Source: a virus (lineage: Duplodnaviria; Caudoviricetes). From it: DNA of 64,000 nt. The notes beneath the pieces were generated by a model. The model saw only the letters and a list, made by a program, of their open reading frames with translations, did no database searches and had not been told where the DNA came from. This document shows, in pieces, positions 1 through 64,000 of the stretch. The DNA lies in IMG/VR virus record IMGVR_UViG_3300042997_000909, positions 1 through 64,000 of that record, one strand, 5' to 3'. Within the stretch, counting starts at the first letter, position 1. Each line of letters begins with the position of its first letter. Both the position numbers and the translations under genes were made by a program.

Positions 1-3000
1 CTTGCAAAGCAATCATTGATTACTCCACAAGATTTGACTCAGACTTTGTCATTGTTAAAAAACTATGTTGCTACTCATAAGTTTGCAAGCATAGATGATA
101 AGACTGACTCAATTAACCAAATACGTGGTGCATTAAAAGATGTGATTTTAAATCTTTCAAAAGTTGATGAATCTTATAGACAAGTTTTATTCAATCAGAT
201 AGATGCGTTTGTTGATACACTTCAACCAAAGTCAGATTATATTCCAATAAACTCTATTGCAGATGATGCAAATCTTTCAAATGTTCTTGTAACATTTGCT
301 GATAATAGAATGGTTGAGGCTTTAGATATTGAAGGTGTTTTGTTTGAGATAGCAGAAGATGGTTCTGTTAATGAAATAGATATGACGCAGGTTGTAAATC
401 AAAAGGCAGCACGTCCTGCAGATTGGTCTGATGCGAATGATGGTAAGCAAGTATTCAAAGAAGATTTTCTCATGTCTGGATTAACAGTAAATGCTGTTGA
501 CCCAGGTGAGCAAGAAACTGTAATGGGTGAGTTAAATAAAATGGCATCACCATCTTCAGGTATAAAAATTACTGCTGTTAAGTTAAGTGAGATTGGTGAC
601 ATGCGTGTAACACGTATGAAAGAATTAGCAAATACTGATACAGAAAAAGCTGGTCTTATTAACAGAGAGCATGAGACTTTTGAGAATTCAACTCAGGTTG
701 CATATCTTGAGTCTACACCAAATGGTAAAGTGCTTACAGTGTCACGTCCAAAAGCAAGTGAGCAAGACTTTGCACTTGTAGGTGAGATCCTAGCAACAGG
801 TCAAAAGTTTCACATTTATTCAATGGACAACTTTGTATTTGTTTCTAGTGACAACACAACAGAAAAACTGGATGTTACAAATCCTGGGCACTTAGCATTA
901 TTAAAAGCAATGTCTTTGAAAAAAGTGGGAACTGTTACTGAGGATATGCAAGATTCAGATATTGCGTCTATTGTTGCTTCTCAAAAACTTTATGAGAACT
1001 TTAAAGAAAAGATTGCGTACAAAGTACAAACAGCATTTGCATCTGGAACATCAGTAGAAGTAACTGATGACTTTTTACAGATGTATGATTTTACAAATTC
1101 AAGGTCAACTGCTCCTGTAAAAACATCATTAAAAGAACTTGTAAATAAAAATCCTCAGTTTAGTAAAACAGTAACTGTTGTTACGCGAGATGCTAATGGT
1201 GAGGTATTGACAGAAGAGGAACGCAAACTTCCATTTTACTATACAAAGGAAATGGATTACAAACTAAAGTATGTTGTATACAAGCAGGTTAAGTTTCTTG
1301 CAGGTAATGAGTCTATAAAAATAACAACTCCTGATGGTAAGGTTGTATATATTACAGAATTTCAATACGCAAATGAGGTTTTAAATTTAGAGGGACAGTT
1401 GAATGATTTGTTCAAAGCTGAAAATGAAAGACTTGTTGACCTTGTAAATAGAAACCAATCACTATACAGAGTTGCTAAGACAACACAATTTGTTGTAAAG
1501 TTTCCAAGCGATGGTTCAATTTCATATGCACTTGTTGATAGAGTTCCACAATTAGAGAATCCAGAATTCTTTGCCAAGTTTATTACAGTTGTTTCAGATG
1601 TTATTAATCCACAAAAAGGTACAGTAAAAGCAAACACTGTTAAAGCAATGAACTTTAATACATATGAGTTCAAGCCTCAATCAATGAAGGGTGGTAAAGG
1701 CTTTGCATTGTCAATAGGGTTTGCTGTTTCACAACCATTACCAGTTCAAGGTAGTAACATCAAAGAAACAAGATTACAAATTGAAATACGTCCTTACAGT
1801 AGAGGAACAGGAAGAGAAAAGTATGTTCCAATTATTGGAACAACTACAAAAGAAAAAAGTAGGTACAATATTATATTACCAGAAGCTGAAATAAATAAAC
1901 TTGCAAAAGCCCTTAAGTCAGGAGCAACTGTAGAGCGTGTTAAAGCTGAAGTACCTTCTTTGGCAAATCTTGATTTGAATAAAGCTGATGAGTTATTACA
2001 ATTTTATTCAACAGTATTTGACTTGGTAAAACTTCCATCAACACCAGACAGTGTAAAATCATTGGCTATGGCTGTTGAACAAGCACAAACAGACTTTACA
2101 CAGCTTGTAATGAATACTGTGACAAAGCGATTTAAAGACAATCCAATTGATCCAGATACAAACAAAGGTGTGTATGATGATTTTCTTGCAGCAATAAAAG
2201 AAGACTTTGGTGATAATTTTGAAGTTGACAATCTATTTGCATACGAAAATGCTGAAGGTAAAGAAATTCTAAACATTCAATCTCCTGATAGTGCAGGTGA
2301 CATATACCAAGCACGTTCTACGTATAATAGGTCAATGAAAAACATTGTTATATTAGAGTCTTCAGGAAGAAGGTCTTTTAAACTTGTATCTAAAGCTGCA
2401 GTCAATCTTGCCAATAATGACGCAAGTTCTGAAAACTTAGATCACACTCAAGCTGAAAAGGATATAATCCAGGATGTAGCAGATAAAGAAAATGCTTCTG
2501 TAAAAGTTACTCCAGAAAATCCAACTGGTGGTCCAATACCATTAAGTAATACTGGACAAGAGGATGTAACAAAAGATACTGATGAAGATAAAGAGGATGA
2601 AGATGATGACGTTTTAGACATTCCTCCATTTTCTATTGTGGTTGATACAGATTTTGAAGTAGCAACTCAACAAGACATTGCATCTGAAGCAGAATGGTTA
2701 GCAGAAAACTTACCACAATTTGGACTTGATACATCATCACTTGGTGATATTATCAACCTTGCGCGTATAGATGGTACTGTGCTTGGTATGTTTAAAGACA
2801 AGATAATTTATCTTAATGAGGCAGTTACTGGAAAAGGCACTGTGTTTCATGAGGCATTCCACGGTGTATTTAGATATCTTCTTTCTGAGAATGAGCGTAA
2901 GGCATTAATCACACAGGTGATGGATGATCCTAAACATTCAAGCAAATTTTCAGCTCAGGCAGTTAAAGACTTTGCAAGAATTAGAAATCTTTCTGTTACA

Positions 3001-6000
3001 AATTATGATACACTTGTAGAGTTGATAGCTGAAGAAGTACTTGCTGATGGGTTCCAGACTTATATGCAAAAAGCAAGAACGTCTGCACCAAAAACAGCAA
3101 TGCAAAGATTCTTTGAAACACTTAAAAGAATTATTAACTTCTTTATCAAAAACAGAAATCAGATTGACTATGTATATGATCGCGTTAAACGTGGTCACTA
3201 CAAAACAGCATCCATAAAATCTAATGTTTTTGATGGACAAGTTGCATTTGAATTAATACCAGGATTGAATCAGTACTATCTAAATGAAGAAGGTAATGTT
3301 GCTAGAGCTAAATCAGTATTGTCAGTTGGTGAACAAGACCAACTTATCAATATGATTGTTGGTGTAATGTTCCAAGATAAAGTTCAATCAGATACATTTG
3401 AAACTAGATTCCAACGTGCTGCAGACAAAATACTTACTGAAGTATTCAGTATGGAAAAACTTGTTGCTCAAAATCCTGAGAAACGCGAACTAATAGAAAA
3501 GAAGTATAGCAAGTTAATTTCTACATACAGGTTTATGCTTGGTGCTAGAATGAAAGGGTTAAATGTAAATGACATTAACCTTACTGGTAATACTAAGTAT
3601 GACAGTAAAACAGATGTAAACAAGGAAGCTCTTATAAATGGTGAGTCTATAGATAATACTATGGGTCAATATTCATTTGAGGTTTTGCGTAGACTTGCTA
3701 AAGACAAATATGATAAAGCAAACTCAATAAAAATTCAACGTGACAATGATGAGTTTACATTAGACTCAGAAGAAATAGAAAATACATTTACTGGTGAAAA
3801 TGCAAATGAAGCACAAGATGATGATGCACAATCTTTAAAAGAAGAAACAGAAAATAATGACTTTGATGCAGGAATGGGTGAACAAAATCGCATGGACTCA
3901 TATGTATCACAAATCAGAAGATTCTTTTCTACACTGAGAAGTGATGAATTTGATGAGGAAACTGGTATCAATTTTCCACGTATGATTGATGGTCAAGTTC
4001 TTTTTCCAACATTATTGAAAATTACTGCAGGTATTGATCCAAGAAACATCATTGACACTATTGGTGTAATGGCTAAGCAAATGACAAAAGATGGTTATAC
4101 TGCTGTTGGAAAAGACTTAGAAACAATCTATGATGAAATTCAGACAAGAACAAAATCAAATACTGAAGGTGTTGCACAATCTAATAAACAATTGCGTGAG
4201 CTACTAACTGAAGTACTGCATGGTGTTGAACTTAACTATGTAATGTTCAATGTCGCATCACCTAAGAAAGTTTCAATGGATGAAATGTCATCTGGTGAAG
4301 CATTGACAAAAAATGAGTCAGTCAACTTTAGAATGTTTGATAAAGTAATGGATGCTGATAATACAAAAAAACGTAATGACATCATTGCAAGTTTTATCAA
4401 AAAGCATTCTACTGAAGCATCTACTTCAGAATTTATTGAAGCAGTAAAATACTTAAAAGAATTTGCTACAAGTTTTATGAGTACTCCTGATATACTTTCT
4501 AGTGTAACAGGACAAACAATGAAGTTAGAACAACTTACCAATCAGTTGCATGATGCATTGACCACTATTGGAATGACAATACCAAGATCTTTGGTAGAAC
4601 TTTCTATAATGGCAATGAATGTTGAAGAGAATGGTGTGGCACTAGATATAGATCCACAACTTAAAAAGTTTTATGATGTAAATGAAGGGTTTGTAAAACA
4701 ACAACAATACCTTGAAAAAGACTTTTTTAAAAGTTTAAAAGTGGTGCTTGATTCAGCGTATTTAGAAAATGGTAAGCCAAACTCAGGAATAAGAAACATA
4801 CTTGATGATGAGAAATCAAAAAATAAGGATGCAAAACGTATGCTTGTAATTTTGAAAAAAGCAGCAGCATATGTTGTCAAGTATGATCCAACAGATATAC
4901 CTAGTGTGATCAAAAACGCTGAAGGTAAATCAATATATCGCTTTGCAAAATACAATCCACTTATTCTTCTTGGACAACGTCTAAACACAATGACACTTGA
5001 AGAAGCATTGGCAGATGATCCTTATTTTAAAAACACACTTCAAGCATTCTTAGAAAACAACGTATTGTTTGGTGGTTTACTTTCTGGTGAGACAAATGAA
5101 GATACAGTAAAAATAGAATTGTTTTTGAAAAACTTTACTGTGGCAATGTTTGGTGGAGTTCAACAACGTATTGGTGATGTTGCTAAAAAAGGACAGACGT
5201 TTAAATCTATAGATAAAAGGTCACTGCACATGTTGCAAGTTCTTGCATTCATGGATAGAAAAACTGTTAGTGATAAATTTGGTAGAGAAATAACAACCTA
5301 CTTCAGATCATTTCATCAGTTGGAAGCAACGTCTACAAACTTCTTGATTTCATCTTTATATGAACCTTTTACATCTAGAGATAAAAAAGTTACCAATGAC
5401 AGAGGTCAATTACTTTATCAAGGTAAACACTTAAAGATTGTTGAAGACCTTGTTGGTATTGTAAGTCAAGAATATAACAGGATGTCACGCGAATGGAATC
5501 GCAGACTTGACTTAAAACGTGATTATGAAAGTGGTAAAAGCAATGAGCTTGTAAATAAGTACAATGCAGTACTTGAAGACGATGGCGTTACAATAAACGT
5601 TGATGATGAAAGTTTGCGTGCATACAAGTTTAATATTCTAAGTGACTTCTTTGAAGCAGATGAAAATGCATCATTAAATCAAGACCTTATTGAACTTGCA
5701 AAAAATCAAGTACCATTTGACAAGATTGATTCAAAAGAACTTCTTACTGCATTAGATGAATATGCAAAGAAAGAATTTGGAGCATACCTTGAAGAACTTG
5801 AAAATCTTGGTTTAATTTCTAAAACACCAATATTACCTTCTGATCAAAAAGTTGAGGTAAGACCAGCTGTAGCAGCACGTTTACCAAAAGAATACTATAC
5901 TTCTGATATGCTTCCAAAATCTATAAAAGAAGGTTTTGCAAAAGCAAACATATCAGATAAGTATTCTCAACCATATGGTACAAAAGAAGATGGTTCTCTT

Positions 6001-9000
6001 GACCCAATAGAAAATTTACTATTTGACATGTTCATGAGTAACTGGAGAAATGGTCTTCATGTTAATCAACTTATGGATGGTGATATGGCGTTAAATGTTA
6101 AAAACGCTCAGGATTATGTAAAACGTCTTAAGAAAATTGTTGCAACTGGTTCCAATATGAAAAATGGTACGCACAAAGTTGCTTACATGAATACTATTGT
6201 AGCATTTGCACATGAAGATATGCCTCAGTATGGTCCATACTATACTAGAGAAGAAATACTTGGTGACTTTACTATTCCTAGCGAAGAGGTTCGTGATGAA
6301 CTTCTTGAGGGTTATGACAAAGCAATTGCTGGTGCAAAAGAAAGTATCAATGGTCGTACAGTAAAATGGGCAGACATGATGCGTGAAGTTTTTGATGGTC
6401 AAAGTATTTCATCACTTATGCACCAAATGGACATGCATGAAACATTGGGGAGACTTGATGAACGTGCAACATACATCATGATTGCAAAACATTATAGAGC
6501 ATTGACTGAAGATGAAACAAGATATCTTGAATCATTTAAGATTGTAAACAACGCTAAGAAGACAATTACAGCTGACAGAAATATTTATCACAAATTGTCT
6601 GAAGGTTATATTGATAGAACAGATGTTAGCACATTAAACGTTAAACCTGTTGAAGGTGAGTCTATGGCAGATGCAATTGCAAGAATATATGATGAATTGC
6701 ATGGAATGTATATGTCTGCTTATGACTTACGTAAAGATCGTGAGATTGCAGCGACAATTGCAGATTCAGTGAATGAAGTTGCTAGAATTAATAAAGAGTT
6801 GGAAGACATCTATAGAAATATCCATGCATATTATGCACCATTACCACATCGTGAAATATTGCATAACATTCTGAACTCAATGGAACTTTTCCAGATAGAT
6901 CAGGTGATGGATACAACTGCATCTAAAAATGCAACATTGTTACCACTTGATGTTATGCGTTCTGATAAAACTGATGATGGGTATATCAATCTTAGAATGG
7001 CTGCACTGGATGTTCCAAACAGTGCAAAATACTTACAGGTAGAAACAAGTGGTGTAAAAGAAAAAGCAAAGCACTCTGTACAAGCTAAACTTTTGTTACC
7101 AGCAAATATCGCTGATGAACAATTTAGAGAAGTAATAGAAATTGAAGCACAAAAAGCTGGTAATATTTTAACTGAAGGTGATATTCTGGCAATGGAAAAC
7201 ATAAAGTATTCGTTAAACAATTTTCAGTTATCATTACGCCAGGCTACTAAAGCAAGACTGTTATACTTTACAGAAGTTCTGAGAAAAGGTGATGACTTCC
7301 AGTTAGGAAAAATCTTTACAATGATTCGCGAGAGTCTTGAATTACAAAATGCTCCAAAAAATATCCTAGACATGTTTGCTGTTAAAGCTGATGGTAAACC
7401 AGTTTTCAGTCCAAACTTGAGTCTTATAAGAAGCACACTTGAATACTACATGCTTGCTCAGTATAGTAAGAACGTAACAGACGAGAAGGTTTCAGGATTT
7501 AAGAACTTCCATGAAAGTGGTTTTGGGTATAACGTCTTAGTTGATCCTGTCACAAATCAGGTTATAACAACAGAGGAGTATGCTACTAATCCAAAAGCAT
7601 TTGAGGGTAGAAATCTACGCTCAAGACCACTAACAGTCAGTGTTGAAACTCAAGCAGATGGAAGTAAACTTTATTTTGTAGAAGCTATTATACCAAAACC
7701 ATTCTTTGAGAATGAGCAGCAAGAAAGATTCTTTAAAGAAAATCTTACCAAGATGTTTGGTGTACGTATTCCTACTGAAGACAAACGTTCAATGATTGCT
7801 ATTAAAGTGGTTGACTATGTTGATTCATCAAAACTTAACAACATTATTGTACCACAATTTGTACACATGCTGTCTGGTTCTGACTTTGACATTGACTCAT
7901 TGTTTGGTAGAATGATGTCATACTACAAAAATGGTAAAGGAAACTATTCCCTATATGGGAACTATGATCAATACAAGGATCCAAGAGTTGGTGAATTTAT
8001 TGAGTTCATGCACTACATGTCTAAGCATGAAGACATTGGACCTTTAATCAAGCAGCGTAAGAAAGAACTTGTTGAACAAGGTACAATAGAAATGACATCT
8101 AATGGGCCATTGTTTGAGGTTATTGACAGTCTTGGATATACACTTGAAGAATTAGGAGAACACTTTGACCAGAAAGTTGTAAAATCAAAATACGCTGAGC
8201 AAAAAGACTTTACAAGTTATATGTTTGAATTGACCAAGGAGTCAAAACAAATGTATGTTACTGCAAAAGAAATAGCTGAACAAAATCCAGAAAATAGAGA
8301 ACTTGCCAAAACAAGAAATGTTTATGGTAAAGAACTTGCTGATTTAAAAGCAGTTAGAAAGACTTCTGTAGACGATCAAAGATTGCTAAAAGCAAAGATG
8401 AACTACATTGATACATTGTTTGAGTATCAAGCAATTATGGATGTGTTGTCTAAGTTTGACATGCCAAGCAACATGGGAGAGTTTAGTGCAAGACCAGCGT
8501 TCTCACAAATGGTTTCACCAAAATATCAAAATGCAAACTTGACTGCAAGCTTGCAAATACTTGGAAATGAAGCTGTGTTTAAATATCTATATATTAACCA
8601 ACGTTCTTCAACACAAGAATTCAAAGACATCTTAGATAAATTTGGTATTGACTTAAAGGCAATTACAAAGAAATCAAACTTGTTTACTCCTACTAGTATG
8701 ATAGATTCAAAGGTAGAAAACAATATGAACAAAGATGGTATTGGACGTACTGCTGTAATGAACAAGTTTCTATCTCTTGCAAGTCAATACAACCTTAAGC
8801 TTTCTGACAAAGGCATGGTATGGATGTATCAAAACATGAATAAGGATATTATTCTGAAAGATACATTTGGCCAGTTGAATGACAAAGACCAAAGAGTTAT
8901 ATCTATCATAGGTAACATTTTAGGTATGTTTGCTGATGGTGCTAAAGATCCAATTCCAGCAGCTCTTCAAATGAATGAAATAAACGCAAGTACCACACTT

Positions 9001-11664
9001 GCAATGATTGGTGTTGGACTTGATCCAGAGTTTGCAGTAGCATTTAACTTCTTACCTGAAGTACGTAAGGCTGCACTTGCAGTTCAGCAATCACAATTTG
9101 CATTGTCTGAAGACTTAGACCAAGATTATTTATTCTATAACCAGGCGATTAGCAACCAGCTTTCTGAATTGATTGAAAACAATGAAGACTCTTTCAATAG
9201 GTTAAAAGCAGCAGGATTCTTTACTGAGAAATCATTTAAAGATTATGTTGTAATGGATAATCCACTAGCAGTTAGAATTGGATTTGAACCAAAGAAACTT
9301 AGTTTGTATGCGTTGAAAAACAATCAGTTAGTACCTTCAGCTATTGGGTTTGATATGGTATATAACTCTAGTGAGGAAATGCTTACTGAAGAAGAAATGA
9401 CAATGGTATTGCTTACATACTATGGAAAACAAGCACAGCAAACATGGGCTATTAATAGAGCTGCAAGTATCACAAATCTTTTCAAAAGATTAAATCCTAG
9501 TCTTGTTGCTTTTGACAAAATGCGTGATAACATTGTTGAGTTAAAAGAAGATGAGAAGTTGTTTACAAAAGAGTCAGCAGCTGATTTGTTTAATGATGAG
9601 CAAGTATGGTCTGTCTTAGAAGAAGCACTTAATGATGCAAACGAGCAATTTTCAAAAATATTCTTGGAAAGAACTCCATTCTTTAAACCAATAACAGGAG
9701 CGTTTAAGGGTTACTTTGAAGATCCAAAAACTATTGCTAATACACTTACAAGTTTCTTAGCATTGAATAAATTCAAAATGACATTCCCTGGTTCTAGAAA
9801 ACTTGATAATCCAAAACAACAAGCAATCATAGACAATGATGATGAAATGATTTTGAAAACATTCTCACCTGACTACTGGTTCACAAATGATTTGTTTGCT
9901 CAAGTAGAGAAGTTTAGAGAAAAGTATCCTAACAATGAATTTTTAAAACTGTTACGTTCAGCAGACTCTAAGAATACTGCTACTGTTATTTACAATGGTA
10001 AAACATATCAAGGCATTACAGAACGATTCATTACAATGATTAGCAAAGCAAAAGTTAAAGGTGAATACGCAAGTAAAATTGCTGATGATATTGCTTCCTT
10101 GTACAATAGTGGTATGGTAGAAGAAAGACAGTTTGTTAAAAATCTATTCTATCATGATTTAGTACGCACAGGTCTTCAGTATAAAGAAGGTTCATTCATG
10201 GCGTACATGCCAGCTGAACTTAAGATTCCTGTTTCAAATTACATAGATGATTTCATAACAGGTATTCAATCTACAATAGGTAGTAAGAATTTTGAAAATG
10301 ATTTTCAGAACTTCATTAAAAACTACACTGGTGAATCTACAGATCAGGGTGTTATAACTTTCTTTGATGAGATGTTTAATCAGTTGGCATACGCAGCGTC
10401 ATCTGAAAACAACAATCAGAAAATACCAAAATTCAAAGATAAAAATAACGCTAGAGGTGTAATGTTTACCATCAATTCAAAAAGTCCACAGTTTTCAAAA
10501 CCAATTGTGAAAGCGTTTTTGGATCCAAGTAAACCAGCAGATAAAGAAACATTACCTATTGCAAAAGTACAATCAATGCAATATGTGCTTGATGCTTTAA
10601 ACTTACAGGTTCCTGAAGGTACTGACTTAACAAAATTAGATAGAATTAATATTTCTGACAGTTTTGGTGATGAGGTTACAATCAACTTGTCAAATGAAAA
10701 TCAAAAAGCAAATACAATCTTAGGTAAGATGTTTGGAATTAAACGTGATGTAAGTGAACCTGATTCTACTGAGTTTATATTTCCAAGTATCTTACGTGTT
10801 GGTACAAAAACTTATGTGCTACAAGGTACAGATGGAAATGCTGCATCAGGAAAATCAATTGGCTCAAACCTTTATGATTCAATTCTTGGTAAAACAGCAA
10901 TGACAATTGTGGGAACATTTGCTAAGTACAAAGCAATACCAGCACAATATGCATCTGAGGCATTAAGTCCAATAGCATTTACATCAAAAGATGCAGATGC
11001 TTACAAACGATTTATTGACAAGCAAGAAGCAATTGTGTTTAACACAACAGTTGTGGATACATCAAAAGAGAATTCACCTAAAGCTGATACACCTGTTGAG
11101 CTTGAAAACACAATCATAACTGGTGATGATATCAGCGCAGATGAGTTGGCAAAACAAGCACCAAAAGATACAGTAGAAGGAATATCTTCTGAGTCAGGTG
11201 CGTCAATGTCACAACTTCAATTTGGTGATGACTTGCTTGCACAGATTTTAGCAAATGTAAAAGGTGAGCAGAAAGGTGATGCAGCTGAAAAAGAAGTCCC
11301 TAAATTACAAAGAGGTAGATATGTTTCATACAATGGCAACACATACATTGTTACTCAGCAAAATGATAATGGTACATGGCAAATATATAACCCATTGCTA
11401 GAAGGAACTGATGCTAAAATCTCAGTTGCAGAAGCTAATATGAAGCCATTAAATATGATTGCAAAAATTGTTGAGTACAAAGATTCTGAGTATATTGTGA
11501 CTTCTAAAAATACTATCATATCTTTGAAGTCTAATAAGATGATGAAGTGGGCTGAGAATGATGGTAATAGAAAAGCAATTCTTGGACTTGCTTCTCAGAA
11601 CAGCACTATCATCAAGCCAAACAATAGACCAAGCATAGATCCAACAGACGAAAATAATTGTTAG
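1..11664 (+). CDS. Giant virion-packaged RNA polymerase polyprotein (crAss-like two-barrel vRNAP) with an upstream zincin-like metallopeptidase motif; 5'-truncated
   Basis: Frame is open from base 1, so the TTG at 16 is probably not the true start. RIP motif at 7765-7773 and GSDFDIDSL catalytic motif (DFDID at 7882-7896) as in crAss-like vRNAPs. HEAFH at 2848-2862 with downstream EEVLAD. Ends in TAG. Confidence 0.92.
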   Translation, partial: LAKQSLITPQDLTQTLSLLKNYVATHKFASIDDKTDSINQIRGALKDVILNLSKVDESYRQVLFNQIDAFVDTLQPKSDYIPINSIADDANLSNVLVTFADNRMVEALDIEGVLFEIAEDGSVNEIDMTQVVNQKAARPADWSDANDGKQVFKEDFLMSGLTVNAVDPGEQETVMGELNKMASPSSGIKITAVKLSEIGDMRVTRMKELANTDTEKAGLINREHETFENSTQVAYLESTPNGKVLTVSRPKASEQDFALVGEILATGQKFHIYSMDNFVFVSSDNTTEKLDVTNPGHLALLKAMSLKKVGTVTEDMQDSDIASIVASQKLYENFKEKIAYKVQTAFASGTSVEVTDDFLQMYDFTNSRSTAPVKTSLKELVNKNPQFSKTVTVVTRDANGEVLTEEERKLPFYYTKEMDYKLKYVVYKQVKFLAGNESIKITTPDGKVVYITEFQYANEVLNLEGQLNDLFKAENERLVDLVNRNQSLYRVAKTTQFVVKFPSDGSISYALVDRVPQLENPEFFAKFITVVSDVINPQKGTVKANTVKAMNFNTYEFKPQSMKGGKGFALSIGFAVSQPLPVQGSNIKETRLQIEIRPYSRGTGREKYVPIIGTTTKEKSRYNIILPEAEINKLAKALKSGATVERVKAEVPSLANLDLNKADELLQFYSTVFDLVKLPSTPDSVKSLAMAVEQAQTDFTQLVMNTVTKRFKDNPIDPDTNKGVYDDFLAAIKEDFGDNFEVDNLFAYENAEGKEILNIQSPDSAGDIYQARSTYNRSMKNIVILESSGRRSFKLVSKAAVNLANNDASSENLDHTQAEKDIIQDVADKENASVKVTPENPTGGPIPLSNTGQEDVTKDTDEDKEDEDDDVLDIPPFSIVVDTDFEVATQQDIASEAEWLAENLPQFGLDTSSLGDIINLARIDGTVLGMFKDKIIYLNEAVTGKGTVFHEAFHGVFRYLLSENERKALITQVMDDPKHSSKFSAQAVKDFARIRNLSVTNYDTLVELIAEEVLADGFQTYMQKARTSAPKTAMQRFFETLKRIINFFIKNRNQIDYVYDRVKRGHYKTASIKSNVFDGQVAFELIPGLNQYYLNEEGNVARAKSVLSVGEQDQLINMIVGVMFQDKVQSDTFETRFQRAADKILTEVFSMEKLVAQNPEKRELIEKKYSKLISTYRFMLGARMKGLNVNDINLTGNTKYDSKTDVNKEALINGESIDNTMGQYSFEVLRRLAKDKYDKANSIKIQRDNDEFTLDSEEIENTFTGENANEAQDDDAQSLKEETENNDFDAGMGEQNRMDSYVSQIRRFFSTLRSDEFDEETGINFPRMIDGQVLFPTLLKITAGIDPRNIIDTIGVMAKQMTKDGYTAVGKDLETIYDEIQTRTKSNTEGVAQSNKQLRELLTEVLHGVELNYVMFNVASPKKVSMDEMSSGEALTKNESVNFRMFDKVMDADNTKKRNDIIASFIKKHSTEASTSEFIEAVKYLKEFATSFMSTPDILSSVTGQTMKLEQLTNQLHDALTTIGMTIPRSLVELSIMAMNVEENGVALDIDPQLKKFYDVNEGFVKQQQYLEKDFFKSLKVVLDSAYLENGKPNSGIRNILDDEKSKNKDAKRMLVILKKAAAYVVKYDPTDIPSVIKNAEGKSIYRFAKYNPLILLGQRLNTMTLEEALADDPYFKNTLQAFLENNVLFGGLLSGETNEDTVKIELFLKNFTVAMFGGVQQRIGDVAKKGQTFKSIDKRSLHMLQVLAFMDRKTVSDKFGREITTYFRSFHQLEATSTNFLISSLYEPFTSRDKKVTNDRGQLLYQGKHLKIVEDLVGIVSQEYNRMSREWNRRLDLKRDYESGKSNELVNKYNAVLEDDGVTINVDDESLRAYKFNILSDFFEADENASLNQDLIELAKNQVPFDKIDSKELLTALDEYAKKEFGAYLEELENLGLISKTPILPSDQKVEVRPAVAARLPKEYYTSDMLPKSIKEGFAKANISDKYSQPYGTKEDGSLDPIENLLFDMFMSNWRNGLHVNQLMDGDMALNVKNAQDYVKRLKKIVATGSNMKNGTHKVAYMNTIVAFAHEDMPQYGPYYTREEILGDFTIPSEEVRDELLEGYDKAIAGAKESINGRTVKWADMMREVFDGQSISSLMHQMDMHETLGRLDERATYIMIAKHYRALTEDETRYLESFKIVNNAKKTITADRNIYHKLSEGYIDRTDVSTLNVKPVEGESMADAIARIYDELHGMYMSAYDLRKDREIAATIADSVNEVARINKELEDIYRNIHAYYAPLPHREILHNILNSMELFQIDQVMDTTASKNATLLPLDVMRSDKTDDGYINLRMAALDVPNSAKYLQVETSGVKEKAKHSVQAKLLLPANIADEQFREVIEIEAQKAGNILTEGDILAMENIKYSLNNFQLSLRQATKARLLYFTEVLRKGDDFQLGKIFTMIRESLELQNAPKNILDMFAVKADGKPVFSPNLSLIRSTLEYYMLAQYSKNVTDEKVSGFKNFHESGFGYNVLVDPVTNQVITTEEYATNPKAFEGRNLRSRPLTVSVETQADGSKLYFVEAIIPKPFFENEQQERFFKENLTKMFGVRIPTEDKRSMIAIKVVDYVDSSKLNNIIVPQFVHMLSGSDFDIDSLFGRMMSYYKNGKGNYSLYGNYDQYKDPRVGEFIEFMHYMSKHEDIGPLIKQRKKELVEQGTIEMTSNGPLFEVIDSLGYTLEELGEHFDQKVVKSKYAEQKDFTSYMFELTKESKQMYVTAKEIAEQNPENRELAKTRNVYGKELADLKAVRKTSVDDQRLLKAKMNYIDTLFEYQAIMDVLSKFDMPSNMGEFSARPAFSQMVSPKYQNANLTASLQILGNEAVFKYLYINQRSSTQEFKDILDKFGIDLKAITKKSNLFTPTSMIDSKVENNMNKDGIGRTAVMNKFLSLASQYNLKLSDKGMVWMYQNMNKDIILKDTFGQLNDKDQRVISIIGNILGMFADGAKDPIPAALQMNEINASTTLAMIGVGLDPEFAVAFNFLPEVRKAALAVQQSQFALSEDLDQDYLFYNQAISNQLSELIENNEDSFNRLKAAGFFTEKSFKDYVVMDNPLAVRIGFEPKKLSLYALKNNQLVPSAIGFDMVYNSSEEMLTEEEMTMVLLTYYGKQAQQTWAINRAASITNLFKRLNPSLVAFDKMRDNIVELKEDEKLFTKESAADLFNDEQVWSVLEEALNDANEQFSKIFLERTPFFKPITGAFKGYFEDPKTIANTLTSFLALNKFKMTFPGSRKLDNPKQQAIIDNDDEMILKTFSPDYWFTNDLFAQVEKFREKYPNNEFLKLLRSADSKNTATVIYNGKTYQGITERFITMISKAKVKGEYASKIADDIASLYNSGMVEERQFVKNLFYHDLVRTGLQYKEGSFMAYMPAELKIPVSNYIDDFITGIQSTIGSKNFENDFQNFIKNYTGESTDQGVITFFDEMFNQLAYAASSENNNQKIPKFKDKNNARGVMFTINSKSPQFSKPIVKAFLDPSKPADKETLPIAKVQSMQYVLDALNLQVPEGTDLTKLDRINISDSFGDEVTINLSNENQKANTILGKMFGIKRDVSEPDSTEFIFPSILRVGTKTYVLQGTDGNAASGKSIGSNLYDSILGKTAMTIVGTFAKYKAIPAQYASEALSPIAFTSKDADAYKRFIDKQEAIVFNTTVVDTSKENSPKADTPVELENTIITGDDISADELAKQAPKDTVEGISSESGASMSQLQFGDDLLAQILANVKGEQKGDAAEKEVPKLQRGRYVSYNGNTYIVTQQNDNGTWQIYNPLLEGTDAKISVAEANMKPLNMIAKIVEYKDSEYIVTSKNTIISLKSNKMMKWAENDGNRKAILGLASQNSTIIKPNNRPSIDPTDENNC

Positions 11665-11666
11665 TT

Positions 11667-12254
11667 ATGGCGTTAAAGTGTAGAACAGATATCAAAAAGG
11701 CAATAATCAAAAAAGCGATTGAGCCAAATGTAAGTAAGAATGTGCAGCAGATATCATCTGACACATTGTTTATTAGTAATGAAGCATTTGCCAGTGGTAA
11801 ATCTCAAGTATTCAGAGTTGCTGAAAGCATTGTCAACAGAACTAATAAAAGTTTTGAAGGTAATGTAGCATATCGCAGAGAGATGTCCAATGGTCAAGAG
11901 GTTGTTTTTAATCCATCACAGGATTTGGTAACAATTTATTACAATGAATATCTAAAAGCTCTTACTGAAGCAGAGGCACGTGCAATTCAACGTGCAGATG
12001 CTGAGCGAGCTGGTATACAGTATGATGATGATTATCTTTTTGATAATGAAGAATCTAGTAATCCTCTTTATGATATGTATGAAGATATGGCAAACCTAGA
12101 ACTAACTCCAGCAGTAATTGAGTATCTTTATAGTGACAGTAGTAAAAGATTGCGCATAGCCAATTTTGCACAAGAAGCAAAAAACTTAGTTGCAAACATG
12201 CGCGGTATGAACTACACAAATAATGAAATTCTTGAAAAAATAAAGTGTCTATAA
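11667..12254 (+). CDS. Small (195 aa) protein in the virion cargo cluster with one Cys near each terminus
   Basis: ATG at 11667, 2 nt after the upstream stop; abuts the next ATG at 12255. Sequence MALKC...KIKCL. Confidence 0.8.
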   Translation: MALKCRTDIKKAIIKKAIEPNVSKNVQQISSDTLFISNEAFASGKSQVFRVAESIVNRTNKSFEGNVAYRREMSNGQEVVFNPSQDLVTIYYNEYLKALTEAEARAIQRADAERAGIQYDDDYLFDNEESSNPLYDMYEDMANLELTPAVIEYLYSDSSKRLRIANFAQEAKNLVANMRGMNYTNNEILEKIKCL

Positions 12255-15200
12255 ATGAGCGCATGTCCAAATCCTAATGACCAAGCTTGGAAAGACTTGG
12301 TAATCGCTTTGAGTAGCGAGGCAGATGCAATGACAGCATTTGTAAGAAATAATAATGAAGTCCCTACAGTAGAAAAAGCAAAAGAGATTTTAAAAAACTT
12401 ACGCATCCAAGATAAGGATGAACAACTTTCTCTTGCATCAGATCAGTTTAAATTAAGCAGATCAGTGCAGCAACGCGCAATGCTTGAAACAGTAAAACTA
12501 CGTTCAAACAAAGCACAGCGAGAAACTATTGAAAAGCTTATCGCGATGAATGACATGTACCAGGACTTTTTGAAGTCTAACATAGACGCAGCAAAAAATG
12601 GTACACCAATAGAAAACACATTAAGCGTATCCAAATTTATTGGTTCTTCAGAATTCAAAGGTGATCCAAAAGAATATGAAGCATTCAAACTCTTTGGAAC
12701 ATTTATGCATGAGTTATTAGAGATTGGTCAAGTAGAGGCGTTGAAAGCAAACAAGACTATTGCACAAATCTTTAATCCAGAGTTTTTTGAAGATGCTTAT
12801 GAGAAGTACACAAAAAAGAATCCTTTTGAAATACAAAAACTTTCTAAGGAAGAAATGTATGAAATGGCATTTGGATTAGTACAACATGTGAATACAAAAA
12901 ATGCAAGTGGATATGTAATCCTACCAGAGGTAACAATCGTTGGTACATCTCTTTCTGGTAGTAAGGTGATTGGGCGTCTTGATATTTTGATGATTGATGC
13001 AGTTGGTCGCGTACATATCTATGACTTTAAAACAAAGAAGATAAAATACCTTACTGAGCGAAATCCTTTTACAGGGCAAGATGAAGTAAACGTAGACAAG
13101 GCTCTGATAGAATTGGCTAATAAAAGATATCCAATTGCAAACACGCCAGGAGTTGCTACTGAGTTTCAAAAAATATCATTGCGTTCAACATATGATGTAT
13201 GGATGATGCAGCTTGATATTTACGATAACATCTTAAAGCAAAGTGGTATTAATGTTTCTAACAAGACCATCTCAGCTTTGATGTATCAGATTGATGAAAA
13301 CACAAACGAGTATGTAGCTAATGCATTGCATGTGTTTGAAGATCAAGAATATTATGACCAAGCGCGTAGTGCAAAAATTGGTACTGATGGTTATTGGTTT
13401 TCAAACATTGACTCAACAGAGGATGTTGTATTTAAAATTAAAAGAGCAGCAGCCCTTGAAATACCAACAGGTGAATACACTGAAGAAGAAATCAAAACTA
13501 AATCACCAGAAGAACTTTTTGACATAAACCCAACAGACAAAAACATGGGTGATTTTGTGAAGGTTCTTGAAAGTGTGATTGATGGTCAGATAAACAAAAT
13601 TTATAGTGACCTTGATGAGGCAAAAAACAAACCTAAGCGTGACGCTAACTATGAAAAACTTTTAGCTGCGCGAAGAGATACTCTTAACAACTTTAAAAAA
13701 ATTGTAGAGAAACTTAAAACTACAAATCCATCTGCACTTGTTAACTCAGCAAACTTTTTTAATGCTCTCAATGTAATGGAGCAAGACTTAGAAACAATGA
13801 GTCAAATCTCAAGAATGGCTCTTGATGCATACATGACTGGTGAACCAAATGATAAGATACGTAACTTAGACAAAGTACGTGAAGCATTCAACAAGAGTGT
13901 TGTTCTTACTACGGTAATAGATGTAATGACTGAGATTGTAAATGAGGCAGCTTCCAATGAAGAGAATGAGATTGGAGTAGACAGTCCTGTGAGACAGCGA
14001 TTAGCTCAATTGAGCATTTATGCAGAGCAGATTCAGTCAGATTTTAAAAAGATTGGTATGGCCAATGCTATCAGTGTACTAAAATCTCCAGGTGAAAGAG
14101 TCTTTACTGAAGTTCAGGAACAAGCACGTCAAGCACTTGAGATTGAATTAGAAAGATTGAAAGAGCAAGTTGAGAAACTTAAAACCAATCCAAAGTTAGG
14201 ATTGTATAAAAATGCAAAAATCAGATTCTTTAGTCTTACAAACAGAAACTTTAGAGAAAAGGTTAAAGAAGCAATGGGTCCAAATGGTAGCATTGTTCTT
14301 GGAGAGATTGATAGACTTGAAAGACGCGTCATGCAAATTGAAATGCTATTACAAGGATTTGAATTTACAGATGAGGCGATGGAAAAATATATCAGTGGTA
14401 TTACTGACCACACATCTCCTTTTTACGCAGGTATGCAAAATCCATATGCTGGTTCTGATACAATTCTTGGAGGCTGGATGATGGACAGTGCGATAGCATC
14501 AGCTTCAAATTCTGATTTAGCCATCTCAGCATTCACAACAATGTTGAAAGACTTTAAAGCACAGGCAGAATATAATGTGATGAATGATGCCAAAATGCAA
14601 AAGTTTGATAGAATGCGTCAGGCGTTATTAAATAAAGGATACTCTGTTGAGACTTTGAACAAAGTAGTTTCTGAATGGAGAGATGTTACTTATTTTAATT
14701 CTAAAACGCAAGAAGTAGAAACTAAAAAGGTTCTTACATATATCAAACCATTTAGTGGTGAGTATGAAAATACTTATAAAGGTTTCCAACAACAGCTACG
14801 CATACTAAATAAAGAAGTTTATGAGCTGCGTGCTGTATATAATGAGAAGTTTGACACTCCAGAAAAAGCTGAGGCAGAAGATAAGTACTTGAAAAAAGTT
14901 ACAGAAAGAGATCAACACAACAACACAATGATTGAGTGGATGTTGGATAATGCTAACCTTCCATATGTGGATGAGTTTTATAATCTTCAATTAAAATTAC
15001 CTCAAGACATACGTGATGCCTTACAAAAGATATATCTTGAACAAGAAGTTATCTTGCACAGTGTAGGTAAAGGTAATGAGGTTCTACTTGAAGAGGCAGA
15101 CTTTGATAGGTTAAAAGAACTTGATGCAGAAGCAAAAAGATTACGTCTTGATGCTATTGATCGTAGCCCTGAGTACGCAGAATATCTTGAGAAGTTTGAT

Positions 15201-18200
15201 GAGCTATATGAGTTTGACACTAATGATAACTTCTTCAGGGTTATGGAGAAGAATGCAGAGGTGCGTTTCTCAGATGATCCAGAAAGGTTAAGCAGCTGGT
15301 ATGCAGATAACACAGTATCACGTCCTACTGCAGACTGGTATGAACAAGTAAATGCACTATATGATGAGCGTTCTCAGTTAATGGAAGGTGATCCTGACAT
15401 TAAAGCACTGATTGACAGAAAGAAACGCATCATGGCGCCATATAAAAATGCTGGTAGATTTAATCCTAAATACTTAACTGAAGAAGAAATCTCAGAACTT
15501 GATGGTATTGAGGCAGAGATTGATGATATTCTTGATGGTAAAAAAGCACAGAAAACAACTTTGTCAAAAGAAGAACGAAGAGAGATTGCTAGAATCACAC
15601 AAGAAATTAGAAAACTTGTATCTTTTGAAATCAACCCTATTTACATAAAGGAGTTTGATACACGTTATAGAATCCTTGAAACTGCTTACAATGAGTTAGC
15701 AATTTCTCAATCAAACTTGGCTGTTGCAAGAACAAAAGGTGTTGATGCAGATATTGCTGAAGCTGAAGACAATGTAATTTTTGCTGTTAGGAGATTTGGA
15801 GAGGTTGAAGCTTCTTTCAAAACATGGTTTGAAAAAAATCACTATAATAAATACGAAAGCATCACTGTTAAGAAAGACTTAAAGGCCTACAAGGTTCCTA
15901 AATCATTTAACTTTGAAAGACTACCTTCTGCAAGTGTTGCAGATAAATATATGGAAACAGTACCAAATCCAAAATATTACAAAGTAAAACGTTTGAGAAT
16001 TGGTAACTGGACATTAGATGGTAGAAAACTTACAAATAAAGAAATAGAAGACCTTCAACAAAAACCTGATGAGATACGCGCACTACATGTTTCTGGTAGA
16101 TTGAATATGAAACCAGGAGCGTACAATGAAGCATACTTAAAAGGACCTGAAGGTATTCCATTACCAAAAGAGTTAACACTGAACGATGAAGGGCATTATG
16201 TTATAGATCCTAAGAAAGGTCCTGGTAGAAACATAAATCCAAAGTATCTTGACTTACTCAACAATAAAGAGCAATTTGAGTTCTATAATAGTATGATGGA
16301 TATCTTTTTTGACTTACAACAAAAAATTGAAGGTAGAAAAATTGGATACCAGGTTCCAGGATTTGCTTCATCTTTGATAGAAGGTATTGCAAATGAAAGT
16401 CTTGGAAAAGGTTTTGCTAAGCAATACAATGCTTTTCTTGACAGAAACTTTAAAGCGATGGGTCAGCAAGATATGTCAGAAAACATACATGGTGATATTG
16501 GTGCACGTATAAGAATGAGATTTTCTAATCAGTTAGGAGAAGAGATTCAGTCTTCAGATGCAATAGGTTCATTTATGAAATGGACAACAGAAGCACACAT
16601 GAATATTTCCATGCAAGAAATTGCTCCTAAATCAAAAGGATTTATTGAGTTTATGAAAGTTCAACGTGAGCAGCTTGCAAAAGACATTCTTAAAGGTGAA
16701 GTTTTTGTCACAGATGAGGTAACAGGTAAACGAACAAAGGTTGACATCAAGCAAAAACTTGCTGAGATGGATAACCTTATCAAGATACTTGAGTTTGAAA
16801 ACAATAAGTTCTTGTATGGTATAACAGAAAATGCTACTGATGCAGGAAGAGGTACTAAAAAAATCATTGATGGTTTCTTCAAGTATACCAGCTTTATCAG
16901 AATTGGTTTTGATGTTATCAACCAAACAAAAAACTACACTTCAGGTAACGTTCAGGCTTTCCTGGCTGCGGGAGGCAGCGACAGTGCGCATTACAGTAAA
17001 AGAGATTGGCTTTTTGCAAAAGGTAAAGTATATGGTTATGGTGGTTTCTTATCTAACTATCTTAAAGATTGGGGACGCATTTCAGATTTAACTGAAACTA
17101 CAATGCTTTATAGAATGATGAATCCTGCGCAAAAGGATATTATTAAGTATTTCTCTGACTCATCAGGAACAAAAGGTCGTAGACTTGCTGAAAAACTTGT
17201 GTCTGTAGGTGAACTTGGGTACATGTTACAAGATAAAGGTGATACAGAAATTGCAGTCACAGTGATGTATGCAATTATGAATAACTACAAGTTTGAACAA
17301 ATTGAAAGCATTGATCCTGTTACAGGAGAAAAGATATTCAAACGTGATAGCAAAGGCGAAGTGGTTATGGTTCCATCTCATGAGGCATACATCAAAGACA
17401 AGAATGGTAACTTGGTTATCAGAAATGATGTAAACTATTCTAAGGAGGATGAAAAACGTATAAGAAATATTGTTTATTCTGAGATGCGAAGAGCACAAGG
17501 TAACTATGCTGGTGCAGACCAGACAGAATTTGAAAGTAGGATACTTGGTAAAATGGTATTTTTCTTTAGAAAGTTCTTGGTTCCACAATTCTTGAATAGA
17601 TTTGGTTACTTGCGTCCTAACTGGGAAGGTTCTGAAGTTGCAGTAGGATACTGGCGTGCATTTGCAAAAGCCATGAAATTGTTTGGTGTGGGAAATACAA
17701 TGAAGGAGTTTCTTGTAGGTTCTGATACACTGTCAAAAATGGGCTTGTCAGGTGGTACAAAAACGTATGTTATAAAAGATCCAAAAACAGGAGCTGTTAT
17801 TAAGACAGTAGACGCTGGAGACTTTTATTCAAAGCGTGTGCATCATGCAAGAAGAGATGCAATTGCTATGACATTACTTACAATACTGAGTATGATGTTG
17901 TTGTCTTTTGTAAGACGTAGAGATGACGATGATGAAGAACTCAGCATGCTTGAAGGTAACGCCATACGTGTTATCTGGGGTACAAAATCTGAAACAGTAT
18001 CAATGTTCCCTGTTGGAGATGGTTCTCAGGAGTACGTTAAAAACTTTACCACAGCAATACCATTTGTGCGTGAGTTTTCAGCAACAATCAAGATGTTAAA
18101 TCATGGTTTAAAATATGGTATGGCAATGACAATGAATGGTGGTGAAGAACCAGATCCTGATTATGATTCAGAATTCTATCAAGAAATCTGGAAAGATGCA

Positions 18201-18341
18201 TTTTATTCTAGAAAGTCTGGTGCATATGAAAAAGGTGATGCAAAATTTGGAAAAGATTTTGTTGACCTTACTGGTATTAAAAACTTTAGAGATATACTTG
18301 ATCCTAACTATAGAATTGATGTACTTAAACGTAATCAATAA
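12255..18341 (+). CDS. Large virion cargo/ejection protein with an N-proximal PD-(D/E)XK nuclease-like domain and a C-proximal TM helix
   Basis: GTFMHELLE...PE...GRLDILMID...IYDFKT...QLDIY nuclease signature; long helical middle; hydrophobic AIAMTLLTILSMMLLSFV followed by RRRDDDDEE; position next to the vRNAP. Confidence 0.8.
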   Translation: MSACPNPNDQAWKDLVIALSSEADAMTAFVRNNNEVPTVEKAKEILKNLRIQDKDEQLSLASDQFKLSRSVQQRAMLETVKLRSNKAQRETIEKLIAMNDMYQDFLKSNIDAAKNGTPIENTLSVSKFIGSSEFKGDPKEYEAFKLFGTFMHELLEIGQVEALKANKTIAQIFNPEFFEDAYEKYTKKNPFEIQKLSKEEMYEMAFGLVQHVNTKNASGYVILPEVTIVGTSLSGSKVIGRLDILMIDAVGRVHIYDFKTKKIKYLTERNPFTGQDEVNVDKALIELANKRYPIANTPGVATEFQKISLRSTYDVWMMQLDIYDNILKQSGINVSNKTISALMYQIDENTNEYVANALHVFEDQEYYDQARSAKIGTDGYWFSNIDSTEDVVFKIKRAAALEIPTGEYTEEEIKTKSPEELFDINPTDKNMGDFVKVLESVIDGQINKIYSDLDEAKNKPKRDANYEKLLAARRDTLNNFKKIVEKLKTTNPSALVNSANFFNALNVMEQDLETMSQISRMALDAYMTGEPNDKIRNLDKVREAFNKSVVLTTVIDVMTEIVNEAASNEENEIGVDSPVRQRLAQLSIYAEQIQSDFKKIGMANAISVLKSPGERVFTEVQEQARQALEIELERLKEQVEKLKTNPKLGLYKNAKIRFFSLTNRNFREKVKEAMGPNGSIVLGEIDRLERRVMQIEMLLQGFEFTDEAMEKYISGITDHTSPFYAGMQNPYAGSDTILGGWMMDSAIASASNSDLAISAFTTMLKDFKAQAEYNVMNDAKMQKFDRMRQALLNKGYSVETLNKVVSEWRDVTYFNSKTQEVETKKVLTYIKPFSGEYENTYKGFQQQLRILNKEVYELRAVYNEKFDTPEKAEAEDKYLKKVTERDQHNNTMIEWMLDNANLPYVDEFYNLQLKLPQDIRDALQKIYLEQEVILHSVGKGNEVLLEEADFDRLKELDAEAKRLRLDAIDRSPEYAEYLEKFDELYEFDTNDNFFRVMEKNAEVRFSDDPERLSSWYADNTVSRPTADWYEQVNALYDERSQLMEGDPDIKALIDRKKRIMAPYKNAGRFNPKYLTEEEISELDGIEAEIDDILDGKKAQKTTLSKEERREIARITQEIRKLVSFEINPIYIKEFDTRYRILETAYNELAISQSNLAVARTKGVDADIAEAEDNVIFAVRRFGEVEASFKTWFEKNHYNKYESITVKKDLKAYKVPKSFNFERLPSASVADKYMETVPNPKYYKVKRLRIGNWTLDGRKLTNKEIEDLQQKPDEIRALHVSGRLNMKPGAYNEAYLKGPEGIPLPKELTLNDEGHYVIDPKKGPGRNINPKYLDLLNNKEQFEFYNSMMDIFFDLQQKIEGRKIGYQVPGFASSLIEGIANESLGKGFAKQYNAFLDRNFKAMGQQDMSENIHGDIGARIRMRFSNQLGEEIQSSDAIGSFMKWTTEAHMNISMQEIAPKSKGFIEFMKVQREQLAKDILKGEVFVTDEVTGKRTKVDIKQKLAEMDNLIKILEFENNKFLYGITENATDAGRGTKKIIDGFFKYTSFIRIGFDVINQTKNYTSGNVQAFLAAGGSDSAHYSKRDWLFAKGKVYGYGGFLSNYLKDWGRISDLTETTMLYRMMNPAQKDIIKYFSDSSGTKGRRLAEKLVSVGELGYMLQDKGDTEIAVTVMYAIMNNYKFEQIESIDPVTGEKIFKRDSKGEVVMVPSHEAYIKDKNGNLVIRNDVNYSKEDEKRIRNIVYSEMRRAQGNYAGADQTEFESRILGKMVFFFRKFLVPQFLNRFGYLRPNWEGSEVAVGYWRAFAKAMKLFGVGNTMKEFLVGSDTLSKMGLSGGTKTYVIKDPKTGAVIKTVDAGDFYSKRVHHARRDAIAMTLLTILSMMLLSFVRRRDDDDEELSMLEGNAIRVIWGTKSETVSMFPVGDGSQEYVKNFTTAIPFVREFSATIKMLNHGLKYGMAMTMNGGEEPDPDYDSEFYQEIWKDAFYSRKSGAYEKGDAKFGKDFVDLTGIKNFRDILDPNYRIDVLKRNQ

Positions 18342-18365
18342 TTTTGATGATATAAAAATATTTAC

Positions 18366-18381
18366 TATCTTATTACTGAGG
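18366..18381 (+). promoter_or_regulatory. Candidate late promoter motif TATCTTATnnnTGAGG (copy 1)
   Basis: TATCTTATTACTGAGG upstream of the tail operon; 13/16 identical to 28110-28125. Confidence 0.5.
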
Positions 18382-18414
18382 TAGTGCAACATTAAATACT
18401 AAAAATGAAGAAAG

Positions 18415-19896
18415 ATGGTTTACAAAATTTATAAAAGCAACAATTACATTATCATCATAGATGAGAATGATAATTATTTTGAAGAGCATTGCGCAAATGT
18501 CCTTGTGACAAAGCTGCTTACAGCTGACACAACATATGATATAACATTCTTTAGGCCTGAAAATATACCTCAAGCATTTTACAATGTAAAATTTGCAGAC
18601 ATCAGGCAACAATCTGGTGCACCATATGCAAGTGTTTCTGCATGGGAAACTTGGTATACTACAAACACAGGTCTTTGTAGTAATAATGTTGTACTTCAAT
18701 CTATCCTTGCAACCTTGCAAGCACAAACAGAGGTTGAAGGTGTCTTTGTAAAAGATCTTGGAAATTCTGACAAAATTGTTTTGCAAGTAAAAGTATGGGA
18801 CCAAGATAGTCAGCAATATATTGCTACATATTACTATAATGCTGATGGTACTTTGTATACACCTGTTGGCCCACTTGAATGGGTTGGTACTGCAGGAAGT
18901 GTAAACGCTACTATTATAAGTCCACTTGGAGATACTACCACTTGTGGTAATGCAGTTGCAATTACTTATTGTGCTGGTCAAGCGACAGAGTTTTTTGATC
19001 AAGGAGATACATTAGATAGTATTCTCACAGAATTACAAAGTACGCTTGATATAAATATTACTAATGCAAGTTTACCTGTAACTCAATCAGGTACATGGTC
19101 TGTAGCTGTGACATCTCTTCCTGCAATTACTGGTACTGTTGCTTTAGATACAGCAACGCTTGCTGCGTTAGAAACCATCACAGTTAATCAAGGTACGAGT
19201 CCTTGGATAATCTCTGGTACAGTTGCTTTGGATACTGCTACATTAGCAGCACTTGAAACAATCAATGTTATACAATCAGGAACTTGGACAGTTGCAGTTT
19301 CATCAATACCAGCTATAACAGGAACAGTTGCACTAGATGCTGCTACTCTTGCTGCTTTGGAGACTATAACTGTTACGCAAGGTACTTCTCCATGGGTTGT
19401 TTCAGGAACAGTTAATTCTGTTCAATCAGGAACGTGGAATGTAAATGTTGCCAACTTCCCTGCTACACAAAATGTGGCTGTAACTTCTATTGTAGAAGTT
19501 GAAGTTAAAAATGATACTGGAAATCCATTACCTGTTTCAGGTACTGTAAATGTTGGAAACTTTCCAGCAAGCGTTGAAGTATCAAACGATGTTGGAAATC
19601 CTCTTCCAATAAGAGTTTTACATGAAGGTGGTACGGTTGCTGTTCCATATGCAAGCGCTGAGATGGCAGTAGGATCAGGTACAACACCAGTGACAATTTC
19701 TGCAGGTGCTATAAGTGTAAGTATTCAAAACTTAGGAAATGATAATATACTTGTGACAACTGATTCTACAGTAAATGTTCCATTACCTCCAGGAGTTTCA
19801 GTTACTTTTGATGCGCCAGTTGGTCAAAGATTTGATGCTTTTTCATTTGTGGGGACATCAGTAAGTTCATCATTTATTGTTACACTAACATTATAA
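18415..19896 (+). CDS. Tail fibre-like structural protein with internal repeats
   Basis: T/V/S/G-rich. Three GTVALD(T/A)ATLAALETI repeats, QSGTW and QGTSPW repeats, two VEVxNDxGNPLP units. Confidence 0.75.
   Translation: MVYKIYKSNNYIIIIDENDNYFEEHCANVLVTKLLTADTTYDITFFRPENIPQAFYNVKFADIRQQSGAPYASVSAWETWYTTNTGLCSNNVVLQSILATLQAQTEVEGVFVKDLGNSDKIVLQVKVWDQDSQQYIATYYYNADGTLYTPVGPLEWVGTAGSVNATIISPLGDTTTCGNAVAITYCAGQATEFFDQGDTLDSILTELQSTLDINITNASLPVTQSGTWSVAVTSLPAITGTVALDTATLAALETITVNQGTSPWIISGTVALDTATLAALETINVIQSGTWTVAVSSIPAITGTVALDAATLAALETITVTQGTSPWVVSGTVNSVQSGTWNVNVANFPATQNVAVTSIVEVEVKNDTGNPLPVSGTVNVGNFPASVEVSNDVGNPLPIRVLHEGGTVAVPYASAEMAVGSGTTPVTISAGAISVSIQNLGNDNILVTTDSTVNVPLPPGVSVTFDAPVGQRFDAFSFVGTSVSSSFIVTLTL
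19081..19440 (+). repeat. Coding tandem repeats in the tail fibre-like gene
   Basis: QSGTWxVAVxSxPAITGTVALDxATLAALETITVxQGTSPW units, conserved in protein but synonymously diverged in DNA. Confidence 0.85.
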
Positions 19897-19905
19897 TTTT
19901 AAGCC

Positions 19906-22900
19906 ATGAGTGGAAATAAAATAAAAAGAGATTTGCCAAATGATGAATATCAGGCAGCAGTAGGTGCAAATAGCCCATCTGCATCTAATGTATTTGCTAC
20001 TATTGCAGATTTACCTATAGTAACTAGTGAAGCAGATGCTGTTGTTCTTGATGTAAAAATTAATCAAACTGGAGGTATCAATAAAGGTCAAGCTGTTTAT
20101 GTAAATGGTGCATCTGGTACAAATATACTTGTAGGGAAAGCAGATTACTCTACAGAAGCTACATCTTCAAAAACGTTAGGTCTTTTAGTTACATCTGGTG
20201 CAAACAATGCATTCAGTAAAGTTATTACACAAGGTTCCTTAAAAGGTACTGGTAGTGCGCCCTTAAATACAAGTGCTGCTACAGCAGGTGATCCTGTATG
20301 GTTAGGAGCTAATGGTAATTTAATTTATGGTCTTACAAATAAACCATATGCACCAAATCACTTGGTGTTTATTGGTGTAGTTGTAGAAGCTAACACAACT
20401 GTTGGCGAAATTTATGTCAAAACTCAAAACGGTTTTGAACTTGATGAAATTCATGATGTTCAATTGAAAGGTACAGGCAATCTTCCATTAGATGGAGAAG
20501 TCCTAACATATGAAGCATCTACTCAGTTATGGAAAGCAAAACCTGTTGTTAGTCAAAATGATTCACCTCTTGTATTTGTTATTGCTGCAACTGAAGGAGT
20601 GCTAACAGGTACTCCAACTTATTTTAATGGTGTTGCTAATGATGGTATAGGAGCTACGTTAACTGCTACAAGCAATGGTATATTATCTGATGGTACTGCA
20701 GTTGGAAGAATTGATACAAACTATATACCTGAAGTTGGTGATCTTATTCTTGTTAAAAATCAAGTAAACCAATTTCATAATGGTGTTTATGAAATCACTG
20801 ATACAGGTACTATAGCAACTCCTTATATCTTAACTAGAAGTGTAGATGTAGATGCTCCAGAAGAACTATATCCTTTACAAGTAAATGCATTTCAAGGATT
20901 AGTAAATGGTAGTAAATACTTTACTCAAACAAACACTGCATGGAGTAATACTACTCCACCTGTAGTTGGATTTGATAATATTATATTTACTCTTACATCA
21001 CTTACCACAAGTCCATTACAAATAACATTTGTAGATAATGCTACGTCTGTAGCACTTCCTCTTTGTACATATACATCAGGACCAGATGCAAGTAAACCTG
21101 GTGTAGGTGCTACATTAAAAGCTAATGGTTTTGGTACTTTAATTGTATCAGGAATGACAGCTGGTGCTAGTACTACTTCTGCTACTCAATTTACAACGCT
21201 ACTTGTAAAGAATGAAACTGAAACAAGATATAATGGCACGTATCAAGTTATTAATCCTGGTACTACAACATCAGCATGGGTATTAAGAAGAATAGACGAT
21301 CTTGCAGCTGGATTTAACAAATCACTGAGAATGGTTGTATGTTCTCACAATGTATCTCAATTTGGAGGAAGTATATTCATTCCTACATGGAGTTCTACAC
21401 GAATTAACAAGAATATTGGAATCTTAGGATTGGGACCATCAATTGATAATACAATTACATATGCAGGTTACACACCAACATCTAATAAACCTTTTGGTTT
21501 AAGAGATTCAAGTGGTGCATATAGAATGTTTAGATCTAATGAGTTACAACTTGCATTGGATAGTGCATTTGCTACATTACCTGTACCAAATACAAGTGAT
21601 TTAGTTTCAGCAGTAGTTGAAGTATTTGCCAATGTTACAGTAAATGTTACTAATCCATACACACCAATTAATCTTAGACATAGAGTTAACATAAATGGTA
21701 ATGGATATTCATATGTTGCATCAAGTCCCTCAACAACAATTACAACATTGTTTAGAGACAATGGAGGAGTTGCACCATATAATATACCAGTCATTTCTTC
21801 AATAAACAATTGGAACATTTCTAAGTTAACTCCACTTGCTACTGGTTACAGTATTGCATGGGGAAGTATATTGGATGTTACACTTGGATCAGATATTGAT
21901 CTTGCAGGAAGTGAGTTTTTAGGGGTTGCCCTAAATTCACTTAAAGTAAACAATGCAGCTGCAAAAGTTACAAATGCTAATATCATTTGTTCTCAATCTA
22001 CAGGTATTGAATTACTAAATGGCTTTGTATCAGATTGTTATGTAAACATGATTAGTACTGCTGGCTTTATGAATGGTATTAATGTTGGAACAGATATTAA
22101 TACCTTGAATACAGCAATATTAAAAGATACTAAAGTTAGATATTCTGCACAAGGTGCTGGTATTGTAAATATTGCAAAAATTATTAACTGTACATCAGTG
22201 GCAACTGGTGCAGGTACAGCAATTGTAAATGGTTTAGGAACAGGTGCTCTTCAAGGACCACATGCAATTGAGTGTGTTGGTTATAATAACAGCACTTCAG
22301 GTGGTGGTGGTATTGGTTTTGCAGCAAGTTTAGGTTCTGTTTCTCAAAACTGTCAAGGACACTCAGCTGCTGGATTTGGAATTACTGTAAATGGACAATC
22401 AAATACAAGATTAATTTCTTGTATTGCATCTACAACATCACCAGCAACAGCTGCAATAAGTGCTAATAATGGATTTTTAATGAATTGTATTGGTTATGCA
22501 ACTGGTACTGGAGCTGGTATAAGTTGTTCAAATGGTAATAATGGTTCTGGTTCTATTTACAATTGTACTGCAATATCACTAGGAGGTTCTGGTTTGACTT
22601 TGGGTTTTCAAGGGCCTTTTCTTGTTACAAATAGTACAATCATTTCTGGAGGTGCTACTTCACCAGGAATATCAATTTTAAATGGTTCAACAAACACAGC
22701 ATATTCAATACTAGGAAATGTCATAACAGCTGGAGGAACTTCTCAAGCATGTATTGGAGCATTAAATATTGCAATTGCCACAAACACAACAACTGCTGCA
22801 AATGGTACTTATGGTGGTAGTTTAACAGGTGGTAGTGGTTCTGGTGCAACAGCAACATTTACAGTTTCAGGAGGGATTGTCACATCTGTTGTCTTAAGTA

Positions 22901-23097
22901 ATCCAGGTAATGGATATATAACAGGAGCCACATTAACATCATCAGTTGTTCCTGGTGCTACATTTACTGTATTGGCATATCCAATAAAATATGCTAATAA
23001 TACATTTACAGGATCAACAACTACACCTGTTGCACCTAGTATACAGCAAAATATTACTGCTACAACAACAGACTCATTTGGAAACTTATTAACTTAG
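19906..23097 (+). CDS. Tail spike/fibre (receptor-binding) protein with a probable C-terminal beta-helix
   Basis: 1063 aa, G/T/S/N-rich. Duplicated GxGATL...LVKN...NGxY...(Y/W)xLxR module and periodic NC/SC...GxGI repeats in the C-terminal half. Confidence 0.75.
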   Translation: MSGNKIKRDLPNDEYQAAVGANSPSASNVFATIADLPIVTSEADAVVLDVKINQTGGINKGQAVYVNGASGTNILVGKADYSTEATSSKTLGLLVTSGANNAFSKVITQGSLKGTGSAPLNTSAATAGDPVWLGANGNLIYGLTNKPYAPNHLVFIGVVVEANTTVGEIYVKTQNGFELDEIHDVQLKGTGNLPLDGEVLTYEASTQLWKAKPVVSQNDSPLVFVIAATEGVLTGTPTYFNGVANDGIGATLTATSNGILSDGTAVGRIDTNYIPEVGDLILVKNQVNQFHNGVYEITDTGTIATPYILTRSVDVDAPEELYPLQVNAFQGLVNGSKYFTQTNTAWSNTTPPVVGFDNIIFTLTSLTTSPLQITFVDNATSVALPLCTYTSGPDASKPGVGATLKANGFGTLIVSGMTAGASTTSATQFTTLLVKNETETRYNGTYQVINPGTTTSAWVLRRIDDLAAGFNKSLRMVVCSHNVSQFGGSIFIPTWSSTRINKNIGILGLGPSIDNTITYAGYTPTSNKPFGLRDSSGAYRMFRSNELQLALDSAFATLPVPNTSDLVSAVVEVFANVTVNVTNPYTPINLRHRVNINGNGYSYVASSPSTTITTLFRDNGGVAPYNIPVISSINNWNISKLTPLATGYSIAWGSILDVTLGSDIDLAGSEFLGVALNSLKVNNAAAKVTNANIICSQSTGIELLNGFVSDCYVNMISTAGFMNGINVGTDINTLNTAILKDTKVRYSAQGAGIVNIAKIINCTSVATGAGTAIVNGLGTGALQGPHAIECVGYNNSTSGGGGIGFAASLGSVSQNCQGHSAAGFGITVNGQSNTRLISCIASTTSPATAAISANNGFLMNCIGYATGTGAGISCSNGNNGSGSIYNCTAISLGGSGLTLGFQGPFLVTNSTIISGGATSPGISILNGSTNTAYSILGNVITAGGTSQACIGALNIAIATNTTTAANGTYGGSLTGGSGSGATATFTVSGGIVTSVVLSNPGNGYITGATLTSSVVPGATFTVLAYPIKYANNTFTGSTTTPVAPSIQQNITATTTDSFGNLLT

Positions 23098-23109
23098 TAA
23101 TTAAAGATC

Positions 23110-24444
23110 ATGGCGTTAACAACACTTAATTTAGGATATAATCCAGTAGCATCTATAGCATATACACATGTTACAGATAGTTCAGCTGATTGGGGTCTTG
23201 TACCTAATAGCACTTATTTTTATGATAAGGCAGATAAATTACCTCATTTTAAAGATGCTTCTGGAACTATTCTTGAAGTATTTGGAGCAGCAACAACTCC
23301 TATAAATATCTATAATAGTGATGGTACTGTATCAGGACCTAGGGTAGTTGATCTAAATACCAATGGAATTATATTTCAAGATCCATCAGCTTTAGGGCAA
23401 TTTCAAATTAATCTAGATGATGGTACAACTAAAATAGGGTATTTTACTCTTAATGGTTTAGCAGGAAATATAGGCATAGGTGACAATACTGGAAATACTG
23501 GAGATCTTTATGTAGATAAAAATCAAGCATATTTACAAGTAATTGATGGAGTAGTAACTAGAAAGATTGAAGTTACTCCTACAGGAGTAGCTATTAATGG
23601 AATTTATACATTACCTAATATAGATGGTGGAGCATTTCAAACACTTACTACTGATGGTGCAGGAAATTTATATTGGTCAAATGCAGTTACTCCAAGTTCT
23701 GCTTTCATGCCTCCTGTTGAACAATCAGAAATTAGAAGAGGTACAATTGCAATTTCTGGTTCTACGAATACAGGTGCTTTTGGTGGTATTACACCAATAT
23801 TAACTGGCTCAGCAGTTGCTGTATCATTTGGTGGAATTGTTCCATTACCAAAATTAAGATTACTTACAACAGTAGGTGCTACAAACTCAACTGTTGGTAT
23901 AAATTATGGTGCATCTGGTATTGTAAATAGACTAGGCAAAGGATTTAGATTTATTGGAAGTTTTATTTATTCAGATCAATCTGCTGGAGGTACAAACTGG
24001 TTTGTGCCAAATGCAAGGCAGTTTATTGGTTTAGCAACTGGTTTAGTATTATTACCAATTTCAAGTACTAATACTGTTGATACAAGACAGAACATTATAG
24101 GTATGGGTTCTGATGCATCAGATACAAATCTGCAAATTTTTCATAATAATACTTCTGCTACAGCAACTAAGATTGATTTAGGTCCCAATTTTCCAGCAAA
24201 CAAAACTGGTGCAGTTGCAAATGGTGAAGCTTATCAATTGGAATTATACAATGTATTTGGTTCATCTGCTGTAAAATATAGAGTACGAAAACTTTCAGAT
24301 GGAACAGAAGTAACTGGTACTATATCTACTAATCTACCTTCTGGTGCTGTTGACTTAGCACCTCAAGTTGTAAGAACATCTGGTAGTACCTCTCAAAACG
24401 TATCTATTGATGTAATCCAATTAACTACTTATACAAGAGAATAA
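23110..24444 (+). CDS. Tail fibre/structural protein
   Basis: 444 aa, beta-rich. YTLPxxDG...QTLTTDGAGNLYW fibre motif; located in the tail operon. Confidence 0.7.
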   Translation: MALTTLNLGYNPVASIAYTHVTDSSADWGLVPNSTYFYDKADKLPHFKDASGTILEVFGAATTPINIYNSDGTVSGPRVVDLNTNGIIFQDPSALGQFQINLDDGTTKIGYFTLNGLAGNIGIGDNTGNTGDLYVDKNQAYLQVIDGVVTRKIEVTPTGVAINGIYTLPNIDGGAFQTLTTDGAGNLYWSNAVTPSSAFMPPVEQSEIRRGTIAISGSTNTGAFGGITPILTGSAVAVSFGGIVPLPKLRLLTTVGATNSTVGINYGASGIVNRLGKGFRFIGSFIYSDQSAGGTNWFVPNARQFIGLATGLVLLPISSTNTVDTRQNIIGMGSDASDTNLQIFHNNTSATATKIDLGPNFPANKTGAVANGEAYQLELYNVFGSSAVKYRVRKLSDGTEVTGTISTNLPSGAVDLAPQVVRTSGSTSQNVSIDVIQLTTYTRE

Positions 24445-24671
24445 TGAAAAAATTTACAATAAAACTAGCTGACAGTAGAAGGATTTATGATGGTAACTTC
24501 TATGTGGAATATGTACCAAATAATGAGTATGATGATGACGTAAAGAAATGTGATATTGTTCCTTATGAACAAATAGAAGATTTGGTATACTTAGAACAAG
24601 TAACTGTAGAGTTATATGACATACTTGAAGATAAATTTGGAACAGAGTTTACTGACAAATATGAATTGTAA
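24444..24671 (+). CDS. Small acidic protein, possible tail fibre assembly chaperone
   Basis: TAATG coupling to the fibre gene; 75 aa, acidic. Function inferred from position. Confidence 0.55.
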   Translation: MKKFTIKLADSRRIYDGNFYVEYVPNNEYDDDVKKCDIVPYEQIEDLVYLEQVTVELYDILEDKFGTEFTDKYEL

Positions 24672-24686
24672 AGAAGAGCTGGCAGA

Positions 24687-24959
24687 TTAATCCTCTGCCA
24701 GTTCATCATAAATTGCTTTCTCAGAAGGACTAAGACTTTCATAAGTATATACAGGTTCAGAGAGCATCTCTTCTTCTGTAAAATAATAAGCAGAGTCTTT
24801 GTATCCAAATACTGAGTCTTTTTTCTTTTTATAGAAACACCTGAAGTTTCTTGTCAAATATGAGATTGTGTATCCAGTCATTTGATTTATTCTTTCAATT
24901 GAGTATCCAGCTTTTATCAAGTTATGGATTTGGTTTATGTCATGCATATCTCCACTCAT
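24687..24959 (-). CDS. Hypothetical protein, possible HTH
   Basis: 90 aa; LIKAGYSIERINQMTGY resembles an HTH; ATGA overlap with the upstream gene. Confidence 0.55.
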   Translation of the reverse strand: MSGDMHDINQIHNLIKAGYSIERINQMTGYTISYLTRNFRCFYKKKKDSVFGYKDSAYYFTEEEMLSEPVYTYESLSPSEKAIYDELAED

Positions 24960-25561
24960 GGTCCAAAGTAATGAAAACCTTCATTTGTAATATCAGTGTC
25001 ATTTCCTTCTAAGATATTCCAGCACATTGTTGCAAGATTAGATGTAATCAACTTGTTTTTATCTTGCTTTTTTATGAAATACTTAGAGTTTGCCATGTAA
25101 GTGTAATCACCAGATTCCTTAAATGCATCAGCATATTGTTCTACTGCTTGAAATACAAGTTCCCATGTATACTCAGGATACTCACTAAAAAACCAAATAA
25201 ATGTGTCATACAGTTCTTTTGGTGGTGTGCGGTATGCGTATGCTGAATCAGGACGTTTACCTTTTGGAAAACACTCATTGTATTTGAGAATGTTTTCTTG
25301 CCATTCTTCAAAAGGTATTTTCTTTTTTGGTGGTGCTTTTTCTAATATCTTCTGACCATTTCTCAAAACTCCTTTACCAAGTGTTGTCAGTACATAAATA
25401 CCATCAACTTCTTTCATGTAATCAGATAAAGCAAGACGATACTGCTCACTGCGTACATTGATAAAGTTTGAATGTTCATAGCCATTGAACATAGAATGTA
25501 ACACGTAGAAGCCATTAGGGCTAAGCTTGTGCTTAACCAGATAGTCAAAGAATTCTTTCAT
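24956..25561 (-). CDS. Hypothetical protein
   Basis: 201-aa ORF in a tightly packed minus-strand operon. Confidence 0.7.
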   Translation of the reverse strand: MKEFFDYLVKHKLSPNGFYVLHSMFNGYEHSNFINVRSEQYRLALSDYMKEVDGIYVLTTLGKGVLRNGQKILEKAPPKKKIPFEEWQENILKYNECFPKGKRPDSAYAYRTPPKELYDTFIWFFSEYPEYTWELVFQAVEQYADAFKESGDYTYMANSKYFIKKQDKNKLITSNLATMCWNILEGNDTDITNEGFHYFGP

Positions 25562-25562
25562 G

Positions 25563-25814
25563 TTAATTTAATATAGGTTCGTATTTTGTTTCTTTTGCAG
25601 ATACAGCTTGCTCTTGTAATGGAACAAATCTGTCTGCTCTATAGCCAATCCAGGGTAAACCAAATTTAGTTCTACCCTTGTTTGCTACACCTTTAATGAT
25701 GTAGACTCTTTGCTCAAAGTTGTTAATGAACTCAGTTTCAACTGTATAAGTTCTACCTTCTTCAACTTCTCCTCCAGGAGGTAATTTGTCAGAATCAATG
25801 CACAAGACTTCCAT
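25563..25814 (-). CDS. Hypothetical protein
   Basis: 83-aa ORF with operon packing. Confidence 0.65.
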   Translation of the reverse strand: MEVLCIDSDKLPPGGEVEEGRTYTVETEFINNFEQRVYIIKGVANKGRTKFGLPWIGYRADRFVPLQEQAVSAKETKYEPILN

Positions 25815-26019
25815 GTGGCATGGGTTTATTATGTGGTTTTTTGTTTCTTTTACTAGATGGTGCAGCTTTTCTAAGCTTCCACTCTAAAACACTACTTACA
25901 ATAGTGCTAAATATTGTCATTGCTTCTTCATCAGATGTAGCCCAAATGTTCAACTTGGATCCAGATTCCATGTGAAAAAATCTGTAAATGTTCTTTTTGA
26001 TTTTTGTTTGTTCTTCCAT
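25795..26019 (-). CDS. Hypothetical protein
   Basis: 74-aa ORF with ATG just downstream of the hairpin. Confidence 0.6.
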   Translation of the reverse strand: MEEQTKIKKNIYRFFHMESGSKLNIWATSDEEAMTIFSTIVSSVLEWKLRKAAPSSKRNKKPHNKPMPHGSLVH

Positions 26020-26031
26020 AATGTAAAATAT

Positions 26032-26053
26032 AGGGCTGCTGTTACACAGCCCT
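26032..26053 (-). terminator. Hairpin after nrdJ (loop UGUAACAG), weak U tail
   Basis: AGGGCTG-TGTAACAG-CAGCCCT then ATATTTT on the minus strand. Confidence 0.55.
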
Positions 26054-26060
26054 TTTGTGA

Positions 26061-27968
26061 TTATCTAACAGGACAAGCTCCTCCCTCACAATCTGCAATA
26101 TCCATATCATCAAGATTGATAGTACTATCAAACGATGAAATAGGAATAACATTTGCAGAAAGTTCATGATACTTCTCTTCAGTGATTTCTTCCAATGGCG
26201 CCTGGTCAAAACCATGCTCATTATGAAGTAAAAATGATACTGACTTAACGTTAACGTAGTTATCAGAAAGCCATTGTTTAATTGCATCAAGCTCATGCTT
26301 GCGATAATAGATTGTAACAGATACAGCATTGTCTGACCATTCTGCTTGAAGTCTTTTAATAACAGCAAGTTGATCAACTGCACTCATATCATTTGCCAAT
26401 AACGTATGTTCAGGAAACTTACAAGGAAAAGATACAACTACTGTGCTATGATCTTCAGTGCCATCAAAATTGCGCTGGAATTCTATTGGAAAGTTATGTT
26501 TTCTACAAACATTAACAATAGGACTATCAGAAGCCATTCTGATTCTACGTATGTAATGCTGAGAATAACCAGGATGTGCACCTGAAGTAACACCTGCAAG
26601 TAGACTTAAAGTTCCTGATGGTTTTACAGTTGTCAATTTAATTGACTTGTTCAATCCAGTTTTCTCACTGTAAGTCTCATCATACTGTCTCAAGTGTAAA
26701 TAACATTCTGACAACCAAGTTCTTTGTTCTTCTGTTGCTTGTAGGTATCCTGTTACACCAATACCCATGCGCATGTTTTTATGTACAATGTCCTCAGTTT
26801 CTTTGATTTCACACTTGATTGCCAAAGAATGCTTGTTAATTCTGTAAAGAATAGTAGCAACTTTTAGCAATTCTTCTAGTGACTCAATGTTAGGAAGATA
26901 GATTTCTGCCAAACAACAAGTTTCATAGTTAGCCAAAGACTGTTCAGCACAAGGATTGAAACCCATTACCTCTGGATCTGGATAACTTGTATCACCTGTT
27001 CTACCCATTCTGCGAGATGCATCAAGATTGATCAGGCCATATGGCTCACCATTACCATTGTATCCTTCCCAAAATTCTTCTGGCAACTTGGATATGTCAT
27101 CACACACTACTGAGTTGTTACTCATAGCACGCCAGTTAGGAATGCCTCCTAAATCCCAGCGTTTTGCACGCAAGAAATCAAAATCGTCATAGTCACCTAA
27201 AGCAATTTGAGCTGAACGTCTAACATTACCTGCTACAACAATACGTCCAATGATGTTCATAATATCAAGACAGTCAATAGAACGTAATCTTTTACCAGCT
27301 CTTGAGTTAAGGATATTGTTAATTTCTCCAATACCCCACACTAAATCTTGTGGTCCAGATGCAACTCCACCAAATCCCTTGATTGGTGAACCTTTTGAAC
27401 GTATCAAGTGACATGCATATGTAAAACCTTTACCAGTTACAAATGATGCTTCAAGCACACGTCTCATAAGTTCAACCCAACCTTCTCTTGAATCAGGTAC
27501 AATAAAGTCAGCGTCATTAACATCAATGCGCTCTACTTTTACCTTCTTCAAAATCTTAGGTATTTGATATACATGTTCGCGCTGGATGTTAAATCCTACA
27601 CCTGAACCTAACATCAACATTTCAAATGCCCATGTAAAAGGTCTAATAGGTTCATCACAAACAACAAAAGCACAGTTTTGCAAAGATGGTAATCCTAATC
27701 TGTCAACGGTTTTAGTACCTAGTTGCCATAGGAATCGTCCTGCTACTGTGCCTTTTAACTTTGTCATAATCTCTCTGAGATCATTTTCTTCTTCTGGCGT
27801 AAAGCCAACTTCTAATTGTTCTCTGCAAGAATCCACAACTCTTTCGATTGTGTCTTGCCACTCTTCTGATTTGCCACTCTTTGTTGGTCTTGAGTATGTA
27901 CGTTTATACGTAACATAACCCACAGGACCCCAGGGAATAACCTCAGCAGCTGCTTTTGTTTCTGTCAT
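26061..27968 (-). CDS. nrdJ: Class II (adenosylcobalamin-dependent) monomeric ribonucleoside-triphosphate reductase
   Basis: YKRTYSR, LQNCAF, GSGVGF, GNVRRSAQI, NPCAEQ catalytic motif, TTVKPSGT, C-terminal CEGGACPVR. Start taken at MTETK (27968). Confidence 0.93.
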   Translation of the reverse strand: MTETKAAAEVIPWGPVGYVTYKRTYSRPTKSGKSEEWQDTIERVVDSCREQLEVGFTPEEENDLREIMTKLKGTVAGRFLWQLGTKTVDRLGLPSLQNCAFVVCDEPIRPFTWAFEMLMLGSGVGFNIQREHVYQIPKILKKVKVERIDVNDADFIVPDSREGWVELMRRVLEASFVTGKGFTYACHLIRSKGSPIKGFGGVASGPQDLVWGIGEINNILNSRAGKRLRSIDCLDIMNIIGRIVVAGNVRRSAQIALGDYDDFDFLRAKRWDLGGIPNWRAMSNNSVVCDDISKLPEEFWEGYNGNGEPYGLINLDASRRMGRTGDTSYPDPEVMGFNPCAEQSLANYETCCLAEIYLPNIESLEELLKVATILYRINKHSLAIKCEIKETEDIVHKNMRMGIGVTGYLQATEEQRTWLSECYLHLRQYDETYSEKTGLNKSIKLTTVKPSGTLSLLAGVTSGAHPGYSQHYIRRIRMASDSPIVNVCRKHNFPIEFQRNFDGTEDHSTVVVSFPCKFPEHTLLANDMSAVDQLAVIKRLQAEWSDNAVSVTIYYRKHELDAIKQWLSDNYVNVKSVSFLLHNEHGFDQAPLEEITEEKYHELSANVIPISSFDSTINLDDMDIADCEGGACPVR

Positions 27969-28109
27969 AACTATAATTATTAAGGTAAAAAAAAAATAAA
28001 AAAGGAAAGGCAACAAATATCGCGAATTTTGAGTTTTGCGCCAAAGAAATTATAAAAAAATATTTTAAAAAACATATACATATTTCCACGTAATTTCAGA
28101 TATTTGTAG

Positions 28110-28125
28110 TATCTTATACTTGAGG
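28110..28125 (+). promoter_or_regulatory. Candidate late promoter motif TATCTTATnnnTGAGG (copy 2)
   Basis: TATCTTATACTTGAGG about 25 nt upstream of the lysis operon start. Confidence 0.5.
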
Positions 28126-28150
28126 GAGGTGAGAGTACAAAAAAAGACAT

Positions 28151-28627
28151 ATGAAAAAACTTTTTGTACTACTTACATTATTGTCATTGTTAGCTATTGT
28201 ATCTAGTTGTCACAATGCTAAATACCATTTGGATAAGTTCTATTCCAAAGGTGGTAAAATCACTTGTGATACAATCTATGTAGAAAAAACAGATACCATA
28301 GTTGTCAAAGGCAAAGATGGTAAAGACTCATTAATCTATATTACTTCCCAAGTACCCTGCAATTGTCCAGAAGCCACTGTAGAAACAAGATGGCAAACCA
28401 GATGGCAAACTAGATTTGATAATAAGAGATTCAAAGACTCACTGAAAATCATGGCTAGAATGTATAATGACTCATTATCTGCAGCAGTTAAGATTAATAA
28501 GCAAAATACCAAAGCTGAAACTAAAAAAACAAAGTATACAGAAAGATCAGGGTTTCCCTGGTGGATGCTGTTCCTTTCTATAATCTTAGTTGCAATCTTA
28601 TTAATCATCAAACAGTTTAGAAAATGA
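28151..28627 (+). CDS. Probable unimolecular spanin (N-terminal lipoprotein signal plus C-terminal TM)
   Basis: MKKLFVLLTLLSLLAIVSS-C lipobox; C-terminal FPWWMLFLSIILVAILLII TM then KQFRK; first gene of the lysis operon. Confidence 0.7.
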   Translation: MKKLFVLLTLLSLLAIVSSCHNAKYHLDKFYSKGGKITCDTIYVEKTDTIVVKGKDGKDSLIYITSQVPCNCPEATVETRWQTRWQTRFDNKRFKDSLKIMARMYNDSLSAAVKINKQNTKAETKKTKYTERSGFPWWMLFLSIILVAILLIIKQFRK

Positions 28628-28881
28628 CAAGTTCAGATATCGTAATGTTTATCCTAGGCACAGCTGTGACTGTTATTGGATACTTTTTAAAAATTGTACA
28701 CAGTGATGTGCGCAAAAACACAGAAGAACAAGGTAAACTTAAAGGAAAAATTGAACTTGTAGAACAAGAATCAAGATTAAAGTACCAAGCTATTCAAGAG
28801 CAAACTCAGTTAGAAATTAAAAATCTAGCAAAGAATGTGGGAGATTTGGCAGATACAGTAAGGCAATTAATAAGTAAATAG
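28624..28881 (+). CDS. Single-TM coiled-coil membrane protein (holin/antiholin-like)
   Basis: N-terminal IVMFILGTAVTVIGYFL then a coiled coil; ATGA overlap with the spanin gene. Confidence 0.6.
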   Translation: MTSSDIVMFILGTAVTVIGYFLKIVHSDVRKNTEEQGKLKGKIELVEQESRLKYQAIQEQTQLEIKNLAKNVGDLADTVRQLISK

Positions 28882-29996
28882 TGAAAAATCTCCCAAAAGA
28901 AGAATTATTAAGTAGACTTGAAGCGATCAATAGAAGCAACGCTATTATCTACTTTGACCTTGGTGGTATTATCACAGGGGTTAATGACATTTTTCTAGAG
29001 GCAATGGGTTATGGCAAAGGTAATCATGAAGATATCATTGGCAAACACCATAGCATTTTTGTATGTGATGATTATTCTAGATCACTTGAGTATGAAAAGT
29101 TTTGGGACATCTTAAGAAGTGGTAAATACTACACTGGAGAGTTTGAAAGAAGAAAAAAAGATGGAACTCTTATTAATCTTCAAGCAACTTATAATCCTAT
29201 TTTAAATGAGGATGGTAAGATTACCAAGATAATGAAAATTGCTACTGACATAACTATAATTGTTAATAGCAAAAAACAAATAGATGCTATTGACAGAAGC
29301 ACTGCTCTGATTAGTTTTAACGTTGATGGATTTATAACAGATGTGAATTCTATATTCTTAGAAACCATGGGTTATAAAGGCAATGAAAAAGCTAAAGTCA
29401 TTGGTAAACATCACAGCGTTTTTGTAAGTTATGAGTATTCCAAATCTGATGAGTATGCTAAGTTCTGGGAAAACTTACGAAAAGGTAAGTTCTTTGATGG
29501 AATCTTTGAAAGAAAAAAGGTAGATGGTTCTACTGTTTACTTACAAGCATCTTACAATCCTGTATTTGACAGCAAAGGAAATATTACAGATGTAGTTAAA
29601 ATTGCAACTGATGTTACTGAAGCTGTTACTAATAAGGCAAAAATAGATGACCTTACAAAAAACTTGCAAATAGAACTTGCTAATTCTCAAAAGCTTAAAA
29701 ATGCAATAGAGATAGAAAAAGATGCAGCTTTAAATGACTTGGATGTAATGATGAAGAAAAGTCAAAGTGAGCTAATAAAAATAATTGTCAAAGTTGCGTT
29801 GTCTGTTATAGTAGGAGTGGGGGCTGTAACAACTGTGTTATACTGGATGGCCATTGTAACAAATCAAGACACGCAGATTATTGGTTCAACATGGAGTAAC
29901 ATGTTTAGTGTATTATTAACAAATGCCTTTTCTATAGTTGGTACAATAATGGGTATCAAGTATGCTACTCAGGAAGGCAGCAAAGAAAAAAAGTAA
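28881..29996 (+). CDS. Tandem PAS-PAC sensor protein with a coiled coil and two C-terminal TM helices; no kinase, MCP or cyclase output domain
   Basis: Two ~120-aa repeats (AI(N/D)RS.A.I.F...G.IT.VN.IFLE.MGY...IGKHHS.FV...KFW..LR.GK...G.FER.K.DG....LQA.YNP.......KIATD.T) typical of PAS-MCP sensors. GTG start overlaps the upstream TAG. Confidence 0.9.
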   Translation: MKNLPKEELLSRLEAINRSNAIIYFDLGGIITGVNDIFLEAMGYGKGNHEDIIGKHHSIFVCDDYSRSLEYEKFWDILRSGKYYTGEFERRKKDGTLINLQATYNPILNEDGKITKIMKIATDITIIVNSKKQIDAIDRSTALISFNVDGFITDVNSIFLETMGYKGNEKAKVIGKHHSVFVSYEYSKSDEYAKFWENLRKGKFFDGIFERKKVDGSTVYLQASYNPVFDSKGNITDVVKIATDVTEAVTNKAKIDDLTKNLQIELANSQKLKNAIEIEKDAALNDLDVMMKKSQSELIKIIVKVALSVIVGVGAVTTVLYWMAIVTNQDTQIIGSTWSNMFSVLLTNAFSIVGTIMGIKYATQEGSKEKK

Positions 29997-30000
29997 GATT

Positions 30001-30276
30001 ATGAAAAAGTTTTTTAGAGAGCTTATATCTGATAACAATCACATCAATGAGCAAACCTTTGTAGGTGTAGTAGCATTTTTTGCTATGGTATTTATTTTAA
30101 CAGTTGATGTAGTTACAGGCATCTGGGGAAATGAACTTGTCATAAAAGAATTCATCTTTGATGGCTTTATGATTATCACTCTTGGTGCATTTGGAATTAC
30201 AACAGTAGGTAGAGTCATGTCACTTAAAAAAAAGAATAAAGATGAAAGTAACAAAAACAGCGAAACCAGGGATTGA
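30001..30276 (+). CDS. Two-TM holin-like protein
   Basis: ATG at 30001. TMs FVGVVAFFAMVFILTV and FIFDGFMIITLGAFGITTV, charged C-tail; overlaps the endolysin start. Confidence 0.65.
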   Translation: MKKFFRELISDNNHINEQTFVGVVAFFAMVFILTVDVVTGIWGNELVIKEFIFDGFMIITLGAFGITTVGRVMSLKKKNKDESNKNSETRD

Positions 30277-30700
30277 TTTAATCAAAGCATTTGAAGGGTT
30301 CAGAGCAGCTCCTTACAAATGTTCCGCAGGTGTTCCTACAATTGGATATGGAGCTACATTTTATCCTGGTGGTAAAAAGGTAACAATGACGGATGCAGCT
30401 ATAACAGAAGAGCAGGCTGTTGAATTATTGGCAAATATGCTTGTGAGCTTTGAGAAATATGTAGACAGCTACTGTGTAGATACTATTACACAGAATCAGT
30501 TTGATGCATTAGTTTCATTTGCTTACAACTTAGGACCAGCAAATTTAAAATCTTCTACGTTACTTAAAAAAGTAAACGCTAACCCTAATGATGAATCTAT
30601 CAGATTAGAATTCATGAAGTGGGTAAAAGCAGGTGGTAAAACACTAGCTGGTTTAGTTAGACGTAGAGAGGCTGAAGCAAACTTGTACTTTAAAAAATAA
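30242..30700 (+). CDS. Endolysin, GH24 phage lysozyme
   Basis: LIKAFEGFRAAPYKCSAGVPTIGYG (E-x8-C-x5-T), QNQFDALVSFAYNLG, GLVRRREAEANLY. Confidence 0.93.
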   Translation: MKVTKTAKPGIDLIKAFEGFRAAPYKCSAGVPTIGYGATFYPGGKKVTMTDAAITEEQAVELLANMLVSFEKYVDSYCVDTITQNQFDALVSFAYNLGPANLKSSTLLKKVNANPNDESIRLEFMKWVKAGGKTLAGLVRRREAEANLYFKK

Positions 30701-30704
30701 ACAT

Positions 30705-31166
30705 ATGCAACTAAGTAAAAATCTAGCATTAGCAGAAGTAACAAGAAGTGAAACTGCAAAGAGAAAAGGCATTAGTAATATGCCAACTCCTGAACACATT
30801 GAGAACTTTAAAAAGTTAGCTGAGAATGTGTTCCAACCTATACGTGATCACTTTGGTGTTCCTATACACATCTCATCTGGGTACAGAAGCAAAGCTTTGA
30901 ATACTGCTATTGGAGGGAGTTTGACCTCTCAACATTGCCAGGGTGAAGCAATTGATATTGACATGGATGGTACAGCAGTGACCAATGCTCAAATCTTTAA
31001 CTTTATCAAAGACAACTTGAACTTTGACCAAATGATTTGGGAATTTGGTACTGACAAAAATCCTGACTGGGTACACGTATCTTATGAGTCAACTGGAAAA
31101 CAACGCAAGCAAATCTTGAAAGCTGTAAAGCAAGGAGGAGCTACTAAGTATCTTCCATACAAATAA
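30705..31166 (+). CDS. Peptidase M15-family (Zn D-Ala-D-Ala carboxypeptidase-like) cell wall enzyme
   Basis: ISSGYRS, SQHCQGEAIDID, WVHVSY motifs. Confidence 0.88.
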   Translation: MQLSKNLALAEVTRSETAKRKGISNMPTPEHIENFKKLAENVFQPIRDHFGVPIHISSGYRSKALNTAIGGSLTSQHCQGEAIDIDMDGTAVTNAQIFNFIKDNLNFDQMIWEFGTDKNPDWVHVSYESTGKQRKQILKAVKQGGATKYLPYK

Positions 31167-31169
31167 AAG

Positions 31170-31289
31170 ATGAGCAAACGTAAATACAATATTAAAGTTT
31201 CAAGACCTGGTGTTCACGCTAAAACGAAAACATCCAAGTCTAAAAACTCAAAAAACTATCGCAAGAGCTATAAAGGGCAAGGGCGATAA
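31170..31289 (+). CDS. 39-aa highly basic peptide ending YKGQGR (below the ORF-track cutoff)
   Basis: ATG 3 nt after the M15 stop; MSKRKYNIKVSRPGVHAKTKTSKSKNSKNYRKSYKGQGR; lies before the operon terminator. Confidence 0.7.
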   Translation: MSKRKYNIKVSRPGVHAKTKTSKSKNSKNYRKSYKGQGR

Positions 31290-31340
31290 AAGGTGCAACT
31301 ATGCTTAATGTTTAGTTGGTTTTTCTTCTTCTGTAGAAAG

Positions 31341-31370
31341 TCCCCCAGTGATGGGGGATTTTCGTTTTTT
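31341..31370 (+). terminator. Intrinsic terminator of the lysis operon
   Basis: TCCCCCA-GTGA-TGGGGGA followed by TTTTCGTTTTTT. Confidence 0.85.
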
Positions 31371-31375
31371 ACAGG

Positions 31376-31555
31376 TTACTTTTCCTTTTTGTATTCCTCA
31401 TCGCGCTTTCTTAACGCTTCAATTCCAATAGATATATTGTATTTGTACTTTAAGAATCTTCTGAGAAACTCTAATTTGTTGTGAGAACTTTTGTGTCTCA
31501 TAACTGCATAATAAGAATCTTTTATTATGTCGTTAAGCAATCCTACTGTCTTCAT
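31376..31555 (-). CDS. 59-aa hypothetical protein (not in ORF track)
   Basis: MKTVGLLNDIIKDSYYAVMRHKSSHNKLEFLRRFLKYKYNISIGIEALRKRDEEYKKEK; fills the gap to the terminator. Confidence 0.6.
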   Translation of the reverse strand: MKTVGLLNDIIKDSYYAVMRHKSSHNKLEFLRRFLKYKYNISIGIEALRKRDEEYKKEK

Positions 31556-32360
31556 AGTCTAGTTCATTAAGTACGTCATCAATTGTTTCCACAGCCTCAT
31601 ACTCTTCTACAACCTCAGTAATGTCTACTTCAGGTTCTAAATCAAGCATGTTAGAGAACACCTCATGCACTTTTAACTGATCTTCCATCCAAGTAGATGG
31701 GTGAGAATCTTTAAGAGCTAATGTGATGTGGTTATACAATGCCCATGCAGAGTCTGTGTCAACCTTGTAGTCAAAAGACGGTTTAGCCATCTCTTTCTTA
31801 ATACTATTCAATTGCATAGTGTTAAGTACCTCTTTTTTAAAGAACAATTCACCAACAAGATCATGCTGCGCTGTGCTTGATAACAGTATTTCTTTCATAG
31901 AATTCTTATGTTCTACCAAAGATTCCCAGTACTCACCAGCATTATTGATATAATCACTGATGATACCTTCTGCTAAAAGGTCTGCTGCACCTTTGTGCAC
32001 ACGTTTAAATTTGCCAAATTTGTTGTTGTTCAACATCATACCATTCATACAAACTTTTACAAGACCACCTAGATTGAATCTAAATGCTAATTGTTTGTTG
32101 TATGAATTAGTAAAATTAGCAGATAACTCAATATCTGGATCTGCTTTGTAATTCAATCTTAATGCACCTAAAGCAATTTGCCCATCATTAGTACATCTAT
32201 AGTCTTCTCCTGTGATAATAAAACCAGCACTGGTTATTTCACTTCTCACACGATTAATCACACTTGCATGCGAGATAGGTGTGTAAGTATCTGTTTTCTC
32301 TGGCAATGCAGTAGATAAGATTTTTGCATAGGCATCCATGCCACTTACTGTTCTTTTCAT
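31533..32360 (-). CDS. DUF932-like protein
   Basis: LPEKTDTYTPISH, NSYNK, VCMNGM, H.G and SAWALYNHIT motifs recalled for this family. Confidence 0.65.
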   Translation of the reverse strand: MKRTVSGMDAYAKILSTALPEKTDTYTPISHASVINRVRSEITSAGFIITGEDYRCTNDGQIALGALRLNYKADPDIELSANFTNSYNKQLAFRFNLGGLVKVCMNGMMLNNNKFGKFKRVHKGAADLLAEGIISDYINNAGEYWESLVEHKNSMKEILLSSTAQHDLVGELFFKKEVLNTMQLNSIKKEMAKPSFDYKVDTDSAWALYNHITLALKDSHPSTWMEDQLKVHEVFSNMLDLEPEVDITEVVEEYEAVETIDDVLNELDYEDSRIA

Positions 32361-34342
32361 AATTCTAATTTTAATTGTTGATATAAGTTTGTTGGAATCA
32401 CTTCAGATGTACTTTCAATTTTCTTGATTTCATCATAAATTTTGGTCAAGTAATACTTCTCATCTATATGATAATCTTCCCAAGAACGCATTTCTGCCTT
32501 GTTGAATATTGTCTGTAGTATGGGGCCACTTTCTAATTGTATCTGTCTTCCATCAGGATTACACTTAACAATCTTTGTACCTTTCTTAGATACAAAATAT
32601 CTGACAAGTTTTTGAAGTTTACGCTCATAATATTCACCAGCGTCTATTCCTTTTTCAATAAAATACCAGTCTCCTTTTATTTTGGAGCCAGTGCAATAGT
32701 CAAATATGTTTCTGTTGCTTTGAAGATATTCTTTTGGATCAGTACCATTTACAAAATACTCATACCACGCTTTTGGTACTACAAGATTAGACTTGTTCTT
32801 ATGTAAAGGAAGTTCTTCAAATTCAAACCTACCTTTACATTTTGTTTTACCATCTGCGTAAACAGCAATATAATTGTTCACGTCACCAATAATCATCTTC
32901 TGATATTCAACAGACTCAAGTTGCAGTTGTGTTAAGTCTTCCCATTCTTTGCATATCTGAAAGAACAACTCTTCATCTTTTTCATCTATGTCAAATTCCA
33001 AACCATCTGTATTTTGCATCAGTGGTTTAGCATTTGGAATACGCGTTGTTATCATCTCATACAGCATGGATAAAAGCAACTGGCCATTTACAGTGATTCT
33101 GAAAGTTAATTCAGGATCATACAGAAATGAATACTTGCTCTTACTTAAACCATAAGTAGAATTCAACACAATCTTGAAAAGATAATTTAAAGGATTTGAC
33201 TTTGGATACTTCTTTCTTTCTTCAAAAAACCATTCATATAACTCACAGAAATCATCTTTTGGTATTTGTGCAGGAGACCATCTGTTTTTAATAGCTAAGT
33301 TAGGATAGTAACTAGTTACATCCACACTCAGAATCTTCCTACCAGGCCCTGGAACATATATACCAGAAGCAGTGCAACCATGGATACCACCTAAAGCATA
33401 ATCAGTAGGTACACCCTTGTGCATCATCCTGTACTTTGGTCCTTTCTTTTTAAGTTCTTCCTCACTACCATCAAGTATTGTTGTATCCACTACTAGGTTC
33501 TTAAACCAGTTATGTACACCAATAAATTCAGGAGTTTCAAACTTTACACAAGGTAGGATTATATCACGTATCACGACATTTTTGCGATAAGTTCGCATGT
33601 CTTTGATAAGCTTCTTGTTCATACCCAACTTGTCAGAAAGAAAGTGAAGAAATATCTCTTTTGAAATCTTAGGTTCACTTGCAGAATACAGATTTACATT
33701 ATAAGTTTCACTCAGCTTAGCACGCAAATTTATTTGCGATACCATCACCTTTGTACCCTTAGAATCTTTCATGTTAAAAATTGCCTTGGTTGACTTAACA
33801 TCATTGATACAATAGTTTACTATCATATCAAGCGTTTCATCGTCAAGCACTCTCTCATAATGAGGGTGAGGCATTTCTTCAACATTATGCCAATCCAATC
33901 CAAACTGAGTCCACTTCAAGGATGTACGCTTAGCGTTACTATCCCAGTGATTTAGTTTGAATATATCAACACATTTTACTGAAAGTTTGAATTCTGGGTA
34001 ATCAAGAAACTCTTTTCTGTCAGATTTACCAATAACATACTGTGCATATTCATACAACCTGTACGCCAAAGCTTCTGCGTCTGCTCGTGAACTGCTGAAC
34101 TCTTCTTCATTTGCTAATATGAACTCAGTAATCTGAGCATCAAATGCAAGATTGTTGTAGCCAAAATGCCAATCACCAGCTTTCTTAGACTCAATGAGAA
34201 ACTTAACAAATTCTGCAGCATCATTTCGCTCTCTGTTTATAACAAAAACCTTTCTCTCTTCAGAGTCATAACTTTCATATACAGCAACAAAACAATTGAC
34301 AATGGTCTCGTAGTCCATTACCCAGAATTCTCTACCTCTCAT
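32357..34342 (-). CDS. polB: Family B DNA polymerase (crAss-like)
   Basis: Exonuclease motifs DYET, GYNNLAFD, YCINDV; polymerase motifs DVTSYYPN, KIVLNSTYG, NTDG. Confidence 0.93.
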   Translation of the reverse strand: MRGREFWVMDYETIVNCFVAVYESYDSEERKVFVINRERNDAAEFVKFLIESKKAGDWHFGYNNLAFDAQITEFILANEEEFSSSRADAEALAYRLYEYAQYVIGKSDRKEFLDYPEFKLSVKCVDIFKLNHWDSNAKRTSLKWTQFGLDWHNVEEMPHPHYERVLDDETLDMIVNYCINDVKSTKAIFNMKDSKGTKVMVSQINLRAKLSETYNVNLYSASEPKISKEIFLHFLSDKLGMNKKLIKDMRTYRKNVVIRDIILPCVKFETPEFIGVHNWFKNLVVDTTILDGSEEELKKKGPKYRMMHKGVPTDYALGGIHGCTASGIYVPGPGRKILSVDVTSYYPNLAIKNRWSPAQIPKDDFCELYEWFFEERKKYPKSNPLNYLFKIVLNSTYGLSKSKYSFLYDPELTFRITVNGQLLLSMLYEMITTRIPNAKPLMQNTDGLEFDIDEKDEELFFQICKEWEDLTQLQLESVEYQKMIIGDVNNYIAVYADGKTKCKGRFEFEELPLHKNKSNLVVPKAWYEYFVNGTDPKEYLQSNRNIFDYCTGSKIKGDWYFIEKGIDAGEYYERKLQKLVRYFVSKKGTKIVKCNPDGRQIQLESGPILQTIFNKAEMRSWEDYHIDEKYYLTKIYDEIKKIESTSEVIPTNLYQQLKLEL

Positions 34343-34794
34343 TACTTTTTCTCTTTTGCTTTCTTAATATTCTCTTTGATTTCAGTCACTTGCTCTTCAG
34401 TATGTGGATACGTACCCAACTCAAATGCTGAATGAAGTATGTCGCTAAATACTTTTGAATCATGATTAACTGCAAATCTTTGGACAAAAGCAACAATGTC
34501 ATTGATGTCTTCAAGGTAGTACTCATAATACGCAGGAATAACCACACGTTGTTCTTGCCATCCTTGGTTTCCATCAGCACGTTTTGTAGGAATAATATCA
34601 CCTTTGTCAGAAAGACGAGGCATCATCATTGGTTTATCCTTACTATCTTTTGAAATAACAGCAAGAATCTTTTGTTCTGGATCAAAGATTGCCTCATTGT
34701 AAGGACAGTCTTTGTGAATTGACATCATGCGAAATGAAGGTTTCTCATTCCATTTAGCAGCGTACACTGCCATGTTAGCTAAACTAGTGTTCAT
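34342..34794 (-). CDS. Hypothetical protein
   Basis: 150 aa; TAATG coupling to polB. Confidence 0.75.
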   Translation of the reverse strand: MNTSLANMAVYAAKWNEKPSFRMMSIHKDCPYNEAIFDPEQKILAVISKDSKDKPMMMPRLSDKGDIIPTKRADGNQGWQEQRVVIPAYYEYYLEDINDIVAFVQRFAVNHDSKVFSDILHSAFELGTYPHTEEQVTEIKENIKKAKEKK

Positions 34795-34811
34795 ATATTT
34801 GTTTTTAAGCG

Positions 34812-35339
34812 TTACAGTTTAAATGTTTCTTTTTCTTTATCATGCTTGTCACAAAGTTCACCAACTTCTTGGAGCATTTGAACATCCACAAGAAGTATCT
34901 CAGCATATTGCTTGAAATACTTTTTAGGAAAAATAAAAGATTCAATATATACCCACTCAGGTGTGTGGATACCATAATAGTCAGATAAGTGCCTTTTGGC
35001 ATTCTGTGAGAATTTTGAATATTTACCTTGTAAAAACAGGTCATAATCATTTCCTACAGGATTCATGTCAAATATGTATGCTACTTTACCATCGCAAAGT
35101 GGCACAACATAATCAAACATTGTGTGTGTCATCAGTTTGTTTTTCTCAAAATTCAACCACTGATCTGTATCTTCTTTTTGGTAAATACAAACTAATTTCC
35201 TTTCAGAGTTTGGAAACTCCTCTGGCCAATGCAGATAAACTTGCACTGGCCTAGGGTCTTTTGTTCGCTTGAAACCAAGCAAAGGATACAAAAAGGTATA
35301 AGATTTTTGAAAGTAATGTTTATACATTTCTTTTATCAT
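34812..35339 (-). CDS. Hypothetical protein
   Basis: 175-aa ORF in the replication operon. Confidence 0.75.
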   Translation of the reverse strand: MIKEMYKHYFQKSYTFLYPLLGFKRTKDPRPVQVYLHWPEEFPNSERKLVCIYQKEDTDQWLNFEKNKLMTHTMFDYVVPLCDGKVAYIFDMNPVGNDYDLFLQGKYSKFSQNAKRHLSDYYGIHTPEWVYIESFIFPKKYFKQYAEILLVDVQMLQEVGELCDKHDKEKETFKL

Positions 35340-36379
35340 AGTACCAATTCATTATTGTTAGCGATAAACTTGTAAGGTAATTCAAAGTTCTTTGTCTCAA
35401 AGTGATACTTAGCCTCATCAAGCATCTTGTCAGTTTCTTCTTCCCACTTGGAAAGTGTTTCATCAGAAATTCTGATAGGAGCAATCTGCATAAATGGATC
35501 CACAACTAAGAATCTAAATACAATCTTGTATCCAAAATACTTAGGTTGAGATGTATACACATGCTCTACTAATTTCTTGTAAATTGCAGCCTGCATCCAG
35601 TACTTAAAGTACTCAATGCTCTCAGGAAATTGTGAAATGCTTTTACCTGTTTTCTTGAGGTCATTTACACGAATCTCTTTTGTAGCATGATCAATTACAA
35701 GATTGTCAACAATACCACGCAAACCAAAATGTGGATTGTCTGCGAATTTAACCAGCTGAATCTCATTGTGTTTTTCAACAGGTGAGAAAGAATCTGCAAA
35801 GAATCCCATTACATCCATAACTGGAACAGTTGATGTAATCTTTTCTACTACAGATTTACAGAAGTCATATACGTCTTGGTCAATAACCACACGTCCTTCT
35901 GCTTTCTTCAAATAATCCCAGTATGCAACATGCTTTGGGATAATCATTTTCTCTACTCTTTGTCCATCTGTTTTAAGAGACTGATAGAGATTGATATCTT
36001 TCAGAACATCAAGGATTGCTCCTGAAAATTCTTCAAGACTTTCACGCGTGTCACCATCTTTTTTTAATTCTTTATAATGATTAAAAATTGTGTGTAACAC
36101 ATTGCGTGGATTGTCACTTGGTAAGTCATCAACGCTTACAACAAATTGATTATCAAAGTCTTCTGGCTTTAATAATAAACAGTGAATGAGAGAACCCTCA
36201 ATCATGTTTTTGTCCATAACGTCTTCTTTTTGTCCTAATACATAGTGTTTATAAAATGCTGCTGGACTGAATGCTAGTTTGCTTAAACCAGAGTAAGACA
36301 TTAAAAAGTCTTTGTCAAAAAATTCTTGTTCCTTCTGAATACGCTCAGAAAGAGTTACTTGTGCTACAAATTTTCCCAT
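35336..36379 (-). CDS. PD-(D/E)XK exonuclease-like protein (RecE/Cas4-like)
   Basis: SYSGLS, GSLIHCLLL, RGIVDNL...DLKKT, YWMQAAIY. Confidence 0.8.
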   Translation of the reverse strand: MGKFVAQVTLSERIQKEQEFFDKDFLMSYSGLSKLAFSPAAFYKHYVLGQKEDVMDKNMIEGSLIHCLLLKPEDFDNQFVVSVDDLPSDNPRNVLHTIFNHYKELKKDGDTRESLEEFSGAILDVLKDINLYQSLKTDGQRVEKMIIPKHVAYWDYLKKAEGRVVIDQDVYDFCKSVVEKITSTVPVMDVMGFFADSFSPVEKHNEIQLVKFADNPHFGLRGIVDNLVIDHATKEIRVNDLKKTGKSISQFPESIEYFKYWMQAAIYKKLVEHVYTSQPKYFGYKIVFRFLVVDPFMQIAPIRISDETLSKWEEETDKMLDEAKYHFETKNFELPYKFIANNNELVL

Positions 36380-36384
36380 AATTT

Positions 36385-36849
36385 CTATTGATTACAATTT
36401 TCCATATCTGATGGAAAGTACTTGCCCATGATGTTACCATTGTAACTGTTAGCAGTTAAAACATCATTCTTCATCTGGTGTGACACTTCACAATATCCTA
36501 GATACTTTTTGGAACAACATACTTCCAAAATCTCACGTTTGAAATAACTTGGTCCTGCAACTTCTAATTCAAATAGAAGCTCATCACATGAACCATAGTA
36601 AGATTTCCAGTTTGATTCTTTTACTACACGCTTAAAAGTTTTTCTAGTCTTTGTCTGCGTTTTCTCTCTATTAGAGATCTTTGTCTTTCTCTCACTGTAT
36701 AGACTTTTTTTACCTATGTAAAATCTTCCAGTAACTGTGTTGGTTATTTTGTAAACAAATCCAACAGCTTCCTCGTAATGTGGCAAGTCTTCTATAGATA
36801 GAATCTCCTTACCTAAACCACCTTGTGGCTTGTAAATCCAATTGTTCAT
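36385..36849 (-). CDS. GIY-YIG family nuclease
   Basis: GFVYKITN...FYIGKK, YYGS, FKREIL, YN motifs; start taken at MNNWIY. Confidence 0.78.
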   Translation of the reverse strand: MNNWIYKPQGGLGKEILSIEDLPHYEEAVGFVYKITNTVTGRFYIGKKSLYSERKTKISNREKTQTKTRKTFKRVVKESNWKSYYGSCDELLFELEVAGPSYFKREILEVCCSKKYLGYCEVSHQMKNDVLTANSYNGNIMGKYFPSDMENCNQ

Positions 36850-36872
36850 AAAGTTGATGCTTAGACGCAAAC

Positions 36873-37877
36873 TTAAGGATTTTTTTTGACATATTTTTCT
36901 ATTGCGTTCTGCAGTTTTGGATAAAAATCATACAGTGCAACTTGTTTACCGTGATGTTTTACAATATCACTTATGTCTTTTTCTCTTGGCAAATATATGA
37001 AAGGCAGATTATGTTCTTCCTCATACTTTTTCATAGATTTTATACCAGCTTCATCGCTATCCATACATGTAATAACATACTTGTAGGCTTCTTTGAATCC
37101 TTCAATCTGTGACAGATTTAATTTAGTGCTCTCACTGTTTGGTGCTACACAATCTATTGTCAAACCTAGACTCTTAATAGTCATCACATCTTTCAATGAT
37201 GACGCCACTACCAATGTATCATGGCCTTCTAGTTGATTAATACCCTGAGTGTAGTTTCCATCTTGTAAAAAGAACTTGAAACGTTTTGCTTTTGGATTAT
37301 ATACCTTGTATAACTTATCCTCATTGAAATAACCATAGATATTGTCACCAAAGTTCTCAATCACATTTGATACTTCACTTGTTTCTGTATTTACTTGCGC
37401 AATCTTGTAATGCTCAAGTGGAACCACTCCATACTTGTTGAGTAAGCTGCTACCAATATTATATTGTAACCAGAATTTTGCATCATACTCATACCAGTTA
37501 CGTACTTTAAAGTCAATTACTGACCATCTTGTATTAACTGCAGTTATTTCTAATGCAATGTATTTACCTGTTTTACAAAATTCATAATAATCGTTGACAA
37601 TTTTCTCACAAGCTTTTTGAAATGAAAGACCATACAGTTCTTCTACAAGCTTAGCACCATCTCCTGATTTACCAGTTGAGTGGCACTTGTATACAATCTT
37701 ATTTGTGACTTGATTATAATACACAAACATTGAAGGAGTTTTGTCATTAACATTGAAAATGCTTTTGACTCTTAGCGATCTGCCAGTGAAATCATGCGGT
37801 AGACCAAGGTAATACTTAAAAATCCATGCATCTGGTACATCTTCTATTGACTTAAAATACTTTCTGCTTGAAAACAT
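36873..37877 (-). CDS. DNA primase (Toprim), crAss-like
   Basis: DKTPSM, GD motif, SSLKDV, APNSE, MDSDEAG (DxD), KDISD. Confidence 0.82.
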   Translation of the reverse strand: MFSSRKYFKSIEDVPDAWIFKYYLGLPHDFTGRSLRVKSIFNVNDKTPSMFVYYNQVTNKIVYKCHSTGKSGDGAKLVEELYGLSFQKACEKIVNDYYEFCKTGKYIALEITAVNTRWSVIDFKVRNWYEYDAKFWLQYNIGSSLLNKYGVVPLEHYKIAQVNTETSEVSNVIENFGDNIYGYFNEDKLYKVYNPKAKRFKFFLQDGNYTQGINQLEGHDTLVVASSLKDVMTIKSLGLTIDCVAPNSESTKLNLSQIEGFKEAYKYVITCMDSDEAGIKSMKKYEEEHNLPFIYLPREKDISDIVKHHGKQVALYDFYPKLQNAIEKYVKKNP

Positions 37878-37881
37878 ACTA

Positions 37882-37889
37882 CAAATCTA
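37882..37889 (-). promoter_or_regulatory. Bacteroidota-type -7 box TAGATTTG
   Basis: Matches TAnnTTTG immediately upstream of the primase ATG. Confidence 0.55.
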
Positions 37890-37890
37890 T

Positions 37891-37924
37891 AAAAAGAAAA
37901 AAGGGTAAGCATTACACTCACCCT
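37891..37924 (-). terminator. Intrinsic terminator (loop UGUAAUG)
   Basis: AGGGTGAG-TGTAATG-CTTACCCT followed by a T tract. Confidence 0.75.
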
Positions 37925-37945
37925 CTTAACTTTTGAAATTATTAC

Positions 37946-38719
37946 TTAGCTACCAAATGGTAACTCAATATCACTTATTGGTGTGTCACCTGGATTAGGA
38001 AAATCATTCATAATTGACTCATCTTGAGATGGCTGTGCAACAGTTGGTTCAAAAGACTGAACTTCTTTTTTCTCTTCTGTTTCTGGCTTATCTTTTGAAG
38101 GAACAATGTGTGCTTCATGATCATACGCGATCAAGTTCAATGATTTTCTGTCATCATCTTCTAATGCAGAGAAAGGATATAGATTCTTGCGAGCTTCTAC
38201 TTTAGGGAAGAACAATCTATAATTTGGTGTACTGTATCCTTCATTGAAATACTCAGCACCTCCAACTGTAAAGTAACCCCACAATTCTGGATCAATAAGA
38301 TACTTGCGTACTTCCATTACATATTCCTCAATAGTATCACCTTCTACACCTTTTTCATTCATTTTCTGAAGAATTCCCATCTGTTTTGCAACATTGTTCA
38401 TCCAGTTGTATATCTGATTGTCTCTTTGGATAACACGTCCCTCATAAGTATACGTGCTAAAAGGATAACGTGCAGATTTCACATTACCAATCTGACCTCT
38501 GTACTTGCCAAGACTTGGATTGTTTTTATCAACATCCAAACCTTCAAACTCATCACCTCTATCAACACCTTCTAATTTGAGGACAACAAAGTAAGCTTCT
38601 TTGTCATATGCAGGTGCATCAAGATAAACATCTGTTATTCTACAATAATGCGTTCCTGGTTGTAAAATTTTAGGAACACCACCGCTTACTTTTTCCTTAA
38701 AATCGCTAGACTTAAACAT
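37946..38719 (-). CDS. Putative single-stranded DNA-binding protein
   Basis: LQPGTHYCRI N-terminus, acidic tail ending ELPFGS, position between AAA ATPase and primase. Confidence 0.55.
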   Translation of the reverse strand: MFKSSDFKEKVSGGVPKILQPGTHYCRITDVYLDAPAYDKEAYFVVLKLEGVDRGDEFEGLDVDKNNPSLGKYRGQIGNVKSARYPFSTYTYEGRVIQRDNQIYNWMNNVAKQMGILQKMNEKGVEGDTIEEYVMEVRKYLIDPELWGYFTVGGAEYFNEGYSTPNYRLFFPKVEARKNLYPFSALEDDDRKSLNLIAYDHEAHIVPSKDKPETEEKKEVQSFEPTVAQPSQDESIMNDFPNPGDTPISDIELPFGS

Positions 38720-38738
38720 AATTTTTCTTTTTTAAATG

Positions 38739-39521
38739 TTAATCAATATAAACTTTATCCCAGTTTGTCACAATCTTGCCATCTGCGTCTGGTTCAGAGA
38801 TGACAATTTCTTGATTTCTCAAGTGCTCAGGGCGTGCGCCACAAGCGATTTCGTCAGTTGTCAAAAAGCTAAGAACGTTCTTTTTACCTTTTCTGTAAAT
38901 GTATCCAATAGCATCTGAGTTGGATGTAGTGATACGCTTTAACTTACCTGTCAAATCAAGATCAAGTGAGTTAAACTCTGCACCATTCTTCTCTAGTAGA
39001 GTATCTTTGATGTGACCAACAAAAATAACATGAGGTGCTAAGGTTTTGACATAATTAAGAACTTTCTCAAAAGCTTGACGTAACCAAGGGTATCCCGCAC
39101 CATTTGGCATATTCAAGATATTGCCATACTGTGCTTTGTGTTTGGTAAACCATTCTTTACCCATAAGAGTTTTTGAATACAATTCTTCTGCATAAGGAAC
39201 ACATAATGTTTCCAACGCAGTAATAGTATCCAACGCAATGTACTTATAAGGTTTACCTGCATCAGTTATCATGTTACCAATAGTAACAATATCTGCTATA
39301 GATTTTGCTTTAAGTTTCATTGCCTCAACATAATCAGTACCATCTTCCAAGTCAATGATAAGACAGTTGTCAAGTTGTGACAACAAAGTTGTTTTACCAA
39401 CTTTAGGTTTACTAAAGATTACAAGATTCTTTGGACTCTTTACTTCAGCTTTTGTTCTATTCATTGGAAGAACAAAACCTGCTGGCTTTGCTTCTGGATG
39501 TTGTTCTTTACTTGTTGACAT
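38739..39521 (-). CDS. AAA_24/Sak4-like ATPase (recombination)
   Basis: SKPKVGKTT Walker A, IIDLEDG, IALDTIT, FVGH. Confidence 0.8.
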   Translation of the reverse strand: MSTSKEQHPEAKPAGFVLPMNRTKAEVKSPKNLVIFSKPKVGKTTLLSQLDNCLIIDLEDGTDYVEAMKLKAKSIADIVTIGNMITDAGKPYKYIALDTITALETLCVPYAEELYSKTLMGKEWFTKHKAQYGNILNMPNGAGYPWLRQAFEKVLNYVKTLAPHVIFVGHIKDTLLEKNGAEFNSLDLDLTGKLKRITTSNSDAIGYIYRKGKKNVLSFLTTDEIACGARPEHLRNQEIVISEPDADGKIVTNWDKVYID

Positions 39522-40143
39522 ACGCTTTGCTTTGTTTGATTAACTCATTTAACCACGTCTTGTTAGACAATGGAATATTGTGCTTGATACAGTAATAGTC
39601 ACGCATAGTCATTGCGCTGTAGTGGGTATCTTCTTTCTCAGAATACATTCCACCAGGAAATAAATCTTCTTCAGTCTCCATCATTACTGCTGGAGCTGGA
39701 ACTTTTACTACCTCTGCATAAGCAGCAGTTACAGATGTACTGTTAACAAGCTCCAAGTCAGTCAACCTAATCGCATAAGTTGTAGACGTTTTACCATCGC
39801 TAGATGTTTCTACTCCTACATACTTTTTAGGATTAAGTGCCCAGTTTGGATTGTTAACCAATCTGTACAATTTTCTAGTACTACGGTCATAGTGCTCTTT
39901 ATCCCAGTCAAACAACTCCACATAGAAGTCTTGACCACAAGATAATTCACTTGTCCAAAAACGTACACATTCTACTCTTTCATCTCCAAACTCTTTTCCC
40001 ATGTAGCAGAGCTTAGCACCAAACTTTGGACTGGAGATGCCCATGTTGGTGAATAAGGTTTGCCAGAAAGGTGCATACTCTGCAGTAATTTCCTTAATGT
40101 GCTTTTCCTTTTTTGGCTCTGATACAGCTTTAAAACTACTCAT
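39508..40143 (-). CDS. Hypothetical protein
   Basis: 211 aa with a C-terminal MTMRDYYCI motif. Confidence 0.72.
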   Translation of the reverse strand: MSSFKAVSEPKKEKHIKEITAEYAPFWQTLFTNMGISSPKFGAKLCYMGKEFGDERVECVRFWTSELSCGQDFYVELFDWDKEHYDRSTRKLYRLVNNPNWALNPKKYVGVETSSDGKTSTTYAIRLTDLELVNSTSVTAAYAEVVKVPAPAVMMETEEDLFPGGMYSEKEDTHYSAMTMRDYYCIKHNIPLSNKTWLNELIKQSKAYVNK

Positions 40144-40163
40144 TTGCTAAAATTTAATTATTA

Positions 40164-41183
40164 CTACTTCGCTTTAAATGGTTCCTTATCAGGTTCATCC
40201 ACTTCAACAATTTCCATTCTTGCATAGTCTGCCTTATACCATTGAATACTTGTCTCTCCAAACCTGTTTTTGAGAACATGCATCGCTAGTAAAAACCTGT
40301 CACTTGCGCCTATGATGTACTTTTGAGGGCCATACCTACTTATGTTATACTTGGCTGGCCTGTTATATGCAACCATGACGTCTGCACATTGTAAGAGATA
40401 GTCGCTTCCAAAGACATCTGCCTCAGTTGGAAAATTCTCCAACTTACCTGGCTTTTGTCTTTCAGCATTGTCAATTTCTCTATTTAACTGAGTAAGAATT
40501 ATGAATGTCACAGGTAGTGAATTCTTCATCTCAGTCAACATTGTGGCAAGATTCTGCAATGTAATTTGTTTACTTGTTTCTGAAGCTGATTGGCGAACCA
40601 ACAGTGTGTGGTCAAGCGTTACCACAAAAGGTTTTTTATGTTCCTCATAAAATTTCACAAGCCAGTGTCTCATTTCTGACACAGTCATTGATCTATCTAT
40701 GACATACTCTTTACGTGTTTTTTGTTTACCAAGATATTCCACTAGTTTTGCGTGATCGCCTTTGGAAAAAGCAGGCATTCCATCATCTTCTGCAGACTGT
40801 AGATATCTAATATCCATGTTGTTTGCTGAAGACAATTCTCTAATACCCATGTTTCTTCCTAGCATTTCAAATTGAAAATGCAAAACCATGAAGTCTTGGT
40901 CAGTATTTAATTCTTGTAACTTTCTGGTTAATGTTGCTGCGACAAGTGTCTTACCAACACCAGGTCTTGCTGCAAGAATATACAATGATTGCCATTCTAT
41001 ACCATTTAAACCTATGGTATTAAATCCTTCCCAAGAAGTTTTGAGGGACTTTATTTCTTTTCTTGCACGTTTCTCAATGTACGCAAGGCTTTCTTCTAGT
41101 ATATCGCTATATTTTCGCCATGGTTTTTGATGAGGCATAGGTGCAGGAGAACCTGGAGAACCAGTCTCAAATTTGTTATACAT
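40164..41183 (-). CDS. dnaB: DnaB-like replicative helicase (C-terminal domain)
   Basis: AARPGVGKT, FEM, LDH, LTQLNR, KNRFG; start taken at MYNKF. Confidence 0.88.
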   Translation of the reverse strand: MYNKFETGSPGSPAPMPHQKPWRKYSDILEESLAYIEKRARKEIKSLKTSWEGFNTIGLNGIEWQSLYILAARPGVGKTLVAATLTRKLQELNTDQDFMVLHFQFEMLGRNMGIRELSSANNMDIRYLQSAEDDGMPAFSKGDHAKLVEYLGKQKTRKEYVIDRSMTVSEMRHWLVKFYEEHKKPFVVTLDHTLLVRQSASETSKQITLQNLATMLTEMKNSLPVTFIILTQLNREIDNAERQKPGKLENFPTEADVFGSDYLLQCADVMVAYNRPAKYNISRYGPQKYIIGASDRFLLAMHVLKNRFGETSIQWYKADYARMEIVEVDEPDKEPFKAK

Positions 41184-41201
41184 AAAGTGAATTTTGATAA
41201 A

Positions 41202-41209
41202 CAAATATA
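41202..41209 (-). promoter_or_regulatory. -7 box TATATTTG upstream of the helicase
   Basis: Exact TAnnTTTG in the intergenic gap. Confidence 0.6.
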
Positions 41210-41225
41210 CTAAAAATATTCTGCA

Positions 41226-41969
41226 CTACCATAAAATTTTGGTAGAACCTAGGCCATCAAGTTCAGAATTTATCTTGTTGAATATATCATTGCAGTCCCA
41301 CATTTTCTCACGTGCATATGCAGCTGAGGCAGGGTGACTTGCTCTTAAGATAATTTGAGAATCATCTAAAAGATCCTCTAATTCTTGTGCTTTCTTGCCT
41401 AAAAATGCCCAGACAATGGGTTTTTCTGCGTTTATAGACCTTGAATTTAACATGTCTATAAGATACTTCACAAATGGATCCCATATTGCAAAGTGCTTTC
41501 CAATTTTACCTACCTCTGTGGTAAGCGATGTGTTTAGCATAAGAACACCCTGACGACTCCACTCAACTAAGTCTACATTTAAGTCTTTTGTGTTGTCATT
41601 GTCATAAACTGTCTTTGCTATTGCGCGATGAATATAACGTAATGATGCTTCAGGTTTGCCTGTGTTACCACAACTAAATGCGATACCATCTGCAACACCT
41701 AACTGAGGGTAAGGATCTTGACCAACCACAATTACCTTGAGTTTATCAAGAGGACATTCAGAAAAAGCTCTGAATATCATTCTGAGTGGTGGCGTAAACC
41801 TTATGTCCTCATTTACAAGACCTTCAAGAGTCTTTATTATTGTCACAAAATCTTCAGATACTAAAAATCCTTTTAGCAAGTCATGCCATCCTGAGTCACT
41901 TGACTTTAGCATTTTGTACATCTTATCTGCAACATCTGCAGCGTCAAGTTTGATTGTTTGTTTTTCCAT
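41226..41969 (-). CDS. ung: Uracil-DNA glycosylase, family 1
   Basis: VVGQDPY, GIAFS, SLR, QGVLMLNTSLT, SHP; start taken at MEKQT. Confidence 0.92.
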   Translation of the reverse strand: MEKQTIKLDAADVADKMYKMLKSSDSGWHDLLKGFLVSEDFVTIIKTLEGLVNEDIRFTPPLRMIFRAFSECPLDKLKVIVVGQDPYPQLGVADGIAFSCGNTGKPEASLRYIHRAIAKTVYDNDNTKDLNVDLVEWSRQGVLMLNTSLTTEVGKIGKHFAIWDPFVKYLIDMLNSRSINAEKPIVWAFLGKKAQELEDLLDDSQIILRASHPASAAYAREKMWDCNDIFNKINSELDGLGSTKILW

Positions 41970-41978
41970 AACTTTTAG

Positions 41979-41986
41979 TAACTTTG
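41979..41986 (+). promoter_or_regulatory. -7 box TAACTTTG for the lone + strand gene
   Basis: Exact TAnnTTTG 17 nt before the ATG at 42004. Confidence 0.55.
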
Positions 41987-42003
41987 AATAAAATAATAAT
42001 ATT

Positions 42004-42372
42004 ATGTCAGAAGAAGTAGTAAACTCGTTGTTACCATCTGGTGCAGATGACCAAGTGGTAGAAGTAATTAAAGAAGATGCTATTGTAAGTATCAAAATGA
42101 GTACAGGTTACTATAAAAGAATTCAAAACGTTATTGCGTTTCTTTTAGAAGGTAAACCAGTTTCTCAAATACAAGCATCTCACCAAGCTATTGCTGCGCG
42201 CAATATAACAGAACCTTGGATTGTTCAATATGAAACCTTGTTGATTCTCTGTAGAGAATTTGAAAAGGCAGCTAAAGAAGGTGACTTTCTTGAAAAGATG
42301 ACTATTGCTGAACTTCGCGATGCTATGGAAAAAGCAGAAGCAAGAGCAGAAGCTGAGTCAAAAGATCAATAA
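42004..42372 (+). CDS. Hypothetical protein (only + strand gene in the replication block)
   Basis: 122 aa filling the gap between ung and the next gene, with its own -7 box. Confidence 0.75.
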   Translation: MSEEVVNSLLPSGADDQVVEVIKEDAIVSIKMSTGYYKRIQNVIAFLLEGKPVSQIQASHQAIAARNITEPWIVQYETLLILCREFEKAAKEGDFLEKMTIAELRDAMEKAEARAEAESKDQ

Positions 42373-42755
42373 AGATAAATACCAAGGTCATGTCCTAGTG
42401 CAATACAAACTTCTATTGCTTTTGACATTTCTTGTTTAGAACAATCTGCAAAACTTTTAAAAGTCGCTGAAGAAGAGCTGGTCGCTGGAATATAGAGACC
42501 AGCTTTTTCTTTTACTATCAGTTTTATTTCCTCAATGGAATGACCTGTTGAGTTTGCAATCTCACGTATAAGAGCGTGAGCCTTAGCAAGTTGCCCTGCT
42601 GTTTTTTCGTCATTTTCAAGAACAGTAATGTATGCTTCTAATTCTTGTCCTTTTTTGACACCCATGTTGAATAGTTTGAGTTTACCTGCATCTTCTGGAG
42701 ACGCAGGCAATATCTCAGTGCCACTAATAATTACTTTGATTGTTGTATTATGCAT
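42366..42755 (-). CDS. Hypothetical protein, NinB-like
   Basis: QLAKAHALIREIANSTGHS...KSFADCSKQEMSKAIE pattern. Confidence 0.55.
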   Translation of the reverse strand: MHNTTIKVIISGTEILPASPEDAGKLKLFNMGVKKGQELEAYITVLENDEKTAGQLAKAHALIREIANSTGHSIEEIKLIVKEKAGLYIPATSSSSATFKSFADCSKQEMSKAIEVCIALGHDLGIYLY

Positions 42756-43851
42756 ATGGTTCTGTATAAACAATTTTCTCAGAGTCTATGTCTTTCAATG
42801 CTTCAGAAACCCAGTCCATATCTACAGTATTCTTGTAAGCAAGAATATGAATTGTAGCTTTGTCTTCAGGATTTAGTCTTAGCAAACGACCTATGCGCTG
42901 ATTACTCTGGCGTTCATTACTATATGAGTGCAGGATTATACCAGCTTTTAAGTTTGGTATATTCACACCCTCATTGAGCTGCTGAACACATGACAATTTA
43001 GTTATTTTGCCATCTTTGAAATCAATCAGATTTTCAGGACTATCTGAATTCTTACTATGATAACTATGCTCACAAATCCAATCTGCTTGCTCAGTTGTAT
43101 TACAAAATACAATGCACTTGTCATGCATCATTTCCAACAACTGTTTTGCATATCGTTCCTTTGTAGGGAATGTCATCATTGCTTTCATCCTCATAATACG
43201 TTTTATCTGAGTTTCTTTTGGTGACATAATCTTTCTTAGCTGATCAGTCCAATATGCATATGCTTTTTGCTCACTGTTTAGGAAGAAAGTACCATCTTTC
43301 TTTTTAACTTTCATAGTACGTTCAGCACTAAGTGGCAGCATGTGCACCATTATTTTGTAATCATTAAGAATTGCGTCATCAACAGCATCATCTGTTATGT
43401 ACGTGTACTCTATTGGACAGTATAAACCAACCATTTTACCCTTCTCAGAAACCTTGTATCTTGGAGGCGTACCTGTAAGACCTAAGATTTTACCTGGAAA
43501 TGTGGCAAGCCAGTGATCATGTGTGTATTTCAAACTATGACACTCATCAAGTATAACAACATCATATAAGCTGCTATCTACTTTTTTTAATGATAAGTAT
43601 GTTGAAAATTCTAAATGTGGTAGTAAATGTGACATTGAATGCTTGATACACTCACTTTGCCAGCTATCCCACACACTTAATTTAGGACCAACTATCAAAT
43701 AACGTTTGAACATACAAGTTGGATGCAGTGATTCAAGGTACTTCAACCCAATAAGTGTCTTACCAACACCCATTGATATGCCTAGACCTGCTTTACGCTT
43801 CCCCTGTATCGCCTTTAAAGCTTCTTCTTGGATTATTTCGCGGTTTTTCAT
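42748..43851 (-). CDS. Superfamily 2 (DExH) helicase
   Basis: MGVGKT, DECH, LTGT, EGVNIP, QRIGRLLR. Confidence 0.9.
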   Translation of the reverse strand: MKNREIIQEEALKAIQGKRKAGLGISMGVGKTLIGLKYLESLHPTCMFKRYLIVGPKLSVWDSWQSECIKHSMSHLLPHLEFSTYLSLKKVDSSLYDVVILDECHSLKYTHDHWLATFPGKILGLTGTPPRYKVSEKGKMVGLYCPIEYTYITDDAVDDAILNDYKIMVHMLPLSAERTMKVKKKDGTFFLNSEQKAYAYWTDQLRKIMSPKETQIKRIMRMKAMMTFPTKERYAKQLLEMMHDKCIVFCNTTEQADWICEHSYHSKNSDSPENLIDFKDGKITKLSCVQQLNEGVNIPNLKAGIILHSYSNERQSNQRIGRLLRLNPEDKATIHILAYKNTVDMDWVSEALKDIDSEKIVYTEPYA

Positions 43852-44092
43852 ACTTGTTATCTCTTTTTGGAGCAACCTTATACATTTGCGTATTGTTATC
43901 TCTTGTGTTTCTTACTCCTTTTTCTTCAAGAACTTTTGTCTTGTCAATCCACTGAATGTTTAAGAGAATCTTGTTAAAGAATCTTACTATTGCATTTGGT
44001 TTCTTTGTTGACCATAACAGTAATCCTCTTTCATCTACTGCATCTTGTTTTGTTGTGGCTCCTATTATAAAATAGCCAATAAACTTTTTCAT
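43793..44092 (-). CDS. Hypothetical protein
   Basis: 99 aa, overlapping the helicase 5' end. Confidence 0.55.
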   Translation of the reverse strand: MKKFIGYFIIGATTKQDAVDERGLLLWSTKKPNAIVRFFNKILLNIQWIDKTKVLEEKGVRNTRDNNTQMYKVAPKRDNKYEKPRNNPRRSFKGDTGEA

Positions 44093-44093
44093 T

Positions 44094-44510
44094 TTAAGTT
44101 AATTTAGATTGTGACAAATTCATTTCTCTTGCTTCTTTTGGATGAGTTTCCACCCATTCATGGCAAGATAAACATAAAGGTATCCAGGTTTTCTTATCAA
44201 GATAATATAACCCTCTACCTTTAGTATGGTGCACTGTCAGATTCTCCTTGAATTGACCCATGCACCCAGGCAACTTTGCTCTACATGTAGAGTTTGAAGG
44301 TTCACTTAAGAACTCTTTACGCATCTTGCTGTATAAAACATCAAGCACGTCTTTTTTATCAGATTTTGGTTTGATTGGGCGTGAGTTTGATGGTAATTTC
44401 ACGACTTCTTGAGAGTACCAGCAATCTTTGCAGTACTTTTTACCCTGGCTGTTCTTCCAGATTACTTTGTCTAGCTCGCAGCTAGAACATTTTTTAAGTT
44501 TTACTTGCAT
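44094..44510 (-). CDS. HNH-type nuclease with zinc ribbons
   Basis: CSSC...CKDC; C...C...VHHTKGR...LCLSCH. Confidence 0.72.
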   Translation of the reverse strand: MQVKLKKCSSCELDKVIWKNSQGKKYCKDCWYSQEVVKLPSNSRPIKPKSDKKDVLDVLYSKMRKEFLSEPSNSTCRAKLPGCMGQFKENLTVHHTKGRGLYYLDKKTWIPLCLSCHEWVETHPKEAREMNLSQSKLT

Positions 44511-44528
44511 ACAATTTATCTAGCAAGC

Positions 44529-44819
44529 TTAGATTTCAATGTTATCAATGTCAATGAAATCACTGTCAGTTAGTTTATCTATGCTATCAATGTCTGTCAA
44601 ATCAGGTTCATGTTCTGTGATATAGTAATCATCTTCTACATCATTTTTTGTTGATGGACCATAATACAAGACACTTATAGCAAAAGGATCATTTACTTCT
44701 TCTCCCCAATTAGCAGCCTCAAGTTCTTTTAGCATTCTGTCCCATTCTATATCAGACATTCCAGCATATTGCTCTACTTTCAGTTCAATACATTTACCAT
44801 TTGGAAGTTGGTATAACAT
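44529..44819 (-). CDS. Acidic hypothetical protein
   Basis: MLYQLPNGK...; 96 aa; TAnnTTTG boxes upstream at 44826-44833 and 44873-44880. Confidence 0.7.
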   Translation of the reverse strand: MLYQLPNGKCIELKVEQYAGMSDIEWDRMLKELEAANWGEEVNDPFAISVLYYGPSTKNDVEDDYYITEHEPDLTDIDSIDKLTDSDFIDIDNIEI

Positions 44820-44912
44820 ATTTCACAAAATTAAGATACTAAGGTATGAATTTAACTGACTAAAGCTTCTCACAAAGTTAATAAAAATAAAATATTTTGT
44901 ACTATATAGCTA

Positions 44913-45284
44913 TCAAAATTCTGCTGTTTTATAAAAATTTTGTATAAAGTCTTCAATACTCATTTTTACATTATCAACACCAGAACCATAGCTGCTAATC
45001 TCTATAGTCTGTTTGACTGTGTCAATTGTGATCAAAAGATTTATGTCCACGTATAGTTGTGTACCAATGCCAAATCCATTCTCATCATTGGCTTCATTAC
45101 TTGGAACCATAGTGCAGAAAATCATTCTTGATAAATAGTCAGGATCATCCCATCTAACTTTTCTAGAAAGAACTTCATGTACAAGACTTACTAGTTGTTT
45201 TGCATACTCATGAGTGTATAAATAAACTCTTCCAAATGGCCCAACTATCTCTACTTGGCCACTATTCATGTTGATTTGTTCCAT
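44913..45284 (-). CDS. Hypothetical phage protein
   Basis: 123 aa; VYLYTH...RWDDPDYLSRMIF...GFGI. Confidence 0.72.
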   Translation of the reverse strand: MEQINMNSGQVEIVGPFGRVYLYTHEYAKQLVSLVHEVLSRKVRWDDPDYLSRMIFCTMVPSNEANDENGFGIGTQLYVDINLLITIDTVKQTIEISSYGSGVDNVKMSIEDFIQNFYKTAEF

Positions 45285-45287
45285 GGT

Positions 45288-45440
45288 TTACTTTTTAATG
45301 ATTAAAATACAGCATTCTAGCCAAGTAAACTGTAAGGTTAGCTTATACTTGTAGGAATATACCATAGGCATCTTTTCAAGGTAGATACCTAAACCAAATT
45401 TCTTAGCGTAGAATAATATTTTAACAAAGATATTTTTCAT
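45288..45440 (-). CDS. 50-aa hypothetical protein (not in ORF track)
   Basis: MKNIFVKILFYAKKFGLGIYLEK...; ATGA overlap with the dut stop; fills the gap. Confidence 0.5.
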   Translation of the reverse strand: MKNIFVKILFYAKKFGLGIYLEKMPMVYSYKYKLTLQFTWLECCILIIKK

Positions 45441-45868
45441 TTTCCTGTGCTGCCAAAGCCACCTTCACCTCTTTCAGATGATGATAACTCAGCTACTTCT
45501 GTAATTTCTACAAATGGTAATTTCATTATGACAAGTTGTGCCACTCTATCTCCTACATCATAAACATCACCTTCTTCAAGGTATCTAAATTTAAGCATGA
45601 GAGAGCCTCTATAACCTGAATCAATTACACCAACAGAATTCGCCAAATTCAAAGTTGTTTTACTTACTGAACTTCTAGGAAATAAAAGACCAACATAACC
45701 TTCAGGAATCTCTAAAGACAATCCTGTGTCATATGTTACCATTGTGTTGTCTTTATTCCACTCTTCACTGATTGCTACTAGGTCCATACCTGCATCACCA
45801 GCCTTGGCGTAGCAAGGTATTACTGCTTCTGGATGCAGCTTTTTTATTTTTAATTCTACTTTACTCAT
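45437..45868 (-). CDS. dut: Trimeric dUTPase
   Basis: AGMDL, PRSS, GVIDSGYRG, RVAQLV, RGEGGFGSTG. Confidence 0.96.
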   Translation of the reverse strand: MSKVELKIKKLHPEAVIPCYAKAGDAGMDLVAISEEWNKDNTMVTYDTGLSLEIPEGYVGLLFPRSSVSKTTLNLANSVGVIDSGYRGSLMLKFRYLEEGDVYDVGDRVAQLVIMKLPFVEITEVAELSSSERGEGGFGSTGK

Positions 45869-45872
45869 ATAA

Positions 45873-45880
45873 CAAAGTTA
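45873..45880 (-). promoter_or_regulatory. -7 box TAACTTTG upstream of dut
   Basis: Exact TAnnTTTG 4 nt before the ATG. Confidence 0.55.
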
Positions 45881-45929
45881 AAAAAAGTTACTTAAACTAT
45901 CTAATCTTCAATATTTCACTTATATTTGC

Positions 45930-46011
45930 ACAGACAGCTTTGATTCTGTTTGTTCATAATGTGAATTATTTTGATGGTTAAAGAAAGGGGGACGCAAATC
46001 CCCCTTTTTTT
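45930..46011 (+). ncRNA. Candidate ~80-nt small RNA
   Basis: TATATTTG box at 45921-45928, a 5' hairpin, a U-rich linker, then a terminator with a T7 tail; no credible ORF. Confidence 0.4.
45984..46011. terminator. Probably bidirectional intrinsic terminator
   Basis: AAAGGGGGA-CGCAAA-TCCCCCTTT, T tract on +; adjoins a minus-strand stop at 46013. Confidence 0.8.
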
Positions 46012-46012
46012 G

Positions 46013-46282
46013 TTAGTCAAACACGTAAGATACAGTGTTTTGAAATGGATCAAACTCCATTTGATTTGTCTTGCTATAAGTTCCTGGTTCTAAGACCATT
46101 TTACCATGCTCATCATGTGTGATAGTAGCACTGTTTTTGACAATCAGGTTTATTGATTGTTCTGTTTTGGTTTTGTATCCAAATGGTTTATCTGAATGCA
46201 TAATGTGCTTTTCAGGTGCACCACCTGGCGTCAATTGCAACTTTGTTGTTGACTCCCATCCATCTGTGTGATTATCAATCAT
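46013..46282 (-). CDS. Small His-motif (cupin-like) protein
   Basis: KH...ATITHDEHGKMVLEPGTY...QMEFDPF. Confidence 0.6.
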   Translation of the reverse strand: MIDNHTDGWESTTKLQLTPGGAPEKHIMHSDKPFGYKTKTEQSINLIVKNSATITHDEHGKMVLEPGTYSKTNQMEFDPFQNTVSYVFD

Positions 46283-46986
46283 GATTCTGCTTTTAAAAGT
46301 TTAATATAATCCTTTGCCTCTAAGTGATAAGGCCTGCATTCTCTACTTGATGCAGAATGCTTTGTTAAAATAACATCACCTTGTCTGTAAATATACTCAG
46401 GTTCTGTGATATTTAACTGCACAGTCCAAGCAATTGCTTCAAGTGCATCACCTTTTTGTCCAATGTTTCTAGGTACATAAATCCAATACTCACGACCTGT
46501 TGTGCTACACCAGCATCTTACTGCATATACAGTGGCATTTGCAGCACGCCATTCTTGCTTTTCTTCTGGAAAAAGTTTCTTACCTTCAATTTCATACAAC
46601 TCATACTCATCACGCATTGTTGTAGATATTTCAGTACCATTCTCTAACCATGTGATGCCTTCTTTTTCAAGAACTTTTTTGTCAACTAATTTTGGTTTTA
46701 ACTCTTTAAACATTTCAGCAACACCAATTGCTTTGAAATATAAACGTCTTACCTCAATATTCTTTTCTGCAAATGCTTCATTTACATTTGCAAATGGAAT
46801 GCTTTCCCATTCTGTTTCCATTTTATCAGCAAATGCCTGAATTTCAGGATGTGCGTTACCACCAATAATGGCGTTATAAAAGTCATTATACTCCTTATAG
46901 AGTGTTTTCCAATACTTTTTCGCTGTGTCTTCTTCTACTTTCATGTTTTCCACATAGTAGAAGCTTTTTGTTTCTGTTGTAATCAT
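46279..46986 (-). CDS. DUF6745-like protein
   Basis: NIEVRR, VRCWCSTTGREYWIYVP, ALEAIAWT, YRQGDV; family recalled, not searched. Confidence 0.55.
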   Translation of the reverse strand: MITTETKSFYYVENMKVEEDTAKKYWKTLYKEYNDFYNAIIGGNAHPEIQAFADKMETEWESIPFANVNEAFAEKNIEVRRLYFKAIGVAEMFKELKPKLVDKKVLEKEGITWLENGTEISTTMRDEYELYEIEGKKLFPEEKQEWRAANATVYAVRCWCSTTGREYWIYVPRNIGQKGDALEAIAWTVQLNITEPEYIYRQGDVILTKHSASSRECRPYHLEAKDYIKLLKAES

Positions 46987-47681
46987 AACTCACTATCATT
47001 TAACATTTCTGCATACTCATTTAAGTCTAACAAGATACCACGAGGATCTTCGTTATAACCTTGATACTCAAGTCTAGCAATCTTGAACACATAGTTCTCA
47101 GGATCTTCTGCTGATGCTTCATTAAAATCATCAATAGTAGACCATTCTTCTGTCTGCCAACCTGAATACTCACAAGATGTTTTATTTTCAAGAATTTCTC
47201 TTGCTTTAGCTCTAATAATCTCTTCTTGACTCTCACAAAGAGCAATAAGTTCTTGATTTAGTATTCCATTTCTAACTCTAGGAACAATGTTAACATCTCC
47301 ACCATCAATCACATTTTCAAGTTCAATACTTAAACTTTCAAAGAAATACTTCTTAGGTATTCTTACTTCAATGATATCAGCATCTTTTAACTCCAACTCT
47401 TCTGTTGTGTCTTCACAATAGACATCTTCGCCTTCAAACATTTTTGTCACAGGATCATATACAGCTCTACCATTAGCATTGAACTCACCAGCCCAAGAAC
47501 CATAATCAAGAATATCACACATTTTGTCAACTAACCAGTCTGATTCTTGAGAACTTGTGTTATCTCCATCCACTTCTATATATACCCAGCCAGAGTCTCC
47601 TCCACCTTCCCAGCATATTGCTACTTCTTTGCCATCTTGTGATTGTTCATCACACCATTTAATTACATCTTCTATTTTCAT
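46983..47681 (-). CDS. Acidic protein with a GGGDSG motif (DUF6878-like N-terminus)
   Basis: WEGGGDSGWV; ATGA overlaps on both sides; family recalled, not searched. Confidence 0.5.
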   Translation of the reverse strand: MKIEDVIKWCDEQSQDGKEVAICWEGGGDSGWVYIEVDGDNTSSQESDWLVDKMCDILDYGSWAGEFNANGRAVYDPVTKMFEGEDVYCEDTTEELELKDADIIEVRIPKKYFFESLSIELENVIDGGDVNIVPRVRNGILNQELIALCESQEEIIRAKAREILENKTSCEYSGWQTEEWSTIDDFNEASAEDPENYVFKIARLEYQGYNEDPRGILLDLNEYAEMLNDSEL

Positions 47682-48076
47682 GGTAATTCTGTTTTTGATT
47701 GTTCAACGTAATCTGATTTATCTTTTGCGATTTCTCTGAGAACTTTTCTCCCTTCGCCAGGCTTGTACATCCATCCTACGATGTTCATGTTGTCAAGGTA
47801 ATCTTTGATTGTAGGAATCCATCCAATGTCTTCTATACAATGTTGTTCGCCAAGTGCTCTAACAGGTACTTTCTTACCAGCAGAGTTTACTATGTATACG
47901 CCAAACTCTTTCTCACACCAGAAGATGCCTTCTGCATGATGGCGCAATGCTCTATGACGCATATCTGGATAATGCATCTTTGTTTCGTCAAACCAATTAT
48001 GAATTGGTAAATAATCTTCTGCCTCACCTCCCCATTTTTTTGCAGAGGAAATGCTGTGATGTAAAGGATGTGACAT
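47678..48076 (-). CDS. DUF6915-like His-rich protein
   Basis: MSHPLHHSISSAKKWGG...DYLPIHNWFDETK...RHRALRHH...EQH..ED. Confidence 0.65.
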   Translation of the reverse strand: MSHPLHHSISSAKKWGGEAEDYLPIHNWFDETKMHYPDMRHRALRHHAEGIFWCEKEFGVYIVNSAGKKVPVRALGEQHCIEDIGWIPTIKDYLDNMNIVGWMYKPGEGRKVLREIAKDKSDYVEQSKTELP

Positions 48077-48077
48077 A

Positions 48078-48248
48078 CTATACAATTTTAATATTGACTT
48101 CTGAGACAACAATCCATGTGCAATCATTATTGATTACATATATGCCATCTTCAGTAGTGTAATCTTCTGGACACTCCCATACATTCTCATCATAAGGGTA
48201 AACAGTAACTGTTTCACACGAATGGTCTATCACTATCAGCTTCTTCAT
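48078..48248 (-). CDS. Hypothetical protein
   Basis: 56 aa from MKKLIVI. Confidence 0.55.
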   Translation of the reverse strand: MKKLIVIDHSCETVTVYPYDENVWECPEDYTTEDGIYVINNDCTWIVVSEVNIKIV

Positions 48249-48531
48249 CTGTGACTTCTTTTTTTGATGGATCAAGTAATGATTTTTGCTTGTTGTTCTT
48301 GCGCTCTATCTCATCAATTTTCATTTCAATGACAGGACGCGAGTAAGGTTTGACAACTCCATTGTCATTGTAATACCTGATTCTTTCTATCTTATGTAAA
48401 AGACCTTGCTCCACAGGCATATAGTCTGAAAAAAAGTAATCTATGTTTCTTACTTTTTTCCAGTCCATATGTGTCCAGTCTGTTGTTAATACACTTAACT
48501 GATTTCTGAGATACTTTTCATTATTTGTCAT
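48214..48531 (-). CDS. Hypothetical protein
   Basis: 105-aa ORF with operon packing. Confidence 0.6.
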   Translation of the reverse strand: MTNNEKYLRNQLSVLTTDWTHMDWKKVRNIDYFFSDYMPVEQGLLHKIERIRYYNDNGVVKPYSRPVIEMKIDEIERKNNKQKSLLDPSKKEVTDEEADSDRPFV

Positions 48532-48835
48532 CAGATGTAGTTTCTGGAAAAGGAACTTCTTCTAAGTCTTTAGGACTTTTGATTTCCAATTTCAGTTCTT
48601 TGATACCAAATTCTACAGCCATGTAAGCAAGTTTTGCAACTGCTGCCCACATTCCAAAATCTGCTGGCATACGAGATGTGAAATAAAAAGCATCCATGTT
48701 GTCACCAGGTTTTACTTCAAACTTCTTTTGTGACTCATCCACAATTAACTTTACTTTAGCTGTTTCTACTTTACCATCTTTGTTTACATACTCTTCTGAA
48801 AGAATATAATTTCTGCTTGATACTGTAATGTCCAT
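48521..48835 (-). CDS. Hypothetical protein
   Basis: 104-aa ORF. Confidence 0.65.
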   Translation of the reverse strand: MDITVSSRNYILSEEYVNKDGKVETAKVKLIVDESQKKFEVKPGDNMDAFYFTSRMPADFGMWAAVAKLAYMAVEFGIKELKLEIKSPKDLEEVPFPETTSDDK

Positions 48836-48841
48836 GATGTT

Positions 48842-49396
48842 TTAATTTTGATTTTTGTTAATACTCTCTACAATCTCTCTGTAGAATTTGTCATAATTTT
48901 CTTTCAACAGATTGGAGAATGTTCCTTCTGTATTTGATTTGTCAATAGAGTCACTGCTTGTTTTGTCATCATACTCTAAAGAAATATCACCAGTTGTGTG
49001 GCGAATAATGTCATAGATGTGCATTCCTGCGCTTTTGTAGGTTTCAACTTGGACCATAACAACTTCTTCTCTATCAGGTTGCTCTGAAGGTCTTATGTTA
49101 CGGTCAATTTCTGAACCAACTGGTCTTTTTACAATCCACGCTTCTGTTAAAAGAGCTACTGCTACAGGTTTAATTGTAGTTATGGCAGCTTTGACAGCAG
49201 CAATGAAGTAATGTTTATCTTGTGCGTGCATTGGTCCTAAATCTGGGGCAAGTACATGTATAAACTCATTTTTGTCATTTTGTGCAAGAAATATGACTAC
49301 CATTGGTAATTCTTCATTTTCCTGCATGTACCTTGTTGCAAAAGTTTTACATTCCTTTTGGAATTTGGCAATTGCTTTGTCTAGTTCTATATTCAT
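48842..49396 (-). CDS. Hypothetical protein
   Basis: 184 aa; EAW...PSEQPDREEV. Confidence 0.72.
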   Translation of the reverse strand: MNIELDKAIAKFQKECKTFATRYMQENEELPMVVIFLAQNDKNEFIHVLAPDLGPMHAQDKHYFIAAVKAAITTIKPVAVALLTEAWIVKRPVGSEIDRNIRPSEQPDREEVVMVQVETYKSAGMHIYDIIRHTTGDISLEYDDKTSSDSIDKSNTEGTFSNLLKENYDKFYREIVESINKNQN

Positions 49397-49644
49397 TACA
49401 TTAAATCAAAGAAGTTTTCACGTATTTCATCTTCAGCTACGTCTTTTGCTGGTGGTTCATCGTCAGTCCATGTGATGTTTGATATCTCAACTGTTTGTGT
49501 TTCAAGTTCTGATTCCACTTCAACAATAAAATCAAAATCTCTAATCATTGCCTCATCATCTGTGTCTGATACATCAGTTGTGTACTTTCCATAATAAGAT
49601 TCTACTCTTAGAAATGGTTTTCTAGTAATTTTCAATTTCGCCAT
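49396..49644 (-). CDS. Acidic hypothetical protein
   Basis: 82 aa; TAATG coupling. Confidence 0.65.
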   Translation of the reverse strand: MAKLKITRKPFLRVESYYGKYTTDVSDTDDEAMIRDFDFIVEVESELETQTVEISNITWTDDEPPAKDVAEDEIRENFFDLM

Positions 49645-50092
49645 TGTCTTTTACTCTAAATTTGTTTTCAAATCTATACTGCAACTCACGTGCAAGTAGT
49701 TTTAAATGCCATGCTACACCACCATATTCAAGTGTGTTTGCGATATGTCCATCACTCATTTTTGAAATAGGAACATACTGCAATGGATCTTTACCTAAAA
49801 GACCTCTTGTGCCTCTTGTTGCATAATTTCTCACAACTTCAAAATCATCATCAGCATATACAACAGTTTCACTTACAAGTCTTTCATTTAATGCAGTATA
49901 CGCTGGAAATGATAATCCACCAAATACAACAAGTTTGTTAGAGCATTTGCATTTCTCTGTCCAGTCTTTTGTATATGTGATGCAAGATGTTAGACAGCTA
50001 CCACATGTAGCTCTTACAAAAACAGGTTGACGTGAATGTTCAATGTCAAACTGTTTTGCAATTAAAAATTTGTAAGCATCTTTTTCTGTCAT
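49622..50092 (-). CDS. Zinc-ribbon-containing hypothetical protein
   Basis: CGSC...CKC...GG; 156 aa. Confidence 0.65.
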   Translation of the reverse strand: MTEKDAYKFLIAKQFDIEHSRQPVFVRATCGSCLTSCITYTKDWTEKCKCSNKLVVFGGLSFPAYTALNERLVSETVVYADDDFEVVRNYATRGTRGLLGKDPLQYVPISKMSDGHIANTLEYGGVAWHLKLLARELQYRFENKFRVKDNGEIENY

Positions 50093-50097
50093 ACTTT

Positions 50098-50349
50098 TTA
50101 CTTAAAAAAGTTCTCAAAAATCTCATGAGCAGTACGTTCTGCCCACGCAATTATGTTGTCTTCATCTGAATCCCAACATCCATTAAACAAAACGCCAGCA
50201 GTATGCATAGATTGAGCCATGACGTATCCCATTATCTTATAATCAGGACCATCACACTTTGTAAAATCTAATACAACTACTGGTTTGTCTTTTGTATGGG
50301 TTGATTCAGGGTTACTAACAACTACAAAGTCATTAAATACCCATTCCAT
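50098..50349 (-). CDS. Hypothetical protein
   Basis: 83-aa ORF. Confidence 0.6.
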   Translation of the reverse strand: MEWVFNDFVVVSNPESTHTKDKPVVVLDFTKCDGPDYKIMGYVMAQSMHTAGVLFNGCWDSDEDNIIAWAERTAHEIFENFFK

Positions 50350-50350
50350 A

Positions 50351-50542
50351 CTATTTCCATTTCATGTTTGGGTTTGTTTGATAGTTGATGTATGCTTGTG
50401 CAGCTCTCTTACTACCAAAATACCTAATTGCATTTGAATTGGTTTCTTTTACATATAGCCATCTTGTAAAAAAGATGAATACAGTAGTTGAGTATAACAC
50501 TGTATACTTGTTATTCTCAACTTGCTCTAATTTATATTCCAT
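50351..50542 (-). CDS. Hypothetical protein
   Basis: 63 aa; TAACTTTG box upstream at 50572-50579. Confidence 0.6.
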   Translation of the reverse strand: MEYKLEQVENNKYTVLYSTTVFIFFTRWLYVKETNSNAIRYFGSKRAAQAYINYQTNPNMKWK

Positions 50543-50579
50543 AACAATAAATTTATGATGTTTACATTTATCAAAGTTA

Positions 50580-50894
50580 CTACAAACTTTTTGATTTAAA
50601 CTTAGGTGAACATCCTAAATGAATTGACACGCTGAATGAACGTTTGTCATACTCTGATAACTTCAATGCTTTATCATTCATGTACTTCTGTACAATTTCT
50701 TCAAATTTGGCTTCTTCCAGCTCATAATCCATAAAAGGAATCACTAACTGTCCAAATTCATTCTTGTCAGCTTCAGCCATCATTGCATCAAAATCTCCTT
50801 TTGGAGTACTGTTAGCAAAGAGTTCTCTGTAACAGTCAAGCATTGCATTTTCTATACGCTTAGCTTTTGATATTCTTTTTTCAGTGGTTGCCAT
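50580..50894 (-). CDS. Hypothetical protein
   Basis: 104-aa ORF. Confidence 0.65.
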   Translation of the reverse strand: MATTEKRISKAKRIENAMLDCYRELFANSTPKGDFDAMMAEADKNEFGQLVIPFMDYELEEAKFEEIVQKYMNDKALKLSEYDKRSFSVSIHLGCSPKFKSKSL

Positions 50895-50898
50895 AGTG

Positions 50899-51123
50899 TT
50901 ATATTGTTACGTTCATTAAATGCTCTGAGATTGCAGTAATCTCTCTCATTGCTGTCTCGTCATCAACAGTTTGCAAACTTACAATAGTTTGAAACATTAT
51001 CAAACATCCACCAATAAACGCTTTACGCATTTCAGTGTATTGTAAGTCATCTTTTGGTAATGCACCAACACCAAGTGCTTGCATCATTTTGTCAAATTCT
51101 TGATCTACATTGAATGTTGTCAT
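50899..51123 (-). CDS. Hypothetical protein
   Basis: 74-aa ORF. Confidence 0.6.
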   Translation of the reverse strand: MTTFNVDQEFDKMMQALGVGALPKDDLQYTEMRKAFIGGCLIMFQTIVSLQTVDDETAMREITAISEHLMNVTI

Positions 51124-51311
51124 AATACTTTTTTGTTTAAATGTTCAATTACTTTTTCCCAATAACTTTTTGCAAGCATTCTTCCATCTCTAAATGGTGC
51201 TAGTGCATGAGTTGCTTTTGCTGATTTCAAGGATTCTTCCTTTGCTTTGTCAAGACCATGCAGTTTTGCAGCATATTTATACATTTCTTCTGCCTTTTCT
51301 TTTTCTGTCAT
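51120..51311 (-). CDS. Hypothetical protein
   Basis: 63 aa; MTEKEKAEE...YWEKV. Confidence 0.6.
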   Translation of the reverse strand: MTEKEKAEEMYKYAAKLHGLDKAKEESLKSAKATHALAPFRDGRMLAKSYWEKVIEHLNKKVL

Positions 51312-51403
51312 AATCTTAAAATTACTAAATAATTTGCATAGGCATCTTCATAGGTCTTTGCCCATATTCTGTAGCCATCAATGACAAATAGTTGTTTTTC
51401 CAT
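51308..51403 (-). CDS. 31-aa peptide (not in ORF track)
   Basis: MEKQLFVIDGYRIWAKTYEDAYANYLVILRL; start and stop overlap both neighbours. Confidence 0.55.
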   Translation of the reverse strand: MEKQLFVIDGYRIWAKTYEDAYANYLVILRL

Positions 51404-51639
51404 CAGTCTTCTGTTATTAGTGTTAGACCATCATCTTGTGCAGCCATGTCTATAGCAAACCATATTTGCTCCATAGTTGCTTCATTTGTCAGAGCATTGT
51501 TCAACAACGCATGTGCTTGTTCATCATCGTCACAGTTGTAACGATACTGGATGTCATCAATGTGCCATAGATTGTCAACAAAATATCCTTCTCTGCGAAG
51601 GATTTCTTTAGCTTTTGCTACTTGTTCTTCCTGTGTCAT
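51403..51639 (-). CDS. Hypothetical protein
   Basis: 78-aa ORF. Confidence 0.62.
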   Translation of the reverse strand: MTQEEQVAKAKEILRREGYFVDNLWHIDDIQYRYNCDDDEQAHALLNNALTNEATMEQIWFAIDMAAQDDGLTLITED

Positions 51640-51790
51640 TTTGTTCTAAATATTGAATAACATACTTGGCGTAAGATGTAAGTACCTCATGCCCTTGAAA
51701 CTCAAAGGATTCTTTTTCATCCTTGACACTCTTCTCATAAAGAGATTTAAACTCTTCAAAGAGTTCATCAGTAAACTCAAACGTACTCAT
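51608..51790 (-). CDS. Hypothetical protein
   Basis: 60 aa; FEFQGHEVLTSYAKYVIQYL. Confidence 0.62.
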   Translation of the reverse strand: MSTFEFTDELFEEFKSLYEKSVKDEKESFEFQGHEVLTSYAKYVIQYLEQNDTGRTSSKS

Positions 51791-51791
51791 C

Positions 51792-52253
51792 TTATTGAAG
51801 CTGTACAGTTACTGAAATAATAGTTCCCTCTTCATCATAATGAGCATACACAGGATACATTCCATCTCCAAATGCAGTACTAAATGCTAAACCAGCACCC
51901 GTGTGACCCATTTTGAATCTTAGTTCACCATGTCCTTCTTCTGACAAAGTTGCTTGTGCACATGCATTGTAGCTAAATCCACTTTTTGATTTAGGTCTAT
52001 CTGTCACTTCCCAGTCATGCTCTGATATTAGAACATTCATGGTTTTACCATATTCTGGTAACACCTCTTCATAGTTTGCAAAATCCTTTCCATAAGTTAA
52101 GGTTCTACCAGTGTGTTTGTTTTTGTAGACTCTAATGTCTTCAAAATCTTCATTTTCCCATTGAGAATCAATGTAGCATGGATCACAGATCATTAACTGA
52201 CCTGAATCCACAGCAACATGTCCTATGAGAACTTCTGTTACAGTTTCTGCCAT
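51792..52253 (-). CDS. DUF4241-like protein
   Basis: IGHVAVDSGQLMICDPCY...FGDGMYPVYA; family recalled. Confidence 0.55.
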   Translation of the reverse strand: MAETVTEVLIGHVAVDSGQLMICDPCYIDSQWENEDFEDIRVYKNKHTGRTLTYGKDFANYEEVLPEYGKTMNVLISEHDWEVTDRPKSKSGFSYNACAQATLSEEGHGELRFKMGHTGAGLAFSTAFGDGMYPVYAHYDEEGTIISVTVQLQ

Positions 52254-52279
52254 AGCATTTGTTTTTAGTTAATAAAAAA

Positions 52280-52630
52280 GTTAGTGTCTAGTCTTTCCCA
52301 GTGTCAACAGATCTATTCCCTGCAGGCAACCTGTAGCACGGTTTTTAGTTACTCATCGTTTTAGCACCCTCAGATGTAGGGTCAAGCTGAGAACTCATTC
52401 GCATTGTGTTTGGTCTAAATGACCACCAGCTTTCTCAAGGCTGCAATACGTCCAGCATTACTGCTGATATTTTGTTTATACTCCTCAATGTTTTGGAGTC
52501 CAATCTGTTCTTGGTAGTCAACAGATATGCTTTTAACCACTTGATTGCTTGTACTTCATGTCACATAGTTCTATACAAGTATAAAAGATGTGACCTGATT
52601 GACGTGAATACTCTGGTTTGGCGTCTGATT
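52280..52630 (-). ncRNA. Candidate ~350-nt structured RNA of unknown family
   Basis: Largest gap without a convincing gene. Serial hairpins, a GNRA loop, G-U pairs favouring the minus strand, potential pseudoknots. Confidence 0.55.
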
Positions 52631-53043
52631 ATCTTTAATTAGTTAAATCCTTTTCCACAATGCATCATAGCATTGATCTTCTCTCTTTCTAGCCAAGCTA
52701 GATATCTAAATAGTCTCTTCATTTTCCAAAAGTTTTTTAATGGCTTGATTTGCTAAGTACTTGCTACATTTAAACTTCCACACAAGATACTGTTGAATTA
52801 TCTTTTTTGGCATAACCATGTACTCATTGTTGTTAGCTTTAACATCATCAACCATTGCGTTAATTTTAATACTCATATTATTCTGATTTAGTTGATGACT
52901 TTTTACCTGCTGGTTTAGATTTCTCTAAACATTGATTGCAAATCCATACACCAATTTCTTGCATTTCAGATTTGATTTTGTCTAAATGACAAGAGTAACA
53001 TGTCTTTTTTACTTCATTCATCTTAAGAATTTTTGGTATTAGA

Positions 53044-53289
53044 TTACATGCCTGATTTATCTATCAGAACATAAGGAGGAATAATGGTTACTTTAGATCC
53101 ATCACTATTAAAGTAATATATGGTATCACCATTAAAATTAATTGTGTCTGTAAGCCATATAGCATCATGCATTGGATGCAATCCTGATGTTGGTATATAG
53201 ACTTTACCATGTATCTCATACCTGTATTCTTTTGTAATACAAGAAGATATGATAATTATTGTCAAAAGTGCTATTAATACTTGTTTCAT
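53044..53289 (-). CDS. Small lipoprotein
   Basis: MKQVLIALLTIIIISS-C lipobox. Confidence 0.65.
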   Translation of the reverse strand: MKQVLIALLTIIIISSCITKEYRYEIHGKVYIPTSGLHPMHDAIWLTDTINFNGDTIYYFNSDGSKVTIIPPYVLIDKSGM

Positions 53290-53294
53290 TGTTC

Positions 53295-53438
53295 TCAGTT
53301 TTTGTTCTTCCACTCTTTCCAAGTGTCAAAGTCTTGTAACTTTTCTAACATCCATTTAGCACCTGCAATCCAATTGTCTGTCTTGTCTACATTTGGGTCA
53401 GCTAAATTAGCAGCAGCTTCTTTGATTTCTTCTTCCAT
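53295..53438 (-). CDS. 47-aa peptide with an EAA...GAKW motif (not in ORF track)
   Basis: MEEEIKEAAANLADPNVDKTDNWIAGAKWMLEK...; shares the motif with its neighbour. Confidence 0.55.
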   Translation of the reverse strand: MEEEIKEAAANLADPNVDKTDNWIAGAKWMLEKLQDFDTWKEWKNKN

Positions 53439-53440
53439 AA

Positions 53441-53737
53441 CTACTTCTTTTTAAATTTTTCAAACCATTCTTTAAATGTAAAGTGTAAAGGTTGTAAATC
53501 TGACATATCTCCACCCATAGGTAATACTATATGTACATCTACTACACCATCTAAAGAGTTAAACTCTCTTGCAGAATCAAAAGCATTTTTCATATCTTCC
53601 TCACTATACATCTGTTCTTGTTGCCATTTAGCACCATCAACAAATCCATGATAAAAATCATCCTGTGCAGTTTCATATACAGAATTTGTTTTTGAAATTC
53701 TTTCAGCAGCTTCTTCTAATGTTTCTTTTTTTTCCAT
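53441..53737 (-). CDS. Hypothetical protein (ETLEEAAE...GAKWQQE motif)
   Basis: 98-aa ORF. Confidence 0.65.
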   Translation of the reverse strand: MEKKETLEEAAERISKTNSVYETAQDDFYHGFVDGAKWQQEQMYSEEDMKNAFDSAREFNSLDGVVDVHIVLPMGGDMSDLQPLHFTFKEWFEKFKKK

Positions 53738-53738
53738 T

Positions 53739-54170
53739 CTATTCTGATTTAGAAGTTAATGAATCTTTGACAACTTTGCCTCTAAAAGGCTTGATGATTT
53801 TGAATATCTCATAAGCTTCTTCTTCTGCCCATGTGATTATCTCTTCTTCTCTGTCCATATTGTAATCATGTATAAAGAATGACTGATGCATAAGCTCATG
53901 CATGATTAAACCCATTGTAGATACATCATTTTTGCATCTTGTAAGATTGATAAACACATAGCGTTTGTCATCTTTACCATACTCGCCAGATTCTTTTGGT
54001 GCAAAATTACACCATCCTGCAATATATGCACTATCAACTGTGTTGTGTGACGCAGTACAATCTACTATTGATAGACCGTGCATTGCATCAACGTTGTAGT
54101 AATCAAATATATCACAAGGATTATAACTCAGTAAGAGTACATATGTTCCTCTAAATATTGTTATCATCAT
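53739..54170 (-). CDS. Small zincin-motif (HExxH) protein
   Basis: LIMHELMH followed by EEE. Confidence 0.6.
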   Translation of the reverse strand: MMITIFRGTYVLLLSYNPCDIFDYYNVDAMHGLSIVDCTASHNTVDSAYIAGWCNFAPKESGEYGKDDKRYVFINLTRCKNDVSTMGLIMHELMHQSFFIHDYNMDREEEIITWAEEEAYEIFKIIKPFRGKVVKDSLTSKSE

Positions 54171-54364
54171 TTTTTTTCTTTTTTTTCTTCAACGTAACTA
54201 ATAATAAATCCAATAGCAACAAGTGCATTCATGCCAAATGATGCTATGATTTCGTAAATATCCTCATAGACATTTACTGATAGGTGCACATGACCTACCA
54301 TCCAAAATGGTATAGATAAGTTTTGGCTTATCCACACCACTAAGTATTTTAGAAAATGTATCAT
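54167..54364 (-). CDS. Small membrane protein
   Basis: Two hydrophobic stretches in 65 aa. Confidence 0.6.
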   Translation of the reverse strand: MIHFLKYLVVWISQNLSIPFWMVGHVHLSVNVYEDIYEIIASFGMNALVAIGFIISYVEEKKEKK

Positions 54365-54657
54365 AACTTTCTGTACCTTCTTCTTCTTCTGATTCTTTTT
54401 ATGTATGCAAACATACAGTCAAAAATGAAATAGTTTACAAAAGCTAATACTACAAGCATTAACCAACTCCAAAGACATGGATAACAAGCTGGCAAATACA
54501 TTATCACATATCCAGTTGTGCCTAACACTGCAAAAATGTGTACTATAACCATATAATACAACATCCATGTTCTAGTCTCCTTCTTCATTGTTGGTTTTTT
54601 TAGTAGATTGTTTATTACTTTTCTTTTCAATCTTTTTCTTGACTGAAGATTTGTCAT
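54361..54657 (-). CDS. Two-TM membrane protein (start may be 54588)
   Basis: Two hydrophobic segments and an Arg-rich tail. Confidence 0.55.
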   Translation of the reverse strand: MTNLQSRKRLKRKVINNLLKKPTMKKETRTWMLYYMVIVHIFAVLGTTGYVIMYLPACYPCLWSWLMLVVLAFVNYFIFDCMFAYIKRIRRRRRYRKL

Positions 54658-54696
54658 TTGGCTTTTTTCTTTTTGGAGTAGCCACAGTATCTCCTC

Positions 54697-55593
54697 TTAA
54701 AATATGTACCTCGTCTTGTTCCATGGTATAATTTCGTTTTTAAGTTCTTCAAATTCCAATATTCTTTCAGCTTTGTAACCTGATTTGTAGCGCAATGCTG
54801 CTCCACCATACTGAGAAACTTTATCCTCTTGTATATCTGGACGCCACAAAAGCTCCTCACCAGGCAGGTTATGCTGCAGATTATGCTGATGCTTGTCTCT
54901 ACTATGTGTAAGAAAAATTACCTCTGACTTGACGAGATGTTTGTATTTTCTATCTACAAGTCCATCTACACCTTCAAATAAGATTCTATACTCTTCTAAC
55001 CACCCATCTGTAACCACTACAGGGGAAAAGTTTATGTGCACATCGTAACCAGCTTCTATAAAATCATTGATAGCTCTAATTCTGTCAATAATCTTACTTG
55101 TATTTGGCTCCAAAACATCTGCATACTTCTGCGGCATCAAACTAAACCTGATTCTAACCTTGCTTTTAGGGTTAAACTCTAAAAGTTTAGTGTTTACAAA
55201 TTTAGTAGCAAAAGAACCCATAGCAATGTCATGATCTCTAAAAAACTTAAAAATTCTTTCCCAGTCATGATATTTTGCATGAAGCGCAAAGTCCTCATTA
55301 CAGGATATGTCATACGTAATAAACTTCTCATGTGTTTGATTTGGCTTTTCAGTTGTGTCAAACCATGCGTGTGAGTTTATTTCAGTAAGAATATCTGCAA
55401 CACTCTTTGCATCAGCAACTGTTAATCCTTCTGGCTTATGACGTTTCATATAGCAGTAACTGCAATTGTACAAGCAGCCATGACCAAAACTTGGTGAAAT
55501 AAAATCTGTAGATCTACCACTAGGTCTAATGACCATGCTCTTTCTTTCTACGCTCTCTACGAGTTGGTGTTGGGAGCTTTGCTTTTGTTTCAT
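54697..55593 (-). CDS. Spore photoproduct lyase-like radical SAM protein
   Basis: DFISPSFGHGCLYNCSYCYM (CxxxCxxC), FATK, RIRFSLMP, RIRAIN...GY.V..NFSP, LRYK. Confidence 0.82.
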   Translation of the reverse strand: MKQKQSSQHQLVESVERKSMVIRPSGRSTDFISPSFGHGCLYNCSYCYMKRHKPEGLTVADAKSVADILTEINSHAWFDTTEKPNQTHEKFITYDISCNEDFALHAKYHDWERIFKFFRDHDIAMGSFATKFVNTKLLEFNPKSKVRIRFSLMPQKYADVLEPNTSKIIDRIRAINDFIEAGYDVHINFSPVVVTDGWLEEYRILFEGVDGLVDRKYKHLVKSEVIFLTHSRDKHQHNLQHNLPGEELLWRPDIQEDKVSQYGGAALRYKSGYKAERILEFEELKNEIIPWNKTRYIF

Positions 55594-56086
55594 AGTTTGG
55601 ATATTCTTCTTCTGTAAAAAACACTTTTTCTGGAGTAATCTTTAACATCTCTTTCTTAATAGAATGAGCTATATTTACAAGTAAATGATGCATCTCAGTT
55701 GCTTCTGTGCGTATATTTCCAAGTTTTGAACTCTGCTCTGAAGACATGTTTGCAATAGCACTGATACTTGAATAACCAAAATGCAAATTAACCAGCTTTG
55801 AATGAAGAGTAACAACTGCATCAATAAGATGCATTTCTTTTGTTTTGACTTTATCACTCAACTCAGACTTATAAGGATACGCTATCATTGACTTTCTCAT
55901 AAACATATCAAATGCATCCATAATTGCAGGAACCTGATGCATTGTATGAGATTTAAAAATGTCAAAATACTGATTATCATATATTCTAAAGAACATAACC
56001 ATAAACCTCATTACTTCTGGTGGATTAGTCAGCTTAGAAACATCATCAATGTCATACATGTTTACTTCACTTTGTGTATCTTCCAT
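55526..56086 (-). CDS. Hypothetical protein
   Basis: 186-aa ORF. Confidence 0.68.
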   Translation of the reverse strand: MEDTQSEVNMYDIDDVSKLTNPPEVMRFMVMFFRIYDNQYFDIFKSHTMHQVPAIMDAFDMFMRKSMIAYPYKSELSDKVKTKEMHLIDAVVTLHSKLVNLHFGYSSISAIANMSSEQSSKLGNIRTEATEMHHLLVNIAHSIKKEMLKITPEKVFFTEEEYPNYETKAKLPTPTRRERRKKEHGH

Positions 56087-56115
56087 AAATTTAAACTTTT
56101 AAAAGTTAAAGATAT

Positions 56116-56149
56116 AAAATGTAGCTCTTAGTTTTACCCAAGAGCTACA
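56116..56149 (-). terminator. Intrinsic terminator after the vWA gene
   Basis: TGTAGCTCTT/AAGAGCTACA 10-bp stem followed by TTTT. Confidence 0.7.
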
Positions 56150-56152
56150 ATT

Positions 56153-58021
56153 TTACAATGTGACTCTTTCTCTAATCAACTTGTCTACTTTACGCGACAT
56201 GTATCCTACCATTTCTCTTGGTAGATTTTTGATATCTGTCATCTTGATAAAGTAGTCAAACATTTGAGCTGAAGGAACTGACTCCTCTATTGCAATCTGA
56301 ATGACTTGAAACCCAAGATTTTGTGCTTTAGTCACTTTTGCACGAGTATCATTAATGGCTTCTTTACCATTGTAGTCATGTGCAGAAGGCTGACCATCAG
56401 AAAGAACAAACAAAATACCTGGGTTTTCTGTCTGTTTTCTAATACGTTTGGCAGTAGCAAGAATTGCATCACCATCACGGTTATTACTTCTTGCTTCTAC
56501 TGAACCTAATGCATATGTATCTGTATGAGAACCTGGTTCACGATAAACTCTTATTTGAGTTGACCCATAACCTCTCTCATCAGCAGTATGACCATAGATA
56601 TACAGTTTGACATCGCGCATTCCTTTGAATACTTCATTGATAAACACTGCAGCTTCACGCGCTTTGTCTATCTTAGTACCACTCATAGAACCTGACTCAT
56701 CAATAAGAACACCTACACAAATGTCATCAGTCTTTACTTGACCATAACGTTCATATACAGTTGGTACTCTTTGCGCTGCCTCAGCAATCTTGTTGGTATC
56801 TAATCTACCAGAACGCATAGACTTCATAGAAAACTGATAATCTTTGCTTTTGCGTTGAAATAACTTGCGAAGTACAGTAGCTTTTGTTGTATCAATCCTC
56901 TTTAAACAAGACTGATATCTTGCTTTGTTAGAATCAGACTTAATGAAAGTAACACTTCCATCACTAGCAGAACCTTCTTCACTATAATCCATATTAGGCT
57001 TAGTGTTTGTTGGCTCATTAGTCATTTCATCTACAAAGTCATTAAAAGCTGACATTTCTTCTGAGTCACTTTCACTTGATTCATCCTCACCAAAAGTGGC
57101 TTTCATCATTTCTTTGGCAAGTTCATTTATCTCAGACTTATCCATCGTTGAATCGCCAGGAGAACTTCCAGAACCTGAAGGAGATTCACCTTCATTCTCA
57201 TCATCACCATCATCATCACCATCACTTCCTCCACTGCCTGGTGGCTCTTCCTCTTCTTCAACGTACTTGTATACGATATTAGCAAGACTAGAAGCCATAG
57301 AAGAACAGTCGTCTGATGTTTCTGGAATACCACCATGCTTTTTGAGTAATCTCTCAATTTGCTTTAATGGTTTAGCAAACTCATCAAGTTCTTCTTCAGT
57401 CACATTTGCAGGATATCTTAACATCCTTGTGACAAGATCAAGTAATCTTTTCTGAGCTTTCTCTTCTGGACCCACTGGTTCATAGTTCTTGTCATACAAG
57501 TGATCCTTATACTTTTGAACAAACTTTAAGTATCCAGGCAATCTATTAGCCAACTTCTTGTCAATACGCTCAGTATTTAAAATACTAAACATATAATCCT
57601 TCAAAGAAAAGCCAGTTCTACCTGTATTTCTACATGTGACAGATTTACCATACTCACTTGTTGTTTGCATAGAAGCAAGCGCAGCATTTTGAATTGCAGC
57701 ACCATAAAATGCATCTAATATTTCTGGATCTGGATCGCGAAACTTTCCATCCTCATCTTTTAACATGTGGATAGGAATTTGCAAATCTGTATTCTTCTTA
57801 GGTTCAGAAGCTTTATAGTCAAATGTTTTGGGAACTCCAATAACTCTAAACATAGATCCAATCATCTTTGCAGATGTTTGAAGACTATCGCTAGACTTTG
57901 TAAAATAAGAAGAATAACTGCTTCTTCCACTATCCCAATTGAAGAATCTGTTTCTGTTGTCTGTGTATGTATAGGCTTCTTCTTTTCTCCTACCAAACCA
58001 GTCTTTAGCAAATTTGCTCAT
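56153..58021 (-). CDS. vWA-domain protein (CobT/NorD-like partner of MoxR AAA+)
   Basis: SGRLD, LIDESGSM (MIDAS DxSxS), NRDG, LSDGQP; acidic Gly/Ser linker. Confidence 0.85.
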   Translation of the reverse strand: MSKFAKDWFGRRKEEAYTYTDNRNRFFNWDSGRSSYSSYFTKSSDSLQTSAKMIGSMFRVIGVPKTFDYKASEPKKNTDLQIPIHMLKDEDGKFRDPDPEILDAFYGAAIQNAALASMQTTSEYGKSVTCRNTGRTGFSLKDYMFSILNTERIDKKLANRLPGYLKFVQKYKDHLYDKNYEPVGPEEKAQKRLLDLVTRMLRYPANVTEEELDEFAKPLKQIERLLKKHGGIPETSDDCSSMASSLANIVYKYVEEEEEPPGSGGSDGDDDGDDENEGESPSGSGSSPGDSTMDKSEINELAKEMMKATFGEDESSESDSEEMSAFNDFVDEMTNEPTNTKPNMDYSEEGSASDGSVTFIKSDSNKARYQSCLKRIDTTKATVLRKLFQRKSKDYQFSMKSMRSGRLDTNKIAEAAQRVPTVYERYGQVKTDDICVGVLIDESGSMSGTKIDKAREAAVFINEVFKGMRDVKLYIYGHTADERGYGSTQIRVYREPGSHTDTYALGSVEARSNNRDGDAILATAKRIRKQTENPGILFVLSDGQPSAHDYNGKEAINDTRAKVTKAQNLGFQVIQIAIEESVPSAQMFDYFIKMTDIKNLPREMVGYMSRKVDKLIRERVTL

Positions 58022-58043
58022 ATGTTCTAAATTAAATTAATAG

Positions 58044-58075
58044 AAAAGAGAAAGGGACACGAATGTCCCTCTCTC
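58044..58075 (-). terminator. Intrinsic terminator (UUCG loop) between the AAA and vWA genes
   Basis: GAGAGAGGGACA-TTCG-TGTCCCTTTCTC-TTTT. Confidence 0.75.
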
Positions 58076-58112
58076 ATGTTTTCTACATTGCTGATCCTAC
58101 TACAGCATGTTT

Positions 58113-59399
58113 TTAGAACGCAGATACTATGGAAAGTACCTTACTACGCTCAGACACGCCTATACCATCCTCAAACAATGGCATAATAGTAGAAAGCAAT
58201 GCTTTGTCTACCTCAAACCCATCAGACACCAAACTAGCTGCCTGAAGTGTGTGACGAACTGAAATCGCAGAAGATAATTCCTGCTCTTTGTACTGTTTAC
58301 GTATCTCATTGGATACTTTAACGATTGCTGTTGCAGCCTTTTCCTCAACGCCAGTACGTAACATCAAGATTTTAACCTCATCCTCAAGTCTTGGATAATC
58401 AAGCTCAATAGGAAAGAAGCGGTCTAATAACGCTCTATCTATTGCTTGAGTACCAGAATACTCAGAACCAAGGTTAGCGGTTGCAAAAAATACTGTTCCA
58501 TCAGATACAGGAATAGTTCTTTCACAGTCATCGCAAGCGATGTCAACTGGCAAATAACGTCTGCTATCCAAACAAGGAAACAAAATGTTATTTGCAGCAA
58601 GTGGTGAACGATTCAACTCATCTAAAAGAATAATACCTCCAGACTGAATGTGTCCAACAAAAGGAGCATAGTCAAATGCTGAATGCCCTTCTTTGTTGAT
58701 GCGGTGAACACCTAACAATGCAGACTGAGCATCTTGAACTGTACCCATATCTTGAGTATGTAGTTCTTTACCCATAGCTTTTGCTAAGTGCTTAAGAATC
58801 TCTGTTTTACCAGAACCTGTAGGTCCTACTAACAAAGTATTCTCTCCACGTAATACATTACGTACCATCAAGAACCAAATGTCTGGATCAATGTGGAATC
58901 CACAATCCTCACGTTTTGGAACTGGATAGTGAGTGGCAATGGTACGTTTAATGTTTGTACCACTTGGAATCTCTCCTTCCTCAATAGGTTTAACAGCAGT
59001 TTTCTCATCCCAGTCAAATTTGTAACCATACGCTGCAAATTGGTCAGCAATATGTCTTACATCATCAATATTATGTGTACCACTATCCAACATATAGTCA
59101 ATAGCAAAGTCACAAATCTCTTGAATTTTCTCTTCTCCCAATACTGATATAGGAAAAACAGATTTCTCAAAGAATAATGCGTGAACATGTTCTTTCATGA
59201 TATGTAAGTGATCATCTTCTGGGAAGTCATACTCATCTGCCACAAACACTGTTCCTAGTGGAAACTTAGCAAATTCAGCAATAGGACCTGTAATTTTCAA
59301 GTCTTCAATGCTTCTTGTAAGTTTTTTCTCAAACTTTTGTCCAGGAAGTGTTTTCAATTGGTAGCTTGTACCTTCAATAATTGTTTGCAATAGGATCAT
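58113..59399 (-). CDS. MoxR/CobS/NorQ-like AAA+ ATPase
   Basis: GPTGSGKT, LLDELNR, FATAN, ALLDRF, ISVR. Confidence 0.88.
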   Translation of the reverse strand: MILLQTIIEGTSYQLKTLPGQKFEKKLTRSIEDLKITGPIAEFAKFPLGTVFVADEYDFPEDDHLHIMKEHVHALFFEKSVFPISVLGEEKIQEICDFAIDYMLDSGTHNIDDVRHIADQFAAYGYKFDWDEKTAVKPIEEGEIPSGTNIKRTIATHYPVPKREDCGFHIDPDIWFLMVRNVLRGENTLLVGPTGSGKTEILKHLAKAMGKELHTQDMGTVQDAQSALLGVHRINKEGHSAFDYAPFVGHIQSGGIILLDELNRSPLAANNILFPCLDSRRYLPVDIACDDCERTIPVSDGTVFFATANLGSEYSGTQAIDRALLDRFFPIELDYPRLEDEVKILMLRTGVEEKAATAIVKVSNEIRKQYKEQELSSAISVRHTLQAASLVSDGFEVDKALLSTIMPLFEDGIGVSERSKVLSIVSAF

Positions 59400-59487
59400 T
59401 GTGTCTTATTTAAAAGATTAATAAAAAAATTCATAGCAGTACTTAACTGCAACTTGTCAAAATACTCAATTTGAGTTAGTAAGATTG

Positions 59488-60012
59488 TCAGAAACTTCCT
59501 TTAAAGTCGTTTATGTCAAAACCTGTAGAGTCGTCATTTCCTCTGTTTTTATTTTTGCGCTCAACAAACTCACGCATTTCAGCTATAATAGCTTTTAATG
59601 TTTTCTCATCGTTTGCTAATAACGCTGCAATCGCACGTTTTTGTGAGTCTACAAAAAACGCTTTGTCCTTTTCACTAAGAGAATCCATTGCATGCTTCAT
59701 CATTGCTTTGAAATCATTCTCATCAGGAATATCATCACCAGAATGATCATGCTTTTGCGTGTTCATGTTAGCTTTTTCGTAATTGCTAAGTTCTTCTAAA
59801 ACTTGCTCACGTGCCTCAGAAAGCTTTTCATGAAGTATGTCAATCACACCTAGTGCAAGAATGGGTGAACATTTCATTTTCACAACCGCACCTATTGGTG
59901 TACCATCTTCACTTACTTCTAAAGCTACCAACATGTGGGAAAAATAATCCTTTCCCACTGAATCTACTTCAAGCAACTTATGAAGGTCTACTAATATTGA
60001 GTCTTTGCTCAT
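59488..60012 (-). CDS. Hypothetical protein
   Basis: 174-aa ORF. Confidence 0.7.
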   Translation of the reverse strand: MSKDSILVDLHKLLEVDSVGKDYFSHMLVALEVSEDGTPIGAVVKMKCSPILALGVIDILHEKLSEAREQVLEELSNYEKANMNTQKHDHSGDDIPDENDFKAMMKHAMDSLSEKDKAFFVDSQKRAIAALLANDEKTLKAIIAEMREFVERKNKNRGNDDSTGFDINDFKGSF

Positions 60013-60030
60013 AGTTAATGTTTTTGATGG

Positions 60031-60342
60031 TTATTTTACTTCTTGCGCTAACTCTTTCATTGTTGCATCACATTCTTCAATGAGTTCTACAATTGGCTTT
60101 AGCTTAGCCACTATGGAGTTTATCAGTTCATAGTACTGAGATTCTTTGAACTGTTGAACATGCTCTTCTGGTACTGAAATCATAGCGATTCCATTACCAA
60201 AAGGCGTGTCTACATTCTTACTGATCATGTTCTTATCAAGATTTTTATTTAAACCTGTTAAATACTTCTCAAAGCGATAGTAAACCATAATCAATTCTTC
60301 ATTTGTTAAGCCTTTGAAGGAGGCATTAGTGTTTTCACTCAT
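60031..60342 (-). CDS. Hypothetical protein
   Basis: 103-aa ORF. Confidence 0.68.
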   Translation of the reverse strand: MSENTNASFKGLTNEELIMVYYRFEKYLTGLNKNLDKNMISKNVDTPFGNGIAMISVPEEHVQQFKESQYYELINSIVAKLKPIVELIEECDATMKELAQEVK

Positions 60343-60866
60343 GGTAGTTGAATTTGTGTGTCTAATTCATAAAAATTCTTTGGCAACAACTTGCGTCTGA
60401 CAAACTCGTCAATGACTTCGCGTGTTGTGATTCCTAAGTTACGCAAAGTTGCAGTTTTAGGCAAATCTAAAAACCAATCAAAATCTTTCTCACCTATTGT
60501 TACATGAGGAAAAAGAGCATTGATGATCATAGTTTCAGGTCCAAATAGCTTTTTTGCTTTAAGAATGTGCAAGAACTGCTTAGCTTTCTTGTAGTCAGCA
60601 ACAATTCTACTGAGTGTGCTTGGAGAGAAACTCGCAACTTGTTCAGGCGTGTATTCTTTAAGACCATACATTAGTCTACGATACATGTTACGCTGAACCA
60701 TGTTGAGATGAATCTTCTCAATTTCCTCTTGAGTTACTTTAACTCTGTTGGAACGTGTGTTTTTGTTTTGCACAAGTTTGTCATACTTGAACATTTTTGC
60801 TTGTCCATTAGGATCATAAGCAACATATCCTTGTGCTGTGGCTGTAATTGATGCAAATTTCTGCAT
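60339..60866 (-). CDS. Hypothetical protein
   Basis: Start taken at MQKFA; ends LLPKNF. Confidence 0.7.
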   Translation of the reverse strand: MQKFASITATAQGYVAYDPNGQAKMFKYDKLVQNKNTRSNRVKVTQEEIEKIHLNMVQRNMYRRLMYGLKEYTPEQVASFSPSTLSRIVADYKKAKQFLHILKAKKLFGPETMIINALFPHVTIGEKDFDWFLDLPKTATLRNLGITTREVIDEFVRRKLLPKNFYELDTQIQLP

Positions 60867-60892
60867 TGTAAAAAAGATTAAATTGTTAATAA

Positions 60893-61120
60893 TCAACGCT
60901 GTGCGCTATTTTTGTCATTATCTCTAGACCATAAGATATAGTCAAGAGGTATCATGTGTGATAATATCTTTATGAAAAAGATATTCACTACTGTAATTGG
61001 GCTAAGAACAATGTGTGCGAGGTCAATAACCTCAAACTTTCCATTTTCTTTAACGTAGCCAAGAATAACTGTTGTGTTAAAAGCATAACATAACAGAGTA
61101 AGAAGATATAATGCGATCAT
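60893..61120 (-). CDS. Small membrane protein
   Basis: Hydrophobic, 75 aa. Confidence 0.55.
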   Translation of the reverse strand: MIALYLLTLLCYAFNTTVILGYVKENGKFEVIDLAHIVLSPITVVNIFFIKILSHMIPLDYILWSRDNDKNSAQR

Positions 61121-61123
61121 AGT

Positions 61124-61342
61124 TTATGGTAATGGATCCTCAAAATCGTGCGCAGCACACGGTGGAATTTTCTTGTTGACTGGCAACTCTGCTTGTCTAT
61201 TCATTTCTTCACGTAACTCTTTCTCATAGAGTTCTTGATATTTGGCTTGATCCTGCCAATAAGCGTCATCTACTCCATCATATGGATCTTCTTCTTGTTC
61301 TTTTTCACGCATTTGCATGAATAACTCTTTCATTCTACCCAT
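61124..61342 (-). CDS. Hypothetical protein
   Basis: MGRMKELFMQ..., 72 aa. Confidence 0.62.
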   Translation of the reverse strand: MGRMKELFMQMREKEQEEDPYDGVDDAYWQDQAKYQELYEKELREEMNRQAELPVNKKIPPCAAHDFEDPLP

Positions 61343-61343
61343 C

Positions 61344-61586
61344 TTAGTAATTTTTAGATTGATAATCTCTGATTTTGTTTAGCAAATCCTGATTGAAATT
61401 GGTAAAAAACCTTTTGTAAGCTCCTGAAATGCCAATTTGTGCTTGTTCAGTGCCATTGTAAGGAACATACCTACAACCTTTGCATATTGAAACTTCTTTA
61501 CCTTCCTCATTGGTATAAGTTATGTTGACATCCAAATTAAATCCTATTACAGAAGTAATAATGTCTTTCTTATATGATAGTGCCAT
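61344..61586 (-). CDS. Hypothetical protein
   Basis: 80-aa ORF. Confidence 0.6.
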   Translation of the reverse strand: MALSYKKDIITSVIGFNLDVNITYTNEEGKEVSICKGCRYVPYNGTEQAQIGISGAYKRFFTNFNQDLLNKIRDYQSKNY

Positions 61587-61588
61587 TG

Positions 61589-61855
61589 TCAGTTCAGTTT
61601 TAGAAAGTTATACACTAATATTCCAGAAACTATTACAATAAACCCAATCAACATCCAAAACAAAGGTCTCATCATCTTTTGTTCTCTTTCAAGATCATCA
61701 ATGACATCTTCAATCATAGCAACTTGTGCTTCAATTTCATATCTGCGTTGCTTATACCATCTTTCAGCTGGCTCAGAAATATGCAAATCTTCCAATTCAT
61801 TAAGGTAGTTGAGTTTCTTTTCTTCAAGTACCTTGAGTCTTTTACTTATACTCAT
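61589..61855 (-). CDS. Coiled-coil protein with a C-terminal TM
   Basis: Start taken at MSISK; LFWMLIGFIVIVSGILVY. Confidence 0.62.
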   Translation of the reverse strand: MSISKRLKVLEEKKLNYLNELEDLHISEPAERWYKQRRYEIEAQVAMIEDVIDDLEREQKMMRPLFWMLIGFIVIVSGILVYNFLKLN

Positions 61856-62086
61856 TGTTTTTAGATTTAGGAGGTAAATACTACGTTGTTTTTCTTGAAT
61901 TTGCAACCATGGCAAGAGTACCACATACACCTGATAGCAAAAATGCTATTGTGCAATACATTAAGTCATCACTATTACTAGTCATAAACATACATGCAAA
62001 CGATGCTAACATGCATCCTAGCATGATATACATTACAATTGTGTCAAATCTTTTCATACACTTTTCTGTTTTTAATTAATAATTCC

Positions 62087-62123
62087 AAAAAAAGTGGGTG
62101 TATACGCCATTGTACACACCCAC
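62087..62123 (-). terminator. Intrinsic terminator
   Basis: GTGGGTGTGTAC-AATGGC-GTATACACCCAC followed by T7. Confidence 0.8.
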
Positions 62124-62155
62124 CTTCATGGTCTTTTACAACCACTGCAAAATAT

Positions 62156-62545
62156 CTACTGTTTCTTCTCCTCTTTCTCCTCTTTGAAAAACTTGTGCTC
62201 TAACATGCGAGGTAACAAATCAAGATTGTAATCAATATCAGCATATGTAACTGAACCTGTGACATCAAATCCCATTTTGAACGCATACTTCAAACGCTGA
62301 ATGTTGCTTTTTACAAATTGAAAAATTTCATCATTCTTTTTGTACTCTTGGTCTAAAAGATTCAAGTAGTGTTCTTCTCCATTTCTTGCTGATGCAGTAG
62401 CTTCTTTCCAATATTCAATCTCTTTAAGTTGATTGTTTATTGTTTCTAACGCTAAATCAAAATCAGCTCTTGTTAGTTTTGTCTCTTCAGACTTTGTACC
62501 ATTTTTTTTAAGGTTGATGGTTCCTTTTTCTTTTTTTTCTGCCAT
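62156..62545 (-). CDS. Hypothetical protein
   Basis: 129-aa ORF. Confidence 0.68.
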   Translation of the reverse strand: MAEKKEKGTINLKKNGTKSEETKLTRADFDLALETINNQLKEIEYWKEATASARNGEEHYLNLLDQEYKKNDEIFQFVKSNIQRLKYAFKMGFDVTGSVTYADIDYNLDLLPRMLEHKFFKEEKEEKKQ

Positions 62546-62670
62546 GATCTGTGTGGTTTTGATCCATTAAAAGTTCCTTCAAGGACAACTCTGTCCTCTC
62601 TTAATCCATCTACGCATATTGCGCAGACAATTGCTGTGTCTGATATACAGCGTTTACAAATGCTCTCCAT
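62473..62670 (-). CDS. Small CxxC...CxxC protein
   Basis: MESICKRC...CAIC; TAATG coupling. Confidence 0.5.
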   Translation of the reverse strand: MESICKRCISDTAIVCAICVDGLREDRVVLEGTFNGSKPHRSWQKKKKKEPSTLKKMVQSLKRQN

Positions 62671-62948
62671 TAATCTGATTCTTTTCCTAAATGTGTCCAA
62701 TCTCCATCTTCCAAAATCCATACGTCATCAACATAACCTGATGGGTTAAGAACATACATGGTTGATGGGAATTCAAGTACTATATGGCTATCCTTACGTT
62801 TTACAACACTAATAACCTTTTCTTTTTCATACTTGAGAACGCAATTTACGAATTTTTTCTCATCTTTTGTTAAGCGTTTTGAGTAGGTCTTTTGTGCATC
62901 AGCACTGGTCACACCTAATAGGACCATAATAAACATCACTATTTTCAT
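62670..62948 (-). CDS. Secreted protein (signal peptide)
   Basis: MKIVMFIMVLLGVTSADA-Q cleavage pattern typical of Bacteroidota. Confidence 0.62.
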   Translation of the reverse strand: MKIVMFIMVLLGVTSADAQKTYSKRLTKDEKKFVNCVLKYEKEKVISVVKRKDSHIVLEFPSTMYVLNPSGYVDDVWILEDGDWTHLGKESD

Positions 62949-63199
62949 ATCTTTACTTTTTTGATACTTGTAATATGAAACATGTCTTTTGTCAAAAAAC
63001 CATCAACAATGTGTCCATGTTTTATTAATTCTTTTGGTATTTCGCTGAGGTTACATATCTTATGAGTTGTAGAAGTTATTCTGCTTCCCACATCAATGTT
63101 GTCATCTGCAAGGTTATACATCTGTTTGATTACGACCCAATCATCCTTGCTCTTTTGTAGTACATTGCTCATTGTAACTACTTTGTCTTTGTTATTCAT
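62945..63199 (-). CDS. Hypothetical protein
   Basis: Start taken at MNNKDK. Confidence 0.55.
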   Translation of the reverse strand: MNNKDKVVTMSNVLQKSKDDWVVIKQMYNLADDNIDVGSRITSTTHKICNLSEIPKELIKHGHIVDGFLTKDMFHITSIKKVKI

Positions 63200-63306
63200 G
63201 TTTGTATTATTACAAAGGCATTTAACCACAAAAGAGTCATTCCTTGTAAGCCAAAGAATAACTCTAATGCAGTTGGAGAGTGAGCTACTTTAGCTCAGGA
63301 CATATC

Positions 63307-63567
63307 TTACAGATTATCACTTGTGATAAGACTGTCAAGATCAGAATACTTACCAGAATAAACTTTCTTGGACTGCACGCCTTCAACCCATATTGAGTCT
63401 TCAGACACTTCCAAGTAGTATTCAATGTCAATGTTGCCACCAACATCAGTATAATCTCCTTTTGGAGAAGTTTCAACTGGATTTGCACATGCTAATCCTA
63501 TACAAAATCCTGCTACTAATGTACATAGCGCAATGATTGATACTAAAAGTGTTTGTCTTCCTGACAT
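63307..63567 (-). CDS. Membrane-anchored or lipoprotein-like protein
   Basis: N-terminal hydrophobic LLVSIIALCTLVAGFCIGLAC. Confidence 0.6.
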   Translation of the reverse strand: MSGRQTLLVSIIALCTLVAGFCIGLACANPVETSPKGDYTDVGGNIDIEYYLEVSEDSIWVEGVQSKKVYSGKYSDLDSLITSDNL

Positions 63568-63587
63568 ATATTTTGAATTTATGAAAC

Positions 63588-63623
63588 AAAAAAAAATGGA
63601 GCCTCATGGTTATCCAAGCTCCA
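63588..63623 (-). terminator. Intrinsic terminator
   Basis: TGGAGCTT...AGGCTCCA followed by T9. Confidence 0.7.
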
Positions 63624-63657
63624 GCCAACCTTTTTAGTAGGATTTTCTCACATAGAA

Positions 63658-63867
63658 TTACTTCAAGCTCGCCTTGTACTTAGCCTTAGCAATCTTCAGC
63701 TCTAACTTCTCGCTTGGAGTTTTAGCAAATACACTTTTATCAATAGTCACTCTGTGCTTATTGATTTGTATACTTAACTCCTCACGCAAGTTGTTAGCAG
63801 CGTTAGATGCATCAGACTTTGGTACAAGTTTCACATTAACTCTTGTGGCAAAGTGTAACTTCTGCAT
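63658..63867 (-). CDS. Basic hypothetical protein
   Basis: Start taken at MQKLH; TACCTTTG box upstream at 63902-63909. Confidence 0.62.
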   Translation of the reverse strand: MQKLHFATRVNVKLVPKSDASNAANNLREELSIQINKHRVTIDKSVFAKTPSEKLELKIAKAKYKASLK

Positions 63868-63908
63868 TTGTTTGTATATAAAAACGTTAATAAATTTCTG
63901 ACAAAGGT

Positions 63909-63941
63909 AAAAAAAGGAGGAATGCATTACACACTCCTCCT
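63909..63941 (-). terminator. Intrinsic terminator (loop UGUAAUG) abutting a -7 box
   Basis: AGGAGGAGTG-TGTAATG-CATTCCTCCT, a T tract, then TACCTTTG. Confidence 0.75.
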
Positions 63942-64000
63942 CGTTGCTTTAACTTCCCACGGTTATTGCATTGTATCTTCAGTAGACTCATGAGCGATTC

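Follow-up and report, generated by a model that had tools for sequence, protein, structure and literature searches.

The four consecutive cargo proteins of this crAss-like podovirus (P1, P2, P3 and P4) are nearly devoid of cysteine, and the six cysteines that are retained lie one on each of the six facing chain ends, with none on the two outer ends. The same placement recurs across Crassvirales and follows the points at which the cargo genes are split. Together with a disulfide in an analogous position in cyanophage A4, the sequence comparison makes it probable that, within the virion, the split cargo proteins are joined by disulfides into a single linear chain.

Cysteine positions in the cargo block

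The window, a stretch of 64,000 nucleotides (positions 1 to 64,000 of IMG/VR record IMGVR_UViG_3300042997_000909), opens inside the gene of P2, of which 3,887 codons are visible and the start lies outside. The source record is a circular assembly of ~123 kb with a terminal repeat of 127 bp, and the giant P2 ORF therefore continues at the end of the record: residues 1-115 (start MGCTLT) are encoded at genome positions 122979-123323, past the left edge of the window. P1, a protein of 1,704 aa, is located upstream of P2, and the remaining features are listed in Table 1.

Table 1. Features of the cargo block within the window
Feature	Position	Strand	Remarks
P2, giant virion RNA polymerase protein	1..11664	+	residues 116-4002 of 4,002; from the ORF list and circular reconstruction
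Zincin motif HEAFH	2848..2862	+	P2 residues 1065-1069, from translation
RNA polymerase catalytic motif GSDFDID	7876..7896	+	DFDID at P2 residue 2743, from translation
P2 Cys4002, final residue (..DPTDENNC, then stop)	11659..11661	+	TGT, last codon; donor end of junction 2
P3, 195-aa two-domain adaptor	11667..12254	+	Cys5 at 11679-11681, Cys194 at 12246-12248
P4, 2,028-aa cargo protein	12255..18341	+	single Cys4 at 12264-12266 (MSACPNPN); last link

P2 matches the catalytic subunits of crassvirus RNA polymerases in both tblastn and blastp searches, and almost all of the 90 tblastn hits are named crAss-like or Bacteroides phages or uncultured gut phages. Residues 1010-1188 are aligned by hhalign to residues 2101-2296 of crAss001 gp47, in which HEAFH is at 2157 (E 4e-5), and the GSDFDID motif is invariant among P2, p-crAssphage gp44, crAss001 gp50 and cr110_1 (alignment A1), with DFDID at residue 1361 in phi14:2 g066. 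By these alignments, P2 is a gp47-type zincin region joined to a gp50/g066-type two-barrel RNA polymerase. P1 resembles, as judged by alignment, the N-terminal parts of phi14:2 g067 and crAss001 gp47, and its residues 408-773 match gp47 245-624 (93%, 3e-7). The blastp matches of P1 to g067, P2 to g066 and P4 to g065 are weak and partial, the last involving the C-terminal part of P4 (6e-4). An AF2 model of P3 (pLDDT 80) contains an N-domain (6-114), a disordered linker (123-134) and a helical C-domain (133-193). Proteins of the homologous blocks of phi14:2 and crAss001, the two phages for which presence in virions and transfer into the host are known, are detected in virions by mass spectrometry (PMC10172136; annotation notes), and by this homology P1-P4 are most likely packed in the head and then injected.

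P1-P4 total 7,929 aa, in which 6 Cys are observed against about 102 expected. The sole Cys of P1 is residue 1702, third from the end (..INSCFK, then stop); P2 contains two only, at residues 3 and 4002; and P4 has no C-terminal Cys. With the number of Cys per protein taken as fixed, random placement would put all six into the facing terminal windows with a probability of ~6e-15. The remaining 104 ORFs of the genome contain 390 Cys in 30,407 aa (1.28%), with a Cys at residues 2-6 in just 3 of them and in the last six residues in 5. The preliminary description reported four terminal Cys in three proteins; all four coordinates, in the giant ORF and in the 195-aa and 2,028-aa proteins, are correct on rechecking, but the actual chain extends to four proteins and six Cys. 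Its concern that the unseen N-terminal part of P2 might hold many internal Cys is answered by the 115 residues in question, which hold exactly one, Cys3.

Conservation of the terminal cysteines and their relation to gene splits

The comparison comprises 80 IMG/VR loci, which the RNAP core groups into 28 clusters at 60% identity (6 at 40%). Both Cys are present at 86 of the 92 junctions between Cys-poor giants in these loci; the six exceptions represent chain ends or a miscalled start. On the C-terminal side the Cys is separated from the end by 0-5 residues (mostly 1), and on the N-terminal side it occupies position 3-6 (mostly 3). In P1-like proteins, the terminal Cys is the sole invariant column within the last 300 aa. 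Cys4002 of P2 is kept in relatives L001-L005 and L012-L016, the two Cys of P3 are invariant and no additional Cys is present in 17 homologues (down to 46% identity), and the head motif CPN-x-N of P4 is kept in relatives.

The cultured and reference phages show the same pattern. In phi14:2, g067 contains one Cys (the last residue), g066 contains Cys 3 and Cys 2179 of 2,180 residues, and g065 contains Cys 3 only. In crAss001, gp47 contains one Cys (2339 of 2,341) and gp49 Cys 5 only, while gp50 contains Cys 5, an internal Cys and Cys 2404, which precedes the end by 8 residues. A penultimate Cys is present in p-crAssphage gp45, and gp44 begins with MSC; the 857-aa gp47 of the same phage also contains a penultimate Cys, the partner of which is absent from gp46. 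IAS virus and the Suoliviridae phage cr50_1 obey the rule as well. Gut vRNAPs contain up to 23 internal Cys, which could potentially mispair. The pairing of each C-terminal Cys with an N-terminal Cys of the next gene product, as the preliminary description had proposed, co-occurs at every cargo junction of 28 clades and 5 reference phages, none of them one-sided, and the sequence comparison thus strongly backs it. No description of this rule in crassviruses was found in the literature, and the publications consulted on the phi14:2 and crAss001 cargo blocks do not mention the cysteines.

The blocks g067-g066-g065 of phi14:2 and gp47-gp50-gp49 of crAss001 are homologous to and collinear with P1-P2-(P3)-P4 and share the DFDID motif, the zincin motif and the terminal Cys. 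However, they consist of three proteins and lack the P3 adaptor, whereas four proteins are present here, and the split points also differ. Their first split is inside P2: the gut-type boundary between gp47 and gp50 maps to approximately residues 1230-1300 of P2, which are continuous and Cys-free. Conversely, the boundary between P1 and P2 falls within crAss001 gp47, which is continuous and Cys-free at that point. Split points thus vary among clades, with a Cys pair at each split and none in the matching unsplit stretch elsewhere.

Fusions and rearrangements follow the same pattern. Where the C-domain of P3 is fused to the P2 body (L018 and L020), the junction Cys are absent, and where the first protein is one fused giant (L033, L037, L043 and cr50_1), it carries no N-terminal Cys; the fused single polypeptide of L043 exceeds 6,700 aa. 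The Cys pairs are kept in crAss001 and IAS virus although the partner genes are on opposite strands, as is the case for crAss001 gp47 relative to gp50. In L037, a 246-aa ORF is inserted between the ends ..KLEKEC and MACKYKYN, and the Cys pair is retained.

A candidate disulfide-linked chain and its alternatives

We propose that each of P1-P4 has been purged of Cys save at its facing ends, where one Cys lies 0-2 residues from the C-end and/or at N-end residues 3-5, and that, once the virion is assembled, a disulfide would link the C-terminal Cys of every protein to the N-terminal Cys of its successor. One thiol per end permits linear products only, and the four polypeptides would thus become one unbranched chain of ~7,900 residues with side stubs of at most 5 residues at each joint, equivalent to the single fused protein seen in other crassviruses. 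Its packing could keep the proportions of the proteins constant, and the chain could traverse a narrow tail channel with the proteins in succession; host reductants would split the subunits apart in the cytoplasm. Counting against the proposal, virions are assembled in a reducing cytoplasm and gut crassviruses inhabit an anoxic environment, which would restrict bond formation to the time after release or after contact with air; it probably follows non-covalent docking of the ends, when the released virion becomes oxidised. The ends also show no significant charge complementarity, and no other code that would keep the three junctions from mispairing was found.

In favour of it, inter-subunit disulfides are present in crassvirus virions, and mass spectrometry identifies gp47, gp49 and gp50 as virion cargo, which needs partial unfolding for capsid exit; in the crAss001 maps, however, the cargo is not resolved (PMC10172136). 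A precedent is provided by Anabaena phage A-4L (A4, Saffermanviridae), in which cryo-EM of the packed pre-ejectosome in the capsid reveals a disulfide between gp27 Cys1715 and gp26 Cys5 (PMC12002296). These are the sole Cys of gp27 (1,717 aa) and gp26 (1,114 aa), and the arrangement is that of each P1-P4 junction, known here from sequence: a lone Cys near the C-end of one giant and near the N-end of the next. Homology of gp26 and gp27 to P1-P4 was not found (best blastp E 0.015, nothing by phmmer), and by these searches A4 is an analogue of the P1-P4 chain, not a relative. A4 has one link between two proteins, whereas this phage has three links among four; its cargo contains no RNA polymerase, no fission or fusion series is known for it, and its bond was presented as stabilising a five-fold ring, neither as a rule nor as a chain (PMC12002296). 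The head-to-tail link of the preliminary description is therefore upheld as a pairing, by the co-occurrence, the persistence without adjacency, the loss on fusion and the A4 disulfide, while we infer the existence of the bond in crassviruses, its timing and its role in ejection and release.

The A4 structure also provides an argument for a rather unlikely alternative, in which disulfides only lock a folded, static assembly in the head for stability and fixed proportions, with no threading as one chain and with bond breakage or disassembly of the complex preceding or accompanying ejection. In A4, the bond is located at the insertion of a C-terminal helix of gp27 into a cleft of gp26 within the five-fold ring (PMC12002296) and stabilises a folded symmetric pre-ejectosome, which is a static role. 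The C-terminal motifs of P1 and P3 likewise appear helical, and a helix ends just ahead of Cys194 in the P3 model. A stabilising bond, however, could occupy any site of an interface, whereas in all clades no Cys is more than 5 residues away from a chain end (range 0-5) and the rest are purged, with the exception of crAss001 gp50. Restriction to the ends combined with purging elsewhere is what a topological constraint, for instance transit of a channel, would produce, and the fused polypeptides of more than 6,700 aa (L043) indicate that a single continuous thread is viable.

It is quite improbable that the paired Cys bind a shared metal ion such as Zn or Fe, or provide a non-covalent contact for docking, instead of forming a disulfide. 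Two adjacent thiols are able to share a metal, and the pairing and fission evidence alone cannot separate the two chemistries, but the one solved analogue, A4, contains a disulfide. The shared metal offered as an option in the preliminary description gains no support, as no conserved His, Asp, Glu or second Cys is present near either end; with a single Cys per end and no conserved ligand neighbours, a normal four-ligand metal site is impossible.

Another thiol chemistry or partner, such as homotypic dimers, membrane-anchoring acylation, thioester-type ligation or attachment to the portal or capsid, is very improbable. Homotypic bonds are compatible with the sequence alone, and the MGC, MSC and MAC heads resemble eukaryotic acylation motifs, which counts for this explanation. 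Against it, the numbers of C-end and N-end Cys are equal at each junction, the outer chain ends are always without Cys, and both Cys disappear together on fusion. Processing as a bacterial lipoprotein was rejected, with the Cys at residues 3-6 and no signal peptide, lipobox or hydrophobic leader. A split intein with trans-splicing was also rejected: the expected intein fragments of tens of residues are absent, and there is no room for them, because only 0-5 residues follow the Cys of the first protein and the Cys of its successor is already residue 3-6. Chance, or common descent in the absence of a function, has a negligible probability: many loci are closely related and raw counts overstate their independence, but the rule is found in 28 clusters at 60% identity and 6 at 40%, it applies at non-homologous split points, and the placement probability for this genome by itself is ~6e-15.

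Comparison with Schitoviridae and implications

Schitoviridae and crassviruses alike eject a giant virion RNA polymerase and its partners through the envelope. The ejection proteins of the former (N4 gp50-52, DEV gp71-73) exhibit a strong, conserved Cys purge that was attributed to passage through the periplasm (PMC11445570), and the single 3,500-aa beads-on-a-string chain of N4 is thought to be helpful for ejection (PMC13434306). The N4-type proteins are entirely Cys-free with the polymerase on one polypeptide, whereas here the cargo is split with a Cys pair per split, and P1-P4 depart from complete Cys absence by their six conserved terminal Cys. Additionally, the crassvirus polymerase belongs to the two-barrel DFDxD family and that of N4 is T7-like.

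A bolder possibility, which we advance tentatively, is that crassviruses inject their whole RNA polymerase machinery as one disulfide-stitched thread of 0.6-0.9 MDa. The disulfides would serve as redox-cleavable stand-ins for peptide bonds, fission and fusion would be nearly neutral given a Cys pair per cut, and the thread would be cut into active subunits only on arrival in the reducing cytoplasm, so that redox state would time the onset of infection. Such a device may have arisen independently in other podophages, A4 among them.

No phages are more abundant in the human gut than crassviruses, and the terminal-Cys rule bears on how they pack several megadaltons of protein, chains of 2,000-4,000 residues among them, and eject it through a narrow tail. 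It would account both for the free splitting and fusing of cargo genes between lineages and for the Cys purge elsewhere in the cargo proteins. A 2026 N4 paper still asks for studies of the three polymerase proteins of crassviruses (PMC13434306). The rule offers a concrete model that is cheap to probe in cultured phi14:2 and crAss001. It is also an aid to annotation: it marks the members of the injected protein set and pins down the correct start codons of the giant genes, which the first-ATG call misses in about one locus in five.

Cysteines of the putative cargo proteins

The window covers the opening 64 kb of a virus record of 123,450 bp. The record carries a 127-bp repeat at both ends (window 1-127 and genome 123324-123450; locus L007) and is a circular assembly that was opened within the giant polymerase gene. 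Annotation of the linear record would split this gene into two truncated pieces and lose its MGC start. Joining the record ends yields a complete P2, the virion RNA polymerase protein, of 4,002 aa, which starts with MGCTLT and has just two cysteines, one at residue 3 and one as its final residue. The N-terminal part that was out of view in the preliminary description adds no internal cysteine to the giant protein, and the cysteine coordinates given there for P2, P3 and P4 proved exact.

Cysteines of the four consecutive putative cargo proteins P1-P4
Protein	Position	Description	Cysteines
P1	genome 117853-122967	1,704 aa, gene preceding P2	single, third from C-end (..INSCFK-stop)
P2		giant ORF, runs off left edge of window	C-end ..DPTDENNC-stop, TGT 11659-11661, only Cys among 3,887 visible codons
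P3	11667-12254	195-aa ORF	Cys5 and Cys194
P4	12255-18341	2,028-aa ORF	single, residue 4

The chain P1-P2-P3-P4 comprises 7,929 aa with six cysteines, one at each facing end (6/6), and its outer ends (the N-end of P1 and the C-end of P4) carry none, while approximately 102 would be expected from the 1.28% cysteine of the remaining 104 ORFs of the genome. The probability of such a placement, given the cysteine count of each protein, is approximately 6e-15, and a chance origin of the terminal cysteines is unlikely. P2 and P4 (window 1-18341) are also low in histidine (0.8%) and tryptophan (0.3-0.8%).

The two-barrel RNA polymerase motif GSDFDID is present in P2 (window 7876-7896), and the polymerase region can be aligned to p-crAssphage gp44, crAss001 gp50 and cr110_1; the tblastn matches of P2 are almost exclusively crAss-like phages. 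Additionally, a zincin motif, HEAFH (2848-2862), is paired by hhalign with the HEAFH of crAss001 gp47. P1 is weakly similar to the N-terminal parts of crAss001 gp47 and phi14:2 g067, and P4 to the C-terminal part of phi14:2 g065. Judged from these motifs and alignments, the P1-P4 block is therefore collinear with the RNA-polymerase cargo proteins detected in phi14:2 and crAss001 virions by mass spectrometry. Pfam, PHROGs and PDB sequence searches with P2, P3 and P4 gave no useful match. The start of P2 (MGCTLTTEQ.., L007:1156-1190) resembles MGCTLS, the myristoylation/palmitoylation head of eukaryotic G-alpha-i proteins, and the likeness is most likely a coincidence.

Terminal cysteines in related phages

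In phi14:2, the only cysteine of g067 is its last residue (..SNTIC), the solved polymerase g066 has Cys 3 (MAC..) and 2179 of 2,180 residues (..QECK), and g065 has Cys 3 only (MSC..); the three proteins add up to 5,398 aa. In crAss001, gp47 has a single cysteine (2339 of 2,341) and gp49 only Cys 5; gp50 has Cys 5, 1334 and 2404, the last lying 8 residues from the end, which is a caveat to the rule that cysteines occur only at the facing ends of chain proteins. The C-end of p-crAssphage gp45 (..SFSCM) faces the N-end of gp44 (MSC), and the rule is obeyed by IAS virus and cr50_1 (Suoliviridae). A DNA-level or translational-coupling origin of the junction codons is ruled out because partners are encoded on opposite strands in IAS virus and in crAss001, where gp47 is on the other strand from gp50 and gp49. 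In p-crAssphage, gp47 (L008:5066-7639, 857 aa) has a single penultimate cysteine, the following gp46 has none, and the cr110_1 homologue of gp47 has none; this terminal cysteine is unpartnered, and the chain rule gives no account of it.

When IMG/VR was searched with the polymerase core, 80 loci were recovered, and clustering at 60% identity groups them into 28 clusters. Both cysteines are present at 86/92 junctions between Cys-poor giants, and the six others consist of chain ends and one miscalled start. Between the donor cysteine and the C-end there are 0-5 residues (mostly 1), and the acceptor cysteine of the following protein is residue 3-6 (mostly 3). Within the C-terminal 300 residues of P1-like proteins, no column other than that of the terminal cysteine is invariant. 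No such cysteine is found at the C-end of the last cargo protein or in the ordinary gene after it. An apparent loss of the N-terminal cysteine at some loci is explained by start-codon miscalls, as an M-S/D-C start is present 14-34 codons past the first ATG in all of them.

As a caveat, gut vRNAPs contain up to 23 internal cysteines. Internal cysteine amounts to 0.02-0.1% of vRNAP residues in the clade of this phage (L012-L026) and 0.1-0.5% in clades including the gut crAss phages (L027-L091); anoxic habitats may relax the purge. At another locus (L079:2930-2980), the head motif that starts P4 here, M-x-x-C-P-N-x-N, opens the polymerase-bearing protein itself, and this acceptor motif may serve at more than one junction. 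At junction 2 (P2/P3), an acidic tail is paired with a basic head; across junctions, the charges of donor tails and acceptor heads show no significant complementarity (Spearman -0.18, p 0.16), and no pairing code was found.

The adaptor P3 belongs to no known family in the searches made and has zero matches in GenBank phages by blastn and tblastn. Its two cysteines are kept, with no other cysteine, in 17 sampled homologues with identities down to 46%; a short P3 is present at L021 (MPCKIQ..KIKCL). The AF2 model of P3 (pLDDT 80) has an N-domain joined by a disordered linker (123-134) to a helical C-domain that stops just before Cys194. Foldseek of this model against the PDB returned nothing below E 0.001, and the ribosome recycling factor rows in its output are noise (TM about 0.2).

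Cysteine pairs at splits and fusions

The cut points of the cargo proteins vary between lineages. The gut-type cut (gp47/gp50, gp45/gp44) corresponds to approximately residues 1230-1300 of P2, where P2 is continuous and Cys-free; the P1/P2 cut maps by hhalign inside crAss001 gp47, which is unbroken and Cys-free there. L018 and L020 carry the C-terminal 55 residues of P3 as a fusion to the P2 body; the ..ENNC/M..KC pair is gone, and the ..KIKCL/M..CPN pair to P4 is retained. In L033, L037, L043 and cr50_1, the chain opens with one fused giant that lacks an N-terminal cysteine. The fusion point in the giants of L033, L037 and L043 was not located by HMMs built from the C-end of P1 and the N-end of P2, so the P1/P2 fusion argument rests on the hhalign result with crAss001 gp47. 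In these cases of fission and fusion, every cut in the long protein has its cysteine pair and uncut stretches have none, the appearance expected of a covalent substitute for a lost peptide bond. The pair is also independent of adjacency, since an ordinary 246-aa ORF separates ..KLEKEC-stop from MACKYKYN in L037.

The inserted ORF (L037:16718-17458, and likewise in L038) is Cys-normal and lies between two chain partners; in L039 (9581-14911), the equivalent stretch is divided among several ORFs, and the C-terminal cysteine is absent. A homing endonuclease, an intron or another mobile element may be responsible. The open frame at L043:395-20752 is uninterrupted over more than 6,786 aa, has one internal cysteine (residue 410) and runs off the locus; it seems to represent the cargo chain in completely fused form.

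A putative disulfide-linked chain

The sequence patterns suggest that the split cargo proteins are probably linked by disulfides, each C-end to the next N-end, as one unbranched chain in the virion. A counterpart is known from the packed pre-ejectosome of cyanophage A4, in which cryo-EM revealed a disulfide between gp27 Cys1715 and gp26 Cys5 (PMC12002296). A check of the A-4L genome reveals that these are the only cysteines of gp27 (1,717 aa) and gp26 (1,114 aa), respectively. Both ejection proteins lack homology to P1-P4. The ejection proteins of N4-like phages contain no cysteine at all, a feature that has been connected with their periplasmic passage (PMC11445570). Crassvirus virions have other inter-subunit disulfides, and exit requires partial unfolding of their cargo (PMC10172136). 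The chain would be unfolded and threaded, which would fit the strictly terminal cysteines, the stubs of at most 5 residues and the purge of all other cysteines, and reduction in the cytoplasm would release the subunits.

The main rival, in which the disulfide only stabilises the packed state and has no threading role, seems rather improbable. Bridging of a metal by the terminal cysteines is unlikely, as is other thiol chemistry. Circles formed head to tail within one protein are ruled out by the single cysteine that P1 and P4 each carry.

Known relatives of the terminal-cysteine rule are the one bond in A4 and the purge of cysteine in N4. Literature searches returned no description of a terminal-Cys rule in crassviruses, and the preprint version of the phi14:2 paper does not mention cysteine. 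New with this window are the four-protein chain including a small two-Cys adaptor, the two non-homologous cut points each mapped onto the other's continuous sequence, and the sequence check of A4.

Three further large proteins of this genome are Cys-free: an 895-aa protein directly upstream of the chain (genome 115166-117853, outside the window), a 1,046-aa protein some 10 kb further upstream (genome 104054-107194, outside the window) and a 444-aa protein some 5 kb downstream (window 23110-24444). No homology was found for them, and they may be channel-forming cargo, analogues of crAss001 gp45/gp46. At the opposite extreme to the cargo chain, five consecutive ORFs at genome 85519-91258 (outside the window) contain 3.8-6.0% cysteine, up to 25 residues each, and probably encode disulfide-rich external tail or fibre proteins.

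What the first reader, a model, noticed from the sequence alone, without database searches (positions are those of the whole stretch)
28151..31370. Lysis operon with a membrane-anchored tandem-PAS sensor between two holin-like genes: candidate sensor-gated lysis system
Seen: a self-contained + strand operon with its own upstream motif and terminator, set among minus-strand replication genes. Order: u-spanin, 1-TM coiled-coil protein, PAS protein (28881-29996), 2-TM holin-like protein, GH24 lysozyme, M15 peptidase, basic peptide. Starts overlap stops or follow within 5 nt. The PAS protein has two PAS-PAC repeats (~28915-29255 and ~29280-29620), a coiled coil and two C-terminal TM helices, and no kinase, MCP or GGDEF output. 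Established: this repeat type, including the Trp in KFWD/KFWE, is that of flavin/heme-binding redox and oxygen sensors such as Aer, NifL, AerC and BdlA; holin timing is controlled by membrane antiholins (T4 RI, lambda S107). Inference: the phage joined a chemoreceptor-type sensory module to a holin/antiholin-like TM hairpin, so host redox, oxygen or energy state could set lysis time. I do not know of a described PAS-gated lysis regulator.
Basis: partly seen in the sequence, partly recalled or inferred. Interest (0 to 1): 0.9.

Follow-up and report, generated by a model that had tools for sequence, protein, structure and literature searches.

The report
Phage lysis-cassette PAS sensor membrane hairpin
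A complete 123-kb uncultured freshwater phage carries, among its cell-bursting genes, an optional protein that joins two cytoplasmic PAS sensor domains through one long helix to an almost invariant two-helix membrane hairpin, so the phage probably tunes when the host bursts to a signal inside the cell; no studied phage is known to do this and nothing has been tested.

Summary
Observation confirmed. Window 28151-31289 (+) is a tightly packed seven-gene lysis cassette ending in a strong terminator. It lies between minus-strand ribonucleotide reductase and DNA polymerase genes.

The 371-aa product of 28881-29996 has two PAS domains, one predicted helix (residues 246-326) that runs into TM1, a short loop and TM2. 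It has no output domain, and the genome has no receiver domain.

Interpretation partly supported.
- In 84 loci, an endolysin-type gene of four kinds lies within 1 kb of the PAS gene in 76. A small 2-TM holin-like gene directly flanks it in 58, although everything else is mosaic.
- Loop+TM2 is invariant (pN/pS 0.014, against 0.13-0.24 elsewhere; pS 0.64).
- Phages with the same backbone mostly carry PAS-less cassettes at this locus, so the gene is an optional add-on rather than the essential holin.
- No PAS-less hairpin was found.
- The nearest solved PAS domains bind FAD (MmoS, NifL, Aer), but only the Trp is kept. The Aer Arg-His-Asp motif and the flavin Asn are not, so the cofactor is open.
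- A specific antiholin role is not supported, because the invariant hairpin meets very different holin partners.

I found no paper describing this. This scan has found the same family on other phage DNA at least five times.

The parts
28017..28150 (.). Intergenic region between the divergent ribonucleotide reductase gene and the cassette; presumed promoter region
   Evidence: Sequence read. No promoter motif rose above chance. Inference only.
28151..28627 (+). 158-aa u-spanin-like protein: lipoprotein signal (Cys 20 after VSS) plus a C-terminal TM helix
   Evidence: It has no Pfam or PHROG family. In related loci it always occurs with the 85-aa gene. The name rests on architecture only.
28624..28881 (+). 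85-aa protein with an N-terminal TM helix and a coiled coil (i-spanin-like or holin-accessory)
   Evidence: It matches phrog_6179, of unknown function, at E 2e-6. ATGA overlap with the upstream gene.
28881..29996 (+). 371-aa PAS-PAS-helix-hairpin protein, the subject of the finding
   Evidence: Pfam PAS_3 and PAS_9. AlphaFold2 model with mean pLDDT 85. Thousands of metagenomic relatives.
28917..29255 (+). PAS domain 1 (residues 13-125)
   Evidence: pLDDT above 90. pN/pS 0.126.
29283..29624 (+). PAS domain 2 (residues 135-248)
   Evidence: pN/pS 0.149. It is the only PAS domain in the 251-aa single-PAS variant P0159.
29616..29858 (+). One continuous predicted helix (residues 246-326): a coiled-coil stalk running into TM1 (residues 301-326)
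   Evidence: DSSP helix 246-326. Hydropathy. pN/pS 0.152 for the stalk and 0.236 for TM1.
29865..29969 (+). Periplasmic loop plus TM2 (residues 329-363): invariant segment with one Ser/Thr/Asn/Gly face
   Evidence: Invariant in 67 distinct sequences. pN/pS 0.014 with pS 0.64. Helical wheel.
30001..30276 (+). 91-aa 2-TM protein with a charged C-terminus; class-II-holin-like and the best candidate for the hole-former
   Evidence: helices 17-41 and 50-88. It flanks the PAS gene in 58 of 84 loci and also occurs without PAS in related phages. No holin family match.
30242..30700 (+). GH24 muramidase endolysin, soluble (no signal anchor), with the E18-x8-C27-x5-T33 triad pattern
   Evidence: Pfam Phage_lysozyme E 3e-43. 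phrog_7 endolysin E 1e-54. Sequence.
30705..31166 (+). Peptidase M15 family endolysin (second cell-wall enzyme)
   Evidence: Pfam Peptidase_M15_3 E 2e-21. phrog_894 endolysin E 3e-40.
31170..31289 (+). 39-aa very basic peptide, conserved at the end of related cassettes
   Evidence: Found at 59-97% identity in related loci, including PAS-less cassettes of the same backbone. Function unknown.
31336..31373 (+). Intrinsic-terminator-like hairpin (12-bp stem, 6 G-C pairs) with a T-run

Best explanation
Window 28151-31289 is the lysis cassette of a complete 123-kb freshwater phage. Its 371-aa PAS protein belongs to a large family that I found only on phage or phage-like DNA. The family is an optional plug-in part of mosaic lysis cassettes.

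Most likely mechanism, all of it inferred:
- The two cytoplasmic PAS domains read an intracellular cue. This could be redox or energy state, or a small ligand; the cofactor is unknown.
- The change passes along the single continuous helix (residues 246-326) straight into TM1.
- This resets the packing of the membrane hairpin.
- The hairpin's invariant TM2, with one Ser/Thr/Asn/Gly face, then acts in the inner membrane in a way that does not depend on which holin the phage uses. It could self-assemble into a small leak that collapses the proton motive force and so triggers the holin, withholding that leak when the sensor is off. Alternatively it could act on a conserved host membrane target.

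The essential hole-former is probably the neighbouring 91-aa 2-TM protein, or a Phage_holin_4_1 protein in other phages. That protein would release the soluble GH24 and M15 enzymes.

Shown here: the architecture, the linkage to lysis genes, the optional status and the pattern of selection.
For: Architecture:
- Two PAS domains.
- A confident model of PAS-PAS, one helix 246-326, a loop, and helix 332-364.
- Lys-rich flanks on the cytoplasmic side of both TM helices.
- No output domain, and no receiver domain in the whole 123,450-bp genome.

Linkage to lysis, in 84 loci at 81-97% identity with otherwise mosaic neighbours:
- An endolysin-type gene (GH24, M15, GH19 or a PG_binding_1 protein) is adjacent in 41 loci and within 1 kb in 35 more.
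- Of the 8 loci without one, 4 are truncated contigs.
- Phage_holin_4_1 genes are present in 29 loci.
- More distant relatives keep the linkage. A 76%-identical copy lies two genes upstream of a PG_binding_1+GH19 endolysin, and the single-PAS form overlaps an M15 gene.

Accessory status:
- Among phages sharing the polymerase/reductase backbone (81-91% identity), only the window, L099 and L100 carry the gene.
- Others hold PAS-less cassettes at the same locus.
- tm91-like genes occur without PAS.

Action independent of the holin partner:
- Loop+TM2 has pN/pS 0.014 at pS 0.64, ten times tighter than the PAS domains.
- Partners vary from 37 to 90% identity or are of another family.
- TM1 variants do not track the partner subfamily.
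- TM2 has a one-sided polar/small stripe.

Background: holins are triggered by loss of proton motive force, and pinholins act by collapsing it (PMC9636201).
Against: - No experiment exists for any member of the family.
- The sensed signal is unknown.
- Gene position is circumstantial. Late-expressed membrane proteins of other function can sit in lysis regions.
- In 4 loci with full flanks no endolysin-type gene was recognised nearby (L028, L066, L078, L082).
- The monomer model is only moderately confident in the hairpin (pLDDT 58-72).
- An oligomer could not be modelled.
- Holins and pinholins are usually poorly conserved, so the invariance might instead point to a host target unrelated to lysis.
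Confidence: 0.5

Rival explanations
1. Specific antiholin. The hairpin binds the neighbouring 2-TM holin-like protein in the membrane and blocks or delays its oligomerisation. The PAS domains decide when the block is lifted, much as T4 RI does with holin T.
For: A tm91-like gene directly flanks the PAS gene in 58 of 84 loci and is near it in 13 more. The genes are translationally close-packed. Membrane-anchored antiholins that block holin oligomerisation are established (PMC11413866, PMC7182436).
Against: The hairpin's loop+TM2 never changes. The proposed partner, in contrast, falls into two subfamilies down to 37% identity (or less) with the window copy, is absent in 13 loci, and is replaced or joined by Phage_holin_4_1 proteins. 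Identical TM1 variants occur with both tm91 subfamilies. Known antiholin-holin pairs are specific to each other.
Confidence: 0.17
2. The PAS protein is itself the holin: a class-II-type hole-former whose triggering is gated by its own cytoplasmic sensor.
For: It has two TM helices, probably N-in/C-in, with charged cytoplasmic flanks. This is the class II holin topology (PMC9636201). Seven loci with an endolysin have neither a tm91-like nor a Phage_holin_4_1 gene.
Against: It is optional within one phage lineage, whose other members lyse with other cassettes. In 76 of 84 loci it co-occurs with another holin-like gene. At 371 aa it is far larger than known holins. It matches no holin family. Other small TM proteins were listed in most of the seven 'holin-less' loci.
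Confidence: 0.1
3. It is not a lysis regulator. It would be a late membrane protein with another task, such as superinfection exclusion, control of host respiration or membrane energetics during infection, or protection against a host defence. It would travel with lysis genes only because both are late, membrane-directed accessory genes.
For: Evidence for a lysis role is by position only. The gene is optional. The invariance of TM2 across phages binned with different host groups (Saprospira, Flavobacteriales, Ignavibacteria) would suit a conserved host target.
Against: Linkage to endolysins survives complete turnover of every neighbouring gene and of the enzyme type. In several loci the gene sits between lysis genes, for example between holin-like and endolysin genes or between spanin-like genes. 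It matches no defence-system family.
Confidence: 0.18
4. A chemoreceptor fragment or mimic that interferes with host chemotaxis signalling. JGI's automatic name for relatives is 'methyl-accepting chemotaxis protein'.
For: The PAS pair is 42-46% identical to the PAS arrays of cytoplasmic chemoreceptors. The source label appears.
Against: It has no MCP signalling domain. The C-terminal hairpin was found in no protein longer than 650 aa and in no cellular context. The probable hosts are Bacteroidota-like. Strong selection falls on the membrane hairpin, not on a signalling tip.
Confidence: 0.02

Closest known systems
T4 lysis inhibition: holin T with antiholin RI (PMC11413866); ICP1 holin TeaA with antiholin ArrA (PMC7182436)
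   Same: A phage-encoded accessory membrane protein in or near the lysis genes that adjusts lysis time in response to a sensed condition. It is optional for lysis itself.
   Different: RI senses superinfection through a periplasmic domain and binds the periplasmic domain of one specific holin. Here the sensor is a cytoplasmic PAS pair, there is no sequence similarity, and the invariant hairpin meets many different holin-like partners. No function has been shown here.
Class II holins and pinholins (phage 21 S68/S71) and dual-start antiholins (lambda S107) (PMC9636201)
   Same: Two TM helices, probably N-in/C-in, with charged cytoplasmic ends. TM2 has a hydrophilic/small-residue face, as in pore-lining pinholin helices. 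It sits in a lysis cassette.
   Different: At 371 aa it has a 300-residue sensor in front. It matches no holin family. It is extremely conserved, whereas holins diverge fast. It accompanies soluble (not signal-anchor-release) endolysins. The Met pair before TM1 that could give a short hairpin-only product is not conserved.
FAD-binding PAS redox sensors: MmoS (3EWK), NifL (2GJ3), Aer (8DIK)
   Same: These are the best sequence matches among solved structures (E 2e-8 to 4e-6). MmoS is the best structural match. The conserved Trp of the FW motif is kept, and the tandem PAS arrangement is shared.
   Different: The Aer R57/H58/D60 positions and the Asn of the NRRK segment are replaced (Arg at the Asn position). 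The output is a membrane hairpin rather than a kinase, an MCP domain or a NifA-binding domain.
Cytoplasmic multi-PAS methyl-accepting chemotaxis proteins (closest cellular relatives of the PAS pair)
   Same: 42-46% identity over both PAS domains. Shared motifs GKHH, FW, ASYNP and ATDIT.
   Different: They carry 3-6 PAS repeats and an MCPsignal domain and have no membrane hairpin. I do not know the ligand of this PAS subtype.
LytSR with LrgAB/CidAB (staphylococci); phage kinase-receiver-hairpin modules noted earlier in this scan
   Same: A sensed cellular state is coupled to holin/antiholin-like membrane proteins.
   Different: Those couple through phosphorelay and transcription, or through a separate receiver protein. 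Here the sensor and the membrane effector are one polypeptide. I could not test homology of this hairpin to the stand-alone hairpins of the phage modules.

Membership tests
PAS domain superfamily (Pfam PAS_3 / PAS_9) | Profile match above the curated cut-off, and the five-stranded sheet with flanking helices | tested here: met
   PAS_3 scores 83.9 bits (cut-off 25.6) and PAS_9 73.8 bits (cut-off 27), two stretches each. Model pLDDT is above 90 in both domains. Foldseek gives E 5e-16 to MmoS.
FAD-binding PAS sensors (Aer / NifL / MmoS type) | Conserved Trp after the F-alpha helix (Aer W70, NifL W87) | tested here: met
   W75 and W196 align with it. Both are present in at least 90% of the 57 rows of A3.
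FAD-binding PAS sensors (Aer / NifL / MmoS type) | Aer R57-H58-x-D60 segment and the Asn of the NRRK segment that contact the flavin (residue roles from my own knowledge of the Aer and NifL literature) | tested here: not met
   In the alignments these positions read V-S-Y-E-Y-S and Arg (R211 in PAS2; the equivalent Arg in PAS1).
FAD-binding PAS sensors (Aer / NifL / MmoS type) | Bound flavin | not testable with these tools
   Needs a purified protein and an absorbance spectrum or mass spectrometry.
Methyl-accepting chemotaxis protein (the label given by JGI) | MCPsignal domain | tested here: not met
   No MCPsignal match. The closest cellular PAS relatives do have one.
Class II holin | Two TM helices, N-in/C-in, with a charged C-terminus | tested here: met
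   Hydropathy peaks at residues 295-328 and 341-360, with Lys-rich flanks and a short loop. Helices 246-326 and 332-364. The topology itself is inferred from the positive-inside rule.
Class II holin | Small protein (about 60-150 aa) that is required for endolysin release and belongs to a holin family | tested here: not met
   It is 371 aa. No Pfam, PHROG or NCBIfam holin match, even for the hairpin alone. It is optional within its phage lineage. Hole formation itself cannot be tested here.
Antiholin | Specific binding to, or an alternative-start form of, the cognate holin | tested here: inconclusive
   There is no covariation between TM1 and the partner subfamily. The internal Met pair is not conserved.
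u-spanin (T1 gp11 type), for the 158-aa product | N-terminal lipoprotein signal with a lipobox Cys, plus a C-terminal TM helix, encoded in a lysis cassette | tested here: met
   Signal ending VSSC and a TM helix at about residues 133-153. No family-level homology. Function not testable.
GH24 phage lysozyme, for the 152-aa product | Profile match and the catalytic pattern E-x8-D/C-x5-T | tested here: met
   147.5 bits. E18, C27 and T33 are read from the translation. There is no N-terminal TM helix, so it is a soluble enzyme that needs a holin.

The most novel reading that the evidence does not exclude
The protein is a sensor-gated viroporin. A dimer or higher oligomer of the invariant hairpin forms a small ion leak whose opening is set by the PAS pair through the rigid helix. 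The phage would then collapse the proton motive force, and fire whatever holin it carries, only when the infected cell reaches a given redox, energy or metabolite state. That would be a new class of ligand- or redox-gated channel and the first dedicated intracellular sensor for phage lysis timing. It would be spread through thousands of freshwater phages as a plug-in module.
Probability: 0.22. Interest if true: 0.9.

Novelty: new variant of a known kind. Interest (0 to 1): 0.72.

Why it matters
Lysis timing sets phage fitness and burst size. The only well-studied sensing mechanism is lysis inhibition in T-even phages and ICP1, which reads superinfection from the periplasm.

A cytoplasmic sensor wired directly to a lysis-cassette membrane element would show that phages also read the physiological state of the infected cell to decide when to burst it. 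The family is abundant: thousands of sequences in lake metagenomes, in many phage backbones. It could therefore affect how viral lysis responds to oxygen, light-driven redox or nutrient cycles in lakes.

The invariant 35-residue segment may reveal a conserved weak point of the bacterial inner membrane or a minimal gated pore. The PAS-helix-hairpin design is also a simple scaffold for engineered, signal-controlled lysis.

Tried and rejected
1. PAS-less hairpin proteins. A search with the C-terminal 117 aa gave 1881 short hits. All 13 that I aligned start inside PAS2, so they are truncated gene calls. The one apparent exception, P0316, lies behind a 100-N scaffold gap with the PAS part upstream.
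2. Fused longer forms. No protein over 650 aa matched the hairpin (weak evidence).
3. phrog_1544 as a hairpin family. E was 1e-3, but at E up to 1 the profile rings in 11 of 14 control genomes. I treat this as composition noise.
4. Cultured phages. There was no match to the hairpin, and only three unannotated PAS matches from doubtful records.
5. ESM Atlas look-up of the hairpin. The best score was 0.78, which is uninformative.
6. Dual-start idea. The Met290-Met291 pair before TM1 could give an 82-aa hairpin-only product, but these positions are Ile/Leu/Ser/Thr in relatives. Rejected.
7. DNA-level conservation as the reason for TM2 invariance. Rejected, because synonymous sites are as diverged there as elsewhere (pS 0.64).
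8. Covariation of TM1 with the tm91 subfamily. None seen.
9. Fold search of the 91-aa protein. No significant match.
10. Defence-system families. None matched.
11. Bacteroidetes-type promoter box upstream. Not present and not enriched.
13. The earlier notes' claim that the hairpin also occurs alone beside a phage kinase and receiver. I could not reach such proteins by word-based searches, so it stays untested here. This genome has no receiver domain.
14. The giant ORFs at 1-11664 and 12255-18341 have no PHROG match. I did not verify the crAss-like or virion RNA polymerase reading.

Full report
WHAT IS THERE

The window is the first 64 kb of a 123,450-bp virus record with direct terminal repeats, rated complete. 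G+C is about 34%.

On the + strand, 28151-31289 holds seven close-packed ORFs:
- a 158-aa protein with a lipoprotein signal and a C-terminal TM helix;
- an 85-aa protein with an N-terminal TM helix and a coiled coil;
- the 371-aa PAS protein;
- a 91-aa 2-TM protein with a charged tail;
- a GH24 lysozyme (Pfam E 3e-43);
- an M15 peptidase (E 2e-21);
- a 39-aa basic peptide.

Gene junctions are a 4-nt and a 1-nt overlap, 3-4-nt gaps and one 35-nt overlap. A 12-bp hairpin with a T-run follows at 31336-31363. The flanks are minus-strand ribonucleotide reductase and DNA polymerase genes.

Only the 'own upstream motif' could not be substantiated.

THE PAS PROTEIN

Pfam finds two PAS domains and nothing else. 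NCBIfam adds only the generic PAS S-box.

AlphaFold2 on a 57-row alignment gives mean pLDDT 85. The model has two PAS domains with pLDDT above 90, then one uninterrupted helix from residue 246 to 326. The last 25 residues of that helix are TM1. A five-residue loop follows, then a second helix at 332-364.

Lys-rich segments flank both TM helices on the side of the PAS domains. The likely topology is therefore PAS domains and both ends in the cytoplasm, with a short periplasmic loop.

The whole genome has no receiver domain, so the protein is not part of a phosphorelay.

RELATIVES

More than 5,000 metagenomic proteins match. The best 120 are 86-93% identical and of the same length.

At the 50% cluster level only two further full-architecture clusters appear: a 371-aa form at 76% identity and a 251-aa form with a single PAS domain. 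All other hits are cellular proteins matching only the PAS pair.

The best of these, at 42-46% identity, are cytoplasmic chemoreceptors with 3-6 PAS repeats. They share the motifs GKHH, FW, ASYNP and ATDIT. JGI's label 'methyl-accepting chemotaxis protein' for the phage protein is therefore a transfer from the PAS part. The defining MCP domain is absent.

The hairpin was not found:
- in any protein longer than 650 aa;
- in any cultured phage;
- in any clearly cellular context.

The three genome-bin contigs that carry the gene (Saprospira, Flavobacteriales and Ignavibacteria bins, two of them from Lake Mendota samples) have the same lysis-gene neighbours, so they are phage DNA.

Short 'PAS-less' hits are truncated gene calls or a scaffold-gap artefact.

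LINKAGE TO LYSIS

I compared 84 loci: the window, 80 viral contigs and three from protein look-ups. The PAS gene is 81-97% identical across them (66-77% in the two outliers), while its surroundings are thoroughly mosaic.

- An endolysin-type gene lies within 150 nt in 41 loci and within 1 kb in 35 more. The types are GH24, M15, GH19 and a PG_binding_1 protein, in eight combinations.
- Of the eight loci without one, four are cut by the contig end.
- A tm91-like 2-TM gene directly flanks the PAS gene in 58 loci (37 downstream, 21 upstream) and is near it in 13 more.
- Phage_holin_4_1 genes are present in 29 loci.
- Spanin-like genes (a lipoprotein with a C-terminal TM, or a TM coiled-coil protein next to a lipoprotein) also recur.

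Homologues are not unlinked from lysis genes, and the linkage survives replacement of every neighbour.

OPTIONAL STATUS

Eighty contigs share the window's polymerase at 65-91% identity. Among those that also share the reductase and the 275-aa gene, only L099 and L100 have the PAS cassette.

Close relatives (polymerase 81-88%) carry, at the same place and ending in the same basic peptide, shorter cassettes without PAS and without tm91. Examples are:
- a u-spanin-like gene, an amidase-like gene and a small TM gene;
- a u-spanin-like gene, a 4-TM gene and another enzyme.

More distant relatives have tm91-like genes without PAS.

The 2-TM tm91 family can thus stand alone, whereas the PAS protein almost never does. 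This fits tm91 (or Phage_holin_4_1) as the hole-former and the PAS protein as an accessory.

SELECTION

Among 67 distinct sequences, residues 329-363 (loop plus TM2) are invariant. Pairwise pN/pS by segment:

| Segment | pN/pS |
|---|---|
| Loop + TM2 (329-363) | 0.014 |
| PAS1 | 0.126 |
| PAS2 | 0.149 |
| Stalk | 0.152 |
| TM1 | 0.236 |

Synonymous divergence in loop+TM2 is as high as elsewhere (pS 0.64). The constraint is therefore on the protein, not on the DNA.

On a helical wheel, S336, N340, S343, T347, S351, G354 and G358 fall within one arc of about 80 degrees, with T337, N348 and T355 beside it. This gives a continuous polar/small face, as in pore-lining or tightly packed TM helices.

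The partners next to this hairpin differ greatly, and identical TM1 variants occur with both tm91 subfamilies. The hairpin therefore probably acts on itself or on a conserved host component, not on one particular holin.

WHAT IS SENSED

The best solved matches by sequence are MmoS, NifL and Aer, all FAD-binding. By structure they are MmoS, DosP, NifL and FixL.

The alignments show that only the Trp is kept. The positions of Aer R57/H58/D60 and the Asn of the NRRK segment are replaced, the latter by Arg. I therefore do not file the domains as flavin binders. The ligand is open.

MECHANISM

The mechanism I think most likely is this. A PAS-sensed cytoplasmic cue is passed through the rigid helix to the hairpin. 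The hairpin then changes membrane integrity, or a conserved membrane target, and so advances or delays the firing of whichever holin the phage carries.

This rests on the fact that holins fire on loss of proton motive force and that pinholins act by collapsing it (PMC9636201).

Rivals, in order:
1. a non-lysis membrane function that travels with late genes;
2. a holin-specific antiholin, as in T4 RI-T (PMC11413866) or ICP1 ArrA-TeaA (PMC7182436);
3. a sensor-gated holin;
4. a chemoreceptor mimic, which is effectively excluded.

NOVELTY

Full-text searches for PAS together with holin, antiholin, endolysin or crAss-like phages found no description of such a protein.

This scan has met the same family before on other phage genomes. 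Follow-up agents reached similar readings. They also report a three-gene version (kinase, receiver, hairpin), which I could not test.

I class it as a new variant of a known kind, namely lysis-timing accessory proteins, with a new sensor-effector architecture. No step has been tested at the bench.

Noticed in passing
window 1-11664 and 12255-18341 (+): Two giant ORFs (at least 3,887 aa, open at the window start, and 2,028 aa) have no PHROG match at E 1e-5. Earlier notes read the first as a virion RNA polymerase of a crAss-like phage. I did not verify that.
   Followed up: partly
window 56153-59399 (-): Adjacent genes match an AAA ATPase of the 'porphyrin biosynthesis'/CobS-like PHROG (E 1e-36) and a CobT-like PHROG (E 5e-9). 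This is a CobS/CobT-like pair of unknown role in the phage.
   Followed up: no
window 31170-31289 (+); L098:11905-12051, L117:2657-2803: The 39-48-aa very basic peptide ending in KSYKGQGR closes the lysis cassette in all backbone relatives, whatever the cassette contains. It is better conserved than the lysis genes themselves, and its function is unknown.
   Followed up: partly
L098:12224-13730, L117:2813-4376, L126:11867-14021, L155:12114-14613: The same locus between the polymerase-side genes and the reductase holds at least four different lysis cassettes in phages with 70-88% identical polymerases. This is a hot spot of whole-cassette exchange.
   Followed up: partly
L040:6138-6740 and L041 (gene after the PAS gene): A 200-aa protein with an N-terminal TM helix and a globular C-terminal part follows the PAS gene in two GH19-type cassettes that lack tm91 and Phage_holin_4_1. 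It may be a second sensor-like membrane protein. I did not examine it.
   Followed up: no
L001:4609-6484, L068, L075: In some cassettes the PAS gene lies between, or directly before, a TM coiled-coil gene and a lipoprotein gene. These look like an i-spanin/o-spanin pair.
   Followed up: no
window 26061-28016 (-): The ORF list starts the ribonucleotide reductase ORF at a TTG, which adds a hydrophobic leader. The PHROG match begins at residue 20, so the true start is probably downstream.
   Followed up: no

Follow-up and report, generated by a model that had tools for sequence, protein, structure and literature searches.

A modular structured RNA of freshwater phages carries a short terminal hairpin that is shared with unrelated phages and RNA viruses

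GOLLD (RF02032) and ROOL (RF03087) are large, ornate RNAs of phages and prophages, 600-800 nt in length and often located near tRNAs. Much smaller is s2m (RF00164), an element of ~43 nt that lies in the 3' UTRs of astro-, corona-, calici- and picornaviruses and is known only from RNA viruses of eukaryotes. HK022 put and lambda nut boxB are small cis-acting hairpins of early leaders, present in one or two copies per phage genome. Theta ribozymes are minimal HDV-like phage RNAs that abut tRNA genes and are proposed to define tRNA ends; their cleavage site is at tRNA 3' ends and a nested double pseudoknot is needed (PMC10879173).

The RNA that we describe here resembles GOLLD and ROOL in being phage-encoded, lake-derived, elaborately folded and strongly conserved, but it measures only ~250-350 nt, is placed as a leader directly 5' of a gene, and carries a portable terminal hairpin, P9. 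Like s2m, P9 is a short and near-invariant hairpin that lies in untranslated regions, once per genome, in unrelated virus families, apparently as a result of horizontal spread. However, its sequence is unrelated to s2m, it spans 18-20 nt, it is positioned 5' of ORFs or tRNAs, and its carriers include both DNA phages and RNA viruses. P9 is also similar to put and nut boxB in size, leader position and copy number, and its purine-rich GAAAGA loop recalls the GAAAA/GAAGA loop of boxB, whereas no boxA accompanies it by eye, and it is invariant across phages that are unrelated in their proteins and occurs in eukaryote-type RNA viruses. Finally, it shares with theta ribozymes a small size and the vicinity of tRNA genes (PMC10879173), but it precedes tRNAs or ORFs, consists of a simple hairpin of 4 bp, and gave no match to HDV-like models.

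The RNA locus lies in a window of 64,000 nucleotides, the whole stretch of DNA that was analysed, which is the first 64 kb of a complete virus genome of 123,450 bp with 127-bp direct terminal repeats and 35.4% G+C. The lineage that carries the RNA is one of freshwater phages of roughly 120 kb with direct terminal repeats. In this phage a Shine-Dalgarno-like site was found at only three of 141 ORFs and TAnnTTTG boxes are enriched 5' of genes (19 versus 7 in a reversed control), which suggests a Bacteroidota-type host. All genes around the locus are in minus-strand orientation, and the RNA is contained in a gap of 452 nt (52254-52705) between a 56-aa ORF and a gene for a DUF4241 protein, these flanking ORFs being unrelated complete genes that differ between relatives. 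The sequence-only reading had pointed to a non-coding structured segment of ~350 nt on the minus strand, more GC-rich than its surroundings, and this was borne out: the conserved RNA spans 52288-52636, stops of all three kinds are present in all six frames of the gap, and G+C reaches 0.41-0.43 at the RNA region, against 0.29-0.36 nearby and 0.354 in the genome. The distribution of stops also rules out stop-codon recoding. As that reading had remarked, tRNA and tmRNA are absent: ARAGORN found no such genes in the window or in the whole 123,450-bp genome, and cmscan likewise found none in the window. An intron in the DUF4241 gene was rejected, since more distant DUF4241 genes abut a coding gene without the RNA and the upstream gene varies. 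Models of group I and group II introns and of hammerhead, twister, pistol, hatchet and HDV-like ribozymes had no match at the locus.

Searches against known families were equally negative. The 4227 covariance models of Rfam 15, a comparison that the sequence-only reading had proposed, gave no match at gathering score in the whole window, and at E <= 10 the region 52100-52850 returned only two miRNA noise matches (E 2.7 and 7.3). BLAST against 50,697 cultured-phage records produced no match for the RNA region or for two other contexts of the hairpin, and sequence strings looked up in 8.4 million papers retrieved at most unrelated primer matches and no paper describing the hairpin. With this RNA a first member is described for a family that is not catalogued, although it may figure among the unnamed candidates of a 2023 catalogue of 8,495 candidate RNAs from IMG/VR (PMC10690425).

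The GOLLD model (RF02032) had no match at 52100-52850. The same genome carries a GOLLD ~12 kb away, at genome positions 64596-64994 on the minus strand (E 2e-31, below gathering score), so that the search was capable of detecting this RNA. Directly after it, on the same strand, lies a pistol ribozyme (genome positions 64529-64590, above gathering score), which would trim the 3' end of GOLLD.

The elements of the RNA are listed below from its 5' to its 3' end, followed by the downstream gene; coordinates are those of the window.

52288-52636, minus strand: whole conserved non-coding RNA, with 5' blocks, core and 3' tail (blastn/nhmmer and alignments)
52625-52636, minus strand: conserved block AAAGAUAAUCAG with a GATAAT -10-like hexamer, in most family members and flagged by a promoter scan
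52596-52612, minus strand: conserved block AGUAUUCACGUCAAUCA (family alignments)
52560-52594, minus strand: P0 hairpin GUCACAU...AUGUGAC, seen by eye, varying between sub-lineages and kept in L002/L009-type relatives
52540-52554, minus strand: conserved block GUACAAGCAAUCAAG (family alignments)
52516-52522, minus strand: 5' strand of P1, GUUGACU, the long-range closing helix (pairs with 52348-52353)
52500-52514, minus strand: P2 hairpin CCAA-GAACAGA-UUGG, loop GAAYAGA (compensatory changes in 3 of 4 pairs)
52481-52498, minus strand: P3 hairpin CUCC-AAAACAUUGA-GGAG with an invariant 10-nt loop (16 invariant letters)
52452-52467, minus strand: P4 hairpin with a GUAA (GNRA) tetraloop (compensatory changes in 4 of 6 pairs)
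52444-52450, minus strand: 5' strand of P5, CGUAUUG (pairs with 52400-52406; three compensatory pairs, 100% paired)
52427-52443, minus strand: P5a hairpin, whose loop UGAGAA (52432-52437) provides the pseudoknot with its 5' strand (compensatory changes in 3 of 4 stem pairs)
52411-52425, minus strand: hairpin of variable length within the P5 junction, differing by up to ~30 nt in relatives
52400-52406, minus strand: 3' strand of P5, CAAUGCG (covariation)
52388-52393, minus strand: 3' strand of the pseudoknot, UUCUCA (6 pairs, 100% paired; A-U to C-G in 6 of 20 sequences)
52364-52387, minus strand: P6, GC plus ACCCU / AGGGU plus GC, with inserts of 30-90 nt at the tip in relatives
52348-52353, minus strand: 3' strand of P1, AGUAAC (covariation)
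52324-52341, minus strand: P7 (CC/GG) and a second copy of GUUG(A/C)CU (C-G to U-A in 4 sequences; repeat seen in the alignment)
52308-52322, minus strand: P8 hairpin CAGG-GAAUAGA-UCUG (compensatory changes in 2 of 4 pairs, in 10 and 6 sequences)
52288-52305, minus strand: invariant 18-mer, GACA followed by P9, CUGG-GAAAGA-CUAG (P9 at 52288-52301; invariant in the family)
51792-52253, minus strand: downstream gene for a DUF4241 protein of 153 aa (Pfam PF14025, E 3.4e-10), its ATG 34 nt past P9

Relatives were gathered from IMG/VR and JGI metagenomes by means of the DUF4241 protein and of two DNA patterns. The non-coding region is kept in >25 distinct contigs according to blastn and nhmmer, and in eight relatives its blocks are 81-92% identical, versus 78-88% for the coding DNA of DUF4241. 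Covariation, the second check suggested by the sequence-only reading, was tested on 54 pairs from 12 helices and the pseudoknot in an alignment of 20 distinct full-length members. Paired cells amounted to 98.4%, versus 26-45% with slid partners; 20 pairs were changed on both sides, versus 0-5 in the slid controls; and the covariation score was 0.245, versus 0.02-0.05 in the slid controls, a value reached by none of 500 shuffles. RNAalifold agreed with the covarying model, and length variation in the alignments is confined to hairpin tips. Moreover, G-U/G-C and U-G/U-A alternations are frequent and would mismatch on the opposite strand, which identifies the window's minus strand as the sense of the RNA. 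Folding of the single sequence, put forward by the same reading as a test against shuffled controls, did not set the RNA apart (z = -1.38, with 7 of 100 shuffles as good), and the case for structure therefore rests on covariation. The RNA is selected, non-coding and untranslated, with its fold on the minus strand. That the locus encodes a real structured RNA of a new family is almost certain.

The core of ~170 nt (~52348-52522) is closed by P1 and contains hairpins P2-P6, a pseudoknot formed by the P5a loop with the P5/P6 joiner, and many invariant loop and junction letters. In P1, 94% of cells are paired, with one compensatory pair and a G-U/G-C alternation; P3 shows a C-G to U-A change in 4 sequences; and in P4 a G-C/G-U alternation fixes the strand. 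A GAAUAGA-type loop occurs in both P2 (GAAYAGA) and P8. Much of this had been drawn by the sequence-only reading. Comparative data agreed with its stems ACTCC/GGAGT (P3), CAGC/GCTG (P5a) and ACCCT/AGGGT (P6), compensatory changes upheld the CAGCA-GTAA-TGCTG hairpin (P4) and the CGTATTG/CAATGCG closure of a junction (P5), and the predicted TGAGAA:TTCTCA pseudoknot turned out to be fully paired, with a change in one of its pairs. The final hairpin, CTGGGAAAGACTAG, is likewise confirmed. Two proposals held in part: close relatives retain GTCACAT/ATGTGAC with altered letters, other hairpins taking its place elsewhere, and TGGTC/GACCA falls in the hairpin region of variable length. Three did not hold. 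ATCTGTT/AACAGAT is paired in 69% of cells, no better than shuffles, its place being taken by the long-range P1 and hairpin P2, and for CATC/GATG and CTACAGG/CCTGCAG inspection of the alignments by eye revealed no conservation in relatives. With the covariation, pseudoknot included, the gene-level conservation, the minus-strand G-U pairs and the lack of an Rfam match, the overall claim of a novel structured phage ncRNA stands. The modular build of the RNA, its long-range closing helix and the portability of its last hairpin had been missed.

This modularity is evident from two sets of relatives. The distant members L129/L177, L158 and L159 keep P3-P6 and the letters of the pseudoknot and are devoid of P8/P9, and in G001 and L174 a 1-kb gene on the opposite strand is located between the core and P8-P9, both halves still being conserved. 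The 3' strand of P1 is absent from G001, L174 and L178. Since the core of G001 and L174 is conserved despite this loss, the P1-closed architecture may be dispensable. The RNA of most relatives comes immediately after two divergently transcribed genes, encoding a 340-aa metallophosphoesterase-like protein and a protein of 93-100 aa, and it is separated from the next gene by 15-44 nt (P9 to ATG), which places it at the head of a transcription unit. That next gene varies by relative: it codes for DUF4241 in some and for either a small FEFxGHEVLT protein or a lipoprotein-like protein in others. The RNA is missing ahead of more distant DUF4241 genes.

The terminal 18-mer has a distribution of its own. 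An exact copy of GACACTGGGAAAGACTAG is present in 84 viral contigs, in 46 different upstream contexts, whereas ~0.4-2 would be expected by chance. A scan in which two positions were varied calibrated chance at ~0.3-0.5 matches per specific 18-mer. A G-U to G-C variant was found in ~5 non-coding contexts, and other single-letter variants had ~0.3-0.5 matches each. In 596 Gb of prokaryote genomes there are 10 matches, several of which look phage-like, one of these being a tandem pair with the covaried stem UCGG/CUGA. Since P9 is invariant within the family, support for its pairing comes from rare variants outside it, namely the ~5 G-U to G-C contexts and second copies with stems UCGG/CUGA and CUUG/CAAG. 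P8 does not belong to this universal module. With up to 3 mismatches allowed, the 18-mer is single-copy in each of five genomes of 62-268 kb; in the present phage there is an 11-mer at 55255-55265 and a copy with 3 mismatches at 53310-53327, both within ORFs and probably due to chance.

The 18-mer always has the orientation of its neighbours, in sense, and is almost always intergenic, lying at the 3' border of a structured, untranslated stretch, right in front of a gene or tRNA. The base on its 5' side is usually U and that on its 3' side usually A or G, and the distance is usually 2-70 nt to an ORF start or 4-9 nt to a tRNA. In 21 of the 46 contexts the start of an ORF of at least 50 aa is found no more than 70 nt downstream (median ~30 nt), a tRNA starts 3-9 nt downstream in 3 to 6 contexts, and in some others a hairpin or terminator follows directly. 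Two RNA viruses also carry it, exact and in sense orientation. In a dicistronic picorna-like virus, which encodes a helicase, a 3C protease, RdRP_1 and a CRPV-type capsid, it is located 20 nt before ORF1, at the end of a 5' UTR of ~1 kb, and in an unrelated toti-like virus (RdRP_4) it is located 51 nt before ORF1, also in a long 5' UTR. The picorna-like and toti-like groups are known only from eukaryotes. The element therefore very probably acts as RNA, and any partner should be common to bacteria and eukaryotes. Furthermore, no BLASTP-detectable protein is common to G005, a 94%-complete carrier of 62 kb, and either G000 or G004, which points to a partner provided by the host rather than by the phage.

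No phage protein near the 18-mer is common across contexts, upstream motifs common to the contexts are limited to tRNA T-loops and lineage-specific words, and in 18 other loci no Rfam family overlaps it at E <= 0.01. T7-type RNA polymerase (PF00940) was absent in a search of five carriers that had no positive control. The hairpin was no more complementary than shuffles to the 16S, 23S and 5S rRNA of E. coli, and it has no trans targets in the phage genome. E. coli 23S rRNA does contain GGAAAGAC (2056) and UGACACUG (2086); as the latter site presumably falls in a variable region, we take these matches to be coincidental. Altogether, P9 is very probably a portable RNA-level signal.

On balance, we consider it probable that the locus is best explained as a structured RNA of a new family, modular in build, that acts as an operon leader with a portable terminal hairpin. 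How such a leader would work is more tentative, and we put forward docking of a host factor as a possible mechanism that we hold with less than even confidence. The RNA would be the untranslated leader of a transcription unit, with a promoter predicted near 52640; the AAAGAUAAUCAG block near 52630, which falls in the divergent intergenic region in relatives, is a possible promoter or RNA 5' end. The core would be an autonomous folded domain that binds a ligand, a protein or itself. P9 would dock or mark, at the RNA level, a universally conserved cellular component, with the translation apparatus as the leading candidate and the RNA-processing machinery as the second, and the beginning of the downstream unit would be defined or activated in this way. 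The copies situated 15-60 nt 5' of start codons, including those of the RNA viruses, are best explained by the translation apparatus, and those that abut tRNAs by tRNA or RNA processing. However, ribosome docking does not obviously account for copies just 5' of tRNAs or terminators, and occurrence just once per genome would be unusual in a general start signal.

Among the alternatives, the one that survives best is that of a stable, trans-acting 'ornate' RNA in the manner of GOLLD and ROOL, although we regard it as unlikely. The core would be cut from the leader to serve as a scaffold, multimer or protein sponge, and P8-P9 would be a 3' end or stabilising module. Such a role would suit the invariant loop and junction letters and the pseudoknot of the core, as well as its persistence in distant members that have no P8/P9 and in G001 and L174, where it is detached from the downstream gene. 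The succession of GOLLD and a pistol ribozyme in the same phage, and the terminator that directly follows the 18-mer in some other viruses, also speak for it. Nevertheless, in this family the RNA is not separated from the next gene by any terminator or known ribozyme, and the tight spacing of 15-44 nt between P9 and the ATG looks cis-acting.

A riboswitch-like device, which we judge distinctly unlikely, would have the core as an aptamer and AGUAAC switching between the 5' GUUGACU and the GUUG(A/C)CU copy 18 nt downstream. By its fold alone the RNA is reminiscent of riboswitches, with a P1-closed multi-helix junction, a loop-to-joiner pseudoknot, invariant unpaired letters in the joining strands, a 5' leader directly followed by a gene, and a possible competing helix, in which AGUAAC pairs with the duplicated strand at 52324-52330. 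Such a helix can form in 96% of cells, with no informative variation at any position and no covariation. Several features set the RNA apart from riboswitches: a classical expression platform is not apparent, and there is neither a terminator nor a helix sequestering the start site; the downstream genes are of three unrelated types and functionally incoherent; the 3' strand of P1 is missing in L178, G001 and L174; and no Rfam riboswitch matches.

Processive antitermination in the manner of HK022 put and lambda nut, where P8-P9 would modify host RNA polymerase and allow read-through of terminators, tRNA arrays and untranslated RNA, is very improbable. In its favour, there are one or two copies per genome, placed in sense in leaders at the starts of units, the 18-mer lies in other viruses 5' of terminators or untranslated tRNA arrays, and no phage-encoded partner is common to the carriers that were compared. 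Against this, the picorna-like and toti-like carriers are not transcribed by bacterial RNA polymerase, P8 is outside the universal module, and nothing like boxA was recognised by eye.

We assign a similarly low probability to the idea that P9 and its variable flanking helices form a self-cleaving ribozyme or an endonuclease cut site, detaching the RNA on its 5' side from the mRNA or tRNA that follows. An invariant run of ~20 nt between variable helices, at the boundaries of RNA units and in a ribozyme-rich phage with a pistol ribozyme ~12 kb away, is what first recommends it. However, the conserved letters all belong to a single short, uninterrupted stretch whose stem has 4 bp, a second conserved strand and a common upstream motif are lacking, none of the hammerhead, twister, pistol, hatchet or HDV-like models matches, and an HDV-like fold can be drawn for few contexts only.

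A signal at the DNA level, such as an origin of replication, a packaging site or a promoter recognised by a phage polymerase or sigma factor, is hardly credible and largely refuted by the presence of the element in RNA virus genomes and by the strand-specific G-U covariation. TTGAC(A)-like letters do occur 5' of P2, P8 and P9, and the element is single-copy and intergenic, with AT-rich DNA after it in some contexts. Yet by eye no -10 box stands at a fixed distance, one copy per genome in five genomes of 62-268 kb speaks against a promoter class, terminators or tRNAs come within a few nt downstream, and the five carriers showed no T7-type RNA polymerase in the search mentioned above.

A small protein gene or a decaying pseudogene with chance hairpins has a negligible probability: a GTG-initiated frame of 41 codons does exist at 52415-52540, and its codon-level conservation was named by the sequence-only reading as a ground for abandoning the RNA, but stops interrupt the frame in most of the 20 relatives, indels have lengths other than multiples of three and are located at hairpin tips, substitutions preserve pairing by compensation, and there is no Pfam match.

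Returning to the modular leader with its portable hairpin, we regard this RNA as a well-supported addition to the few large and intricately folded RNAs known in phages, in a family built from modules. The arrangement of GOLLD and pistol ribozyme in the same genome is a natural one for studying how phages trim large RNAs. The hairpin is the more striking part, as 18 letters are invariant in phages unrelated in their proteins and in two lineages of RNA viruses. A bolder proposal, to which we give little credence at present, is that the 18-mer is a minimal, horizontally spreading module that engages a conserved part of the machinery for translation or tRNA handling common to bacteria and eukaryotes, the core being a new ligand-sensing, protein-sensing or self-assembling class that gates this module. 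If this were true, the same 18 letters would mark or boost the start of the ORF or tRNA that follows, in DNA phages as well as in picorna-like and toti-like viruses. If the hairpin docks a universal machine, it would represent a very small and portable handle by which translation or RNA processing could be acted on in different domains of life, useful both for understanding how viruses take over their hosts and as an engineering part.

The structured RNA is interrupted in two relatives, genome G001 (contig L169) and contig L174, where a gene separates its pseudoknotted core from the P8-P9 hairpins and the 3' strand of the long-range helix P1 is deleted. In most other relatives, this same metallophosphoesterase-like gene lies just 5' of the RNA.

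L169:1643-2701 (likewise in L174), opposite strand: 352-aa metallophosphoesterase-like gene, between core and P8-P9

The exact 18-mer hairpin (GACA plus P9) was also found in the 5' UTRs of two mutually unrelated RNA viruses. It lies 20 nt upstream of ORF1 in the picorna-like carrier, closing a 5' UTR of ~1 kb, and is separated from ORF1 by 51 nt in the toti-like carrier.

L036:1028-1045 (likewise in L040): exact 18-mer, 5' UTR of a dicistronic picorna-like virus
L031:8096-8113, minus strand: exact 18-mer, 5' UTR of a toti-like virus

Common hairpin surroundings are displayed by a group of small phage contigs (L047, L048, L050, L051, L061, L077 and L079), with tRNA-like pieces immediately 5' of the 18-mer and, following it, a conserved AUGUGGG...CCCACAU hairpin, after which the next gene begins within the fixed string UUUAUAAUCAUG.

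Some genomes harbor two copies of the hairpin near each other, and in some cases the stem of the second copy has covaried or is extended (GACA-UCGG-GAAAGA-CUGA, GCUGG/CUAGC, CCUUG/CAAGG); in contig L029, an abiF RNA motif (RF03085) lies ~50 nt upstream of the two copies.

L112:~216-254: two hairpin copies
L029:~1505-1631: two hairpin copies
L100:~4680-4735: two hairpin copies
L051 and L061: two hairpin copies each

The variant GACACTGGGAAAGACCAG, with a G-C pair in place of G-U, occurs in ~5 non-coding contexts (contigs L198, L202, L203, L206, L210 and others), and the same 18 letters are also present within one conserved protein-coding gene family (~10 contigs).

Two partial look-alikes of the hairpin in the window, both inside ORFs, are probably due to chance.

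53310-53327, minus strand: look-alike with 3 mismatches
55255-55265, minus strand: 11-mer look-alike

In E. coli 23S rRNA (L229), the two halves of the hairpin, GGAAAGAC (2056-2063, the A2058 region) and UGACACUG (2086-2093), both fall in domain V, spanning 38 nt. We consider these matches a coincidence, because the UGACACUG site lies in a variable region.

Beyond the window, the same phage genome (G000) carries two further RNAs on one strand, a GOLLD RNA directly followed by a pistol self-cleaving ribozyme. The GOLLD match (RF02032; 116.9 bits, E = 2e-31) lies below the gathering score of 150, and the pistol match (RF02679; 56.5 bits) above that of 34.5.

L190:529-994 (genome 64,529-64,994; 529-994 nt past the window's end), minus strand: GOLLD RNA and pistol ribozyme, Rfam model matches

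No tRNA genes were found in the 123 kb of G000. Shine-Dalgarno-like sites precede only 3 of its 141 ORFs, and the stretches upstream of its genes are enriched in TAnnTTTG boxes, a combination of sequence signals that suggests a Bacteroidota-type host. In this phage, the pistol ribozyme would trim the large GOLLD RNA at its 3' end.
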